NCBI RefSeq assembly: GCF_023055435.1
Contig: NW_025964223.1
Location: forward strand, 44,516,001-44,580,000
DNA from: Haliotis rufescens
Lineage: Eukaryota
DNA: 64,000 nucleotides
Reading direction: 5' to 3'
Shown: piece by piece, positions 1 to 64,000 of the stretch
Layout of the letters: each line of letters begins with the position of its first letter
Position numbering within the stretch: position 1 is the stretch's first letter
Program-made: the position numbers and the translations under genes
The notes under the pieces: model-generated
Told to the model about the DNA's origin: nothing
Database searches by the model: none
What the model saw: the letters and a program-made list of their open reading frames with translations, nothing else

Positions 1-568
1 AGGGACTTGACCTAAGCTAGACAATCACGGGAAATTTGGTTATCAACGGATTACTAGAAAAACGGAGTATGAACAACCCTAGCTGCATACCAGAGTATGT
101 CAGTACTAGAAACAATCTGCCCCGTAATTCGCCGATTTCGCTGCTGATAAGGACACATGATTTTGACAAGGGTTTCGTCAGCGATGGGAAAAGCGAAAGC
201 CTGGCATGGCGGACCTAACAAAGGGTGTTTCTCAACGTAGCAAAAACCCGAATAGAAAACTAACTACTAAACCAATACGGAAGATGTAAGTTCCAAAATA
301 AAGCGCTGAACATAAGCTATCGAACGGTACTATTAACGACTTATTACCAGATACTTACAACTATTGAGGTGGCAAAAATGACCATAATTACTTGCCAGAT
401 ATCTACAAGTACTAGATAATCGTGCTAATGCGTGAAAATGAAAGTTACGGAAACATTTTCAATACATGAATAAGGTAGTAAACATATATGAAATAACATA
501 TATCAAATCAATACATGATAAAAGTATGCGTTTCTACAGCCATAGAATAATATCTACGGACCACCGAT

Positions 569-990
569 TCTCAAACTCAAATTCATTTAGTGTCAGAAAA
601 ACCACCAACGGTGGTACATGAGATACAGTCATATACAATTCTTATTATGTACAAAACGACAGCATTTAACAAGAATAATAAAAATAGGATACGTAGATAC
701 TAATACAATTTACCAACTGTATTGTACACATTGTTAAGGAGTTTAGATAGGCCTTTTAGATCACTTACACTGTTAGTGGTCATACGTTTCCTAAATTGGG
801 ACAGGTTTGGAAACTTAAGAGTTCATATCGCTGTTAGTGAAAAGTTTCACATCGGACTAAATAGTTAAATTCATCTCCCGCAGCGAGTGAATCACAGAGT
901 AGTCACTGGCAGTCTTCCCTGGGAATGTTCAGCCATCGACAAGTTTCAACGGGTAATCTAGGGTTATAAGTTCTGAATTTAATACCATTT
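569..990 (-). mobile_element. LINE 3' end remnant (RTE-X-like C-terminal zinc knuckle)
   Basis: Minus strand reads IKFRTYNPRLPVETCRWLNIPREDCQ*LLC...GDEFNYLVRC, the typical LINE ORF2 C-terminal CCHC region, and ends in a (TTTGAG)-type tail. Same family as 62341-62740. Confidence 0.75.
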
Positions 991-1582
991 CAACCACTGA
1001 GGCCAGCCATGACGTGGAACATACCGATGGGGCTTGAAATACATATGATAGACCGCAATTGTCTAATACATTCATAATAAATTCTAACTATGGGACATTT
1101 TCAACTTCTATATGGATAGTAAACATGTATTTGTAAAGTATTTGTATCGAACTTAAATCTGTGGTCCCTTTGAGTTCGTTATAACCGTAGTTTACTTTAC
1201 TTTGATCATTCACCTGATGATAACCAGAAATGTCGAAAATATAAAGGTGATACTTATATGCTCACTGCAATGGTCCAGGAAATGCATATTAATCATCAGA
1301 ACGACCTCTAACTTTCCCTGTATATGAACTCGGAGTTTCAGAGCTTGTACAGGAAAATGGTCATAGTCGTCTTCAGCAGTCTTTTCCTCAATCCTTCCTA
1401 ACTTTGCTACTGCCTTGTTTGCAGAAGCGGTAGTGTCGTAATCATTCTGGACTGTCTTGGTGTTTGTTTCCTTCTGGAGAAGATTATAACCATAGTTGTC
1501 TTCTCGTGTTTGTGCTGCAGTGCCTGCTGATTGGGCAACCGAGGCTGTGGTATCATAGTTCATAGATCATCCTAATAACAAT

Positions 1583-1673
1583 GGCCGCCGTGGTGTAGTA
1601 GATAAAACGTCTGCTCGGAGAGCGGAAGGCCGGTGGTTCGATTCCTGGTCGAGACATACCGAAAGACGTTAAA
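1583..1673 (+). mobile_element. tRNA-derived SINE head (truncated)
   Basis: A-box TGGTGTAGTAG and B-box GGTTCGATTCC; matches copies at 3390-3716, 22018-22190 and 32765-33045. Confidence 0.75.
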
Positions 1674-3389
1674 TATTACAGATACCCTGCATTAGAATAT
1701 CATACCTGCTGTTTTTTTGTCCGCTTTCTTTTACTGTTGATGTTGAAGTGCCACTACTTGTGGATTCTGTAACGACATTTCATGTTGAACATCTGAAATT
1801 GTTGCTCAGGTCCATTCTGACTAGGAATCCCCACAGGGTTGGCGTGCATGAGCTCATGTGAACTAAATATTGCTTCCGACTTCCCCTGTGTTAATAACTA
1901 ACATATATTTAGAACCAAATGGAATCACAAATGATGTCAAGTCTATATGTTTGGTTGATTGTCCTCTTGAGTTTGCCATTTTCACCAATGAACTGAAGTA
2001 ACATGACAACAGTTCTTCTGTGTAAGGACCATAATTGTATATGTTTTTACACTCCCACATCATTGAAATATGTGTACTATATTCTTATGACAGTACACAC
2101 CCATGCTCATAAGTATTGTCACCCCCAATATATATGCGTGTTAGTATATGTATATGCATGGGTATATTATCATACAATATCTTGTTATAATATCATTTCA
2201 AATGTTTAATACTCGCATGTGATTGTACTTTCGAGATAGGACCCGTTTGATCATGAACACGTTTCATGATTAAAACAATCCAAACCTGAATTTAAAGCAC
2301 TACATCTAATACACTACAGGTGGTGCCTATGTTAATGTCACAAATGTTATATTTGGGATAACAGATTCCAGTACTTTTTGGAGTTGAGTCTCATCCGGGA
2401 CTAGAACCCACTCTGCGAGAGTGCAACATCTAATCGCCAGCACTCAAAGTCAGCGATCTAACTCACTCAGTCACCGAGGCTACCACAAAATGAAAGTCCG
2501 ACAACTGGTAGTCTAGATCACGTACTTTGTGTACCCCTCTGACAAGTGTAAATTGGCACGGCTCCCATGGCTGAAAGTAATGAACACAGGTAGAAATTCC
2601 CTTGACCATGGTGATTGGATGAGGAGGGCATCTCGCATATGACACAACTAATTGGTGAATATCTCACAAACAATTAGTTGGGGAACTTAATTTACATACA
2701 TTGTACTGTGTGAAACTTTTTAACACAAATAAAATATATATCAATTGTCGAGTGAACATAATAATTATTTAGTACGATTTGGACTATAAAAGGAATTACA
2801 GACAAGTTACAGTTTATTCCCAGTTGTAAGAGGAGTCGGCACTTGGTGTTGCCAAAAGCAAGCTCATGTTAACAATCGGACGTCAAACTTCCATTCATTG
2901 GATATGAGGATGATCGACCACTTTTAACACCAAAGATGACTTTGTCACGAAGCACAATATTATGTCGCTGGACAAGTGGGAAGTCACCGTTGATTGCACC
3001 CAACAGGATGTTAGTATTACAACGCTAGTTACCGATAATCAATTATGAATCAATTGTTCACAATATCAAGATTAGAGGTGACGTTTTGCAATGTCAACAA
3101 TGTATAAAATGTTACAATATTTGTAGGATTAACAGACATAGCTGAAACTTTGTATATATTGCTGCTGAGGTGTGATTCTCAGCAGCTATACATAAACTGT
3201 TTCTGCTATTTCTGAAAACCTTTGTCACGCACCGCTGCACCGTTGCGTCGGTATCTTTAGACAACGCCCCTAAATAGTTTTGCTTTGTAAACCGATTGCG
3301 GAAGGTGTGATTTCAGCCCTTTCACTTGGACATTTACATATTTTCTACTAATGTTATGATTTGTGTTAAATTGTCATCTCGGAATTGGG

Positions 3390-3716
3390 TTGAACGTCGC
3401 GATGATTAGTATTGCACTTAAAGAGTGACGCGCATGCCAGTGTGTGTGTGGCTGCTTGAACTAACCGGACAAATGCCGATTGTATAATGCTAGCCCACTG
3501 AGTTATCATGCCGCAGTTTAACACGATTCCCAACACAGACACATTATACTCAATGCCAGGCGACCAGTCCTTGTTGCAGTCCCTTAATGCCTAGCGCCAG
3601 GCAGGGTAAGTACACGCACCATCTTTTCATGCCTTTTGGTAAGACGCGGCCGGGAGTCGAACCCCCGATCTTCCGCTTTCCTGGCAGACGCTTTTTCCAC
3701 TCGACCACGGAGGCGA
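3390..3716 (-). mobile_element. tRNA-derived SINE (family 1)
   Basis: Minus-strand tRNA-like head (B-box GGTTCGACTCCC), conserved core CCTGCCTGGCGCTAGGCATTAAGGG and AGTGGGCTAGCA; many copies in the window. Confidence 0.75.
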
Positions 3717-5179
3717 TCAAGTGCATAACTGTACATTGTCGGAGGGCTCCGAGTATAAAACACATTCGAATGCAATCCGGACCCGCTCAGAATCGAACTG
3801 CCTCGCTTACAACCTGTTTAGGTGTTTTGAAATATTCTGTTGAAGCGATACGTATCCACTAGCCTTCAGTAAAAGGTCACTGTGAAGATGTCAAAGTAAT
3901 ATTATCTAATTCATTAAACCTCACCTGCATGAGCCACCCGAAGCATGTAGAACACACAGGCGATCGCGATATGACTCCAGTAGTTCATGGTCGCAGTGGA
4001 AGCATATTAGTCCTTGTTTAGGCCGCCTACAAGGAAGTAAAATAAGAACACCCAGTGTCTGCAACAAACATTACATGGTCCTTGTTCAATATTAGGTAAA
4101 TAAGTGACATGCAAGGACACCAACCCTCTACTGTCATTCACAGCATTGCTGAAGGACACATAGCATTGTTCATGGTAACAACTAATAATGAACGACACTA
4201 AGCGTGTGTGCATTAACCAATATCCGGTCATCATTCATCAACAGAAAAGGTGCTGTAGATCATAGTCTTGTGCAGACATAAAGTGTCCCAAAGGAAGAGC
4301 ACCCAATCTTCCAAATCAACGGTGTTATGTGCAGGTACTGTATCATGTTTCTGACGTATTTTGCATGACTACATGAGTGTAAAATATAATGAAAAAGCAA
4401 TATTTATCTTCTTAATATATGGGTCCGTGAGGTGGTTATTAACATATTGAATTTCCAAATTTATACCTTATCTTCTATTTATTACACATCTTTTAGTGTG
4501 TCTCGATGTAAGAATACACTGTGTTTAATATATATGTGTAAGTGCATTATACACACACCTTATATAATTTTGTAGATAATGTATTCCAGACAATATATAT
4601 CCTTGTTTGTGAATGGTTTACTTGGGCATAGTCTTGTATTTAGCAACTCAATTGGCTTTGTTGTTTGAGCATATTTGGAATATTTAGTAATACAGAAAAA
4701 CAATTCTGAAAACAGGGTATAAAAACGTCATGTATGTGATTTGTTCCATGTTCCCTTTTCGTATTAATCCATCTATCTTATTATTATCTTTAAAGTGAGA
4801 ACATGTGCGTCAATATTTTAACAAAGTTTCTGATTCACCTTACGCTTATCTGTATGGCATCCAATATTAGTTTGACGTGAACACATATGTTTATAATCCT
4901 AAAATGGTAATATTTTTATATTGCTATTCAACAAGTGATGCATGTCACAGTTACTAACAGGTAGCAATCTGAACCAGTGCAAACTTGTTCCTTTATCACG
5001 TTTTTTTGGCATGAACGTCGGACTTCCACACCAAGCAAGAGGATCTTTTCACAGAGTGTTGGAGGTCAACATGTGTTTCATGTCCACCGTTTCCCACATG
5101 TTCCAGGCCAGTAGGTACACCTATAGGTACATTGTGTGATATAACTGTCAACATAGGTCAATGGAATATATCGAAGGCA

Positions 5180-6094
5180 ATGGATCACTGTGAAATCCTC
5201 CTGGTTTACTTTGCTTTGATGATCTGTTCAAGCTCTGGTAGGATATTGTCTGTTACAGACTATATGTAACGTATACTAGAACACTTCCGAGCAATAACAT
5301 GTGTCATTGACTGGAATGTCAAATATCTGTGGAGTGTTGATATCGCCACCTCGTACCTTTGCTCACTGAGATAGACTACTTGTTTGATTGTGTACGTCTC
5401 ATTCCAGAAACGCAAATTAGAATCTAGTTTGTGTGGGGAAATGTATGCAAACCAATATAATTTTGTTTACGGTTTAGTCAGTAAGTGTGTGTTCAGAACA
5501 AATATTCGGGAATGAGTGGGCCAGAGACGTTTGGCCAAATCACTCACTTAACAATTCATGGATCGCTGGTGTCTTATCCAAGACCGTCACCTTGATGATC
5601 GTCTGTTTTCCAGTAGCATATACAGCCATGACTTCCATCTCAGTTGGATTTTGTCCCGTGATATATCACCGTACACGTCATGACATGTATTAAATAAAAT
5701 ACTGCCCTGAGAGACCCCAAACCAAACTCACTCACTAAAGGCTTATTCTTCGTAATTATAAGTGGGCTTTAATGTACACATTGTTCCTCCTCAAAATACA
5801 ACATGTCAAACATAAAAAGCAATGTTAATATATCACGTATGTCTACACTATGTTCACAGTCAATGTGTTGGCACTACAATGTCCGAGCTGCCACCGGGTG
5901 CAGAACGTGAACCACTGTCTGGAACGTACAGAGACCTGCAGCGCCTTCCAAGATGTCTGTAGTCAGAATACATTTTATTTTGTTTAGTAATATCATTAAA
6001 TATATCAATTTGTTTAGTAATGTATTGATTTTCATACAATATACATCGTGCAATCACATGACGTGATATTTCAATAGCAAACGGCATATCTGTA

Positions 6095-6167
<73 letters not shown>

Positions 6168-9100
6168 AATAAATCGTTCATTTCATATCACATTGTGGTA
6201 AAATGTTTTAGTTGTAGCAAAGTCCTCGTGATCAACGTGTTACGTCATCCTACTGTTCTTGATGACACATATATATATTTTCCTAGGTGTGCATTGGGGT
6301 TTTGGATGAATGGCACGTGACCTTCGGGTGTGGCACCATGAAGGTAGACATTCACATATATTTCCTTGAAAGTTGAAAACATTTCGTACGCTCCCTTTGC
6401 GTTTTTATCCTTCGCGACTAAGGGTAGAAACATTGTGTTCCATCTAGATATTCTTTGCTTTCTTGCTCGCCTTTTCGATATCGAATAAACATTAACAGTT
6501 GCAAACGTTCAACATTTCGTCCATCATGCTCAGGTTAGTCTTTTTTCTGTACAAACTAAGTTCAAAGAAAGGTTATTATGACCATGCGCAAATATATAAA
6601 CTGCCAAAAAATGTTTGCGTTCGTCATGAATAACAAGACAATATAAGGTATAATAAATATCTGTATGGCCTGTGGAAGATTGTACAAATAAACGTCTCAT
6701 GTTGAAATGTTCATTCAATTATAGGACACATTTACTACTGGCAACGTGGTTTTTATAATCACGTAAAGAGTAAACATTCTTTTCATGTCACCGACTTTAG
6801 AGATGTGAGTATGATGGTCTACAAGACACTACTGACTGTAGAGGTACACATCCATTTGGACCCCGCGACAAGTGTACTGTGTGCTGCACCGGGGACATCT
6901 GCCAATCTAGGATGATGCACGTACAACACGGTAAGAAGATGCTACGATCAAGCGTATACATCGTTAGGGTCAATCTGTATAATCATAGGATATCTTTTGT
7001 AATGATATGTTCCTCAGTATAGTTTCTGGATGTACACCATGCGAAACGAATAGCTTTCAATTGAGTTTCATATTACATGTTCATTTTTTTGTTATTATCC
7101 ATGTGATATAAATAACTTGGCTGTAAACAATAATAATTAATTGTTAATATGTTCTTATGTCTCTACAATGAATGTGTCCGTTGGAAATATATACAGTAAT
7201 CAACATGTGTCAAGGATATTTCATGTTGTTATCAAACTGGATAATAACTTAATTTATAAGTGTAATTATGTCTATGTTACTTAACATAAAGCTGAAAATG
7301 ATTTAGTGCCTTGACAATATGGAACACTATTCGCTTGACAACATTCTCAAGCTATTCAGTCCCATTTAGAGACTGGAGTATCCCCCAAAAGTTGGGTTGT
7401 GTGTAAGTACAAATGTCACACTGCTTGTGTGACACAAAAAACTAGTCGTCACGTTGCCACATACATCTTGTCATCCTCAACAGATTAGCATGTGGATGTA
7501 ATTGTACTTCATGTATGTCAGGGTTAGACACGGTGCCTGGTGTGATCCATTGTCCAGTTTGTCATAATGAAGACGACCCTCAGAGATGCCTGGACAATGT
7601 CATACCCTGTGAACATCACCACAGAGTGAGTAAATCATACCATATCATTGAAGGAACTTCTCGCATCCATGAATATATAATTCCTAACCCGATTGATAAG
7701 GCGTTATAAACAATGTTTTAAATAATATTTAATAACGATTTCGTTTTACATTGTAGTGATATACAAATATAAAACTTTCACTTCAGACATGTGAAATAAA
7801 GAACATTGATGGGAAATGGTCGTCTAGATGTTCTCACAACTCGTCGGTAAGTATCCTGTGTAACGGAGAACATTATCTGCGTCTTATATATATCTCCAGG
7901 GTTGGGTCAGTAGTTTGGTTGTTCGTTCCAGGCGCCCATGACTTGTTGATTTATGTTAGGCATTCATGTTCTTCCACGATATTCCAGTGCCTCCAACCAT
8001 CAAATCAGTACCCACCCGACTGCACTCAATCCGCAGGAAGCAAGGAGTGTGTGTTCTGTTGCAACGACCACACTTGTCTCGACTATGCATTTGGTATAAA
8101 GCACCTACCTACACCTTCAGCGACAACCACAAGCGTTGGGGGGACTTCGGCGACGTTGACGTTTGCTCCACCGTCCACATGTCGTGACCAGTCCCTATTC
8201 CCGTGTCACAGAGCTGTTGGAGAGGCCTGCACGGACCCTGACATATCCAAGGACTTCTGTCCACTGACATGCGGCTTTTGTAGACGTACGTGCTTCGTAT
8301 ATATATATCTGTCAGTTTTGTTCTTCTTATGATGGAAACGTACATTCGCCTTTTACCAATACGCACCAATACGCAGACCATTGCTAAATGGTCTTAAGAT
8401 TTAGTTTATGTTTAGTTGCAAAGAAAACAGATATGATCGATCACGTTATAAAGTATAAAGGATGAATGGCAGTTATACAATAATAATTTGGACGAAATAA
8501 AATGAAAGATAATCAAAGAATCAGCAAAGTATACATGTATGAAATGTATACAATTATTATATGCTCATAAGTTCAAATGCACACCCTAATAGAACACACA
8601 AGAACAAACCCCCAAAAGAATATGAAACCGAAATCCAGAATTACTAAAAGGTCAAGCATCCACAACTCTATTCCACGGACAGATCACTGTAGTAATGGTT
8701 CATGAGCTGTTAGACTCACGTATTGTAGGAATACAATAAAACTATACTCAAATTGTCGAGACATCGTTAGTATGAACCAATATGCGTTGATAAACCTTGT
8801 TTGATATATAAAGTTCGGTATACGCAGACGTATATAGAAGAATCCAATATTGCGTCCAGTTCATATTTCCCCTTAAATTCCATATACGCTTGATAACTAC
8901 ACAACAGTTCTTCGTTTTGCAGCCCGTTCAACAACTGTAACCACAAGACACGTGTCTTCCCCATCCAGTGTGACACGTGGAGGGCCAACAACAACTGTAA
9001 CCACAAGACACGTGTCTTCCCCATCCAGTGTGACACGTGGAGGGCCAACAACAACTGTAACCACAAGACACGTGTCTTCCCCATCCAGTGTGACACGTGG

Positions 9101-9549
9101 AGGGCCAACAACAACTGAACGTGCCACGAATGCACCAAATACACAAACGACTCATCACCTAACTAAACACGCGACGAATGCACCAAATACACAAACGACT
9201 CATCACCTAACTAAACACGCGACGCATGCGCCAAATAAACAAACGACGCATTCATCCACCAAACTCACGACATATAGTCCACATAAACATTCGACTGATG
9301 CTCCAGCTATGCAAACGACGCATGTACCCACTAGACACGCAACACACCCCCAAACAACTCAAATACACACAAAACACACAACACATATGGCGACGCATCA
9401 CACATCACATACGACCGTTAGAAAAGTTCCACACACACATCAGGCTATGTCCCACCCAGGCATGACTACATCGCAGACGACAACGGCTCCTAGGTCAACA
9501 ACGTCATTAGCTTTTTCTACAACGCACGACATCATACCATCAGGAATAG
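5180..9549 (+). CDS. Gene B: secreted protein with 2x LU/three-finger-like domains + ShKT + His/Thr-rich mucin (3' end unresolved)
   Basis: Phase-consistent GT-AG exons 5180-5237 (signal MDHCEILLVYFALMICSSS), 5860-5954, 6287-6343, 6801-6930, 7522-7625, 7787-7846, 7988-8285, 8923-9549. LU-like repeats LQCPSC...CTVCCTGDIC and IHCPVC...CVFCCNDHTC; ShKT CRDQSLFPC...C...CPLTCGFC. Ends either unspliced at TAA 9575 or via a later exon (weak candidate 11292-11359). Confidence 0.85.
6098..6163. repeat. (TG)n microsatellite
   Basis: Direct reading. Confidence 0.95.
8928..9235 (+). repeat. Coding tandem repeats in gene B: 3x60 bp then ~2x48 bp
   Basis: TTTVTTRHVSSPSSVTRGGP x3 and ATNAPNTQTTHHLTKH x2. 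Confidence 0.9.
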
Positions 9550-9629
9550 GTAAGGTCTTTAGCCAGGTCAGTTAACAAGTTATGCTGTGATTGGTTGATT
9601 ACACCTATTGTTGATTACAATCATTACTG

Positions 9630-10940
9630 ACTGTCTCTTTCTTCACCTCTACCTCTTTCGTCTCTCTCGTTCGCAAGCTCTACCACTTCCTACCCTCTTG
9701 TTACCATCGCTCTACATCTATCATCTCATTCTTTATCTTACCCATCTCTCTGCATCTACCCTCTCGTTCTCCATCTATCCCTAGCTAGTCAATCGTTCTT
9801 CATCTCTGTACATATCTACATCCTGTTAACCATCTCTATTTCAGTCTGCAAATCTCATTCTCCACACATATAATTATGTTTCTACCCTCTCGTTCTCCAT
9901 CTATCCCTAGCTAGTCAATCGTTCTTCATCTCTGTACATATCTACATCCTGTTAACATCTCTATTTCAGTCTACAAATCTCATTCTCCACACATATAATT
10001 ATGTTTCTACCCTCTCGTTCTCCATCTTCATCTGTATCTACACTCTCGTTTTCCATCACTATCTACCCTCGCATTGTCCACATTAATTCACATCTCGCTA
10101 CTTCTGCCTACACTCTCGTTTTCCATCACTATCTACCCTCGCATTGTCCACATTAATTCACATCTCGCTACTTCTGCCTACACTCTCGTTTTCCATCACT
10201 ATCTACCCTCGCATTGTCCACATTAATTCACATCTCGCTACTTCTGCCTACACTCTCGTTTTCCATCACTATCTACCCTCGCATTGTCCACATTTATTTC
10301 ACATCTCGCTACTTCTGCCTACACTCTCGTTTTCCATCACTATCTACCCTCGCATCGTCCACATTTATTTCACATCTCGCTACTTCTGTCTACACTCTCG
10401 TTTTCCATCACTATCTACCCTCGCATTGTCCACATTAATTCACATCTCGCTACTTCTGCCTACACTCTCGATGTCAACATGTACCTCTATCTTCCCTATT
10501 GTTCTCTATCTCTGTATGTCCCTTTTCGTTCTACCTCTTTCGATCGCTACGTCTCTCTTTCTCTCTCTCTCTCTATCTCGCTTTGTATGATATCTAACTT
10601 TCAGTATCACACATCTTTCTTTTACGATTCCTTTTATCTCCGTCTCATTCTGACACAATCTCTTTTCTTTCTCTCTCTCTATATCCCCTTCTCTACCTCT
10701 ACATCTATCTCGATACCTATATCTCTCTCAACATTTCAGCCTTCTATTCTTTCTCTCCATATATCCCCCATTCTCCACCCAAACATCCATCTGTATACCC
10801 CATTTCTCTCGCAACATTTCCTTTTCTTCAGTCTCTTCTCTCACCTTTGTACCACTCTATTATCCTTTTATATATTATTCATCCCTCTCTATCTTTTTTT
10901 ACACGCTCTATTTTACTTACCTATTATCCCCTCTGGTTCG
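9630..10940. repeat. Pyrimidine-rich tract with ~125 bp duplication and ~70 bp minisatellite
   Basis: ~125 bp unit x2 (9756-10030); ~70 bp unit CTACACTCTCGTTTTCCATCACTATCTACCCTCGCATTGTCCACATT... about x6 (10037-10470); CT-rich flanks. Confidence 0.9.
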
Positions 10941-12360
10941 CTATTTACGAACGACCATCGACTTTATGATGATAGATCACACAGAGTAGGACCTGGCTAA
11001 GAGACTTTCTATGAGTTGTAATTACTTGTAAAGCGCAGAACAGTTATATATTTCAATTTGAAAATGACAAAATTTCCTAAACCAATAATGTGTACGTTGT
11101 GATCAAATCATATAATGGTTGTTCTGTGTGTGTCCTTATTGCTAGGTCATTATATTTTCACTCATGGGTTAAAACCATTATCCGGGTGCAGTTAACATTG
11201 AATACGCCTTTGCCAGTGATGTGCATGTTGAGTTTTACCTGGTAGATGATCATATAAAACTACACTTAATGCCTCAATGTACATGCTACAGCATCGACAA
11301 CCCTGATTAGTGACATACTAGATATCCTGGTCGGGCAAGCATACCCCGCCTTCAGATAACAAAAGTATTATTTTGAATTACTGTGATAGGCCTTTTTATT
11401 CCTCGTGACAAGGAAACAATGGCTTATGCAAAAAGTGGATCACGAGTCCCTGACACGAGGCCATTGTCAGTCTCGCAACTTCCTCCTTCACGTTTTAATA
11501 CATAATGATTTGTGTGATCCCCATATGTCTGCACTGTTTGTCAACATGTGCCAGGATGTAGTTCTGTCGATCTGTTTTTATTGTAACGAAGGCTCTCCCT
11601 TTGCGTTTATATTATGTCAGTAAATTCTTTATTCCTTGTCAAGTCACTTTTAACCTATCCGTCATTGCCGCGGATCCCATGACACTACACTGTAGTGTAT
11701 AGTTCATGGTGTGTGACTGCCGAGCTTCACTGCTCATGTGGAATGCGTTTTAAATATGTACGTGTCCTTTATAACAACACAGTGGGGCTGGTTTGTCACA
11801 TTGGCTGCCGAGTGACTATTGAAGTCATTGATTTCTTTCTGTACAGGCAACCTGTTATTTTATTGCATGTGGGCATTGGTGACCCGGTCGGCTGAGCGCC
11901 TCAATTCACTGTTTGAAGCTGCGTGCCTTAGACGCAACAGATACCCATGATCGTGAAATATCGCCTTGATTGTCATTCGAGGTTTAAAGCACCATACCCG
12001 TTGGTTTCACATAGTGGTAAATGGTTAAGTTCTACACTAATTTAGGCTTTCCTCCGAGAACGAGTTCACCACACGCCGTGATATAACTGTGCGATTCGGG
12101 GATAATACGAACTATTTCTCACTGTAATAAGTCTATCGATTCAATCTAAGTGTAGCGTGGCATCGAAGTTAATATTACATATCGCTAGATTTTACTGACG
12201 TATTAAAATTGTCATGCATCGATAGTTCGATCAGTTGTTACTTCCCTACTGGTGATGAATAACAGTTCTTTGATGAGCTATACTGTGTAATTACTAACCT
12301 ATCTAATTAGCCGTTCTGTCGCATTGTGTGTCGCCATCACCCTAATACTTCACACAACTA

Positions 12361-12535
12361 CAGTAAACTACGGTTATAACGAACACGCTTATAACGAACT
12401 GACGGATATAACGAACTTACTTTTTGGTCCCGACTACTTGCCGTAGTCATGCTGTATATGTATTTATAACGAACTACGGTTATAACGAACTAAAATTAGT
12501 AGTCCCTTTGAGTTCGTTGTAATCGTAGTTTACTG
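12361..12535. mobile_element. Tc1/mariner/pogo-type MITE
   Basis: TIRs CAGTAAACTACGGTTATAACGAAC / GTTCGTTGTAATCGTAGTTTACTG flanked by TA; partial copies at ~1145-1196 and 12771-12826. Confidence 0.8.
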
Positions 12536-12629
12536 TAGTTTGTCTGGTCCAGCTACTACTTTTTATACTATTAGGTAGCCGTGCTGACGCTGTATTACCG
12601 CCCTACACACATTTACACATAACATAAGC

Positions 12630-12690
12630 ACACATACATACATACATACATACATACATACATACATACATACATACATACATACATACA

Positions 12691-12721
<31 letters not shown>

Positions 12722-12770
12722 GCACGCACGCACGCACGCGCGCACGTGCCAGCGTGCGTGCGTGCGTGCG
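12630..12770. repeat. (CATA)n / (CGCA)n / (CGTG)n microsatellites
   Basis: Direct reading. Confidence 0.95.
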
Positions 12771-12846
12771 TTATAACGAACTAAAATTAGTAGTCCCTTT
12801 GAGTTCGTTATAACCGTAGTTTACTGTAGTTTGTCTGGTCCAGCAC

Positions 12847-13030
12847 NNNNNNNNNNNNNNNNNNNNNNNNNNNNNNNNNNNNNNNNNNNNNNNNNNNNNN
12901 NNNNNNNNNNNNNNNNNNNNNNNNNNNNNNNNNNNNNNNNNNNNNNNNNNNNNNNNNNNNNNNNNNNNNNNNNNNNNNNNNNNNNNNNNNNNNNNNNNNN
13001 NNNNNNNNNNNNNNNNNNNNNNNNNNNNNN
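12847..13030. other. Assembly gap
   Basis: N run. Confidence 1.
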
Positions 13031-13369
13031 TTGTATTTATTCAATGAACCAAGTTCCAGCATTACATTCAGAACAATGAAAGGTGCAATGAGGCTTATCC
13101 AACCAGACTGCCACTTGATGCACTGTAACAAATAGATAAAAAGTCCAATTTATACACCTGGGTAAGGAAAACCTTGTCATGCCGGAATTAAAATAATTGT
13201 AAAACCAGTGAATTTGAAAGAGTAGATAAACACCTGGTTTGAACGATACCAACGACACGACACTCTTTTCTAACATATAAGTAACAGACTCCGAACTTTA
13301 TATAATGCAGCAAATTTTATGCCCTGTGCTGTATTCTTCCCTGGGGCCCACTGTGTTGCTCCCTTTGAT

Positions 13370-13564
13370 CCCTCTCGAAATGGTAGATATTATCAAACGA
13401 GCATTACTATGAAGTAAAAGGGGTCTGTTTGGCCCCTCTCGAAATGGTAGATAGTATCAAACGAGCATTACTATGAAGTAAAAGGGGTCTGTTTGGCCCC
13501 TCTCGAAATGGTAGATATCATAAAAGGGACATTACTATATAGGTGAAAGGGGCCTGTGTGGCCC
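13370..13564. repeat. 64 bp tandem repeat x3
   Basis: CCTCTCGAAATGGTAGATA... recurs at 13371, 13435 and 13499. Confidence 0.9.
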
Positions 13565-13607
13565 ACTGGAATTAGTAGTTATTATTAGATATGTCGCATT
13601 TAGTATC

Positions 13608-13790
13608 NNNNNNNNNNNNNNNNNNNNNNNNNNNNNNNNNNNNNNNNNNNNNNNNNNNNNNNNNNNNNNNNNNNNNNNNNNNNNNNNNNNNNNNNNNNNN
13701 NNNNNNNNNNNNNNNNNNNNNNNNNNNNNNNNNNNNNNNNNNNNNNNNNNNNNNNNNNNNNNNNNNNNNNNNNNNNNNNNNNNNNNNNNN
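13608..13790. other. Assembly gap
   Basis: N run. Confidence 1.
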
Positions 13791-14052
13791 GAGTAGGAAA
13801 AGAAGGGTATGGAGCTTTAATAATAGCAAGTCCGTGTCGATTTACCATATGTTTGTACTATTTTTATCTCCATTGCAATTATCTAGGGAAATCAGATTGG
13901 GTCTTAGACTTGATATTGTTGAGACAGTAAACAAACACTTCTGAGTAAATCTAATACCAGACCTTTGTAAAAACAATACTCACTTACACTTCAAAGCTTA
14001 GGCCATTATGTAATTTAATTTGAGTAGAGTTGAAGTGTCAGTGCGAATCAAC

Positions 14053-15467
14053 TTACGTTTTCTCACATATGTAACCAGCGTTATCGATGCAGTTGGCGTC
14101 ATACCACATGAACCTCGACCCGTAGTTCTGCAGTACCCCACAGTCCTCGTTCCCGCTCTCAGACCCAGGCTGTCCCGATCCCCAGTTGGCGTAGGTCACC
14201 TTGACCCCGCTATCTCCCCACACCCAGTTTCCCTCCTGGAGTTTGTCATTCGCTCCGAACCACGCCTCGAACCCGGCTGTGGATACCACATCATATATGT
14301 TTATGTCGAATCACTGGTTATATTTGTTACAGAACGTGACAGGTTTCTTGCAAATGTAAACACGGATGTACATATATTGTAGATACTAGTTTTATTATGA
14401 TATATTTAAAATGCGTTTCGGGTTTTATTTTCAGATAAGTTTATATATTTACAAACCACTTACTTTGAAAATTCAGAATGAAATTATTGATGAAGTTGTT
14501 CTCTTCACTGTCTTCTATCTCGGCTAAGTAGGCGTTGAAGGTCTTGCAGATAGCCTGTTATAAAACGCTTCCTTCTTTGTTGTAAATAACTAAAATTATG
14601 TTGCATCCGTCCATTCAATTTTTACATAAGTGACCCCTTAATTACCCTCCCTGTATCAATGAGTCCTCATTAAGACATTTGGTTTCCCCTTGCGCATGAT
14701 AGTGTATTTTACCAATGTGGCAAACAATGTAAAATCAGATGAAAAACCATAAGCACACGCACACGCACACGCACACGCACACGCACACGCACACGCACAC
14801 GCACATGCACTCGCATACGCAAACGTACACGCACACGCACACATGTACGGCCACACACACTAACTGATTCACCCATATTTAGCATGCTGAAGAAAATATT
14901 CATATTTGTTCACGTTCATGATAAACACCAAAATCATGCACTGCGCTTACACTTAACATTTATACTTGTCACGTGAAACCCAAGCCGTATTTGTCAAGCA
15001 GATATTTATGATAGCGGTAGTACTTTACGGTTGAAGTGTCCTATTCAAGGAAAGCTACATCCGCTGACTGCACTTGAATACACATGCCTACCTTTGCGGT
15101 GTCATATGGTTGCCAGGTTGAATTGAAGTTGTAGCACGAGTTCTTGTACACGACCCAGCCGTCGGGGCAGGCACAGGCACAGTCTAATCAAATAGTATAT
15201 AAACGGTTATTAATATTGATATCTTTCGTACAGTATTATATGAAAATCGATGTCTTTGAATCTGATTGATGTGAAATTCCAAAAGACATTGTTTTCGTAC
15301 TTCATGTATGTTAAGCCTTTAAACTAAAAAAGACAATGTGAAGTTATAATGTAAAAACGTCTAATACGTAAGCTTTAGTATGATAATTAATTAATTATAC
15401 TTGTACCTGCTGCGGGAAGGATGGTAAAAACCACGAACAAAAGGAAAGTATTGATTAAGGCGGCCAT
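14053..15467 (-). CDS. Gene E: secreted perlucin-like C-type lectin (QPG/WYD)
   Basis: Exons 15467-15407 (signal MAALINTFLLFVVFTILPAA), 15183-15092 (CPDGWVVYKNSCY), 14554-14464 (AICKTFNAYLAEIEDSEENNFI), 14276-14057 (WFGAND...WGSGQPG...EDC...WYDANC...YICEK). Stop at 14053 if unspliced, otherwise a small last exon downstream. Confidence 0.9.
14752..14842. repeat. (GCACAC)n microsatellite in gene E intron
   Basis: Direct reading. Confidence 0.9.
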
Positions 15468-16612
15468 TGTGGAGTGACTGGTTCCCGACAATCTGTTACC
15501 TCCCAGGCGATATGACGGGTCAACCCACGTAGTGTTGACGACAGTTCATTGGAACACGTGTCCATTAATAGAGTTGAGAAATGTCCTTTATAAACTTGAA
15601 CCTTATCATTTGAGGTACAATGTGAATGCGAATGTGGAACTCAACGAGGATGTTAGTGCTGGCAGAGTTACGTCCCTTGTACAACGTTCCGTGTGTGTGA
15701 CAGTTGGTTTGATCAAATATGCAGCGATTTAAGTGTGTTCTAGTATAAACCTTACTAACATACGCTACGTGGTGTGAGTCTAAACGATCAGTTGTCAGCA
15801 ATATGTGTTCATAGACAGAGAGTTTTCTAAGCTGGTCACAGTATAACATGTCAATAATTTTGTTAGTGTCAGGCATTTAGCCGAGTAGATAAAGCATTGA
15901 CGAGTCTCGACGAAAGCCCGGGGTCGATACCATGCTTGGACACAATGTGTGATGTGGTATTCACCGCCGTATAATGGCTGGAAAATGTTTACAGCGGCTA
16001 ACAACCAATAAATCGTGAGTGAATGGATGAGTGGGTGAATGTTTGTCATGTGAGTGACATATGAGTGAGTCTCTTATAGATGTGCCAACGTGACTAGGAA
16101 ATGAGTCAAACCGTCCAGACAGGTCAGTGGGTCAATCAGTCGTACATGCAGGTCACAGTAATCGGTTCCTATATAAGGGAAGGTGGTCCATTGACGTATG
16201 GCAGAACGGACGATGTTTTGTGAACTGACGACATCTTATTACAGTGCAGGTCCCGTTCTTATATGAGTAGATAAGTCGTGTCCAGGTCTAAATATAGTCC
16301 GAGACACGTTTTATATTAGGCAGCACTACATCATAGCGGTTGAAATAATGACGCCAAGTACATTTTCACAAGAACAAGCCAATATATTGAATTATAGCAA
16401 TGCTACTCAATACATTGGATATAAGATGTATTTTGAGTGTCCCTAACTGCATGGATATCTGTATACATAACCCGCCAGTACATGCATCTGGAACTAAAAT
16501 ACCGTTTGTTTAGCACATAGGGGTTAACTGAGGGTTAACGGTCCATGGTCACCGGCTGATAAGATGTAACTCTCAGGTTAGACACATTCTCTTAGTTTGT
16601 CCTGACATACCA

Positions 16613-19548
16613 ATGTTAACACATCGTGCAAGTGTGATCGCGGCATTGTTGGGAGCGTGGCTGTTACTCACACCAGCAGTATCAGGTAACACAATAATTG
16701 TCCTGGTGTCTAAATCTAGTGTCTGTGAATATCAACCCAAGTGTTTATCAAATATGATATACTACAGTTATATTACTAATTACTGTAATACGATTGATAT
16801 TATTAAAAACATGCGTCTATCAGGATAGCTAAAGATTGGGGACATATCAACTGTTTTACAATGCGACAGTGGTATCAACTCGTTGCCATTTGCATGGAAG
16901 TTTACACTATTAATCATATAAATGAGATGTCATATATATATATCATACAGACATACAATGTACAGACCTACTCATTTTTGTTTTACCTCCCACGTTAAAC
17001 TGGCACAACGTGACACTACAGGAATACCATCAAAATTAGCGCATCACAAACATTTGAAAAAAAAAGATATATTCAATAATTATGTTGAAGGATTCAACTA
17101 TTAATACTTTTCCTAAAAATGGATATTTACTATCGATGACAGAGAAAGATATATCCTTATAGAGAATATAGAAGTTTATTAGAAAAAGGATGTTTATGCA
17201 TTTAGTGAATTTAAGCTTTAGGACATTTTAGTAAAGTTGATTACCGTTGAGAAATAATGAAGGTATGTGGTAAAAAAACGATATATGCATGAGAACCTGT
17301 GATCAGCGGTAGGTAGGATGAATAATGTTTTCTTGTATGTGCTACTTTTGATGCTATTAGAATTAAATTTCTGCAAACGACATGTACCCCCAATGTAGAC
17401 TATGCATACATTTACAAAGATATTTTCAACAAACGAGAGGGAACAATTAAAATGCAGTATATATATTCTATTTATCATGGATATGAAATAAGAAAGTATT
17501 TCTTAAGCAATAAATTTGTGTATATTGCCACTCACATCCAGCAAAATGTTATCTGTATATGGGCCACTTGCCTTCATACTGAGTACGCTATTAGTTGATT
17601 TATTGATAGATTGACTCCCTCACTCACTCACTCGTTATGTCTATTGTGCCTTGTTACAGGTGTGGGTTGTCCCAACGGCTATACCCAGTATGCGCAATCC
17701 TGCTACATGCACCGCAATCAGAAGATGACCTTCATTAAAGCATCTGCAAGTTCACCATTGCTTCACGTCAAGTTGATCACGTTACCATTCCAGATGGGAA
17801 TATGTCTTTGGTTTAACTGTGAAAGTCTGTGACAAACCATTCTATGACTGTTCCGAGTCTAAATCTATGTGAAAGACGACATCGCGAAATTCACGTACTG
17901 TTACTTTTTCATTTGGTGTTGCACTACACCTTGACTGAAAATCGGATTAAATCAAAACAGTATAATAAAAGATGCTCACAATATATACAACCGAATGAAG
18001 ACTTATCCTACTTGCAGCGATGAGGCTTGCCATACCTCGTCTTTTGCCATGTGTCTTCATGATAGTTTATACTTCCAGGAATACTGCCGACAGCACCATG
18101 GCTACTTGACAGAGATTGAAACAGCAACGGAAAGTGCCTATGTGAAGGCATTCCTGAAGGGGAAGATTAGTAAGTGAAAACAAAGAAGTAACTCCTTTGA
18201 ATGCAGTCGTTGTACGCGACCACGTGAGCGTTCCGTGTTAGATCTCAGATTGCGTGTCAGTGTACGCCGACTGCAAGGGTCAGTGGTCACAGTATCAATC
18301 ACTGGTTAGTCTATACGTATTATAGTATCTTTTTATATAATAATATTCGACATACACATGTACTTTGCTTGGGAAGAATCTTCCCTTAATCTTGATAACC
18401 GAACGGTTCACTTGTCATTGAATCATATGATGTCATCTTTTGTTTTGTTTGTTGTTTAACGCCGCAATTTTCCAGCAATATGACGGCGGTCTGTAAATAA
18501 TCCAGTTTGGACCAGACGATCCAGTGATTGACATCATGAGCATCGATGAACGCAATTGGGATCGATGACAGCATCAACCAAGTCAGCGAGGCTGACCACC
18601 CGGCAACGTGGGTTGCTGAAGACCTATTCTACCCCGGATCTTCACGGGTCGATGTCATCTTTTAAATCCTTATGTTATGTAGAAAGTGAAAATATCGAAC
18701 GGCGTAAAACTACCCAATGCTAATTGAATTTACAATGTCGATAGTAATTTAATGTTACGGTCATTACTGTCTATTTCCTAACTGTTATATCACTCACTAA
18801 TGCATAATTTCTGTTTCAGTTGACGATGGTGTCTGGCTAGGTGCTAATGACATTCGGTTTGAAGGCTACTATGTATGGGACAAGTCTGAGAACCCACTGA
18901 ACTACACAGATTGGTACCCTGGAGAACCCAACCAGAAGACTGTCGAGGAGGACTGCATGAGTAGCTGGAAGGTTGAAGGGTATCAGTGGGCAGATCACTA
19001 CTGTGACCGCCCTGACCTCGAGCCATTTTGTGAGACAGAGTAAGTTGTTGGGAGTTTAGGTAATACATAATGCGCGCGAAGACAGGGATATGGGTTCAGA
19101 TATGGTATAGTTCACATGGTATTACGTAGATGCAAATTACTAGTAAAGGAAGCTGGGTATGGGTTTAGAGTGAGTGAGTGAGTATGGTTCTACGCCGCTT
19201 TTAGCAATATCACGGCGGGGGACACCAGAAATGGGGCTTCACACATTGTACCCATGTCGGGACTCAAACCCGGGTCTTCGACGTGACGAGCGAACGCTTT
19301 AACCACTAGGTTACCCGACCGCCCCGTATGGGTTATGGGACACACAATGCTGGCTTAAATATGTGCTTGTATAGGATAAGACATACACAAATACTGCATA
19401 CAAATGAGTGTAATCATTATTCTTTATTGAACGCACAGGCAGCTTGAAACTGTTGTATGAAGAATGTCATGAACAATGATAAGCTAACATATCACAATTT
19501 TAAATGCTCTTTCCGCATCTCTATTTCAGGGTAACGAAATGCAGCTGA
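16613..19548 (+). CDS. Gene F: secreted perlucin-like C-type lectin (EPN/WAD)
   Basis: Exons 16613-16685 (signal), 17660-17745 (CPNGYTQYAQSCY; GC donor), 18079-18169 (EYCRQHHGYLTEIET), 18820-19039 (VWLGAND...WYPGEPN...EDC...WADHYC...FCE), 19530-19548 (VTKCS*). AATAAA at 19548-19553. Confidence 0.9.
18441..18650 (-). mobile_element. Nin-type SINE (family 2), internally deleted
   Basis: Reverse complement of CCCGTGAAGATCCGGG...GGCGTTAAACAACAAAC; full copy at 55561-55826. Confidence 0.75.
19170..19325 (-). mobile_element. Short tRNA-derived SINE (family 3, (ACTC)n tail)
   Basis: Minus-strand A/B-box head and GTGAGTGAG tail; near-identical to 46509-46672 and related to 54283-54428. Confidence 0.8.
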
Positions 19549-19942
19549 ATAAAACGCAAATAAATATCGCGATTTGACTAAAATGCTACGTTTTGTCATA
19601 TTTTGTTAATAGATATATACCAGGAATTGACTATTAATTTTTATCTCTCACATTGCTCTAGCTGGAGTCGCAACACGGATTCTGTTTTCAGGGAGCTTTG
19701 TGTGAACCGTGCCGTAGATGCGAGACGTCACTAATATGGTGTAAAATTGCTATCATTTATATTTCGACAGGGTCCGTTGCATAAATCGGTTGCGACTCAC
19801 CGAAAGCTTGCGACGCGTTCACACCTGTTTAGACTCAGACTCCGTTGTATAAACCACGTCTCAGTGGACGTTGCAGATACGTCGCACGTACATGCATGCC
19901 GTGATGTTGTGATCCAAATTTAGCGACGTTCATTTCTTCCGG

Positions 19943-19945
<3 letters not shown>

Positions 19946-20009
<64 letters not shown>

Positions 20010-20020
20010 TGTGTGTGTGT
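19946..20020. repeat. (GA)n/(GT)n microsatellite
   Basis: Direct reading; adjoins a degenerate family-1 SINE at ~20020-20300. Confidence 0.95.
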
Positions 20021-20329
20021 TGCTGCTTGTACTAGTCTATAGTGTTCTTTTGGACATAGATGGTTATGAATATACTCTTACCTTAATACACATATACCAG
20101 GCAGGCAGCTGAGCGACCATATGCCGCAGTGTAACATGACTCAGACACAGTATCCTGACTCCGAGAAGATCAGTTCTCGTTTTAGCACCGAGCGCCAGGC
20201 AGGGTAACATCAAGTAACATTTTTAACTCACTTCTGGATGAAGCGTCTGGGGATCGAACCTACAACATTCCGCTCTCAGGGTAGGTGATCTATCCACAAA
20301 ACCATGGATGCAGTATGATAGTTTTTTTA

Positions 20330-20705
20330 CACTTTAACAAAAGAAACAAAGCCAAATTTGTGTTAGGTAGGAAAGTACATGTATACCAGGAACCGTACAA
20401 GGTATTCAGCCAAAAGGTTGGGGAGAGAACTCTTGATGATTGTAGTCATCTCAGTTATCGGTACATAGGAAAAGTCCAAGGTGAAGGTCAACTACCATCA
20501 ATAACGAGTAGGCCCCCCGTTGGAATCGATAGCGGATATCTCCATCCCATGGAAGAGACGAGTATGGGAATCACATCCTGGGGAATGGTAGCCCATTCGG
20601 CCTGCAACACAAAAGCCAACTGCTGCAACGTCTGGGGTTGTGGTTGACGTCGGCGTAGACGTCTATCCAATTGATCCCCTAGGTGCTCTATCGGATTCAA
20701 CTCAG
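20330..20705 (-). mobile_element. Tc1 (DD34E) transposase C-terminal remnant
   Basis: ELNPIEHLGDQLDRRLRRRQPQPQTLQQL...EWATIPQDVI matches the Tc1 SPDLNPIEHLW motif and following helix. Confidence 0.85.
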
Positions 20706-21719
20706 AACATAATAATGTTTTCAAGATCACATAAATAAGATTTGACGTGCACTTTACAGGGAATGGCTAAGGAGGTAGGGCATTTGAGTAATACCCTCTA
20801 CGTGATGCTGGAAGAATACAATTCAACCTCTATCAAAAATCTTACTGTCACAATTCATGGTCAATAATAGCAGTAGAATATATCTTCAGGGAAATTGACT
20901 AAAATAATATAAGAAGATAAATTCCAACATAAATATTCCGTTAAGCTCAGCCTATTCAGATAAAAAAAATATGAGAATGAATGAAGGAGTATGGATTTAC
21001 GCCGCTTTCAGCAACATGTCCGCAATATAAGGACGGGGGACATCAAAAATGGGCTTCACACATTTTCTTGCAAACAAACAAACAATGCGTGTATAAATGG
21101 TCGGCTCGGAGTCAGTATACTGTGTCGACGTGTGGTATCCATTTTTACTGCGTCATGGCATATCATTCGGCTAGCACAATACGACTGACATGAGTCTGGA
21201 CGATGGAAGCCGAACGCTCCAATAGATGTCTAGTGGATGATCTACACCAGCTGATACACTCTTGTTGCTAACGATGGATTATATATACATGTTGATGGGC
21301 ATGAAACAAGACTAAACCTTGGTACGACAGACAAATTGCATTTAATAGAGTACTCGGAGGATCCATCTGTAGCGAATGGTTGGTGTTTAGTGCCAAACAA
21401 ACCGCATATGAAGTAAATGCAACATCAAGTCGCCATTCAAAACACCATTTTGTTTCTCATTTTGCGAAGCATTTTTTTATTTCTTTATGCAAGCGGAGGA
21501 GTAGAGGTTCAAGTTTCCAATCCAACATAACACCATCTGTCATCTAGTATGATGTACATTCACTTTAACTACTTCAACGATACTACTCAGAGCCTAGTCA
21601 CACACGGATATTGTAACACTTAACCGTGATACGAATGCTCGTATCATTAAATGAATCATGTGTGACAGTGTCTGATAATAGTCTAGGAAGGAAGACCCGT
21701 CTATTGTGTGTGCTGCTGT

Positions 21720-21726
21720 TATATAA
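21720..21726 (+). promoter_or_regulatory. Candidate TATA box of gene H
   Basis: TATATAA ~55 nt upstream of ATG 21781. Confidence 0.35.
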
Positions 21727-21780
21727 TGACGTTATGCGAGGCGATCCTGTCCCATTGTCTTCACTAGCTGTATGCATGTC

Positions 21781-24060
21781 ATGATGGACCGACAGGGACG
21801 TGTAGACTTCATCACATGCGCCATATTGATGGTCATGGCTTCCGTAAAAGGTACGTTGAATTCACACCATTATTGTCATATATGTGGAGATTAACAGACC
21901 TTCATCAAAGCAACTGTTACGATACCTATGTTCCAATGACAAGTTCTTCTCGATCGTGAACATACCCGTAAATAACAATTACCATTGTAACAATTGTTAG
22001 CATACACATGTATTCAACCGCTTCAGCGGCCTAGTGGATAAAGTATCTACCTGGAGAGTGGTAGGCCGGTTCGATCCCCTGGTCGCCTCATATCAGCATA
22101 CGTAAAAAGACGGTACTTGTACTTTGAATTAAAGGGCTAAAATAAAGACTGGTTGGCCCTGAGTCAGTATACTGTATACTGTGTCTGAACGGATATCAAA
22201 TAAAAACAGTTTTTAGCAAAATTCCACCGTCATCATAGCAGGGGACACCAGGAATGCACTTCTTTCAGTTCACACATGTGGAGAAAAGAAACCAAGACTC
22301 CTGAGCGTGGGGTAGGCCAGCGGTGTTTAAGGCAGGCAGGGTAGGCTATGGCGGCGTTTTGGGACAGGCGGGAAAATATATGGTGGTGTTTTGGACGGGC
22401 GGGGTATCAAATAGTGGTCTTCAGGGCAGGCAGAAACATGTTGTAGTTTTCGCCACACTGTTTGAAGCTCTTTCTGGCGCTCCCCGTGATGTTGCTGAAA
22501 CATTGTTTATAGCGGCATAAAAGCATACCCATTCACTTTTGTAATTTTGATTTCAGCTACGAAGACTAGCCAGTCGTGCTTTACTCCACAGCCTACTCAA
22601 AATTGCTCCTATCATCATCTCACATGTGGAGACGGTGAAAAAGTTAGAATTGATTTTAACAGAACCGTTTTTGTTAAAAAGGCTGATCGATTAGAGTGCT
22701 CGGATGCAGCGAATACCTGTGACTCCCCGACTTACCCAAACTGTTGTGTATTAACAAGAGGAGATCACGACCTTCGTGACTTCAACACCACAGTTCGTGA
22801 GAAAATCAAAACTGCTTGTTTGGATAAGACACACTGCGTGTTTCCTGCTCCACGAATGCAAAACTTGATTTTGTCTGTGGTTAGGTACGACTGTATTCGA
22901 GGTAAGTTGAATGAGTATATCTGAAGTCAAGATAAGGGTAGAGGGTTGGAGGTTAGCTGATAATGACATTCTCATACAAGGTAATATGTAAGCGTATTTC
23001 TCAGTAAAACAATTCAAATCTATCTGGAACGAAATACGGTAACAATTGTATAACCGACATTGCATGTTCCATTGTTAATCAGATGTATTAAGTCGACTGC
23101 CACTGTTTGCACTCAACTACTATCAACAGTTGGACAAACACAGGGATGTGAATATTCACTATTATTGTAATCCGTTAACATCGTGATACATAATAATGTT
23201 TTTTGTGTAGATGACCTTGCAACTACGGGATTTAAAGTTGGCGTTGGCCTCGCTGTCACAGTTGTCATCATCGCTGGAATTTGTGTTACCCTGTGCTATT
23301 TGAAAAGGTACTTTAAATTTTGTAATGTCATCGTTCATTACGTGGTTTCAAACTTTAAGCCGCACTAATAGTGTTCATTATCAATTACCCATTACATACA
23401 ACAGACCTTTTACCTTTGTCCACAAACGTGATGTTGCTAAAAGCGGCCCAAAACCATTCCTTGCACTCTCTCATACACTACACACCACAGCTATACCTAT
23501 TTGTAGTAGAGTCTGTAATTACGATAAAACATTGATCACTTAGATGAATTGAGATATCTCTATTAAAAGATCTCCATTTACATATCTTTGGGAGAATATT
23601 AAGCTACATGCAGCAAACACTGGAACAATCCTTAATGCGGCTTTAAACAACACTCACTAACTCATTAACTATGTTTTTCAGACAAAGGAAACAGTCACCA
23701 CAGCAAAGTAGAAGAAGGTTGGACAGTGCCCTTGCACCACTCTACCATGAGGTGATAGACGCTCGGTCATTCACGGAGCGGACAGGCAGTTATGAATATG
23801 CCACAGTGGAGGAGATACAAGGAAGAGGACAGGACCCAAAACCAGTTATGGAAGGATATGATCACTTAGGGGTCGTGGCCCGCGGTGTGGGGGAACATTA
23901 TGACACTGCGATATCTGCTATGCAACAAGTTAGTCAGCTGTCGGAAGCCGATAGCCACAGAGAAGGAAGACTCATCTACAATCATCTGAGTCTCAAGCCT
24001 CAGAAGACAAAGGTCAACCACAACCATTATGATGTTGCTATGCAACATACACATCAATGA
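21781..24060 (+). CDS. Gene H: type I receptor with divergent SUEL/rhamnose-binding-lectin-like domain and Tyr-motif tail
   Basis: Exons 21781-21850 (signal-like MMDRQGRVDFITCAILMVMASVK), 22557-22901 (LTCGDGEKVRI...KIKTACLDKTHC...VRYDC), 23211-23307 (TM VGVGLAVTVVIIAGICVTLCYL), 23682-24060 (tail with YHEV, YEYATV, YDHL, YDTA, LIYNHL, YDVA). Intron phases 1,1,2 are consistent. Confidence 0.85.
22018..22190 (+). mobile_element. tRNA-derived SINE (family 1) in gene H intron 1
   Basis: GGCCTAGTGGATAAAG...GGTTCGATCCCC head and GAGTCAGTATACTGT core. Confidence 0.7.
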
Positions 24061-25809
24061 CGATCCTCCGATACACAATGAATCCCGTTTATCCGGACGC
24101 AATGTTCAGGATGCATATGACATGTTTCTGAATGCATATATTATATGTCATTACAACGTTTCGTTTTACCTCGTTTATATGAACACTTTATTCGGAACCA
24201 CACCGAGTGACAGAGATCCGCTGAATAAGAAGCAACGGTGACATGGAAACCTTCAGAGTCCTTGTATGATCAAAGTGTACCCTTGTTCTTTACTGTTTAA
24301 AACATTCAAACTCTAACCAAAAAAGAAATAACTATAGATTCCTCCGTATGCAATATGGCAATGTGTTTCCTGTTTGATTGAAAGAAGTGATACAGTGTCT
24401 CAAGTGGTGATGTGACAATTCGTCGTTGTCTTCTTCTGTCAACGTTTGTCATCAGTGTTGTCATCAGAGTGTGACAAAACAATTCCACTTCACAAAGTTG
24501 CTAAAATAATGTGCAATAAGTAGCGTTTCCTCTGTTGGCGTACTATTGCTGAAAGCGGCGTAAAACCATGCTCGTTCACTCTATTGGCGGACATATCGTG
24601 AATAGTGTTATCAGGCACATATCTATAGGTTTCGGACCCCTAACCTTGCAATTAACCGTGGATGCTTGCTGTCAGTTGTTAACTACGGCACCGAAACATA
24701 TCTATTACTTAATGAGCAAGCCTACATAATTGGTTCAACAATTCTTTAGGGAGGTCATCATCTCACAGGCATGGTGATTTTGGAATTGAATAGAAACAAT
24801 AAACATCAAGTTTGTATATAAAATAGTCTTTTTCTGTATCCTCGCGTAATGTACATACAAAAAAGACGATAAGAAACCCACGACCGATTGAATACAGGTC
24901 ACCTGATAGCAAACATAGGCCTACATTTTAACCACACCGGGCAGAACATGTTGACAAAGTATACTCTTGTAGTAATTTCATAAATTCCAGTCGCCACAAA
25001 AGTTACAGGTAAGTGGTTGAGGAAAATGTATCCTTGATGAATAAATCACTACACTTATAGATGAATACATCGCTATACGTATAGACATAGCCACATGACC
25101 TTGTCCGTCATAGTTGTGTCACAAGGCGATTGTCAGTAAAATATATATGATACCAACACTTATGTATTAATCATATTTTATCGACACTTCATGATATTCT
25201 GTGTTGGAGATGTTGTGTGATGTCAATACATTCACTTTTTCATCTTGGTGGTTGCAGTGCCCTGACGTCCAAAAGTTACAATGTGGCGTCATAAACGACT
25301 ATTACGTCATTACACATTACGTCAACAATGACGCCTGTATTACGTTGGCGAATTATTCTGGATAGCATCTTTGCTGTGGGGCGCGTGCTCCTTGAGGATT
25401 TATTTATCCCCCCGCTTTTCTTCAGTTATTTGTTTTACGCACATGTAAATATAACCGTAAATGAAGGACTGTAAACGGCGAAGGATGACATCGTAGGACA
25501 TTTGAGCCATTTTTCGACAGCACCTCCATGTTTTCTTCTCTGCTTGACTGTGATTTCTGGTTTGTCCGCTCTGTACCCGGTTACGGATGTTACAAAGTTT
25601 CAAACGTCTACAACCTGGATCACATTTGGTTTTCTTTCCAAATTAAGTTAACACGCCACTGTATAACTAAACTTCAGAGCGGGTTCAAAGCCAATTCACT
25701 CACTCACCAATCAAGGATAGAATCCAATAGTTTAACAGTACGGAATTAGATAGCTAACAGCAACACCTTCTTCTCTACTTTCACGGCTATCAACATGTTG
25801 GTAGATAGC

Positions 25810-25963
25810 TATTTAACAGTTATTGACCATTCCTGAGGGCAATGTTATGTTTTATGGACCCAAGTTACTGATATTCAGTGAAGCCAGCGGCCGAGGTCAA
25901 TATCCGTTATTTTGGTCCATAAACCATAATATTGCAAGAATCTGGGTCAACAATTGTTTTATA
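25810..25963. mobile_element. Palindromic MITE-like hairpin
   Basis: Arms ACAGTTATTGACC...GCAATGTTATGTTTTATGGACC and GGTCCATAAACCATAATATTGC...GGTCAACAATTGT are imperfect reverse complements. Confidence 0.6.
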
Positions 25964-27259
25964 ACATAATATAAAAAAAGAAGAATATTTTAAATTCATA
26001 CAACTATTGAATCAGATGTCACGGGAAGTCAGATATGTTGCACAACAAGCATTGCTTTACGCTCTCTCTGATTGGCTGAAAACATTTCTTTCCTTTGAGT
26101 TTATTGGCTTAGTCACGCTGGGCAATGCAGGGCATTGTCAATACTGTCTTTTAAGGAAGCTTATGTGTCCCTTTCTCAGCCAGTGAAAATACAGATATAA
26201 TTTGTAAATGTAATAATAAGTGTAGAAACGTATATCTAGTCTAACAACGGAATGAACAGGTTAGTTTTTTTTATATCTAACGTATATATTACAGGCAAAA
26301 TGAAAGCCAAAACATAGATGTAGAATTATTACAGGAACATCATCCTCAAGTCGAAACTATTGCCGGCGCTATATATTATATTGTCAAGAGGACTTACTTA
26401 CTATACAAAAGGACAATTGTCAAGAGGACTTACAAACAATATAATATCACTGCGTTAGGATCAGTAACGCGGTACTATGAGATGATATTAAGGTGTTATA
26501 GGATTTTACTCCGCGTTTTAAAGGTTATTTCACTTATACAGCAACGTGCATTCACGGGTGTAGGGTTGTTTGTAATAGGACGGACTTGTACCGCAGTTTA
26601 ATATGACTATCCCATTCAGACATATTATATTGACTCCGATCAAACATGTTCTTCTTTTATCTTCTTAGTGCCGATCACCAAGCATGCTAAAACGAAATAT
26701 AAACTTTTAACGTCTTTTGGTGTGACACGGCCATCGAACCACCGACCATTTGCTTTCCGGACATAAGCTCTATCCACTTCATCGCTTAGGGGTCTGGTTT
26801 ATGATCAGAAGCATTCTTGAATGCACCAGATCGTTCTAAAAACAAGTTAATCGTGACTCCTGTGCGTATCCTGTATCTTGCATTATTAATACAAATTTTA
26901 TGTAAAAAAATAACAATAATCATTTTGACAATGTGCACGATAGATGAGCAACCATACCAGGCAACAGTCGCCGTACGGGATATGACTCACAGGCTACATG
27001 AGATCAGCGAATTATGTGTGACTGTTTCAGGAATAGGATGCCAAATGGATGGATCCGGTTTGAAGGTTCTTGTTACAGTAATTCCCGTACATTTATTCAT
27101 GCTTCGGTGAGTCATTCCTAAGAACAGTGCAACGTAAGACATTAAGGGCTGGTTACATATTTGTGTTTAATTTGTCGTACTTTGTTCAGACAGAGTGAAA
27201 AAGCTAATACAATTAATGGTTCATAAATCAGAAATTGTCACATGATCATTTCGATGAAG

Positions 27260-27650
27260 TAAAGTGAAGTGAAATTAGGTTTAACGTCGCGTCCAGGATT
27301 CTTGCACTCATATAGTGACGTGCATGTACGTATGTGTATGTGTGTGTGTGTGTGCGTGCGTGCGTGTGTGTGTGTTTGTGTGTGTGTGTGTATGTGTGTG
27401 TGTGTGTGTTTGTACTGCTTGTACTAGTCCGGACTAATGCCGATTACATAGTGCTAGCCCACTGAAGGTGCCAAACCGTAGTTTAACACGAATGCCCAAC
27501 TTAGACGCAGTCTACTCCAAGTCGACCAGTCCTTATAATAGCTCCTTAATGCCGAGCGCCAGGCAGGGTAACAACAAGTACCTTCTTTTAACGACTTTTG
27601 GTCGGACGCGGCCGGGGTTCTTACCCCGGACTTTCCGCTCTCAGGGCGAA
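27260..27650 (-). mobile_element. tRNA-derived SINE (family 1) with (CA)n insert
   Basis: Same core as 3390-3716; TG microsatellite at ~27330-27408. Confidence 0.75.
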
Positions 27651-28399
27651 ATACTCATTACAATGAAAGGATCCCTCAGCTAATCTACGAGTAGGTCGTC
27701 CAGGAAGAGCAATCGTGTAGGATCCGTGTAGTCACTGATCATTTATACGACCAAGGACAGTCCAGAGGTGCATGTAATCCTTCGTCCATCGTCAATACTT
27801 CAATGGTTTGTATATAGTATGTTCTCGCATCACTCGCGAATGCATTAGGTCGTTTTGTGGCATTGTCGCTATTTGTAGCAAATCAGGTCACTGTCTTATT
27901 CCCAACAACCCAATAACCCAGCCTTGCACGGTCATCGTCTCCAAACATTGATCTGAATATTTCAGCGTTACACAAATGTGACATCATTGCGGCACCAATT
28001 GTGGGTTTACTCTGGCATTGAACATGCATATCACCAGGTTTGGGTAAATAAATGACTTATGTTGGGAGGTGTTACCCAAAGTATGTAGATAGTGCGTGTT
28101 ATCCAAACCTACGACACAGGGTTACACATTAAAGAATCAACGTCCAGGTATAGTACAATACGAAATTGAATATGATGGTCTGTAATAATGAGTAATAATA
28201 AGTTATGTTTTCAACTAGTTCTTAATGTGGTTTAATTTGCTCGCCAATTACGGGACCCATACCAAGAAGCGTAAGTTTAAATGTATATGAGATACATGTA
28301 CTGTGTGTTAATTTTTTTTAGACTTGCTCGTAAACTTTAAACAGAGACATTGAGTTGAGTAAGAAAGGTAATCTCAACAGCGTTTGGGAAAAATAACAC

Positions 28400-29522
28400 C
28401 AAGGGGACGTCTTTAAGGACACGATAGGGGACGCCTTGTGGCTGAAGATGGCGGACGCCTATAGGGTGAAGCTAGGGGACGCCTTCTGGGTAATCATAGG
28501 GGACGCCTTGTGGATGATGTAATGGGACGCCTTGTGGATGATGTAATGGGACGCCTTGTGAGTAACGATAGCACATACCTTGTTGGTGAAGCTTGGGGAC
28601 GCCTTTTGGGTAACGATAGGGGACGCCTTGTGGGTGAAGGTGGGGGGACGCCTTTTAGGACACGATAGGGGACGCCTTGTGGCTGAATATAGCGGATGCC
28701 TACAGGGTGAAGCTAGGGGACGCCTTCTGGGTAACCATGGGGGACGCCTTGTGGATGATGTAATGGGACGCCTTTTGGGTGAAGATAGGGGACCCTTTAT
28801 GGGTGAATATAGCGAATGCCTCATGGGTGATGATATGGACCACTTTGTGGGTGAAGATATGGACCACTTTGTGGGTGAAGATAGCGATTGCCTTGTGAAC
28901 GAAGCTAGGGGACGCCTTCTGGGTAATGATAGGGGACGCATTGGGGTGATGATATGGAACGCCCTGTGTGTGAAGATAGCGGATGCCTATATGGTGAAAC
29001 TAGGGGACGCCTTCTGGATAACGATAGGGAACGCTTTGGGGGTGAAGAGAGCGGATGCCGGGTGGGGGAAAGGTAGGGGATGCCTTTTGGGAAACGATAA
29101 GGGACGCCTTGAAGAATGAAAATAGCGGGCGCCTTGTAGGTGAAGACAGAGGACGCCTTTAGGGTGAAGATACGGGACGCCTTTAAGAGTGAAGATAGGG
29201 GGCGTCTTGTGGGTACAAATAGGAGACGCTTTGTGGGTGAAGATGGGGACGCCTTGTGGGCGAAGATAGGGGCGCGTTGTAGGTGGAAATAGGGGAAGCC
29301 TTGAGGGTGAAGATAGGGGACACCTTTATAGCGAAAACAGGCTAGGGAACGCGTTGTGTGTAAAGATACGGGGCGCCTTCTGGGGGAGGATAGGAAACGT
29401 CTTGTGTGCAAAATTACGGGACGCCTTCTGGGTGAAGATAGGGGACGCCTTCTGGGTAAATATAGGAGACACGTTGTGGGTGAAGATAGAGGACGTCTTG
29501 AGTGTGAAGTGTATGGGACGAC
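28400..29522. repeat. Degenerate ~24 bp purine-rich minisatellite
   Basis: Consensus ~GATAGGGGACGCCTTGTGGGTGAA repeated across ~1.1 kb. Confidence 0.9.
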
Positions 29523-30829
29523 AGGTTGGTAACGATTAGCAAAGGAGCAGGCATATTCTAATTCCTAAGCGTGTAACAGCTGCATTCAACTCAACGCCGT
29601 CAACGAACATATATTACAAGAAGTAAGGTATGGATGAGACAATGATAAATTGATCGGGCGATTTTAAAAGGAGACCCGGAAATGACATCTTGATCCAGTC
29701 TCAACACATTATCGACATATTTAGGTTTCATCAATAGTTAATATACCACCCATTCATGGTATCAAAAAGATCATCATTCCTTGTTCAATATTCCGTGAGA
29801 TATTTGCGGTTAAACAAAGGTGAGTTTTCCGCCGCCTAATGCATATAATTGTTTGATCACAGCGTACAATTTTATGGGAAAGTAATTCTCCCAAAATGTA
29901 GGTCTTGGACGTTTTCAATTTTTTTAAACTCACGAGCACAGGTGTAGTACCGAACAGAGCAACATAATCAGGGTGAATCATTGGTGTATGATACTTGCTC
30001 ACCTATGTACCCATGGTCATATGCCCTGTAGTTTAAATAAGTCAACTTGCTCACATTTACCCCTATTGTTGAGAAAACAATGCGACCCAAATACGACTAT
30101 GTCAGGGTCTCCTTCATATTCATAGAACATTGCCTTCACCATGTGACTGCCATAGTGCCGGGAAAATGTACAATTCGTCTTTGAAGATTCAAAGTGTTGA
30201 TCTCCCTAGTATTGTTACACCACACCTAGTATTGCCACCCACACACAAATCTGTATTCTATATGTACATGTAATCATAATGTGAAATGACCGTTGTACAA
30301 GCGCATGGTCTATCAGGTAACAAATGAAGGGCTGGCTATGAAGGGGCGTGTGCTGTTGGTCTAACCGCACCCCGATGCTCACATTATTACAATAATTGAT
30401 ATCTGAATAGGTGATTGGCTGCTATGTGTTAAACATAATGCCATAACGCCTACCATATTGCGCATAAAACTAAACAATAGCTTCGAGAAGAAAAGATTTC
30501 ATTCAATCAAAAATAGCTTTGCTGTTAGGAAGAACTTGCATAATGATGACATTGTGTGGCTTATTGTGATGAAAAGTCAATGACGTTTACAAGAGACGAG
30601 ATGAAGTCAATATCGAGTAATTGTAAGTCATTTTTATGGCCAGCGTAGAATTGACGGGTCCGCCCATTTCGACTGTAGGTCATTGATCTAAGTGTGACAA
30701 TAAAGAAAATTGACGTATTGTGATGTCACGCGAATGACTCTTAAATGCACTAGGCGTATACTGTAACTGGTGGATAATGGTCACTTAGGAGACTTCCGGA
30801 AGGGAATATATTAAGTTTTCTTCTCAAAG

Positions 30830-33800
30830 ATGGGGATGAGGATCGTCACCAGTATCAGGATAGTTATCGCGTTAATTTTGCCATGTTCATATTTCACACA
30901 AGGTAAGATATTGTTGATTGTGTTCACTCACGGTGTAATGTGGTTACTTATGGTGTTATGTTCACAATATCAAGTAGAAATCTTGATCATAAAAATGTGA
31001 CATAGCAGTTAGATCGCTCCTTTGTGTTTAGTCAAATGTGAACCGAATAGTGTTTCCTTGTAACAACACGATATCTTGAAACAAAAAACATGTTCTATCA
31101 TGACGTCATGGGGGGGGGGGGGGGGGGGGGGGGGTATGACAATCGGTATTGAGAGAAAAGCTGAAGATAATTGACGTAAAACATATGAGAATACACAATT
31201 TAGTCCCCACCCCTACATAAAATGGACTTGTCCGACATTGCCGAATCATCACCATTTAAAGTAAACACGGGTCAATGTAATGAAAGCTTGCACATTTTAT
31301 CAACATCCTTAAAGAGGCTGTGCAAAATGTTGAAGAGGCAGGCAACATGTTGATATCTCATAAGAAATAGACGACTCCTGATCGTTATGTGTCGGACAAT
31401 AAACACTGCAGGGAGAATAAACCTCTCGGGGTGCGCCCCTCATGGTTTATTTTCCCTGTTGTGTTTTATTGTACGATCACCAACTCCCACTCGTCGTTTA
31501 TTTCTTAAATATACATTCAGGAAAATAGCACTAATGATCGCGAACCTTTACGAAATCCTATGCCTGCACATAACAATGTCGAAACAATAATTGTTTACAT
31601 TGATTTTGAAATGAGATCATTTGAACCCTTCTATGCTTCAAATTTTGATGCCGGGTAATTTCGATATCTTAACGTCGATAATTCACATTCACCTGAATGA
31701 TACCCCTTGCATGAGTCTTGTTTTTACTCTGCATCTTCGTAAAAAAGCGAATTATTATCAGCGGAAGAATTAATCATCACAGATACGATGTGATGTGTAC
31801 ATGTATTATCATCACATGATGGGAAGGTGTCTCGGCAGGATAAAAAACGGTTTCCGTTATGGTCACATATGGAGGTCACGTAGGTACAGCTTGCAGTGTT
31901 TACAAACAAACATGGCGTCACTCTTGTCAATGGGCGATCGAGACGGAAGGGGACATTGAGAAACTATTGGGATAATCGTTATCAGTATCAAAACAGTAGG
32001 CAAAGATACTGAAAATCAGTGTCAGGTTTTGGAGATATATTTGCTAACAATTTAGCGAGGACATCAGGCCTAGCCTTGCGGGGTCAGTTTAATTCAACAT
32101 CGGATTGTGTTTGTAGGACCTCTGAGGCTTGAGGTATTTGCCCCAATTTGGCCGAAATATGTCAGAATTGTTACCTTGTTTCATTTTGTCGCTGTGTGAA
32201 TATCAGACTCTGCACAGGAATGTTAGAGTAGCTTCCCTTTGATGAAGGGTAGTTGCTCTTGAGGTAGGACGGAAGGACTGCCTCGAAAGGGAAGTAGAAA
32301 TAATATGTGTAGGAAACTGTTATTTTTCCTATATTATGTAGTTACGTCAGTGTCTGAGAAACAGGTTTCGGTTGGAACTTAATTGACTGTTCTCACTGTC
32401 CGACTGACAAATCACTGACCTTCTCACGTAATATACATTAATGCGCATATCCAAAGAAAACTTGCCATGCTTAGGTCATGTTTGTGAGAGAGGAGTACAG
32501 GTTTTCGACGACAGAATTAAAAAATGACAATACATGAAAAAGAGGTTATCACGCAAGTGTAATTTGGGATGGTAAATGTCCTATATTAGGTATGGCTGTG
32601 TATCATACCAGAAGACAATTATTTCCTATTTCTCAACATGACAACATTTTTCTTATGACAAAGGCGAAAGAGATGTTTTCCAGATAAACCGTTTTCCATA
32701 TGTGGTTTAGATAATTGTTGAAAAGGCTGAACATCATTATTCATACATTGAATAATAAACTCGGGTGAGATGAGGTGAAATGTGATTGCACTTATATAGA
32801 GACGTGCATACATGTGTGTGTGTGTTTGTGGACTGATGCCAATTTATAGTGCTAGCCCACTGATATGCCATGCCTTAGTTTAGACACAGTATAATGACTC
32901 CGTGCCGACCAGTCCTCGTTTTAGCCCTTTAATGCCGAGCGTCAGGCAGGGTAACAAGTACGAGGCTTTAACGTATTTCGGTATGACGCGGCCGGGGATC
33001 GAACCCCGGACCTTCCGCTCTCCGGGCGGACGCTCTACCACTAAAAACGGAGGCGGTCGGGAAACTCTGTGACTGAATGCCCGATATATGGCTAAAGGTG
33101 TGGGTTTAATGTTCACGTCAAGAAGCATGCCAACCATTCTGTTTCCATTTGAACATTTAGTTATGTCTATACTCTGTAATAAATTACATCAATTTCTAAC
33201 ACAGTCGGCGGACATACTTCTAACGGATTCGGCTTTTAACCCTGATTAACACAACAAAACACGTACAGTTGTATATACAATATCCCCCTTACCACATATA
33301 ATGTTTGAACGTATTTATTCACGCATATACCGTATTCGACGTAATAAGCGCCCATGGTGCTCTCAAAATTAGAAATAGGGGGTTCTTATTAGAATATCGT
33401 AGATTAAAGGAGGTATGGATACGGAGTGATGTACGTAGACATTTCATAATCTGGTATTTTGTGTTAATTGCAGAGAACATATGTCCAACGACATCTGGAG
33501 AAAAGGGTATGTATGCTTGTCATTGACTTAAAGTCAGGTTAAATGTCATTTACGTGATCCATACAGTTGATAAATACAGAACATAGCCTGGTGTCTGTAT
33601 CGGATGGTCTCCTCTTACATATACGTTTCGGAAAATCAATATGACGTCAAAACAATTTCACATTGTGCACTGTTAGAAAGGCTGTAGGGACGAAATAGAA
33701 TCAGTGATGTTGACTGAACCAAACATGACGTAAATGAGTATAGTTATTGATGACATCATATATTGTATCGTCACTATATGTAATACTTCAACAATACATG

Positions 33801-34211
33801 TATCAACACCAGTGCCAGTGGTACCCTACTTGTGAAGATCCGTGTTTAGCATTGGTCTTCAGCAACCCATGCTTGTCATACGAGGCGACTAATGGGAACT
33901 GGTGGTCAGACTCGCTGACTGACAGTCGTCATATATATAGCTGGAATATTACTGAGTGTGGCACTAATTATAAACAACAAATACTTGGTATAATACCTGG
34001 TACTTCCTGTATATCTATGCTTACCTTGAATCATATATATGATAAATTAGATACATGTGCTCTAATATGAAATAGGTAGAATACTGAAATCAATATACAA
34101 TAAAATGTGTCGGTAAAAAAGCTAATAATAATAATAATAATAATAATAGCAGCTTAATTTTTGGCTTTTTCACCGGAATTATTATTATCATTATTATTAT
34201 TATTATTATTA

Positions 34212-34251
<40 letters not shown>

Positions 34252-37200
34252 ACCAACAAGTTATATTGTGCTTCAGTTGTACACGTATGTGAGGGCAATT
34301 TTGCCACTGGAACATCCGTCTATCTGGACACCTTTAAGGCTGTCAACTATGAAGGCGGCTGTACATGTCAACTCAGGGCACAGGGAGGCGCTGTTGATCT
34401 CCAGGTATCAGTTCAGGGGGTTCATGCTGCCTGTGACGCTACCCTGTATTTCGCTCCGCCTATTGATCACACCTATAACTGTGCAGACAAGACACCCACA
34501 ACTACAACAGGAAGGATTGAGTCAGGACAGTCGGTCTTCCTTTCTCTCACCAAAAGCTCTGACGTAGCCGATTTCTGTGTCCATTTAGTACAGACATCAA
34601 CAGGTGAGTTTGCATAATGTAAATGAACCATGGATGCATTTGGATGCAGTTATAAAATATCGTAAGTTTACACCTAGCAGGTATTACGTCAACGTTCAAG
34701 ATGAAAAAAGACTGATTGTGTCGGGCTAGGTTTTATTTATAAATGTGACCAGGTTTTGGCCATGAACTAAAAATTAATATAGACTCATTATCAGTGATCC
34801 TTTCATGTAATTTTCACTGCTATCTTTGCCTCTTACGTCCTATGGAATCTGTTGAGGCAGTTAATCGTGACTGGTTATTCTGGCGTTAACTTTAAATATG
34901 TTGTAATCTTTAGAATAAAGCTAGCAAAACAAGGTTATTTCCAATGTACAATGTTTTAATTATTATCGAATTAAACTTAATTTATTAATTTGATGTAAGG
35001 TATATATGCAATAACTGTGTTTTCACAACCACATGTTTAGTATTTGAGAATCAAATGCAGAATTATTATTTTTTTAAACTTAAGGGTCATTTTCAGGTTG
35101 AAAGATACATTGGAAGAGGGTCATTTACAGATGGTAATATCCCAGATGGAGTTATAAATTCACTTACAGAACCGATTGTAATCTAAAACGTGAGGTATTT
35201 AAGTTAAATCATTAGTGTTCCTTTGCACGTCCAATGAATTTCTAACATGTATATTTTCTCACGTTATTTAGCTGGGTCTTTGAACGTAGCTTGCACAAAG
35301 GGTACGTTGAAACCTGCAAGCACCACGACAATAGCACCTGCACCTGCAGTGACGACCTCTCCAACGACTATTATAGGTAATTACATTCCCGCTATTACAT
35401 TTCCAGCATTTTGAAGATATGCTACAAATATGAAAGGAAGCTCGGGTGGTCAAGTTGTTCTAAGGCGCCACAATTCGCTGGACATAGCACCGTTACAACA
35501 CACTCAGTCATAACAAATGTGAAAAGTAGCATCTGTGGAATAAACATTATCTTAAAAGTGATAAGACTAGTGATAGGGTAGGACTAGGTCAACTATCCTT
35601 CACCCTGGCGTTTAGGTTTAACTTTGTCATCGGTGTTGACAATCGGTGTTGGGAGAATCATCACCATTAAATTAAACACGGGTCAATGTATTGAAAGCTA
35701 GCACATTTTATTAACATCCTTAAAGAGGCTGTGCGAAATGTTGAAGAGGCTGTGCAACATGTTGATATCTCATAAGAAATAAACGACTCCTGATCGGCGC
35801 GCCCCTCATGGTTTATTTTCCCTGTTGTGTTTTATTGTACGATCACCAACTCCCACTCGTTGTGAATTTCTTAAATATACCATGCTTAACATTCAGGAAA
35901 ATAGCACTTATGATCGCGAACCTTTACGAAATCCAATGCCTGCACCTTACACTGTCGAAACAGAAATTGTTTACATTGATTTTGAAATGAGATCATTTGA
36001 ACCCTTCTATGCTGCGAATTTTGATGCCGGGTAATTTTGATGTCTTAACGATAATTTATATTCACCTTAATGATACCCCTTGCATTATTTTTGTTTTTAC
36101 TCCGCAACTTCGAAAAAACGAATTATTATCAGCGGAAGAATCAATCATCACAGATACGATGTGACGTGTACATGTATTATAATCACATGATGGGTACGTG
36201 TCTCGCCAGGATAAAAACGGTTTCCGTTATGGTCACATATGGAGGTCACGTAGGTACAACGTGCTGTGTTTACAAATAAACATGGCGTCGCTCTTGTCAA
36301 TCGTCGATCGAGACGGAAGTAACCATCGGGGACGTGGAGAAACTATTGGGATAATCGTTATCAGTATCAAAACAGTAGGCAAAGATACTGAAAATCAGTC
36401 TCTAATTAGGACGTAGCTGAGACATTTTTCAAGTTTTGGAGATATATTTGCTAACAATTTAGCGAGGACATCAGGCCTAGCCTTGCGGGTTCAGTTTAAT
36501 TCCACATCGGGTTGTGTTTGTAGAACCTCTGAGGTTTGAGGTATTTGCCTAATTTCAAGAAGCTGGATTTGACCGGAATATGTCAGAATTATTACCTTGT
36601 TTCATTTTGTCGCTGTGTGAATATCAGACTCTGCACTTCGTTACGTTAGGAAAGGACAAACAGACTATCATAGAAAGTGTTAGAGTAGCTTCCCTTTGAT
36701 GAAGGGTAGTTGCTCTTGAGGTAGGACGGAAGGACTGCCGCGAAAGGGAAGTAGAGACAATATGTGTAGGCAACTGTTATTTTGCCTATATGTAGTTACG
36801 TCAGCGTCTGAGAAACAGGTTTCAATGGGAACTAAATTGACCGTCCCTAATGTACGACTGACGAATTACTGACCTTCTCACGTAATATATGTTGATGCGC
36901 ACTTGCAATGTTTAGGTAATGTTTGTGAGAGAGCAATACAGGTTTTCGACGACAACATTTAAGAATGACAATAGATGAAAAAGAGGTTATCACGCTTGTG
37001 TAATTTGGGATGGTAAATGTCCTATATTAGGTATGGCTGTGCAACTCACCAGAAGGCAATTATTTCCTATTTCTCAACATGTCAACATTTTTCTTATGAC
37101 AAAGGCTAAAGAGATGTTTTCCAGATAAACCGTTTTCCATATGTGGTTTAAATAATTATTTATGAAAGCTAAACATCATTATTCATAACTTAATAATAAA

Positions 37201-38571
37201 CTCGGGTGAGATGAGGTGAGGTGATATGGGATTGCACATATATAGCGACGTGCATACACGTGTGTGTGTTTGTGGACTGATGCTAATTTATAGAGCTAGC
37301 CCACTGATATGCCATGCCTTAGTTTAACATGAAAACCCCACTCAGACACAGTATACTGACTCCGAGCCGACCAGTCCTCGTTTTAGCCCCTTAACGTCTA
37401 GCGTCAGGCAGGGTAACAACAAGTACGAGGTTTTAACGTATTTCGGTATGACGCGACCGGGGATCGAACCTTCCGCTCTCCGGACGGACGCTCTACCACT
37501 AAAAAACGGAGGCGGTCGGGAAACTCTGTGACTTAATGCCCGATATATGGCTAAAGGTGTAGGTTTAATATTCACGCCAAGAACCATGCCAACCATTCTG
37601 TTTCCATTTGAACATTTACATTTAGTAATGTCTATACATCCATTTCTAAAACAAATGTTTTTATACATATAGGCGGGAATCCTTCTAGCGGATTCGGCCT
37701 TTATCCCTGATTAACACAACAAAACACGTACAGTTGTACATACAATATCCCTCTTACCACATACAATGTTTAAACGTATTTATTCACGCATATAATCGTA
37801 AAGTAAAGGAGATATGGATACGGAGTGATGAACGTAGACATTGCATAATCTGCTATTTTGCGCTGTTTGCAGAGAACATATGTCCAACGACATCTGGAGA
37901 AAAGGGTATGTATGCTTATCATTGACTTAAAGTCAGGTTAAATGTCATTTACGTAATCCATACAGTTGATAGCATCTCCTCTTACATATACGTTTCGAAA
38001 AATCAATGTGACGTCAAAACAATTTCACATTGTGCACTGTTAGAAAGGCTGTAGGGACGAAATAGAATCAGTGATGTTGACTGAACCAAACATGACGTAA
38101 ATGAGTATAGTTATTGATGACATCATATATTGTTTCGTCACTATATGTAATACATCAACAATACATATATCAACACCAGTGCCAGTGGCACCCTACTTGT
38201 GAAGATCCGTGTTTAGCATTGGTCTTCAGCAACCCATGCTTGTCTTACGAGGCGACTATTGGGACCGGGTGGTCAGACTCGCTGACTGACAGCCGTCATA
38301 TATATAGCTGGAATATTACTGAGTGTGGCACTAATTATAAACAACAAATACACAAAACAAACGCTGGTTCTTCCTGTATATTTATGCTTACCTTGAATCA
38401 TATAGATGAAAAATTAGATACATGATATGAAATAGGTAGAATACTGAAATCAATATACAATAAAAAGTGTCGGTAAAGCCGGTTAAAAAGCTAATAATAA
38501 TAATAATAATAATAATAATAGCAGCTTAATTTTTATCTTTTTCACCGGAATTATTATTATTATTATTATTA

Positions 38572-38611
<40 letters not shown>

Positions 38612-41600
38612 ACCAACAAGTGTATATTGTACTTCAGTTGTACACGTATGTGAGGGCAACTTTGCCACTGGAACATCCGTCTATCTGGACACCTTTAAGG
38701 CTGTCAACTATGAAGGCGGCTGTACATGTCAACTCAGGGCACAGGGAGGCGCTGTTGATCTCCAGGTATCAGTTCAGGGGGTTCATGCTGCCTGTGACGC
38801 TACCCTGTATTTCGCTCCGCCTATTGATCACACCTATAACTGTGCAGACAAGACACCCGCAACTACTACAGGAAGGATTGAGTCAGGACAGTCGGTCTTC
38901 CTTTCTCTCACCAAAAGCTCTGACGTAGCCGATTTCTGTGTCCATTTAGTACAGACATCAACAGGTGAGTTTGCATAATGTAACTGAACCATGGATGCAT
39001 TTGGATGCGGTTATAAAATATCGTAAGTTTACACCTAGCAGGTATCACGTCAACGTTCAAGATGAAAAAAGACTGATTGTGTCGGGCTAGGTTTAATTTA
39101 TAAATGTAACCAGGTGTTGGCCATGAACTAAAAAATAATATAGTCTCATTATCAGTGATCCTTTCATGTAATTTTCACTGCTATCTTTGCCTCTTACGTC
39201 CTATGGAATCTGTTTCGGCAGTTAATCGAGACTGGTTATTCTGGCGTTAACTTTAAATATGTTGTAATCTTTAGAATAAAGCTAGGGAAACAAGGTTATT
39301 TCCAATGTACAATGCTTTAATTATACGTCCCGCGACACATTGTATTCATGTGAAATGGATTCGAATTAAAACTTAATTTATTAATTTGATGTAAGGTCTA
39401 TATGCAATAACTGTGTTTTCACAACCACATGTTTAGTATTTGAGAATCAAATGCAGAATTTTTTTTTAAATTTAAGGGTCATTTTCAGGTTGAAAGATAC
39501 ATTGGAAGAGGGTCAAAGAAGCTAAACCATTACAAATAGGCATCATGGTTAATAGCTCCATCTCTTAACTTCATTGATCTAATAAAACTGAAAGGAAATA
39601 ATTTATCTCACGTTCCTCCATACGTTCGCATGTATCAACAGCAAGACGTTCCTAGCCATGTCGGTACCATCTGGTTCTCCGTTAGCTCATGAAATCATAA
39701 ATCTCGATTCATCGCTGAACCAAACCATTCTTCCTTGCTAGTTTGACCACATTCTGCCTGCTTGGCACCACAGGCGTCCACATGGGATGATGATACTTAA
39801 AACATATCCTCGGAAGGCTGTCTTGTTCTGAGACCTGCCTCTCAAATGCGGTTCCGTACTCTCTGGTCAGACACTCTGCGTAATCGTAGGACTACAGCTG
39901 TTGTCAGTATGAAGCGTCATACAGTGATCCTGAGCAGCCCCTGTAACACCCTTATGATTGTAGACCTTGTCACGATTGCTTGTCCACACGCATACCTTTG
40001 AAACATATCAATCAATACTTTCTTTGGCTTCAGTTAATGTTTTGAACTCAGAAATGTATATGCCTACGATTTTCTTTCATTTACAATTGGTAATATCCCA
40101 GATGGAGTTATAAATTCACTTACAGAACCGATTGTAATCTAAAACGTGAGGTATTTAAGTTAAATCATTAGTGTTCCTTTGCACGTCCAATGAATTTCTA
40201 ACATGTATATTTTCTCACGTTATTTAGCTGGGTCTTTGAACGTAGCTTGCACAAAGGGTACGTTGAAACCTGCAAGCACCACGACAATAGCACCTGCACC
40301 TGCACCTGCAGTGACGACCTCTCCAACGACTATTATAGGTAATTACATTCCCGCTATTACATTTCCAGCATTTTGAAGATATGCTACAAATATGAAAGGA
40401 AGCTCGGGTGGTCAAGTTGTTCTAAGGCGCCACAATTCGCTGGACATAGCACCGTTACAACACACTCAGTCATAACAAATGTGAAAAGTAGCATCTGTGG
40501 AATAAAAATTATCTTACAAGGGATAAGACTAGTGATAGGGTAGGACTAGGTCAACTATCCTTCACCCTGGCGTTTAGGTTTTACTTTGTCATCGGTGTTG
40601 ACAATCGGTGTTGGGAGAATCATCACCATTAAATTAAACACGGGTCAATGTATTGAAAGCTAGCACATTTTATTAACATCCTTAAAGAGGCTGTGCGAAA
40701 CGTTGAAGAGGCTGTGCAACATGTTGATATCTCATAAGAAATAAACGACTCCTGATCGGCGCGCCCCTCATGGTTTATTTTCCCTGTTGTGTTTTATTGT
40801 ACGATCACCAACTCCCACTCGTTGTGAATTTCTTAAATATACCATGCTTAACATTCAGGAAAATAGCACTTATGATCGCGAACCTTTACGAAATCCAATG
40901 CCTGCACCTTACACTGTCGAAACAGAAATTGTTTACATTGATTTTGAAATGAGATCATTTGAACCCTTCTATGCTGCGAATTTTGATGCCGGGTAATTTT
41001 GATGTCTTAACGATAATTTATATTCACCTTAATGATACCCCTTGCATGATTTTTGTTTTCACTCCTCAACTTCGTAAAAAAACGAATTATTATCAGCGGA
41101 AGAATCAATCATCACAGATACGATGTGACGTGTACATGCATTATAATCACATGATGGGTACGTGTCTCGCCAGGATAAAAACGGTTTCCGTTATGGTCAC
41201 CTATGGAGGTCACGTAGGTACAACTTGCTGTGTTTACAAATAAACATGGCGTCGCTCTTGTCAATCGTCGATCGAGACGGAAGTAACCATCGGGGACGTG
41301 GAGAAACTATTGGGATAATCGTTATCAGTATCAAAACAGTAGGCAAAGATACTGAAAATCAGTCTCTAATTAGGACGTAGCTGAGACATTTTTCAAGTTT
41401 TGGAGATATATTTGCTAACAATTTAGCGAGGACACCAGGCCTAGCCTTGCGGGTTCAGTTTAATTCCACATCTGATTGTGTTTTTAGAACTTCTGAGGTT
41501 TGAGGTATTTGCCTAATTTCAAGAAGCTGGATTTGACCGGAATATGTCAGAATTATTACCTTGTTTCATTTTGTCGCTGTGTGAATATCAGACTCTGCAC

Positions 41601-43464
41601 TTCGTTACGTTAGGAAAGGACAAACAGACTATCATAGAAAGTGTTAGAGTAGCTTCGATTTGATGAAGGGTAGTCGCTCTTGAGGTAGGACGGAAGGACT
41701 GCCGCGAAAGGGAAGTAGAGACAATATGTGTAGGCAACTGTTATTTTGCCTATATGTAGTTACGTCAGTGACTATGAAACAGGTTTCAATGGGAACTAAA
41801 TTGACCGTCCCTACTGTACGACTGACGAATTACTGACCTTCTCACGTAATATATGTTGATGCGCACTTGCAATGTTTAGGTAATGTTTGTGAGAGAGCAA
41901 TACAGGTTTTCGACGACAAAATTTAAGAATGACAATAGATGAAAAAGAGGTTATCACGCTTGTGTAATTTGGGATGGTAAATGTCCTATATTAGGTATGG
42001 CTGTGCAACACACCAGAAGGCAATTATTTCCTATTTCTCAACATGTCAACATTTTTCTTATGACAAAGGCTAAAGAGATGTTTTCCAGATAAACTGTTTT
42101 CCATATGTGGTTTAAATAATTATTTATGAAATCTAAACATCATTATTCATAACTTAATAATAAACTCGGGTGAGATGAGGTGAGGTGATATGGGATTGCA
42201 CATATATAGCGACGTGCATACACGTGTGTGTGTTTGTGGACTGATGCCAATTTATAGTGCTAGCCCACTGATATGCAAAGGCCTTAGTTTAACATGAAAA
42301 CCCCACTCAGACACAGTATACTGACTCCGAGCCGACCAGTCCTCGTTTTAGCCCCTTAATGCCTAGCGTCAGGCAGGGTAACAACAAGTACGAGGTTTTA
42401 ACGTATTTCGGTATGACGCGACCGGGGATCGAACCTTCCGCTCTCCGGACGGACGCTCTACCACTAAAAAACGGAGGCGGTCGGGAAACTCTGTGACTAA
42501 ATGCCCGATATATGGCTAAAGGTGTAGGTTTAATGTTCACGCCAAGAACCATGCCAACCCCTTTTGTTTCCCATTTGACAATTTACATGTAGTTATGTCT
42601 ATACATCCATTTCTAACACAATCGTTTTAATACATATAGGCGGGAATCCTTCTAGCGGATTCGGCTTTTATCCCTGATTAACACAACAAAACACGTACAG
42701 TTGTATATACAATATCCCTCTTACCACATACAATGTTTAAACGTATTTATTCACGCATATAATCGTAGAGTAAAGGAGGTATTGATACGGAGTGATGAAC
42801 GTAGACATTGCATAATCTGGTATTTTGTGCTGATTGCAGAGAACATATGTCCAACGTCATCTGGAGAAAAGGGTATGTATGCTTATCATTGTCTTAAAGT
42901 CAGGTTAAATGTCATTTACGTAATCCATTCAGTTGATAGCATCTCCTCTTACATATACGTTTCGAAAAATCAATGTGACGTCAAAACAATTTCACATTGT
43001 GCACTGTTAGAAAGGCTGTAGGGACGAAATAGAATCAGGGATGTTGACTGAACCAAACATGACGTAAATGAGTATAGTTATTGATGACATCATATATTGT
43101 TTCGTCACTATATGTAATACTTCAACAATACATATATCAACACCAGTGCCAGTGGCACCCTACTTGTGAAGATCCGTGTTAGCATTGGTCTTCAGCAACC
43201 CATGCTTGTTTTACGAGGCGACTAGTGGGACCGGGTGGTCAGACTCGCTGACTGACAGCCGTCATATATACAGCTGGAATATCACTGAGTGTGGCACTAA
43301 TTATAAACAACAAATACACAAAACAAACGCTGGTTCTTCCTGTATATTTATGCTTACCTTGAATCATATAAATGAAAAATTAGATACATAGTCTCTTAAA
43401 TGAAATAGGTAGAATACTGAAATCAATATACAATAAAAAGTGTCGGTAAAGCCGGTAAAAAAGC

Positions 43465-43499
<35 letters not shown>

Positions 43500-43535
43500 G
43501 CAGCTTAATTTTTTTCTTTTTCACCGGAATAATTA

Positions 43536-43569
<34 letters not shown>

Positions 43570-46500
43570 ACCAACAAGTGTATATTGTACTTCAGTTGTA
43601 CACGTATGTGAGGGCAACTTTGCCACTGGAACATCCGTCTATCTGGACACCTTTAAGGCTGTCAACTATGAAGGCGGCTGCACATGTCAACTCAGAGCAC
43701 AGGGAGGCGCTGTTGATCTCCAGGTATCAGTTCAGGGGGTTCATGCTGCCTGTGACGCTACCCTGTATTTCGCTCCGCCTATTGATCACACCTATAACTG
43801 TGCAGACAAGACACCCGCAACTACTACAGGAAGGATTGAGTCAGGACAGTCGGTCTTCCTTTCTCTCACCAAAAGCTCTGACGTAGCCGATTTCTGCGTC
43901 CATTTAGTACAGACATCATCAGGTGAGTTTGCATAATGTAACTGAACCATGGATGCATTTGGATGCAGTTATAATGTATCGTAAGTGTACACCTAGCAGG
44001 TATCAGGTCAACGTTCAAGATGAAAAAAGACTGATTGTGTCGGGTTAGGTTTTATTTATAAATGTAACCAGGTGTTGGCCATGAACTAAAAAATAATATA
44101 GTCTCATTATCAGTGATCCTTTCATGTAATTTTCACTGCTATCTTTGCCTCTTACGTCCTATGGAATCTGTTGAGGCAGTTAATCGAGACTGGTTATTCT
44201 GGCGTTAACTTTAGATATGTTGTTATCTTTAGAATAAAGCTAGCAAAACAATGTACAATGCTTTAAATAATAGGTTCCGCGACACATTGTATTCATGTCA
44301 AAGGATCTCGAATTAAAACTTAATTTATTAATTTGATGTAAGGTATATATGCAAAAACTATGTTTTCACAACCGCATGTTTAGTATTTTAGAATCAAATG
44401 CAGAATTATTTTTTTTAAACTTAAGGGTCGTTTTCAGGTTGAAAGATACATTGGAAGAGGGTCAAAGAAGCTAAACCATTACAAATAGGCATCGTGGTTA
44501 ATAGCTCCATCTCTTAACTTCATTGATCTAATAAAACTGAAAGGAAATAATTTATCTCACGTTCCTCCATACGTTCGCATGGTATCAACAGCAAGACGCT
44601 CCTAGCCATGTCGGTACAATCTGGTTCTCCGTTAGCTCATGAAATCATAAATCTCGATTCATCGCTGAACCAAACCATTCTCCCTTGCTAGTTTGACCAC
44701 ATTCTGCCTGCTTGGCACCACAGGCGTCCACATGGGATGATGATACTTAAAACATATCCTCGGAAGGCTGTCTTGTTCTGTGACCTGCCTCTCTAATGCG
44801 GTTCCGTACTCTCTGGTCAGAAACTCTGCGTAATCGTAGGACTACAGCTGTTGTCAGTATGAAGCGTCATACAGCGTTCATATCATAGTGTGGTCAATAT
44901 GAAAGATATTTCTTTGTGATGGTTAGATATTTTTTGGGGCATTGTCACCCACACTTTTACCGTTCTGTGATACCCTACTGCCATACAGTTCATGAATTGA
45001 TTGCATGAGAAGGTGGTATAAACGATTAATGTCTACGAGGTGATACATTTGCATGAATTGCAGTCTGATTAGTTGGAGTGCTCAGTGCGAGTCAGCAGTT
45101 GAGTAGTGTTCCTTGGTTTCATGACAATTTATATATTTTTAGCTGGATCACTTAACGTAGCCTGCTCCAGTGGCACACTGAAATCAACAAGTCCACCAGC
45201 AACAACGTCCTCGCCAACCAACGCTCCCAATAACGTAGCAACCACTTTGACTACTTCTGTTACTCAGAGCAAAGGATCATCAAGTGAAAGTCCGGATAAT
45301 ACAGTAACTGAGAGCAAAGGATCATCAAGTGAAAAGCCGGATAATACAGTGACTGAGAGCAAAGGATCATCCAGTGAAATTCCGGATAATACAGTAACTG
45401 AGAGCAAAGGATCATCGAGTGAAAGTCCGGATAATACAGTAACTGAGAGCAAAGGATCATCGAGTGAAAATCCGGATAATACAGTAACTGAGAGCAAAGG
45501 ATTATCGAGTGAAAGTCCGGATAATACAGTAACTGAGAGCAAAGGATCATCGAGTGAAATTCCGGATAAAACAGTAACTGAGAGCAATGGATCATCCAGT
45601 GAAAGTCCGGATAATACAGTAACTGAGAGCAAAGGATCATCGAGTGAAAGTCCGGATAATACAGTAACTGAGAGCAAAGGATCATCAAGTGAAAGTCCGG
45701 ATAATACAGTAACTGAGAGCAAAGGATCATCGAGTGAAAATACGGATAATACAGTAACTGAGAGCAAAGGATCATCGAGTGAAAGTCCGGATAATACAGT
45801 AACTGAGAGTAAAGGATCATCCACTGAAAGTCCAAATATAACACCGTCCGGAAACACAGGTCTTAATACTGCAGAGACTCCTCAGTCCGTCATTGTGGGT
45901 AAGAATCGGTATCGTTCCGTCATGTGCAGCCACGCTGAAAGTCTCATATCATCATTTATAAAAAAAATCCATTGTATAAACTTAACACAAATCCATAGCA
46001 TGAATATAAACGACACACTTTATGATAAAATAATTATACGTCGTTGAATACATATTTATTTCAACTTTTTATATCACTGGTCGTCGTATATCCATTTAAC
46101 CTGAAATTGAATATGTTTTATTCATGTTTATAACTATTTCGACTCGTATTTTGTACATGAATACATTTAGTAACAAAAAGTGTCTAGATGGTGGTAGATA
46201 AGTAATACCCAAATATATTTATGCAATTAGAAACTTTTAAGAACAGACAGATGTTACAGGCAATGTCCGTTGTTGACGCCAATGTAATATGAGCATTATG
46301 TAATTATATTTTATAATATTTATCAAAGTATTCTCAATGTGTTCAACTTTTCCATTTTAGTCAGCTTTGTCGTTGTTGGGGTCTTCGCTGCAATCGTGGT
46401 CGTGATGATACTATTTGGGGTTTTTACCTACTGCAGGTAAGTGTTTAAATTATGAACATTACACAAACAATGGTCTATGGAGATATTCGTGTTTCCGTCA

Positions 46501-46918
46501 TAAGGAGGGTGAGTGAGTGAGTATGGTTTTACGCCGCTTTTAGCAATATTCCAGCAATATCACGGCGGGGTACACCAGAAATGGGCTTCACACATTGTAC
46601 CCATGTCGGAAATCAAACCCGGGTCTTCGGCCTGACGAGCGAACGCTTTAACCACTAGGCTGCCCGACCGACCATCCCCTCCCCCCCCCCCCCCCCCCCC
46701 TTCCCCCGTCATAAGGAGGGAAATGAAGTCCAGTCGAGATCAAAACGTCAAGTACAGCATACGTAAAATAAATATTCTCACCTTTGAGCAAGATGTGTAA
46801 TTTCAATATCCATTTGAAGAGATTCCTCATGCAAAGATGTTTCTTTTTCAGGGACAAATCAAGACTCGGCAAACTAAGAGCTGCACAGAATCTTCCCAAT
46901 GGACATACCAATGTGTAA
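30830..46918 (+). CDS. Gene C: type I membrane protein, 3x 8-Cys (CUB-like?) domains + 13x15-aa Ser/Thr/Glu stalk + TM + short tail
   Basis: Exons 30830-30902 (signal); 33474-33506, 34277-34603, 35272-35376; 37873-37905, 38638-38964, 40228-40338; 42840-42872, 43596-43922, 45143-45898; TM 46361-46436; tail 46852-46918 (DKSRLGKLRAAQNLPNGHTNV*). All ectodomain introns are phase 1 GT-AG with no stops, and the exon layout matches paralog D. Confidence 0.85.
31138..44875 (+). repeat. Intragenic tandem triplication, period ~4.96 kb
   Basis: Units ~31138-35637, 35638-40599, 40600-44875 share intron sequence, SINEs (32765/37205/42170; 33831/38198/43165) and exons, with unit-specific indels. Confidence 0.92.
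39600..40080 (-). mobile_element. Tc1 transposase remnant (also at ~44550-44875; absent from unit 1)
   Basis: Minus strand encodes VWFSDESRF, the Tc1 first catalytic Asp motif. Confidence 0.75.
45259..45843 (+). repeat. Coding 45 bp tandem repeat x13 (VTESKGSSSESPDNT)
   Basis: Direct reading within exon 45143-45898. Confidence 0.95.
46509..46672 (-). mobile_element. Short tRNA-derived SINE (family 3)
   Basis: Near-identical to 19170-19325. GTCATAAGGAGGG on both sides (~46497 and ~46708) is consistent with a TSD. Confidence 0.85.
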
Positions 46919-47780
46919 CGACGAAGACCAACACTTCACGAACACAAGGACCTTCCTCAAGGCAGCAATGTATTTCAATACTTGCTTAAAAATCAAAATG
47001 TGTCTGATAACATGTGCTGAACAGTGGGATATGATAAAGTCGGTTCGAGAAAGCTAACAAGCGATATATGGCATTTGATTAACATGACTGATTTAACTGT
47101 TGTTTAAATCTATGTATTGTTTTCCGCAACGGATGTGAGTTCGCATGGAGATAGATGGACCAAATGGGACTGCTGGGAACAATTGAGAATATGGACAACA
47201 TAACCTAGCTCACGATATCACCCAATATATGCAGTGACGCAAATGTTATTGTTCGAAGAAGAAGGAAATCTTAATCCATCCAGGATATGCAACAATGGTG
47301 TACATGCGTTTTGCTTGGGCCTTCACGTTGTTTATAGGATTGAAGACAATAATTTTGCCTCGTGAATAAACCATACAAACTTGATTCTGACTTCATACTT
47401 ACACTGTCCTTACCTTAAGAGAATATCGCAATCATGATGAAGTAGGTCATCTGTGGAATTAAACGCATTTGCAATGAGTTGCTGGTTTATTCCATGTAAA
47501 TAACTTGAAGAACACGCTTCTAACCACAACACTACAGTATTCGACTGCCCTTGCAATCAAATGGACAGCTCATTAGTTTTTGAATGTCTGATTTTTGACT
47601 TGCAATAGGTAGCAAAGGTGACAGCCATGTAGTGATAGGCTTGCTTTTAACCGAAAATTGTCTGAATTAAATTTTCTAAAGCGTTACCCTCTCTTTAGTC
47701 TAAATGGCTTTGCAATACGAAGCAAACTGTAATGCCGTATGGTGAGGATGTTTCAACAATGACATTATATAATGTATATA

Positions 47781-48617
47781 TGTTACAGGGAATATTATAA
47801 TGTCTGATTCACGCAGGGAATATACATAATCCCTAAATTTTTCAGGTATTGTACATATTCCCTGATTTAGCATCAAGTTTGTTAGACATATTCCCTGAAA
47901 CTACTCTTGAGGCTCTCATATGGTCAAACTTGATAAAAAAAATACCTTTTACTTAACTTAACAATTAGTCTTAACTGTAATGAGCTGTGGCTTCTAGTAT
48001 CTCGCATATGATTTCCCTTGGGTAGCAAGACTCGTTTGTTCTCTTCATAGCTCTTGTACAGATTTTTTTCAGAAATCCTCCTCTAACTCCATCTTGAACA
48101 TGTGAGGTAATACATAATGTCAGCAGTTTTATACCTTGAATTTCGCATGTTGTGGCAACTGCGAACTCGTTTTTTGTATTTTCTTTAGATATAAATCCAG
48201 TGATGTTTGAGAGGAGGGGGGTGTGGCATTCATACTGAGTCGCATTTTTGGCTAGGGGCCAGCAGTCGCATTCTTTTTGAGACGCATTAATTTCACGATT
48301 TACAGTATTTAATCTCATTTTTATCCTATGACTTCATTACAGTTAAGACTAATTGTTAAGTTAAGTGAAAGGTATTTGTTATCAGGTCAAATAAATTTGT
48401 CTTCTCGATTTTTTTTATCAAGTTTGACCATATAAGAGCCTCAAAAGTAATTTCAGGCAATATGTCTAACAAATTTGATGTTAAATCAGAGAATGTGTAT
48501 AATACCTGAAAATTTTAGGGATTATGTTTATTCCCTGAGTGAATCAGACATTAAATATATTCCCTGAAAATTTCAGGGATTATACATATTCCCTGATTAT
48601 ACATATTCCCTGTAACA
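47781..48617. mobile_element. Non-autonomous DNA transposon with ~200 bp terminal inverted repeats
   Basis: Ends TGTTACAGGGAATA / TATTCCCTGTAACA in a TA-rich target; arms ~47781-47983 and ~48334-48617 are reverse complements. Confidence 0.85.
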
Positions 48618-49101
48618 TATATACATGTATATTTCAAATAAACTTGCAGAAATATATTTACTACTATTCAAAACGTATTGATTATTGTGAAGGATATCAA
48701 GAAAATTGATATAACAAGTGTAAGATGAGGAAAATCAATTTACTTTACATACAGTAATTCGCAGTCAATATTCATCTATTGTTAAGACCTTTTATGGCAC
48801 ACGTTGAAAGAATGTGGGGGCCAGTGTTAAACATAGGTCACTGATCTATGTACGTAAACATCTGAAGATATCTGTGACTCTGATCTTTGTCCAATGGAAA
48901 GATACACACGCGCACGACTCATGCAATTATATGCTGCTGACAGGAAGGACAATAGATAGGTAAGGCATTTATTGCTGTCAGTGTAACTTTAACCACGAGA
49001 ACATGACCTGAGGTAAAAGTCGAGTTAGATGTTAAAATCGATGGCGTGGTGGAGTGAGTTTTACTTTGGACTTAAACAGTGACATAAATATTCTTTGAAA
49101 G

Positions 49102-52100
49102 ATGGATAACAGTATCGGGATCATTTTCTTTTTAAGTTTACCAAGTCCGTATCTAATGCAAGGTAAGGCAATTGTTTTCTTTTGTCATCTAGTGTTAGAA
49201 ATAACAGTAATGGTCAGGGCGCAGTACCAAGGCCACATTTACTTTGTTGCAGTATTGATAACATGGTTTGACCCATGCATATCCGAGTTAGAGTAACTGT
49301 TGGTATTCATCAACCCATTCTTGTCGTAAGAGGCATGACGGGATCGGGTTTCATGTTTGCTGACATGGTTGAAACATGTCATCGTATCCCACTAATTGCA
49401 TCGATGCTCATGATGCCAATCACAGCATTGTCTGCTCCAGATTATTTACGGACCGCAGTCAAATAGCTAGGATATTGCTCAGTGCGGCGTTAAAAACAGA
49501 CAAAAACAACAACGATAACATGGTTTCTGTTAATAGTCCACCAATTACGAGATTGGGTTTCCATTAAATAGCATTACATTTGCGATCACTATATCTAAAT
49601 ATTTTACACCTTTTGATGCGAAAATGAAAGGAGCATTTGTTGGTATGCACGTTTCGCACGACTAAGACCGTAGCCATGACTTACAAGGCAATGATCATTA
49701 CGGAATGGGTTTTGTAAATTATGTCTTGGAAAACAATATTGATTCCCTACGAATACGGCTCGTTAGTAATTGAGTTCAAGTGTAGCTAGATTCGCTAACA
49801 CGGACACGTCAAAAACGCACCATCACGGATAAATGGCAGCATTTACTAAGCTTGATAGAAATTGCTAAGGTTTAGTGTGGGGATTATATGCGACAGTCAG
49901 TCAAATGCGTATACATGTAATAGTTATACAAACTGGGTAAAGTATTTATGTCTTCACGCATTTTGTAACGCTGACGCAAATTATTTCGCGTGAGCACGCA
50001 GAGACAGGGAAAAAGAGCCCTACAGCGTTAACTGATATTATCTGTTGGTTGCAGGAAATATTTGTCCTTCGGAAGATGGAAAGGAAGGTATGTATGTTAC
50101 TCCCCGTTATCAGGATACTTGTAAGCGCCAAAACATCTAAGAAAGCATACAACAAAATTACAATTTTCTTATATTTTTATCGTATTAGATATTAAGACTT
50201 AGCTTACAACCGTTATTCGCAGCAGTAAACACTTGACTTGTCTCTGCATGTGTTTGTGACCGGTGTCGCTGATTGGGGCTGGGTACACTCACATTTTCGC
50301 GAACACCCTGTTTCATCACTGTAGTGATTCATAAACACATTATGATGTAGTCGGAATCGTACAGTGGAATCAGCGTTCTTCTGATCATACAATAGATCTA
50401 AAAATCATTGGTGTAAGGACAGACATATCCCTTAGTGGATGGGTTAAAATTTAACATAGCATCGGCGTTATGTAAGCCATATAGAGAAGAGGAACTATAT
50501 CCCCTAAGTGACAAATATTACACAATGCTTCTTCTTCTTACATACATGTATGTTTTGTGTACACCTGAATAACCTGTATTCATTCAATTTCAGTTGTGCA
50601 TATATGTGAGAAAAACTTTGTTAGTGGAGACATTTTCTACTTGAACACCGCCAGAGGTGTAAACTATGAGGGCAACTGTGTCTGCCAACTCAGAGCGCAA
50701 GGTGCTGCCGTTGATCTCGAGTTATCAGTTCATGAAGTCGACGCAGCCTGTGACGCTACCCTGTATTTCTCACCCCCAATCGATCACATGTATAACTGTG
50801 CAGATCAGTCACCCCCAACTGTAGCAGGAAGAATCGAGCCCGGACAGACAGTCTTCATTTCATTTTTCAAACCCTCCCCTGACGTCATAGCTGACTTTTG
50901 TGTGAAGGTGGTGCAAACAACAACGGAAGGTGAGCTTACAGGGATCGAATTTTCCTTGTGAAATCTCGACAGCCTATAAATGATACAGTCTGGTATAGGC
51001 AAACCAGCGCCCAGCTCAAATAGTATTAGGTGGCCATTTCGCCACATATATAGGTGTGCCGTGAACATCCGAGGTTGAATAGGTCTTCAGCAACCCATGC
51101 TTGAGGCGACTAGCGGGATCAGGTGGTCAGGCTCGCTGACTTGGTTGATGCACGTCATCGATCCCAATTGCGTGGATCGATGCTCATGATGTCAATCACT
51201 GGATTGTCAGACTCGATTATTTAGAGATCTCTGTCAGGTCAACACCACCAGTTGAGTGTCTCTGCATCAGGGACCACCATGTCATCTTGGAGGTCGCCAG
51301 TTCTTTTGTTCTGGAAAACTCTACCGCTTAAGATCTGAAGCATCCAAGAACTGACTACATTCCGGGCAAATGTCCACAGAGGCATAAACGTATATTAGAC
51401 CAGACTCTCAATCTTTTTCTTAAATATGCCTAATGGTATGCAGTCGCTCACAGTGATTCCGAACAGTCAACATTAAATGAACACTAATGCTATACAAATA
51501 TTTAGTTATTATGTATTTATTATGCATCTCTCACGATTAGGTGACACTTAGCTTGCGCTAGTTTGGATATGCATACTGATCTCTATTTTGTTAATCTGTA
51601 TTCTATGCAAATTGTGTGAGAGGTGGGTGTTACAGTAGAGCAGGAAATGCTTTCCCCTTTAGCAAACATCTGGTATCACGGATTGTCAGTGATCCATTTA
51701 CATAATTGTCTCCACTTTGTTGTCGAAATCATACTCGTTATCTTCTATCCAGATAGATTTAGTTGTTCTAAAGGAAATCAAAAGCTTTAAATAATTAAAC
51801 AATAACGCAAGTGGTTAGAACATAATAATCATTAGAACACTGAGTAACGCCATTCAACGCCTCAGGCCTTTATAGTGTCTGTGTTCAGCGTTTATGACCG
51901 ATTGAATGTGACATGATTGTATGACTTATCATTTATATTTCCAGTGGGATCAATGGGGTTGACTTGTACACAAGGGACATTGACACCAGATGCATCATCC
52001 CATCAAACTGACAATACACAGCAAGCCACTGCTATATCTGCTGTTGTTGGTAAGAATCGTGATATCATGGATACATCCTTCAGATCTACGCACTGGGATC

Positions 52101-53284
52101 TGCGGTTTGATAGCCAGATCAGTTGTTAAAGCGTGTGCTTGTCCTACTGGAGTCCGTCTGAAGTCCGCATATCGAAATAAGAATGCATGAAGGCCTTTTT
52201 TGATAACGGTTAATTTATTCGCCTGAATTTCCAATGGAATATAACTTTTGTGTGCCATACACTCAAAGTACTTGATGACAGTACTCTTTATAGAAGTGAC
52301 ATTTCGGCCATAAATTAGCATCGCCTAAAGTAAATATTGGAAGTCTTTATAATTGGTCTTTGAAAGGCATTTAGTAGTGATACACATAAGGAAGAGAATG
52401 TATGGATGTCAACTTCTTTATTATGAGGAACACAACGTTTCGGAGAATATGCCTACTCCTTCATCTTCACCTGACAAAGGAGTAAGCATATACCCCGAAA
52501 CGTTGTGTTCCTGTTAATAAAGAAGTTGACATCCATACATTATCTTCCTTATCTTTATAACTGCTTCACAACGTCACAAAAGGTAAAGAAGGTTATCATC
52601 TATACGATGACTTGTCATTGTGATCAAAGGCAGATGCAGCTAATTGAAACAGCGGCCTGCCTTATTGCCTGTTAATTATTTAGTACAGTTTCGTGTTGTA
52701 TTACAGACAATGCATTTGTGTTATGTTTTAGTCAGCTTGATCGTCGTCGGTATTTTTGCTGCCGTTGTAGTGGCGATACTATTAATGGGGCTTGTTGGTT
52801 ACTGCAGGTACGTGTTCGAAGGAGCTATTATTGTCAAGATGATAGCGCCTTAACTACTATTCTTGAATAAATAAACAGAATAATTTACATACGTGTTATT
52901 GTCAAACGTATCTATTTGTTTCACCCATGTGTCTAGTTTTATTTGTGGGCCATGTTTCAAGATTAACATATTTTTTAGATCAGTAGGTTTACTACAGGTC
53001 ACATAGGTTTAGAGGACATCCTAATTAAAAAGTTGTCGTGTAATTTAAAAAAAATACTCCTTGCAAAATATTCCTCTTAAACTGTATAAAGATAAGTCAG
53101 GGTATATGTATTACGATGTATCATAGGAACTGAGTATATTAATATGTTGGTTTTCATTATATTTTGGTGTTTCAGGGAAAGAAGACGAGTAAAGAAATTA
53201 CATGTTTCAGCCGCCCCAATCAATATCAATGACCATAGAAGTATTTCTAGCACGACTCACCAAGGACTCAAGGACGAGAAGTAA
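49102..53284 (+). CDS. Gene D: single-domain paralog of gene C (type I membrane protein)
   Basis: Exons 49102-49162 (signal-like), 50055-50087 (NICPSEDGKE), 50594-50929 (VHICEKNF...CVCQLRAQG...CDATLYF...YNC...DFCV), 51945-52049, TM 52732-52807, tail 53176-53284. Same phases and nearly the same exon sizes as gene C. Confidence 0.88.
49270..49510 (+). mobile_element. Nin-type SINE (family 2), degenerate
   Basis: CAACCCATTCTTGTCGTAAGAGGC core; another copy at 51060-51230. Confidence 0.7.
52386..52552. mobile_element. Inverted pair of Penelope-like terminal repeats with degenerate hammerhead cores
   Basis: ~165 bp near-palindrome. Plus arm CACCTGACAAAGGAGTAAGCATATACCCCGAAACGTTGTG; related single copy at 56971-57073. 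Confidence 0.6.
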
Positions 53285-54282
53285 TTATAAGTTTTACTCC
53301 TGAATCAAAATGTCTTTACCACAGAAGAATACACAAGAAATCTTTTTTTGAACTTTGTGGACATACCTATATGCACTGACTGTGTTAGATAGACTCATTT
53401 ACTGAAGTCACACTGGGCCTAACACCAAAGATATTCTACTACAAGGAAGGCAACACATTACGGTTTACTGCATACAAACAGGAAATATGTAACCTGATTG
53501 GTATAACAACACTGTTAGATCGGAGCTGAAACATTGTCCAGACTATTCTAGGCTCATAAATACTATGCTTGTTAAACAGCTTTTGTTTGTAGGCGTAGTA
53601 TGCAGTAAGGTTATATTTAGCGTCATACTTATCGTATTTAGTATTTATTCAAATGAAACAGATGCCTTAAAGTTTCATTTTGGTTAGATTAACGTTGAAC
53701 CATATGAATCTGCATCTTTTTGATGAAGGAATGAGTAATGCACATGGCTATATCAAGTCTGACATATTTTATACTTACAAGGTCTGTTCGAACTGTAATT
53801 CCTTGGCGAGAGGGTTAAGGATGGTTGAGGCCTGTTAATTTGATAGAAGATGGAGAGTAGCACAATTAACTGTAGATGAAGACTGACAAATGACCTCTGT
53901 AGTAATACTTATACACTGAAACATGTCTAAAATATTAAAGTAAAATTCCTACTGTACAATGTCTGTCATTGGAAATATGAAAAATAAACTTTAGGAAAAC
54001 TTTTCAAAGAAACTTTATTTTACTTGTCACGGAAATTACTTGTTAAAAACTATTCGAATATCGAATATTTCAGCAAATCGTCAAAACTATGTTATCAGTT
54101 ACTCAACTATTATCATTATCCGACTAGCATGCACGCTTTTTGTAATAGAGGAGAACGCTTAATATGAGCGACAGTCTATAAGTTTCTCACCGAGCCAAGA
54201 GATCGGGATATAAATGGTCGAAAGAAACAGGAAGATATAGCGTCACCACACAATATTTGTAAAATAGGAATAAAATATTTTA

Positions 54283-54428
54283 GTGAGTAAGTGTGGCTTT
54301 AGCGATATTACATCAATATCAAGGCGGGGGACATCAGAATTGGGCTTCATATATTTCATCGATGTGGGGAATCGAACCCAGACCTTCGGCGTGAGGAGCG
54401 AACACTTTAACCATCTGGCTATGCCAGG
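54283..54428 (-). mobile_element. Short tRNA-derived SINE (family 3)
   Basis: GGGGAATCGAACCC (B-box reverse) and GTGAGT tail. Confidence 0.75.
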
Positions 54429-54600
54429 CTCCAATGTCTCATCATTCTGTACCTATGTATTTATGTATTGCAACAACATGACTGGTTCACCATGACATAA
54501 TGTTGTAAGGTTACATTGGTTTAGTTCCCACTATCCGTCATCGGGAGGTCAGATTTTGTGACTTTGTTGGAATATTGCGGCTTTTAACACTCATTTACTC

Positions 54601-54694
54601 GATCAATACTAAACAGACCCATTTTAGACTTTAAGACGCATTGGTAAAGACAATACTACAATGGGTCTAAAATGGGTCTGTTTAGAATTGATCT
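54601..54694. mobile_element. Small inverted-repeat element
   Basis: GATCAATACTAAACAGACCCATTTTAGAC / GTCTAAAATGGGTCTGTTTAGAATTGATC. Confidence 0.6.
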
Positions 54695-54740
54695 AGTGAA
54701 TGAGTGTTGTTCAAAGCGCAGTCAGCAATATTCCAACAAT

Positions 54741-54882
54741 NNNNNNNNNNNNNNNNNNNNNNNNNNNNNNNNNNNNNNNNNNNNNNNNNNNNNNNNNNNN
54801 NNNNNNNNNNNNNNNNNNNNNNNNNNNNNNNNNNNNNNNNNNNNNNNNNNNNNNNNNNNNNNNNNNNNNNNNNNNNNNNNNN
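54741..54882. other. Assembly gap
   Basis: N run. Confidence 1.
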
Positions 54883-55560
54883 GGCCTCGTATGCCCAGTT
54901 TCAACGCTGTCCTACTCCCTCAAGACTGCTCGAGTTACTCCCCTTGCTGTGGTACATATTTATGCAAAGCAATGTATAGATTTTGTGTATTCACTGAATT
55001 ATGATCATTACAAAATCGCTATTTTATGCAATATTTTGCCGTATGTTCTTGCCACACAACGTCACATTCGCAAGACTCAGTGACAAACTTCTCACTCCGC
55101 TTGGAGTTGAATGCAAGACTAAGTCTAAACCTGAACAAGTGTTTAATGAATTTAATTGTGACCCTTTCCTTAACAATTATGCATTATTTTGTAAATGAAA
55201 TGTGACGTTTGTACAAATATGTCTTAAAACCGAAATTTGGCGTTTTAAACTGTGTACATATATGTATATATAACTTCATTCACATCAATCAACTGTAACA
55301 TGAGAGACATGGGTGGCACAAGCATGTTGATAGTGAGTGAGTGAGTGAGTGAGTTGCGTTTAGCGCCTCTTTTTAAAGTATTCCAGTTATATCGCGGCGT
55401 GTCAGCTTTATGTTGGAGGAAAGCCCGAAGTGATGCAGGTCTTCGACGTTTACCACTTCGGTGAAACCCTCGAGCATGGGTATGGTGCTGACATCCCTAG
55501 AAACATAATCGGGGCGAACCGGGATTCGAACCCACTCTTACATTGCACATCCTTATTTAC

Positions 55561-55826
55561 CCCGTGAAGATCCGGGGGAGAATAGGTCTTCAGCAACCCA
55601 TGCTTGCCGTAAAAGGCGACTATCCTTGTCGTATGAGGCGACTAACGGGATCGGATGGTCAGGCTCGCTGACCTGGTTGATGCATGTCATCGTATCCCAT
55701 AGCGTGGATCGATGCCCATGATGTCAATCACTGGATTGTCTGGTCCAGACTCCATTATTTACAGATCGCCGTCATATAGCTGGAATATTGCTGAGTGCGG
55801 CGTTAAACAACAAACAAACAAACAAA
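55561..55826 (+). mobile_element. Nin-type SINE (family 2), most complete copy
   Basis: CCCATGCTTGCCGTAAAAGGCGACT core (resembles the Nin domain) and (AAAC)n tail; imperfect TSD ACATCCTTATTT/ACATTCTCATTT. Confidence 0.8.
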
Positions 55827-57292
55827 AACATTCTCATTTTCTTCCAAATAACGACGAACCATTCACTTACATTTAAAAACATTAACTCTGAACGAAGATG
55901 TTAAATGTTCTCAGATTCAATAACAGTCATTTCAGGCTAATCTGGCCTCCGCGTGTGCTAGTATTTATTTTATATATGCTATTGTAATCAGCGAATCTCA
56001 TGCATCAAGTGGACAGTTGTCATTATGCGTGTGAATGTATGTCACTTGATGCTAAAAACCTATCACCTGTACGAACAAGGGGAAAGCATGGCGATTAGAA
56101 TAGTTTGATGAAGGCTGGGATTGTGTTTATTGCAAATTGTACAATTTACAAAACTCCGTACAACTGGCCTTTGAAATAAAATCATATGTGAACTTGGTAC
56201 CTTGGTTCATCCAACAAGAGGGGTCGTCTCAATCCTGAAAGGAAAACACATGCACTATAAACCTCCATGCATCATAAAATGATCTAGTTAAGAAAGGGTC
56301 CATCTGCCTATTACTGAGTTGACCGAGGGGGACATCGCTTTTTCAACATTAATTACGGCCAAGAGAAAGCGATGAAGCGTATATAAGAGACTAGAAAAAG
56401 ATACCACGAGAAGAGAAAGCATATTGTGTATCGCTTTCTTGTCTGGTGTTATCGCTTTATCGCTTTCACGCATCCGTAATGAGGTCGATAAAACGACGCC
56501 CCACTCAGCCTCCAAATATTGCACATTATCCAACAATGTGTGACGTTGATCCAAATATCAGTCACTGATTTTCCTGGTTCAGACTAACCTATATTCAGGC
56601 CATCGTCATTTCGTCGAAATATTGCTGAGCGCTGCGTTAAACAAAAAAACCCACGAAACATATAACTTAGGAATATACATCTGTTAAATGTGCGTTATAT
56701 AGCGACAGACAGCTACTGCAGATACAACATACTATACTTTATTACCATCGGGGTAAAGAGGCTTGCATATAATTAATCCGTATGTAACACTTGTGTCGCA
56801 TATATAAGGTTCGCCTCGTTATATTTGTTTTTATACCTGTGACCTCGCTGAGGTCACGCGTGAAAGGTCACCCTAGAACTTCTTTTTCTTTCAAAACAAA
56901 TAACGAGACTATTTCGAAGATAAAGAAATAAGGTCTTCACATGCATCACATTTTGTTTCAATTCAGTATTCACCTGATGATGGAGTAAACATGCACTCCC
57001 AAAAGTTGTGTTCCTCATAATATAGTAATTGACATCCATAAATTATCTTCCTTATGTGTATCACTTCTAAATGTCATTCAAAGATTTCATTCTGTGTTAG
57101 ATATGCACAGAACTACTACAGACATTATGATTTCTGTCTATCCATTTGTCATGTAACATATATACCGATAGATCAGTGTCCATGTGAGCGCGATGCACCC
57201 GACCACTTTCGCGACTTTCAATTTGATATAATGTAAAAAGTTCGGTGTGGCGAAAAGATGTCTGTTTAAGATGTTTAGACCGATATCTAGAT

Positions 57293-59110
57293 TTACAGGA
57301 TGTCAGGCTGTTCTCTGAGCATCTCCTTCGAAGCGTATTTAGTGGCCCTGTAAGACTGAACGTACACGGCTACACGATCATATCACTAAAATTGAACATT
57401 TATAACACACATCATACGAAAACTCCATGAACGTAGCCCGAAACACCACAAAGGTGAACAATAACATTGAATATTGATGTCTGGCGTGAAATGGTATAGA
57501 TGGTGATTATCTGATGATCATTTATGATGGCGACCCTGCCCTTCGTTTCAAGTTGCCAATGACACACATGCAAGTTATACAGTTAACATGAAAGCATTCT
57601 GATATTACATTTTTCCATTTTCCCAATATAGTAAAATACTCATGAACTTGCTTTATATCTTACCTCGCTTCCTATGCCAGATACGACAGGAAGTCCTTTA
57701 ATTTGTTTCGTAGCAAATGGTATCTTAGTTGATAAACGGAAATGAGTATAGTATACTCTATGTACATACGCCTTCTCGCATATGAAGTTGGCAGATAAGT
57801 TGCATCCGTAATCATCCCATGTGTAGCCTTTCGGTGCCCAGAGAGTTACACAGTTAGAATTTGGCTCATTGCGACCAGGTTGCCCTGGTGACCAGTCTGT
57901 GAAGGAAACAGGTTCTCCCTGGGGAGTCCATTGCCAGGAACCAATCATGTCGCTCAAACCTATCCAAGATGTCAAGGAGGCTCCAGTTTCTGGCATGACA
58001 AATAAGAACATAATCAACTTGGTGCGTTTACACTACCAGTTATCAGATCACAAGCGTTATTCTGTTTCTCCACTTAGTATTACCGACGTGTATTTGGATA
58101 TTATAAATGGTTACTCTGTATTGTTTTTTTGCAGACATATGAGTATATATGTATTACTTGTAAACTTCTTCAAGTAGTTTTTGATGAAGTCGTTTTCGGC
58201 CTTTGTTTCAATATGTATCAGGTGTGCTCCGTAAATACCACAGTCGGTCTATCAAAACAACACCAGAAGGCTTTGTTAACTTGACGAAACAACTATATGG
58301 TTAAGATCAGATTATGTAAATTGATTATATAAACAATTGGATTTTCAACAGAGACAGAGACAGAGAAAGTATGGAGTGTAAAGTAAAAATTGTAAATCAG
58401 TTAACAAAAATGCTCGTAGTACTTCACATAACCGAATAGTAATTTAAACCTCTTCATTTGAAAGATAAAAATTATGAACGTGTTGGAAGCAATAACAATA
58501 CGAACTGATGCTTCAGTCCAGTCCCTCTGTGATGTGATGATGGTGTAACAGGAGCCACCATACTGCATCCACCCATCTGGACAGCATGCCGCCGCTGCTG
58601 TAGTAGACTAAGTAATAGATATAAGGCATACTTTGAAAAAGAAATAATCATCATTATGTCATCAACTTCCGGAGCTCAATGCTATATGTAGATGTACGAG
58701 GGGCGTTCAATAAGTTTTGCAACTTCAATATAAGACTAAGTCACAGAATATCTATTGCACTTTTATTTTTCAATATAATCTTCATTCACCTCAATACCCT
58801 TATTCCATTTGTCCTTCAAGCTTTTAATACCACGTTTATAGAAATCCGCAGATTGGCCCACTTACCACGCCTCTGTGACAGCCTTTATATTATGTTCTCG
58901 TCATCCTGGAAACGTCGCTCTTCCACGTAGGGCAGATTTCATTTGCCGGAACAGCAAATAGTCTCGCCCACCCTACACTCACCCTCCCTTTCTAAAAGCG
59001 GCGTAAAACCATACTCACTCACTCATTCTTACCATGATAAAAAATCCGTAGCGCACAGCACTATACTAACCTGTATGCCAAATTGAGAGCAACAAAATCA
59101 CTGTAATCAT
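57293..59110 (-). CDS. Gene G: secreted perlucin-like C-type lectin (QPG..EPN/WDD)
   Basis: Exons 59110-59071 (signal MITVILLLSIWHT), 58597-58506 (CPDGWMQYGGSCY), 58248-58158 (DCGIYGAHLIHIETKAENDFI), 57989-57770 (WIGLSD...WSPGQPGRNEPNSNC...WDDYGC...FICEK), probable last exon 57347-57293 (ATKYASKEMLREQPDIL*). Confidence 0.9.
58695..58925 (-). mobile_element. mariner 3' end remnant in gene G intron 1
   Basis: TIR TACGAGGGGCGTTCAATAAGT; minus strand reads FYKRGIKSLKDKWNKGIEVNEDYIEK (mariner C-terminus). Confidence 0.8.
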
Positions 59111-59548
59111 ACTTAGGATGCCCTCCTCGCTTGTTGACTCACGCCTGGAAGAAGCCGGTTTAAATAGTATCTCTTGCAGTGTGAAGTGGCATATGATGGG
59201 CCTCAAAATTAGAAAGATTACACCCAGATGTTGGCCTGGTGTCTAGTCTGTGAATGATAAAGATTTATGCACGGAAGGCCGAGGAAGAGCATACAGCGTG
59301 ACACAACTACCTTGCTAGAGCAATACATGTTTATACTATTGAGAGATATGTTTTCAAGAAAATGTTTTGACAATAACATTTAACGTGGATTGCCTTCTCA
59401 TGATAAAAATGTGTGGCACGATTGTTTGACACTGTCCTTCGTGTATGTCATACTGTTAATATTTAGCCTCCTTAACAACATAGATTTAGATCATGAGAAC
59501 ATTCACAACTAAACACATTGATCTACACTACTGCCTAGAAGTTCATTC

Positions 59549-59692
59549 CCCTTACACGCATGGGCAACGCGTTACGCAACCAGTGTGCATCGGGTTGGTC
59601 ACGCGTGTGATACCCGTGTGCAACGCGTTGCACACGGGTGTGCACCCCGTCCGCCACTCGTGTGCAACGCGTGACACACTCATTAGAGGGGG
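59549..59692. repeat. GC-rich palindromic element upstream of gene G
   Basis: Perfect 28 bp palindrome ACCCGTGTGCAACGCGTTGCACACGGGT at 59612-59639 plus repeated GTGTGCA/ACGCGT motifs. Confidence 0.75.
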
Positions 59693-62340
59693 AACAAACT
59701 TTTGACCAAAGGAGGACCCGTCTTAAGCTGAACCTGGAGGTGGTAACAAGGAGAGAAAATTTTGTTATCCTGACGAAAAATGATAATACACATGTATTTG
59801 CTAATGTCTCCTTTCTTTATGTGATTTTGTGGGAATAACATGAATACTGTTGTGTTTAAATAGATCTGTCTTGTTTTATACGACCATTGCTTCTAAATCC
59901 GATGGTGTTAAGAGAATACATGGTCCTGGAACATGTTATTGCAATTGAAATGCTTTTATTGTGATTTGACATTAACCGTCTGTAGTACGACTTTCAGTGA
60001 AAATATGTATGAGGTTTGGCGGCGCATTGTTTTTATTGGACCCTAATTACTTTATGATGACTTGGACTCTTTATCTCAGCTCCATAGCCGTGAGGCTGGG
60101 AAAGAGCAGCATGTAATTAATGAGGGTGGGTTATATCATTGAGGATACACTTGAGGGAGAGAATACTAATTACCGTACTACAGGAAGAGACCTGTAGACG
60201 TAATCGCGGGGTTGTGTTTTAGCTGGCCGTTCGATAATGGCCGCCAGGAGAAGTGAGCTTTGACTGCGTCATCTAAAATAAATAGTAAGAAACAGCAGTG
60301 TTATTTTCACGGGTCTGTTGAATAAACTCCCAGCGCTACGGTCAATGTATCTTCTACTTGATCCTTGATACATCATTTTGGCATTCACAATATATAGTAA
60401 TTCAACGTACAAAGGAGCACTGATCTAAAGCAATTCCGCGGGAGTAGTTGTTACCTGTGCATTACTGTATTTTCCCAGTGAGTACCCGGATGATATAGCA
60501 GAAATCTAGACTTGTTCGCGACCTGTGCTCGCCATTCGTAAGCGCATTTTTATTGAAAGTAGAAGGACGTATGGTCACATTGATCAACAAAAATGAAATA
60601 CCTATGAAATGTAGGTATATTTGTGGGGAGCATCGGTAATAGTGATGCAGTTTTGGTAAGTCACTTGCTTGGTAATTGTGCGATCTTTGTGTACACTATT
60701 TTGACTTGCAACACAAAGTAAATATTTCATCTGAACATTGCTTATTTTACCGTGTGTATATGTTTACATTCAAAATGCATCACATAAATCACATAAATAT
60801 TGTGATGTGTTTAAGCTCTTTTGATCGTCTTTATCATTTTTAATCTGTCGGTTAAATAAATGAATGGATTATTCAGTCAATTTGTAAAATGACTGAAATA
60901 TTTAGATATTTAATAAATTGCCTGAGTGAATCGTATTTTACACATTGACTGTAACATATACACGCTTACAAAAGAAAATACTTGTGAAAACAACGTCTAT
61001 CGCGCATCGAAAAACTTCCCAACCAAACGGAAAGGAACAAGAATGATTCTGTTCAAAGCTGCAGCGAATGAATGAAAACAAAATGCAAATATAATGATTA
61101 CAACCTACCAAAGTTATAATGTATCCGGGAATATCAACATAAAGGAACAATACCCATTGCGTCTGCAGCTGTACAAAAATACTTATTCGATGTCAAATGT
61201 CTATGTGAGAATCAAATACTTTAATAATAATTATTTGGAAACAATATTTGGAATATATATGAAATATATTAAAATATTTAAATATATCGTTTTAAACGTT
61301 ATTTAAATGTATCGAATATTATAACCCGTGTTTGTTTCTTAACTGATCACTTAGTTTGTTTCAATTGTTTCACATAGCTGCCAAGTTAGCTGAGAAAGCC
61401 CACGTGACAACTATTTTTATAATGTACTCGGTTCTTAAAAACATACATTGAGTTAGATAACAATGAACAACCAGTCAGTGTATTATCGGTTACCCTTTGA
61501 ACAAAGTATGTTGTTTTTACATCTGTACTTCACGCCATGATATGAGTGTATTGCCTAGGTTTAGTAAACCTACCTTCACATGTAAACACTTACTTTTGAC
61601 ATATCCACTGTGCAAGATAACAATAATTAATCAATCAACGTATTTCCTGTTGATCCTTTGATGTCTGGGAATGATCAGTTGATTTACAAAAAAAGTAAAG
61701 CAACTGACCATACATTTCTTGCTGGGCTGCCACGTGCGTATCACATAACTCACATTCCACCTCACTTCAAACCTGGATTTAGATTGAATAATTACCCCAG
61801 GTACAAGAAAGACCAAATTTGAACCTTTATAATCTGAGTGGTGCTACAACTAAGTATACATGTTATAAATTCATTAACTGAGCAGCAAGTGAATTACGAC
61901 AAATACACAAGTGTAGGGTTATACCAGAAAATGTGGATGACAACAAGGGAGTAGTAATTGTATCATCCACGCAATCCGAAATCCGCAAATGCTTTCACTC
62001 AGGGATACTTTTTTATTATTAAACTGTAACCATCAGGGGTATTTCCAAATAACGACATCCGATGAGCTTTCGCCGTTATTTGTCTGTTTGTTTAGGCTGA
62101 AGAAATTAATTACCATGCTCCCTTTGTTGAAATCTTCATAGATCACGGGTAACCAATCAGTTTTCAAAAATGCGTAAGCTTATTTAGCTGTCCTTGCAGA
62201 CTGGTAGCCCAGTCTCTTGTTACACTCGGTTGCGTTAACGAGCAAATTGACTCACGGCAGCTAGAAAGCCCAAGCGGAAATCCAAAGGTCGTATTACCTG
62301 AAGAATCAACCTTCCTTTGCGAAATATCTACTGCTCTCAA

Positions 62341-62740
62341 AATTAAAGTCAGAACTTTCCAACCAAGGATTACCAGTTGAAACAGGTCGATGGCTGAACA
62401 TTCCCAGGGAAGACAGCCAGTGTCCACTCTGTGAATCTATCGCTATGGGAGATGAATTGCATTATTTATTCCAATGTGAAGCTTTTCACCAACGGCGATA
62501 TGAACTCTTAAATAAGCAATATCTTAAGTTTCCAAACATTTAAGAAAATTATGACCACTAACAGTGTAAGAAATCTAAAAGGCCTATCTAAATTCCTTAA
62601 CAATGTGTACAATACAATTGGTAAATTGTATTGGTATCCACGTATCCTATTTTTATTATTTTTGTTAAATTGTACATAATAAAAATTGTAGATAATTGTA
62701 TGTCATGTTATTCTAAGAATAAATGAGTTTGAGTTTGAGT
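62341..62740 (+). mobile_element. LINE 3' end remnant (same family as 569-990)
   Basis: RLPVETGRWLNIPREDSQCPLCESIAMGDELHYLFQC; AATAAATGAGTTTGAGTTTGAG tail. Confidence 0.8.
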
Positions 62741-62829
62741 CCGACACCCGAGAAGAAGCCAGAGATTAGTGCCCCTTTTTGAATAGTTTACAATCATGTG
62801 TTTTAGGGTTAGCTGTGTTGGCTTAAACG

Positions 62830-63655
62830 TATTTTTATTTCAAAAGAAATCTGGATCGGTAAACAAGCAAAACTTGCTTATGTAATACCACTCCAGGTAA
62901 CAACTTAACAACAGCTGGATATATATAAGAGAGTGATGAACATAAACATACAAAATGCACAAATGAAATACACGAAGCCAATACACTGAAGCAAGTGGTG
63001 TCTGTGAAATAAGGTAATGCAGTTTTCCTTTACTACATGCATAAAATTAAGCTACTCAAACCTTTTGCTTTTGACAATGGTGTCGTAAACTGATTTAAGA
63101 AGAGTCATGTTTGTAGAACTGCTTAACTACTGCCACGTAATATCATTTTTAGACCATACCCATGTGTGTAGAAATACACAGTGTTTCTGATATTATCGTA
63201 TTTTTGACAGTTATAGAAAAAGTGAATTGCATCTTCAAGGTGATATCCATAAGTGCAGTCACGTATGTCTGATACATGTCGTCTAAACTTATCAGCGTTT
63301 AAGTCACTGCAGCCGAGCCTAAGGCGACAGTGGACAATTTGGCATGATCCATGAAAATATTTGAAGTCAAAATTATTAGTAATTGCATCAGAACGATTAA
63401 TTAATGATTTGATTTCTTTTAACGAGCGAGCATTAGTTACTTCATCGGATAGAGGGTTCCGCAGGTTGATCATATCCAGAAGAAATTATTATTCTAAGCA
63501 TAGGTCTGTGTTCTACATTTGATTGTTTGTATGTTGAATCTATTTCTAAGGTTATATTTGCTGTTATCAGAGAATTGAATATACACTTTTCAAATATTTT
63601 GGCTGAGCAACTTGTGAGTGCTACAGGTCTATAATTTGAGCATTCATGTTCATCG
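62830..63655 (-). mobile_element. Internally deleted CR1/L2-group LINE
   Basis: RT N-terminal motif CSNYRPVALTSCSAKIFEK (~63590-63645) lies close to the C-terminal HCRLRLGCSDLN...EDAIHFFYNC (ORF 63123-63473), so most of RT is missing. Confidence 0.8.
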
Positions 63656-64000
63656 CTGACACTGACACCGACACCGCATCAGCCCGGCAGTGGACTTGAC
63701 ACAGTTATTTGCGCACCGATTATATAACTCCTACAGACAGGGTGGGGTGGTTGTTTAAAGCGAAACGGACGACCCCGTCTGTTATCTAATAAATGCTGTG
63801 CGGCGCCTTTGATCTTGCCTCAAAACATACACCTTATAGTAGTAAACGACGATCAGGATGGCCTGGAAATAAACACAATTCTGTCTGCCCAGTGTATCCA
63901 CAATTAACTAGAATGCTTCATATCCACAAATATATATATAGAAAATAGATATTTGCCCACAGCAAATATTCATTTGCTTAATTGCATCAGTATGGTTTAT

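What the first reader, a model, noticed from the sequence alone, without database searches (positions are those of the whole stretch)
30830..46918. Receptor ectodomain amplified by ~5 kb exon-intron module triplication (variable-valency receptor)
Seen: a 3-exon module (33 bp, 327 bp and a linker exon), all phase 1, repeats three times with its introns inside one gene between a single signal exon and a single TM/tail. Coding changes between copies are few and synonymous or conservative (T/S, T/A), whereas the introns carry indels, which suggests all copies are functional. Linker exons 1 and 2 resemble each other but differ clearly from the third, while the domain exons are near-identical. Inference: an older two-domain gene homogenised by unequal crossing-over, reminiscent of the concerted evolution of repeats in abalone VERL. 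Modules are symmetric, so copy number could vary between alleles or by exon skipping, tuning avidity.
Basis: partly seen in the sequence, partly recalled or inferred. Interest (0 to 1): 0.78.

Follow-up and report, generated by a model that had tools for sequence, protein, structure and literature searches.

The report
Abalone membrane mucin gene, triplicated domain module
A red abalone gene for a membrane-anchored, mucin-like surface protein carries three near-identical copies of a three-exon domain module, the third added by a recent 5 kb duplication inside the gene; this is a familiar way for binding proteins to grow, here in an uncharacterised family seen only in abalones.

Summary
On the + strand, 30830-46918 reads as one 12-exon gene: signal exon, three modules of 33-nt exon + 327-nt domain exon + linker exon, a 756-nt mucin-like last linker, a TM exon and a tail exon. 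All module exons are phase 1 with AG/GT borders.

It is Haliotis rufescens LOC124140049, already in RefSeq with three modules as XP_048240264.1.

The third module comes from a young 4.96 kb tandem duplication: 35121-39924 matches 40077-44874, with 2.5% intron mismatch. It sits on an older two-module gene with 7-8% intron mismatch.

Spliced contigs in two probable RNA runs join domain end > internal linker > 33-nt exon > domain start, and D3 > last linker. They cannot count modules.

The domain has no Pfam or PDB match and did not align with CUB. A profile search of 1.84 billion proteins gave credible relatives in Haliotis plus one unnamed ENA record. Predicted family members have 1 to at least 5 modules, and some modules group by species rather than position.

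"Receptor", avidity tuning and copy-number variation within the species are untested. This is a new member of a known kind. The scan noted this same stretch before (s1-816552).

The parts
30830..30902 (+). Exon 1: ATG plus signal peptide (24 codons + 1 nt, phase 1), GT donor at 30903
   Evidence: read; same N-terminus as P0003
33474..33506 (+). 33-nt exon of module 1 (carries the first Cys of the 8-Cys unit)
34277..34603 (+). Domain exon D1 (327 nt, 6 Cys)
35272..35376 (+). Internal linker exon L1 (105 nt; one Cys, then a T/P-rich stretch)
37873..37905 (+). 33-nt exon of module 2, identical to that of module 1
38638..38964 (+). Domain exon D2 (3 differences from D1)
40228..40338 (+). Internal linker exon L2 (111 nt = L1 plus 6 nt in frame)
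42840..42872 (+). 33-nt exon of module 3 (1 nonsynonymous change, T to S)
43596..43922 (+). Domain exon D3 (4 differences from D2, 7 from D1)
45143..45898 (+). Terminal linker exon L3 (756 nt). Its start is homologous to L1/L2. It then holds a 45-nt x 12.7 tandem array (45262-45833), which gives a 15-aa Ser/Thr-rich mucin-like stalk.
46361..46436 (+). Transmembrane exon (76 nt)
   Evidence: same peptide in P0003
46852..46918 (+). Cytoplasmic tail exon with TAA stop (the tail is 22 aa)
35121..39924 (+). Copy 1 of the young tandem duplication (L1, intron, 33-nt exon 2, D2, part of the next intron)
   Evidence: 96.5% over 4833 columns, offset 4956
40077..44874 (+). Copy 2 of the young tandem duplication (L2, intron, 33-nt exon 3, D3, part of the next intron)
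39925..40076 (+). 152-nt junction segment between the two young copies. It is single-copy in the genome and absent from unit 1.
   Evidence: A contig of DNA run X12 spans 39983-40586, across 40076/40077 (table 8).
31243..35123 (+). Older unit 1, homologous to 35655-39515 and 40617-44464 (86-95% in blastn pieces). It lacks the 561 nt found at 39516-40076 of unit 2.

Best explanation
This is a real gene, LOC124140049 of the red abalone Haliotis rufescens. It encodes a type I membrane glycoprotein. After the signal peptide come three near-identical modules. Each module is an 8-Cys domain of about 120-140 aa, built from a 33-nt exon, a 327-nt exon and the first residues of a linker exon, followed by a T/P-rich linker. 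Then come a Ser/Thr-rich stalk of 12.7 repeats of 15 aa, one TM helix and a 22-aa tail.

Shown: the gene grew by duplication of whole exon-intron units. An older event gave two modules, with intron divergence of about 7-8%. A recent 4.96 kb tandem duplication (35121-39924 to 40077-44874, about 2.5% intron divergence) added the third module and a second copy of the internal linker. A tract around the domain exon is more alike between all units than the rest. That points to gene conversion or unequal exchange between units.

Shown: the gene lies in a same-chromosome cluster of paralogs. The family was detected in Haliotis plus one record of unnamed origin. Its predicted proteins carry 1 to at least 5 modules.

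Inferred: because every module exon is phase 1 and a multiple of 3, each gain or loss of a unit keeps the frame. The number of identical, probably beta-sandwich, binding domains held above the membrane on an O-glycosylated stalk can therefore change in single steps, which would change avidity for a still unknown ligand.
For: - Gene model and splice sites.
- Repeat anatomy.
- The public 3-module model P0003 (XP_048240264.1, 822 aa) sits on a record of 63,335,689 bp, the length of contig C445.
- Assembly: gap-free across the region. It was built from 50.8x HiFi with read N50 15.7 kb by hifiasm in Hi-C mode (PMC9709998, passages read).
- Splicing (table 8): 495-nt contigs in runs X15 and X16, from two studies, lie on domain end (43867-43920; this piece is listed for X16 only) + linker (40226-40336, 105-nt form) + domain start (43595-43896), with 34 unlisted letters where the 33-nt exon belongs. 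209-nt contigs end on or reach L3 (45141-45250); the D3-end piece (43867-43920) is listed for X16 only. Bin 42572-42763 has no RNA depth. Bin 42764-42955 has what a 33-nt exon would give.
- Junction: X12 contig 39983-40586 crosses the junction at 40076/40077.
- Family: 15 domain-exon matches in the own genome, all on C445. The profile search of 1.84e9 proteins gave 15 hits at E<=1e-3. The named ones that I read as relatives are all Haliotis; P0015 is an unnamed ENA record.
- Module counts.
- Tree: gene C modules form a clade at 95/85. Modules 3 and 4 of the 4-module gene group by species. H. cracherodii modules 2-5 form a clade at 95/86.
- Paralog modules also share intron sequence.
- Constraint: 2 nonsynonymous of 7 changes, P=0.012.
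Against: - No read-level proof exists that three modules sit on one DNA molecule in any other animal, or on one mRNA. All runs laid were Logan contigs, which collapse near-identical copies.
- Unit-specific letters of the assembly were not seen in any of the 4 runs laid: the 6-nt insert of L2 at 40290 and the T at 42857 in the third 33-nt exon (tables 3 and 4). Most 'other letters' on unit 3 are the unit 2 letters.
- The young copies differ by 2.5%, which is not far from the genome's 1.37% heterozygosity. Divergence alone therefore cannot exclude two haplotypes placed in tandem.
- Contig depth is about 2x over the duplicated part relative to the single-copy stretch 44876-45250 in X1 and X12. 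The tool states that contig depth must not be used this way, so this is only a hint.
- The domain's fold and ligand are unknown.
Confidence: 0.72

Rival explanations
1. Assembly artefact. Both haplotypes really have two modules, and the assembler ran from module 2 of one haplotype into module 1 of the other within the shared intron. That would create a false third module.
For: The young copies differ by 2.5% in introns, against 1.37% genome-wide heterozygosity. Unit 1 lacks 561 nt that unit 2 has, so a haplotype with an undeleted first unit would give the same junctions. The assembly-specific variants of L2 and of the third 33-nt exon were not seen in 4 of 4 runs laid. In X12 the contig across the junction carries unit 1 letters at 40086-40087 and lacks the 6 nt.
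Against: The region has no gap. HiFi reads with N50 15.7 kb at 50.8x would span a 10 kb two-module locus end to end, so hifiasm would have little reason to add a unit. Contig depth over the duplicated part is about twice that of the single-copy flank in two animals (a hint only, since the tool warns against reading depth). Module gain is common in this family.
Confidence: 0.1
2. The DNA triplication is real, but the mature mRNA normally carries fewer than three modules, because one unit is skipped or is a silent recent passenger. The protein's valency would then be unchanged.
For: The RNA contigs show only one kind of internal junction, and always with the 105-nt linker form and the A-type 33-nt exon. 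No contig shows L2's 6-nt insert or the third exon's T. All module exons are symmetric, so skipping would stay in frame.
Against: All three units keep identical AG/GT flanks and open frames. Contigs drop minor variants, so absence means little (statement of the tool). X15 shows a D2-type domain start and X16 a D3-type start after the same linker and 33-nt exon. That fits more than one internal junction, or allelic variation.
Confidence: 0.15
3. The near-identity of the three domain exons is due mainly to strong purifying selection on old, independently kept copies, not to recent duplication or conversion.
For: Exons are less diverged than introns for unit 1 versus unit 2: 3/360 against 234/3321, Fisher p=9e-8. 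There is an excess of synonymous changes.
Against: Introns of units 2 and 3 are themselves 97.5% identical over 4.3 kb. Synonymous divergence of D1 versus D2 (2.5%) is below the upstream intron divergence (7.6%). The low-divergence tract continues into the downstream intron at 3.5%. The second 33-nt-exon peptide in H. asinina differs from the first, whereas all three are near-identical in H. rufescens.
Confidence: 0.03

Closest known systems
DMBT1 / salivary agglutinin SRCR repeats (human)
   Same: A surface or secreted glycoprotein in which genomic units of exons plus introns, each encoding a binding domain and a linker, are tandemly repeated. Copy number changes the number of binding domains. 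[quoted passage not shown]
   Different: The domain is different (SRCR there, an unassigned 8-Cys domain here). DMBT1 copy-number variation within a population is measured; here only differences between species and paralogs in predicted proteins are seen. The ligand here is unknown.
LPA kringle IV-2 and CR1 long homologous repeats (recalled, from no call)
   Same: Intragenic tandem units of several kb that hold whole exons and stay in frame, so that unequal exchange changes the domain number of a binding protein.
   Different: These are vertebrate genes with known domains (kringle, CCP) and proven allelic size variation. None of this was tested here.
Abalone VERL repeat array
   Same: Same genus. 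Tandem repeats of a Cys-containing extracellular domain that evolve in concert. PMC2704960 and PMC5480393 were seen in the search listing and abstract openings only.
   Different: VERL repeats are ZP-N type and VERL is an egg-coat protein. Here no Pfam family matched any domain exon at E<=10. The unit here is an exon-intron module of about 5 kb, there are only 3 copies, and the tissue is unknown.
Membrane-tethered sialomucins (endomucin, MUC21-like)
   Same: Signal peptide, Ser/Thr/Pro-rich repeated stalk, one TM helix and a short tail. NCBI names two relatives 'mucin-21-like' and 'mucin-5AC-like'. Weak Endomucin Pfam hits lie over the stalk and TM.
   Different: The hits are below Pfam's cut-off (16.1 and 14.1 bits against 26.6). 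Those mucins lack the N-terminal Cys-rich globular modules.
CUB and other jelly-roll beta-sandwich binding domains
   Same: Size of about 110-140 aa and extracellular location. Language-model features of homologues P0007 and P0025 sit nearest to CUB/CRF-BP clusters (0.79-0.85). The Atlas model of P0025 is of low confidence (pLDDT 0.50, pTM 0.36) and aligns with PPC, galactose-binding-like and CBM6 models at TM 0.43-0.56.
   Different: There is no Pfam CUB hit. hhalign of the domain profile against 8 CUB domains of the same genome gave probability 7.2%. The Cys pattern is 8 Cys, not the 4 of CUB (recalled).

Membership tests
CUB domain (PF00431) | Match to the Pfam CUB profile at or above its gathering score | tested here: not met
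   0 families at E<=10 for each of the 3 domain exons; no CUB hit at E<=1 in 14 family proteins scanned.
CUB domain (PF00431) | Profile-profile similarity to bona fide CUB domains | tested here: not met
   hhalign of A1 (10 domain exons) against A4 (8 CUB exons of the same genome) gave probability 7.2% over 33 columns out of register.
CUB domain (PF00431) | CUB-type beta-sandwich fold | not testable with these tools
Atlas leads only: feature scores 0.79-0.85, and TM about 0.5 to other jelly rolls from a model with pLDDT 0.50.
VERL / ZP-N repeat proteins | ZP-N or ZP module recognisable in the repeat | tested here: not met
   no ZP-type Pfam match; no PDB sequence match at E<=10.
Membrane-tethered mucin (sialomucin-like architecture) | Signal peptide, Ser/Thr/Pro-rich tandem repeats, single TM, short cytoplasmic tail | tested here: met
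   Read from the exons. 45-nt x 12.7 array. This is an architecture, not a homology family. The Endomucin profile is below its cut-off.
Intragenic exon-cassette copy-number loci (DMBT1, LPA KIV-2, CR1 type) | Tandem genomic units that contain whole exons plus introns and keep the reading frame | tested here: met
   units of 4.4-5.0 kb. Exons of 33, 327 and 105/111 nt, all phase 1.
Intragenic exon-cassette copy-number loci (DMBT1, LPA KIV-2, CR1 type) | Unit number varies between alleles within the species | tested here: inconclusive
   only collapsed contigs were available, so modules cannot be counted. Predicted proteins of the orthologous gene differ between species: H. rubra 1 module, H. 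asinina 1 plus a remnant, H. rufescens 3.
UPF0669 / C6orf120 (PF17065) | Score at or above the gathering cut-off, recurring in relatives | tested here: not met
   25.7 bits against 27, summed over three repeats, with no single stretch passing. Absent from the other 13 family proteins scanned.

The most novel reading that the evidence does not exclude
The gene belongs to an abalone-specific family of cell-surface recognition proteins, built on a previously undescribed 8-Cys domain, in which valency is a fast-evolving trait. Whole exon-intron modules would be gained, lost and homogenised between closely related species, and perhaps between individuals. That would change avidity for a ligand involved in a rapidly evolving interaction such as gamete, microbe or settlement-cue recognition. 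It would be a molluscan counterpart of DMBT1 or CR1.
Probability: 0.2. Interest if true: 0.65.

Novelty: new member of a known kind. Interest (0 to 1): 0.4.

Why it matters
The locus shows how a binding protein gains domains. The youngest step is still readable base by base: both copies, the junction and a mosaic of conversion-like tracts. It sits inside a family where the same process has run several times, with 1 to at least 5 modules per predicted protein.

The family has no Pfam, PDB or literature annotation. Searches for four locus and protein accessions, and for one given protein name together with the genus, found 0 papers in the held library. For abalone biology, where fast-evolving surface proteins drive species recognition, a lineage-restricted multivalent surface protein is a reasonable candidate to study.

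The mechanism itself, in-frame exon-cassette duplication with concerted evolution, is well known. The gene is already annotated, so the finding is solid but not surprising.

Tried and rejected
- **Pfam.** Scans of the three domain exons and the L3 reading frame gave nothing at E<=10. Scans of 14 family proteins gave only sub-threshold hits, inflated by repeats. UPF0669 was rejected because it was below the cut-off and did not recur.
- **PDB.** A sequence search with the domain profile gave 0 hits at E<=10.
- **CUB hypothesis.** It came from Atlas features. I tested it with hhalign against 8 CUB exons of the same genome: probability 7.2%. It is not accepted as membership.
- **Word search.** The domain exon found only P0001, an ORF read through a genomic contig of a paralog.
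- **Big search hits set aside.** P0008, P0011, P0013 and P0014 were judged spurious repeat-driven hits from reading their sequences, and not tested further. P0015 (ENA, organism unnamed, E=6.7e-4) sits on a very long branch.
- **H. cracherodii ortholog of this gene.** Not found among proteins of 219-1438 aa. A shorter, longer or unannotated one is not excluded.
- **Contig depth.** I considered it as a copy-number test and kept it only as a hint, because the tool says contig depth cannot be used so.
- **Junction mechanism.** I could not tell homologous unequal exchange followed by a 561-nt deletion in unit 1 from a non-homologous tandem duplication with 152 nt of filler. The 152 nt are single-copy in the genome.
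- **Tree.** Three rows were dropped before building: P0012 modules 1 and 2 (very divergent, partial matches) and P0016 module 1 (partial).
- **Unused loci.** The five 10-kb loci L013-L017 were fetched and not analysed.
- **Supplements.** Supplementary files of papers were not opened. Expression tables there could name the tissue.
Full report
**What is there**

Between 30830 and 46918 the + strand reads as one gene of 12 exons.
- Signal exon: 30830-30902.
- Three modules, each made of a 33-nt exon (33474, 37873, 42840), a 327-nt domain exon (34277, 38638, 43596) and a linker exon. The linkers are L1 35272-35376, L2 40228-40338 and L3 45143-45898.
- TM exon 46361-46436 and tail exon 46852-46918, ending in TAA.
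- The three 33-nt exons share the flanks ttgcag/gtatgt, and the three domain exons share cttcag/gtgagt.
- All module exons are multiples of 3 entered in phase 1. The sum is 2268 nt, or 755 aa.
- L3 holds a 45-nt array of 12.7 copies at 94% matches. This is a 15-aa Ser/Thr-rich repeat.
- The region has no N. The nearest N runs end at 13790 and begin at 54741.

**The repeat**

The repeat finder gives three-copy families at spacings of about 4.36 and 4.96 kb. Self-blastn shows two layers.
- A young pair: 35121-39924 against 40077-44874, 96.5% over 4833 columns, with 103 mismatches, 21 gap openings and an offset of 4956.
- An older layer: unit 1 (31243-35123) matches units 2 and 3 at 86-95% in pieces.

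Divided by feature, the young pair has 109 mismatches in 4305 aligned intron columns (2.53%) and 56 gap columns. It has 4/327 in the domain exon, 1/33 in the small exon, and 0/105 plus a 6-nt insert in the linker. Unit 1 against unit 2 has 234/3321 in introns (7.05%) with 380 gap columns, 3/327 in the domain exon and 0/33 in the small exon.

Divergence of unit 1 from unit 2 is not even along the unit.
- 31243-33473: 7.6%.
- 33507-34100: 5.2%.
- Domain exon: 0.9%.
- 34604-35123: 3.5%.
- From 35121 on, where the young duplicate begins: almost none.

In the three-way alignment, unit 1 is the odd one out at 290 sites and unit 3 at 137. Most of the 137 lie in the linker region, where L3 is only distantly alike. 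Unit 2 is the odd one out at 34, and 8 sites differ in all three. From about 34200 to 35120 the three patterns are mixed. I read this mosaic as exchange between units (conversion or unequal crossing-over) on top of two duplication events.

The junction of the young copies holds 152 nt (39925-40076) that occur once in the genome. The 409 nt before it occur twice, in units 2 and 3. Unit 1 lacks both.

**Are the copies under selection?**

The seven variable sites of the domain exons are 5 synonymous and 2 nonsynonymous, T/A and T/S. With 75.6% of sites nonsynonymous, 2 or fewer of 7 has binomial P=0.012. With the small exon added (3 of 8), P=0.024. That is modest evidence of constraint.

For the young pair, exons are not significantly cleaner than introns (Fisher p=0.054). 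For the old pair they are (p=9e-8). But there the low-divergence tract includes intron sequence, so recency or conversion explains much of it.

**Identity**

A profile of ten domain exons of the same genome (A1) was searched against 1.84 billion representatives. It found 15 proteins at E<=1e-3, and 9 at E<=1e-10.

P0003 is XP_048240264.1, 'uncharacterized protein LOC124140049 [Haliotis rufescens]', on a record of 63,335,689 bp. That is the length of the window's contig C445. It has the same three modules, including L2's extra two residues and the T/S change.

P0003 also carries 67 extra residues between L2 and the third small exon. Of these, 61 are the open frame upstream of 42840, and the rest must come from a further small exon. 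In two probable RNA runs the bin 42572-42763 has no depth. The bin 42764-42955 has what 33 nt at the contig's depth would give.

The assembly paper (PMC9709998, passages read) reports 50.8x HiFi with read N50 15,755 bp, hifiasm in Hi-C mode, 616 scaffolds, 1,334,471,355 bp and 1.37% heterozygosity.

**Reads**

Only Logan contigs were on offer, apart from miRNA libraries. I laid X1 and X12 (DNA, two studies) and X15 and X16 (probably RNA, two studies) on 39500-45250.

Results for the reading:
- In X16 one 495-nt contig lies on 43867-43920, then 40226-40336 with 6 letters left out, then, after 34 letters not listed, on 43595-43896. That is domain end > 105-nt linker > 33-nt exon > domain start without introns, so it is a spliced product with at least two modules.
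- X15 has a 495-nt contig with the same linker and domain-start pieces listed.
- A 209-nt contig of X16 joins 43867-43920 (D3 letters) to 45141-45250 (L3). X15 has a 209-nt contig whose L3 piece is listed.
- X12 has a DNA contig 39983-40586 across the junction at 40076/40077.

Results against, or neutral:
- In all four runs the only contig over 40290 lacks L2's 6 nt, and the only letter at 42857 is the A of units 1 and 2.
- Of the 40 listed 'other letters', 25 equal the letter of unit 2 or unit 1, 1 equals unit 3's letter (a place in unit 2's tail), and 10 match none; the other 4 lie in unit 2's tail and match unit 1, one of them unit 3 as well.
- After the same linker and small exon, X15 has D2 letters and X16 has D3 letters.
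- Contigs merge near-identical copies, so modules cannot be counted from them.
- Summed contig depth over the duplicated part is roughly twice that over 44876-45250 (X1 about 15-33 against 12-13.5; X12 about 110-370 against 53-56). The tool says contig depth must not be read as copy number, so I give this as a hint only.

**Family**

The own genome has 15 matches to the domain exon at E<=0.01. All are on C445, from 44.55 to 44.87 Mb, plus one at 47.13 Mb.

One match is in the window at 50596-50925. It is a single-module paralog directly downstream (signal exon from 49102, TM near 52740).

Predicted proteins:
- H. rufescens: 4 modules (XP_046363232.2), 3 (this gene), 2 (LOC124140069) and 1 (LOC124137142).
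- H. cracherodii: at least 5 modules in the counterpart of LOC124140069 (P0016, same 90% cluster).
- H. asinina: 4 modules (P0024).
- For this gene's ortholog, H. asinina (P0006) has 1 domain, then an internal linker very like L1, a second small-exon peptide, and then the L3-type stalk. H. rubra (P0025) has 1 module.

In a maximum-likelihood tree of 28 modules, with 3 rows dropped:
- The three modules of this gene form a clade (95/85), apart from the H. asinina + H. rubra module (100/99).
- Modules 1 and 2 of the 4-module gene pair by position across species.
- Its modules 3 and 4 pair by species (84/74 and 100/99).
- H. cracherodii modules 2-5 form a clade (95/86).

Paralog modules share flanking intron sequence too: 85.5% over 683 nt, and 93.9% over 791 nt. 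Module gain and homogenisation are therefore a habit of the family.

**The domain**

There is no Pfam match and no PDB sequence match. Atlas features of two homologues lie nearest to unnamed mollusc and rotifer clusters, and then to CUB/CRF-BP clusters at 0.79-0.85. The tool calls those scores leads only. The Atlas's own low-confidence model of P0025 aligns with jelly-roll modules (PPC, galactose-binding-like, CBM6) at TM 0.43-0.56.

hhalign against eight CUB exons of the same genome gave 7.2%.

The tail is 22 aa, and its end is conserved in H. asinina. That it resembles a class I PDZ ligand is my recollection of that motif and was not tested.

**Comparison and verdict**

The closest known systems are genes whose binding-domain number changes by in-frame exon-cassette duplication. 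One is DMBT1 (PMC4946147 and PMC4851238, listing and abstract openings). LPA KIV-2 and CR1 are recalled from no call. VERL is an analogy within the genus (PMC2704960 and PMC5480393, listing only).

No paper in the held library names LOC124140049, XP_048240264, LOC124140069 or XP_046363232, or pairs 'mucin-21-like' with Haliotis.

'Receptor', avidity tuning and allelic variation remain untested.

Noticed in passing
window 49102-53300 (+): A single-module paralog lies about 2 kb downstream on the same strand. It has a signal exon from 49102, a 33-nt-type exon near 50058, a domain exon at 50596-50925 (67% identical to D1), a short linker near 51940 and a TM near 52740. The H. asinina counterpart is P0007.
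   Followed up: partly
window 42639-42839: RefSeq model XP_048240264.1 puts 67 extra residues between L2 and the third 33-nt exon. Of these, 61 are the open frame just upstream of 42840. The two probable RNA runs show no contig depth there (bin 42572-42763).
   Followed up: partly
window 42188-42571; also 32880-33137 and 37342-37668: A very high-copy interspersed repeat lies in the same intron of each unit. Summed contig depth reaches about 7x10^5 in X1 and 3.5x10^6 in X12. It was not classified.
   Followed up: no
window 34123-34249, 38492-38609, 43465-43567: (TAA)n and (ATT)n microsatellites lie just upstream of each domain exon and differ in length between units.
   Followed up: no
window 28423-29509: A 24-nt minisatellite of 45 copies (67% matches) lies about 1.3 kb upstream of the start codon, with strong GC skew in that bin.
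   Followed up: no
window 31110-31134: A run of 25 G in intron 1.
   Followed up: no
G000:C445:44787552-44789438 (L010, L012) and protein P0016: LOC124140069 has 2 near-identical modules in H. rufescens. The H. cracherodii protein in the same 90% cluster has at least 5. This is a second case of module-number change between close species.
   Followed up: partly
window 12847-13030, 13608-13790, 54741-54882: Three N runs of 142-184 letters.
   Followed up: no
window 46490-46700: An interspersed-repeat-like element followed by a C-rich run lies in the intron between the TM and tail exons. It was not classified.
   Followed up: no
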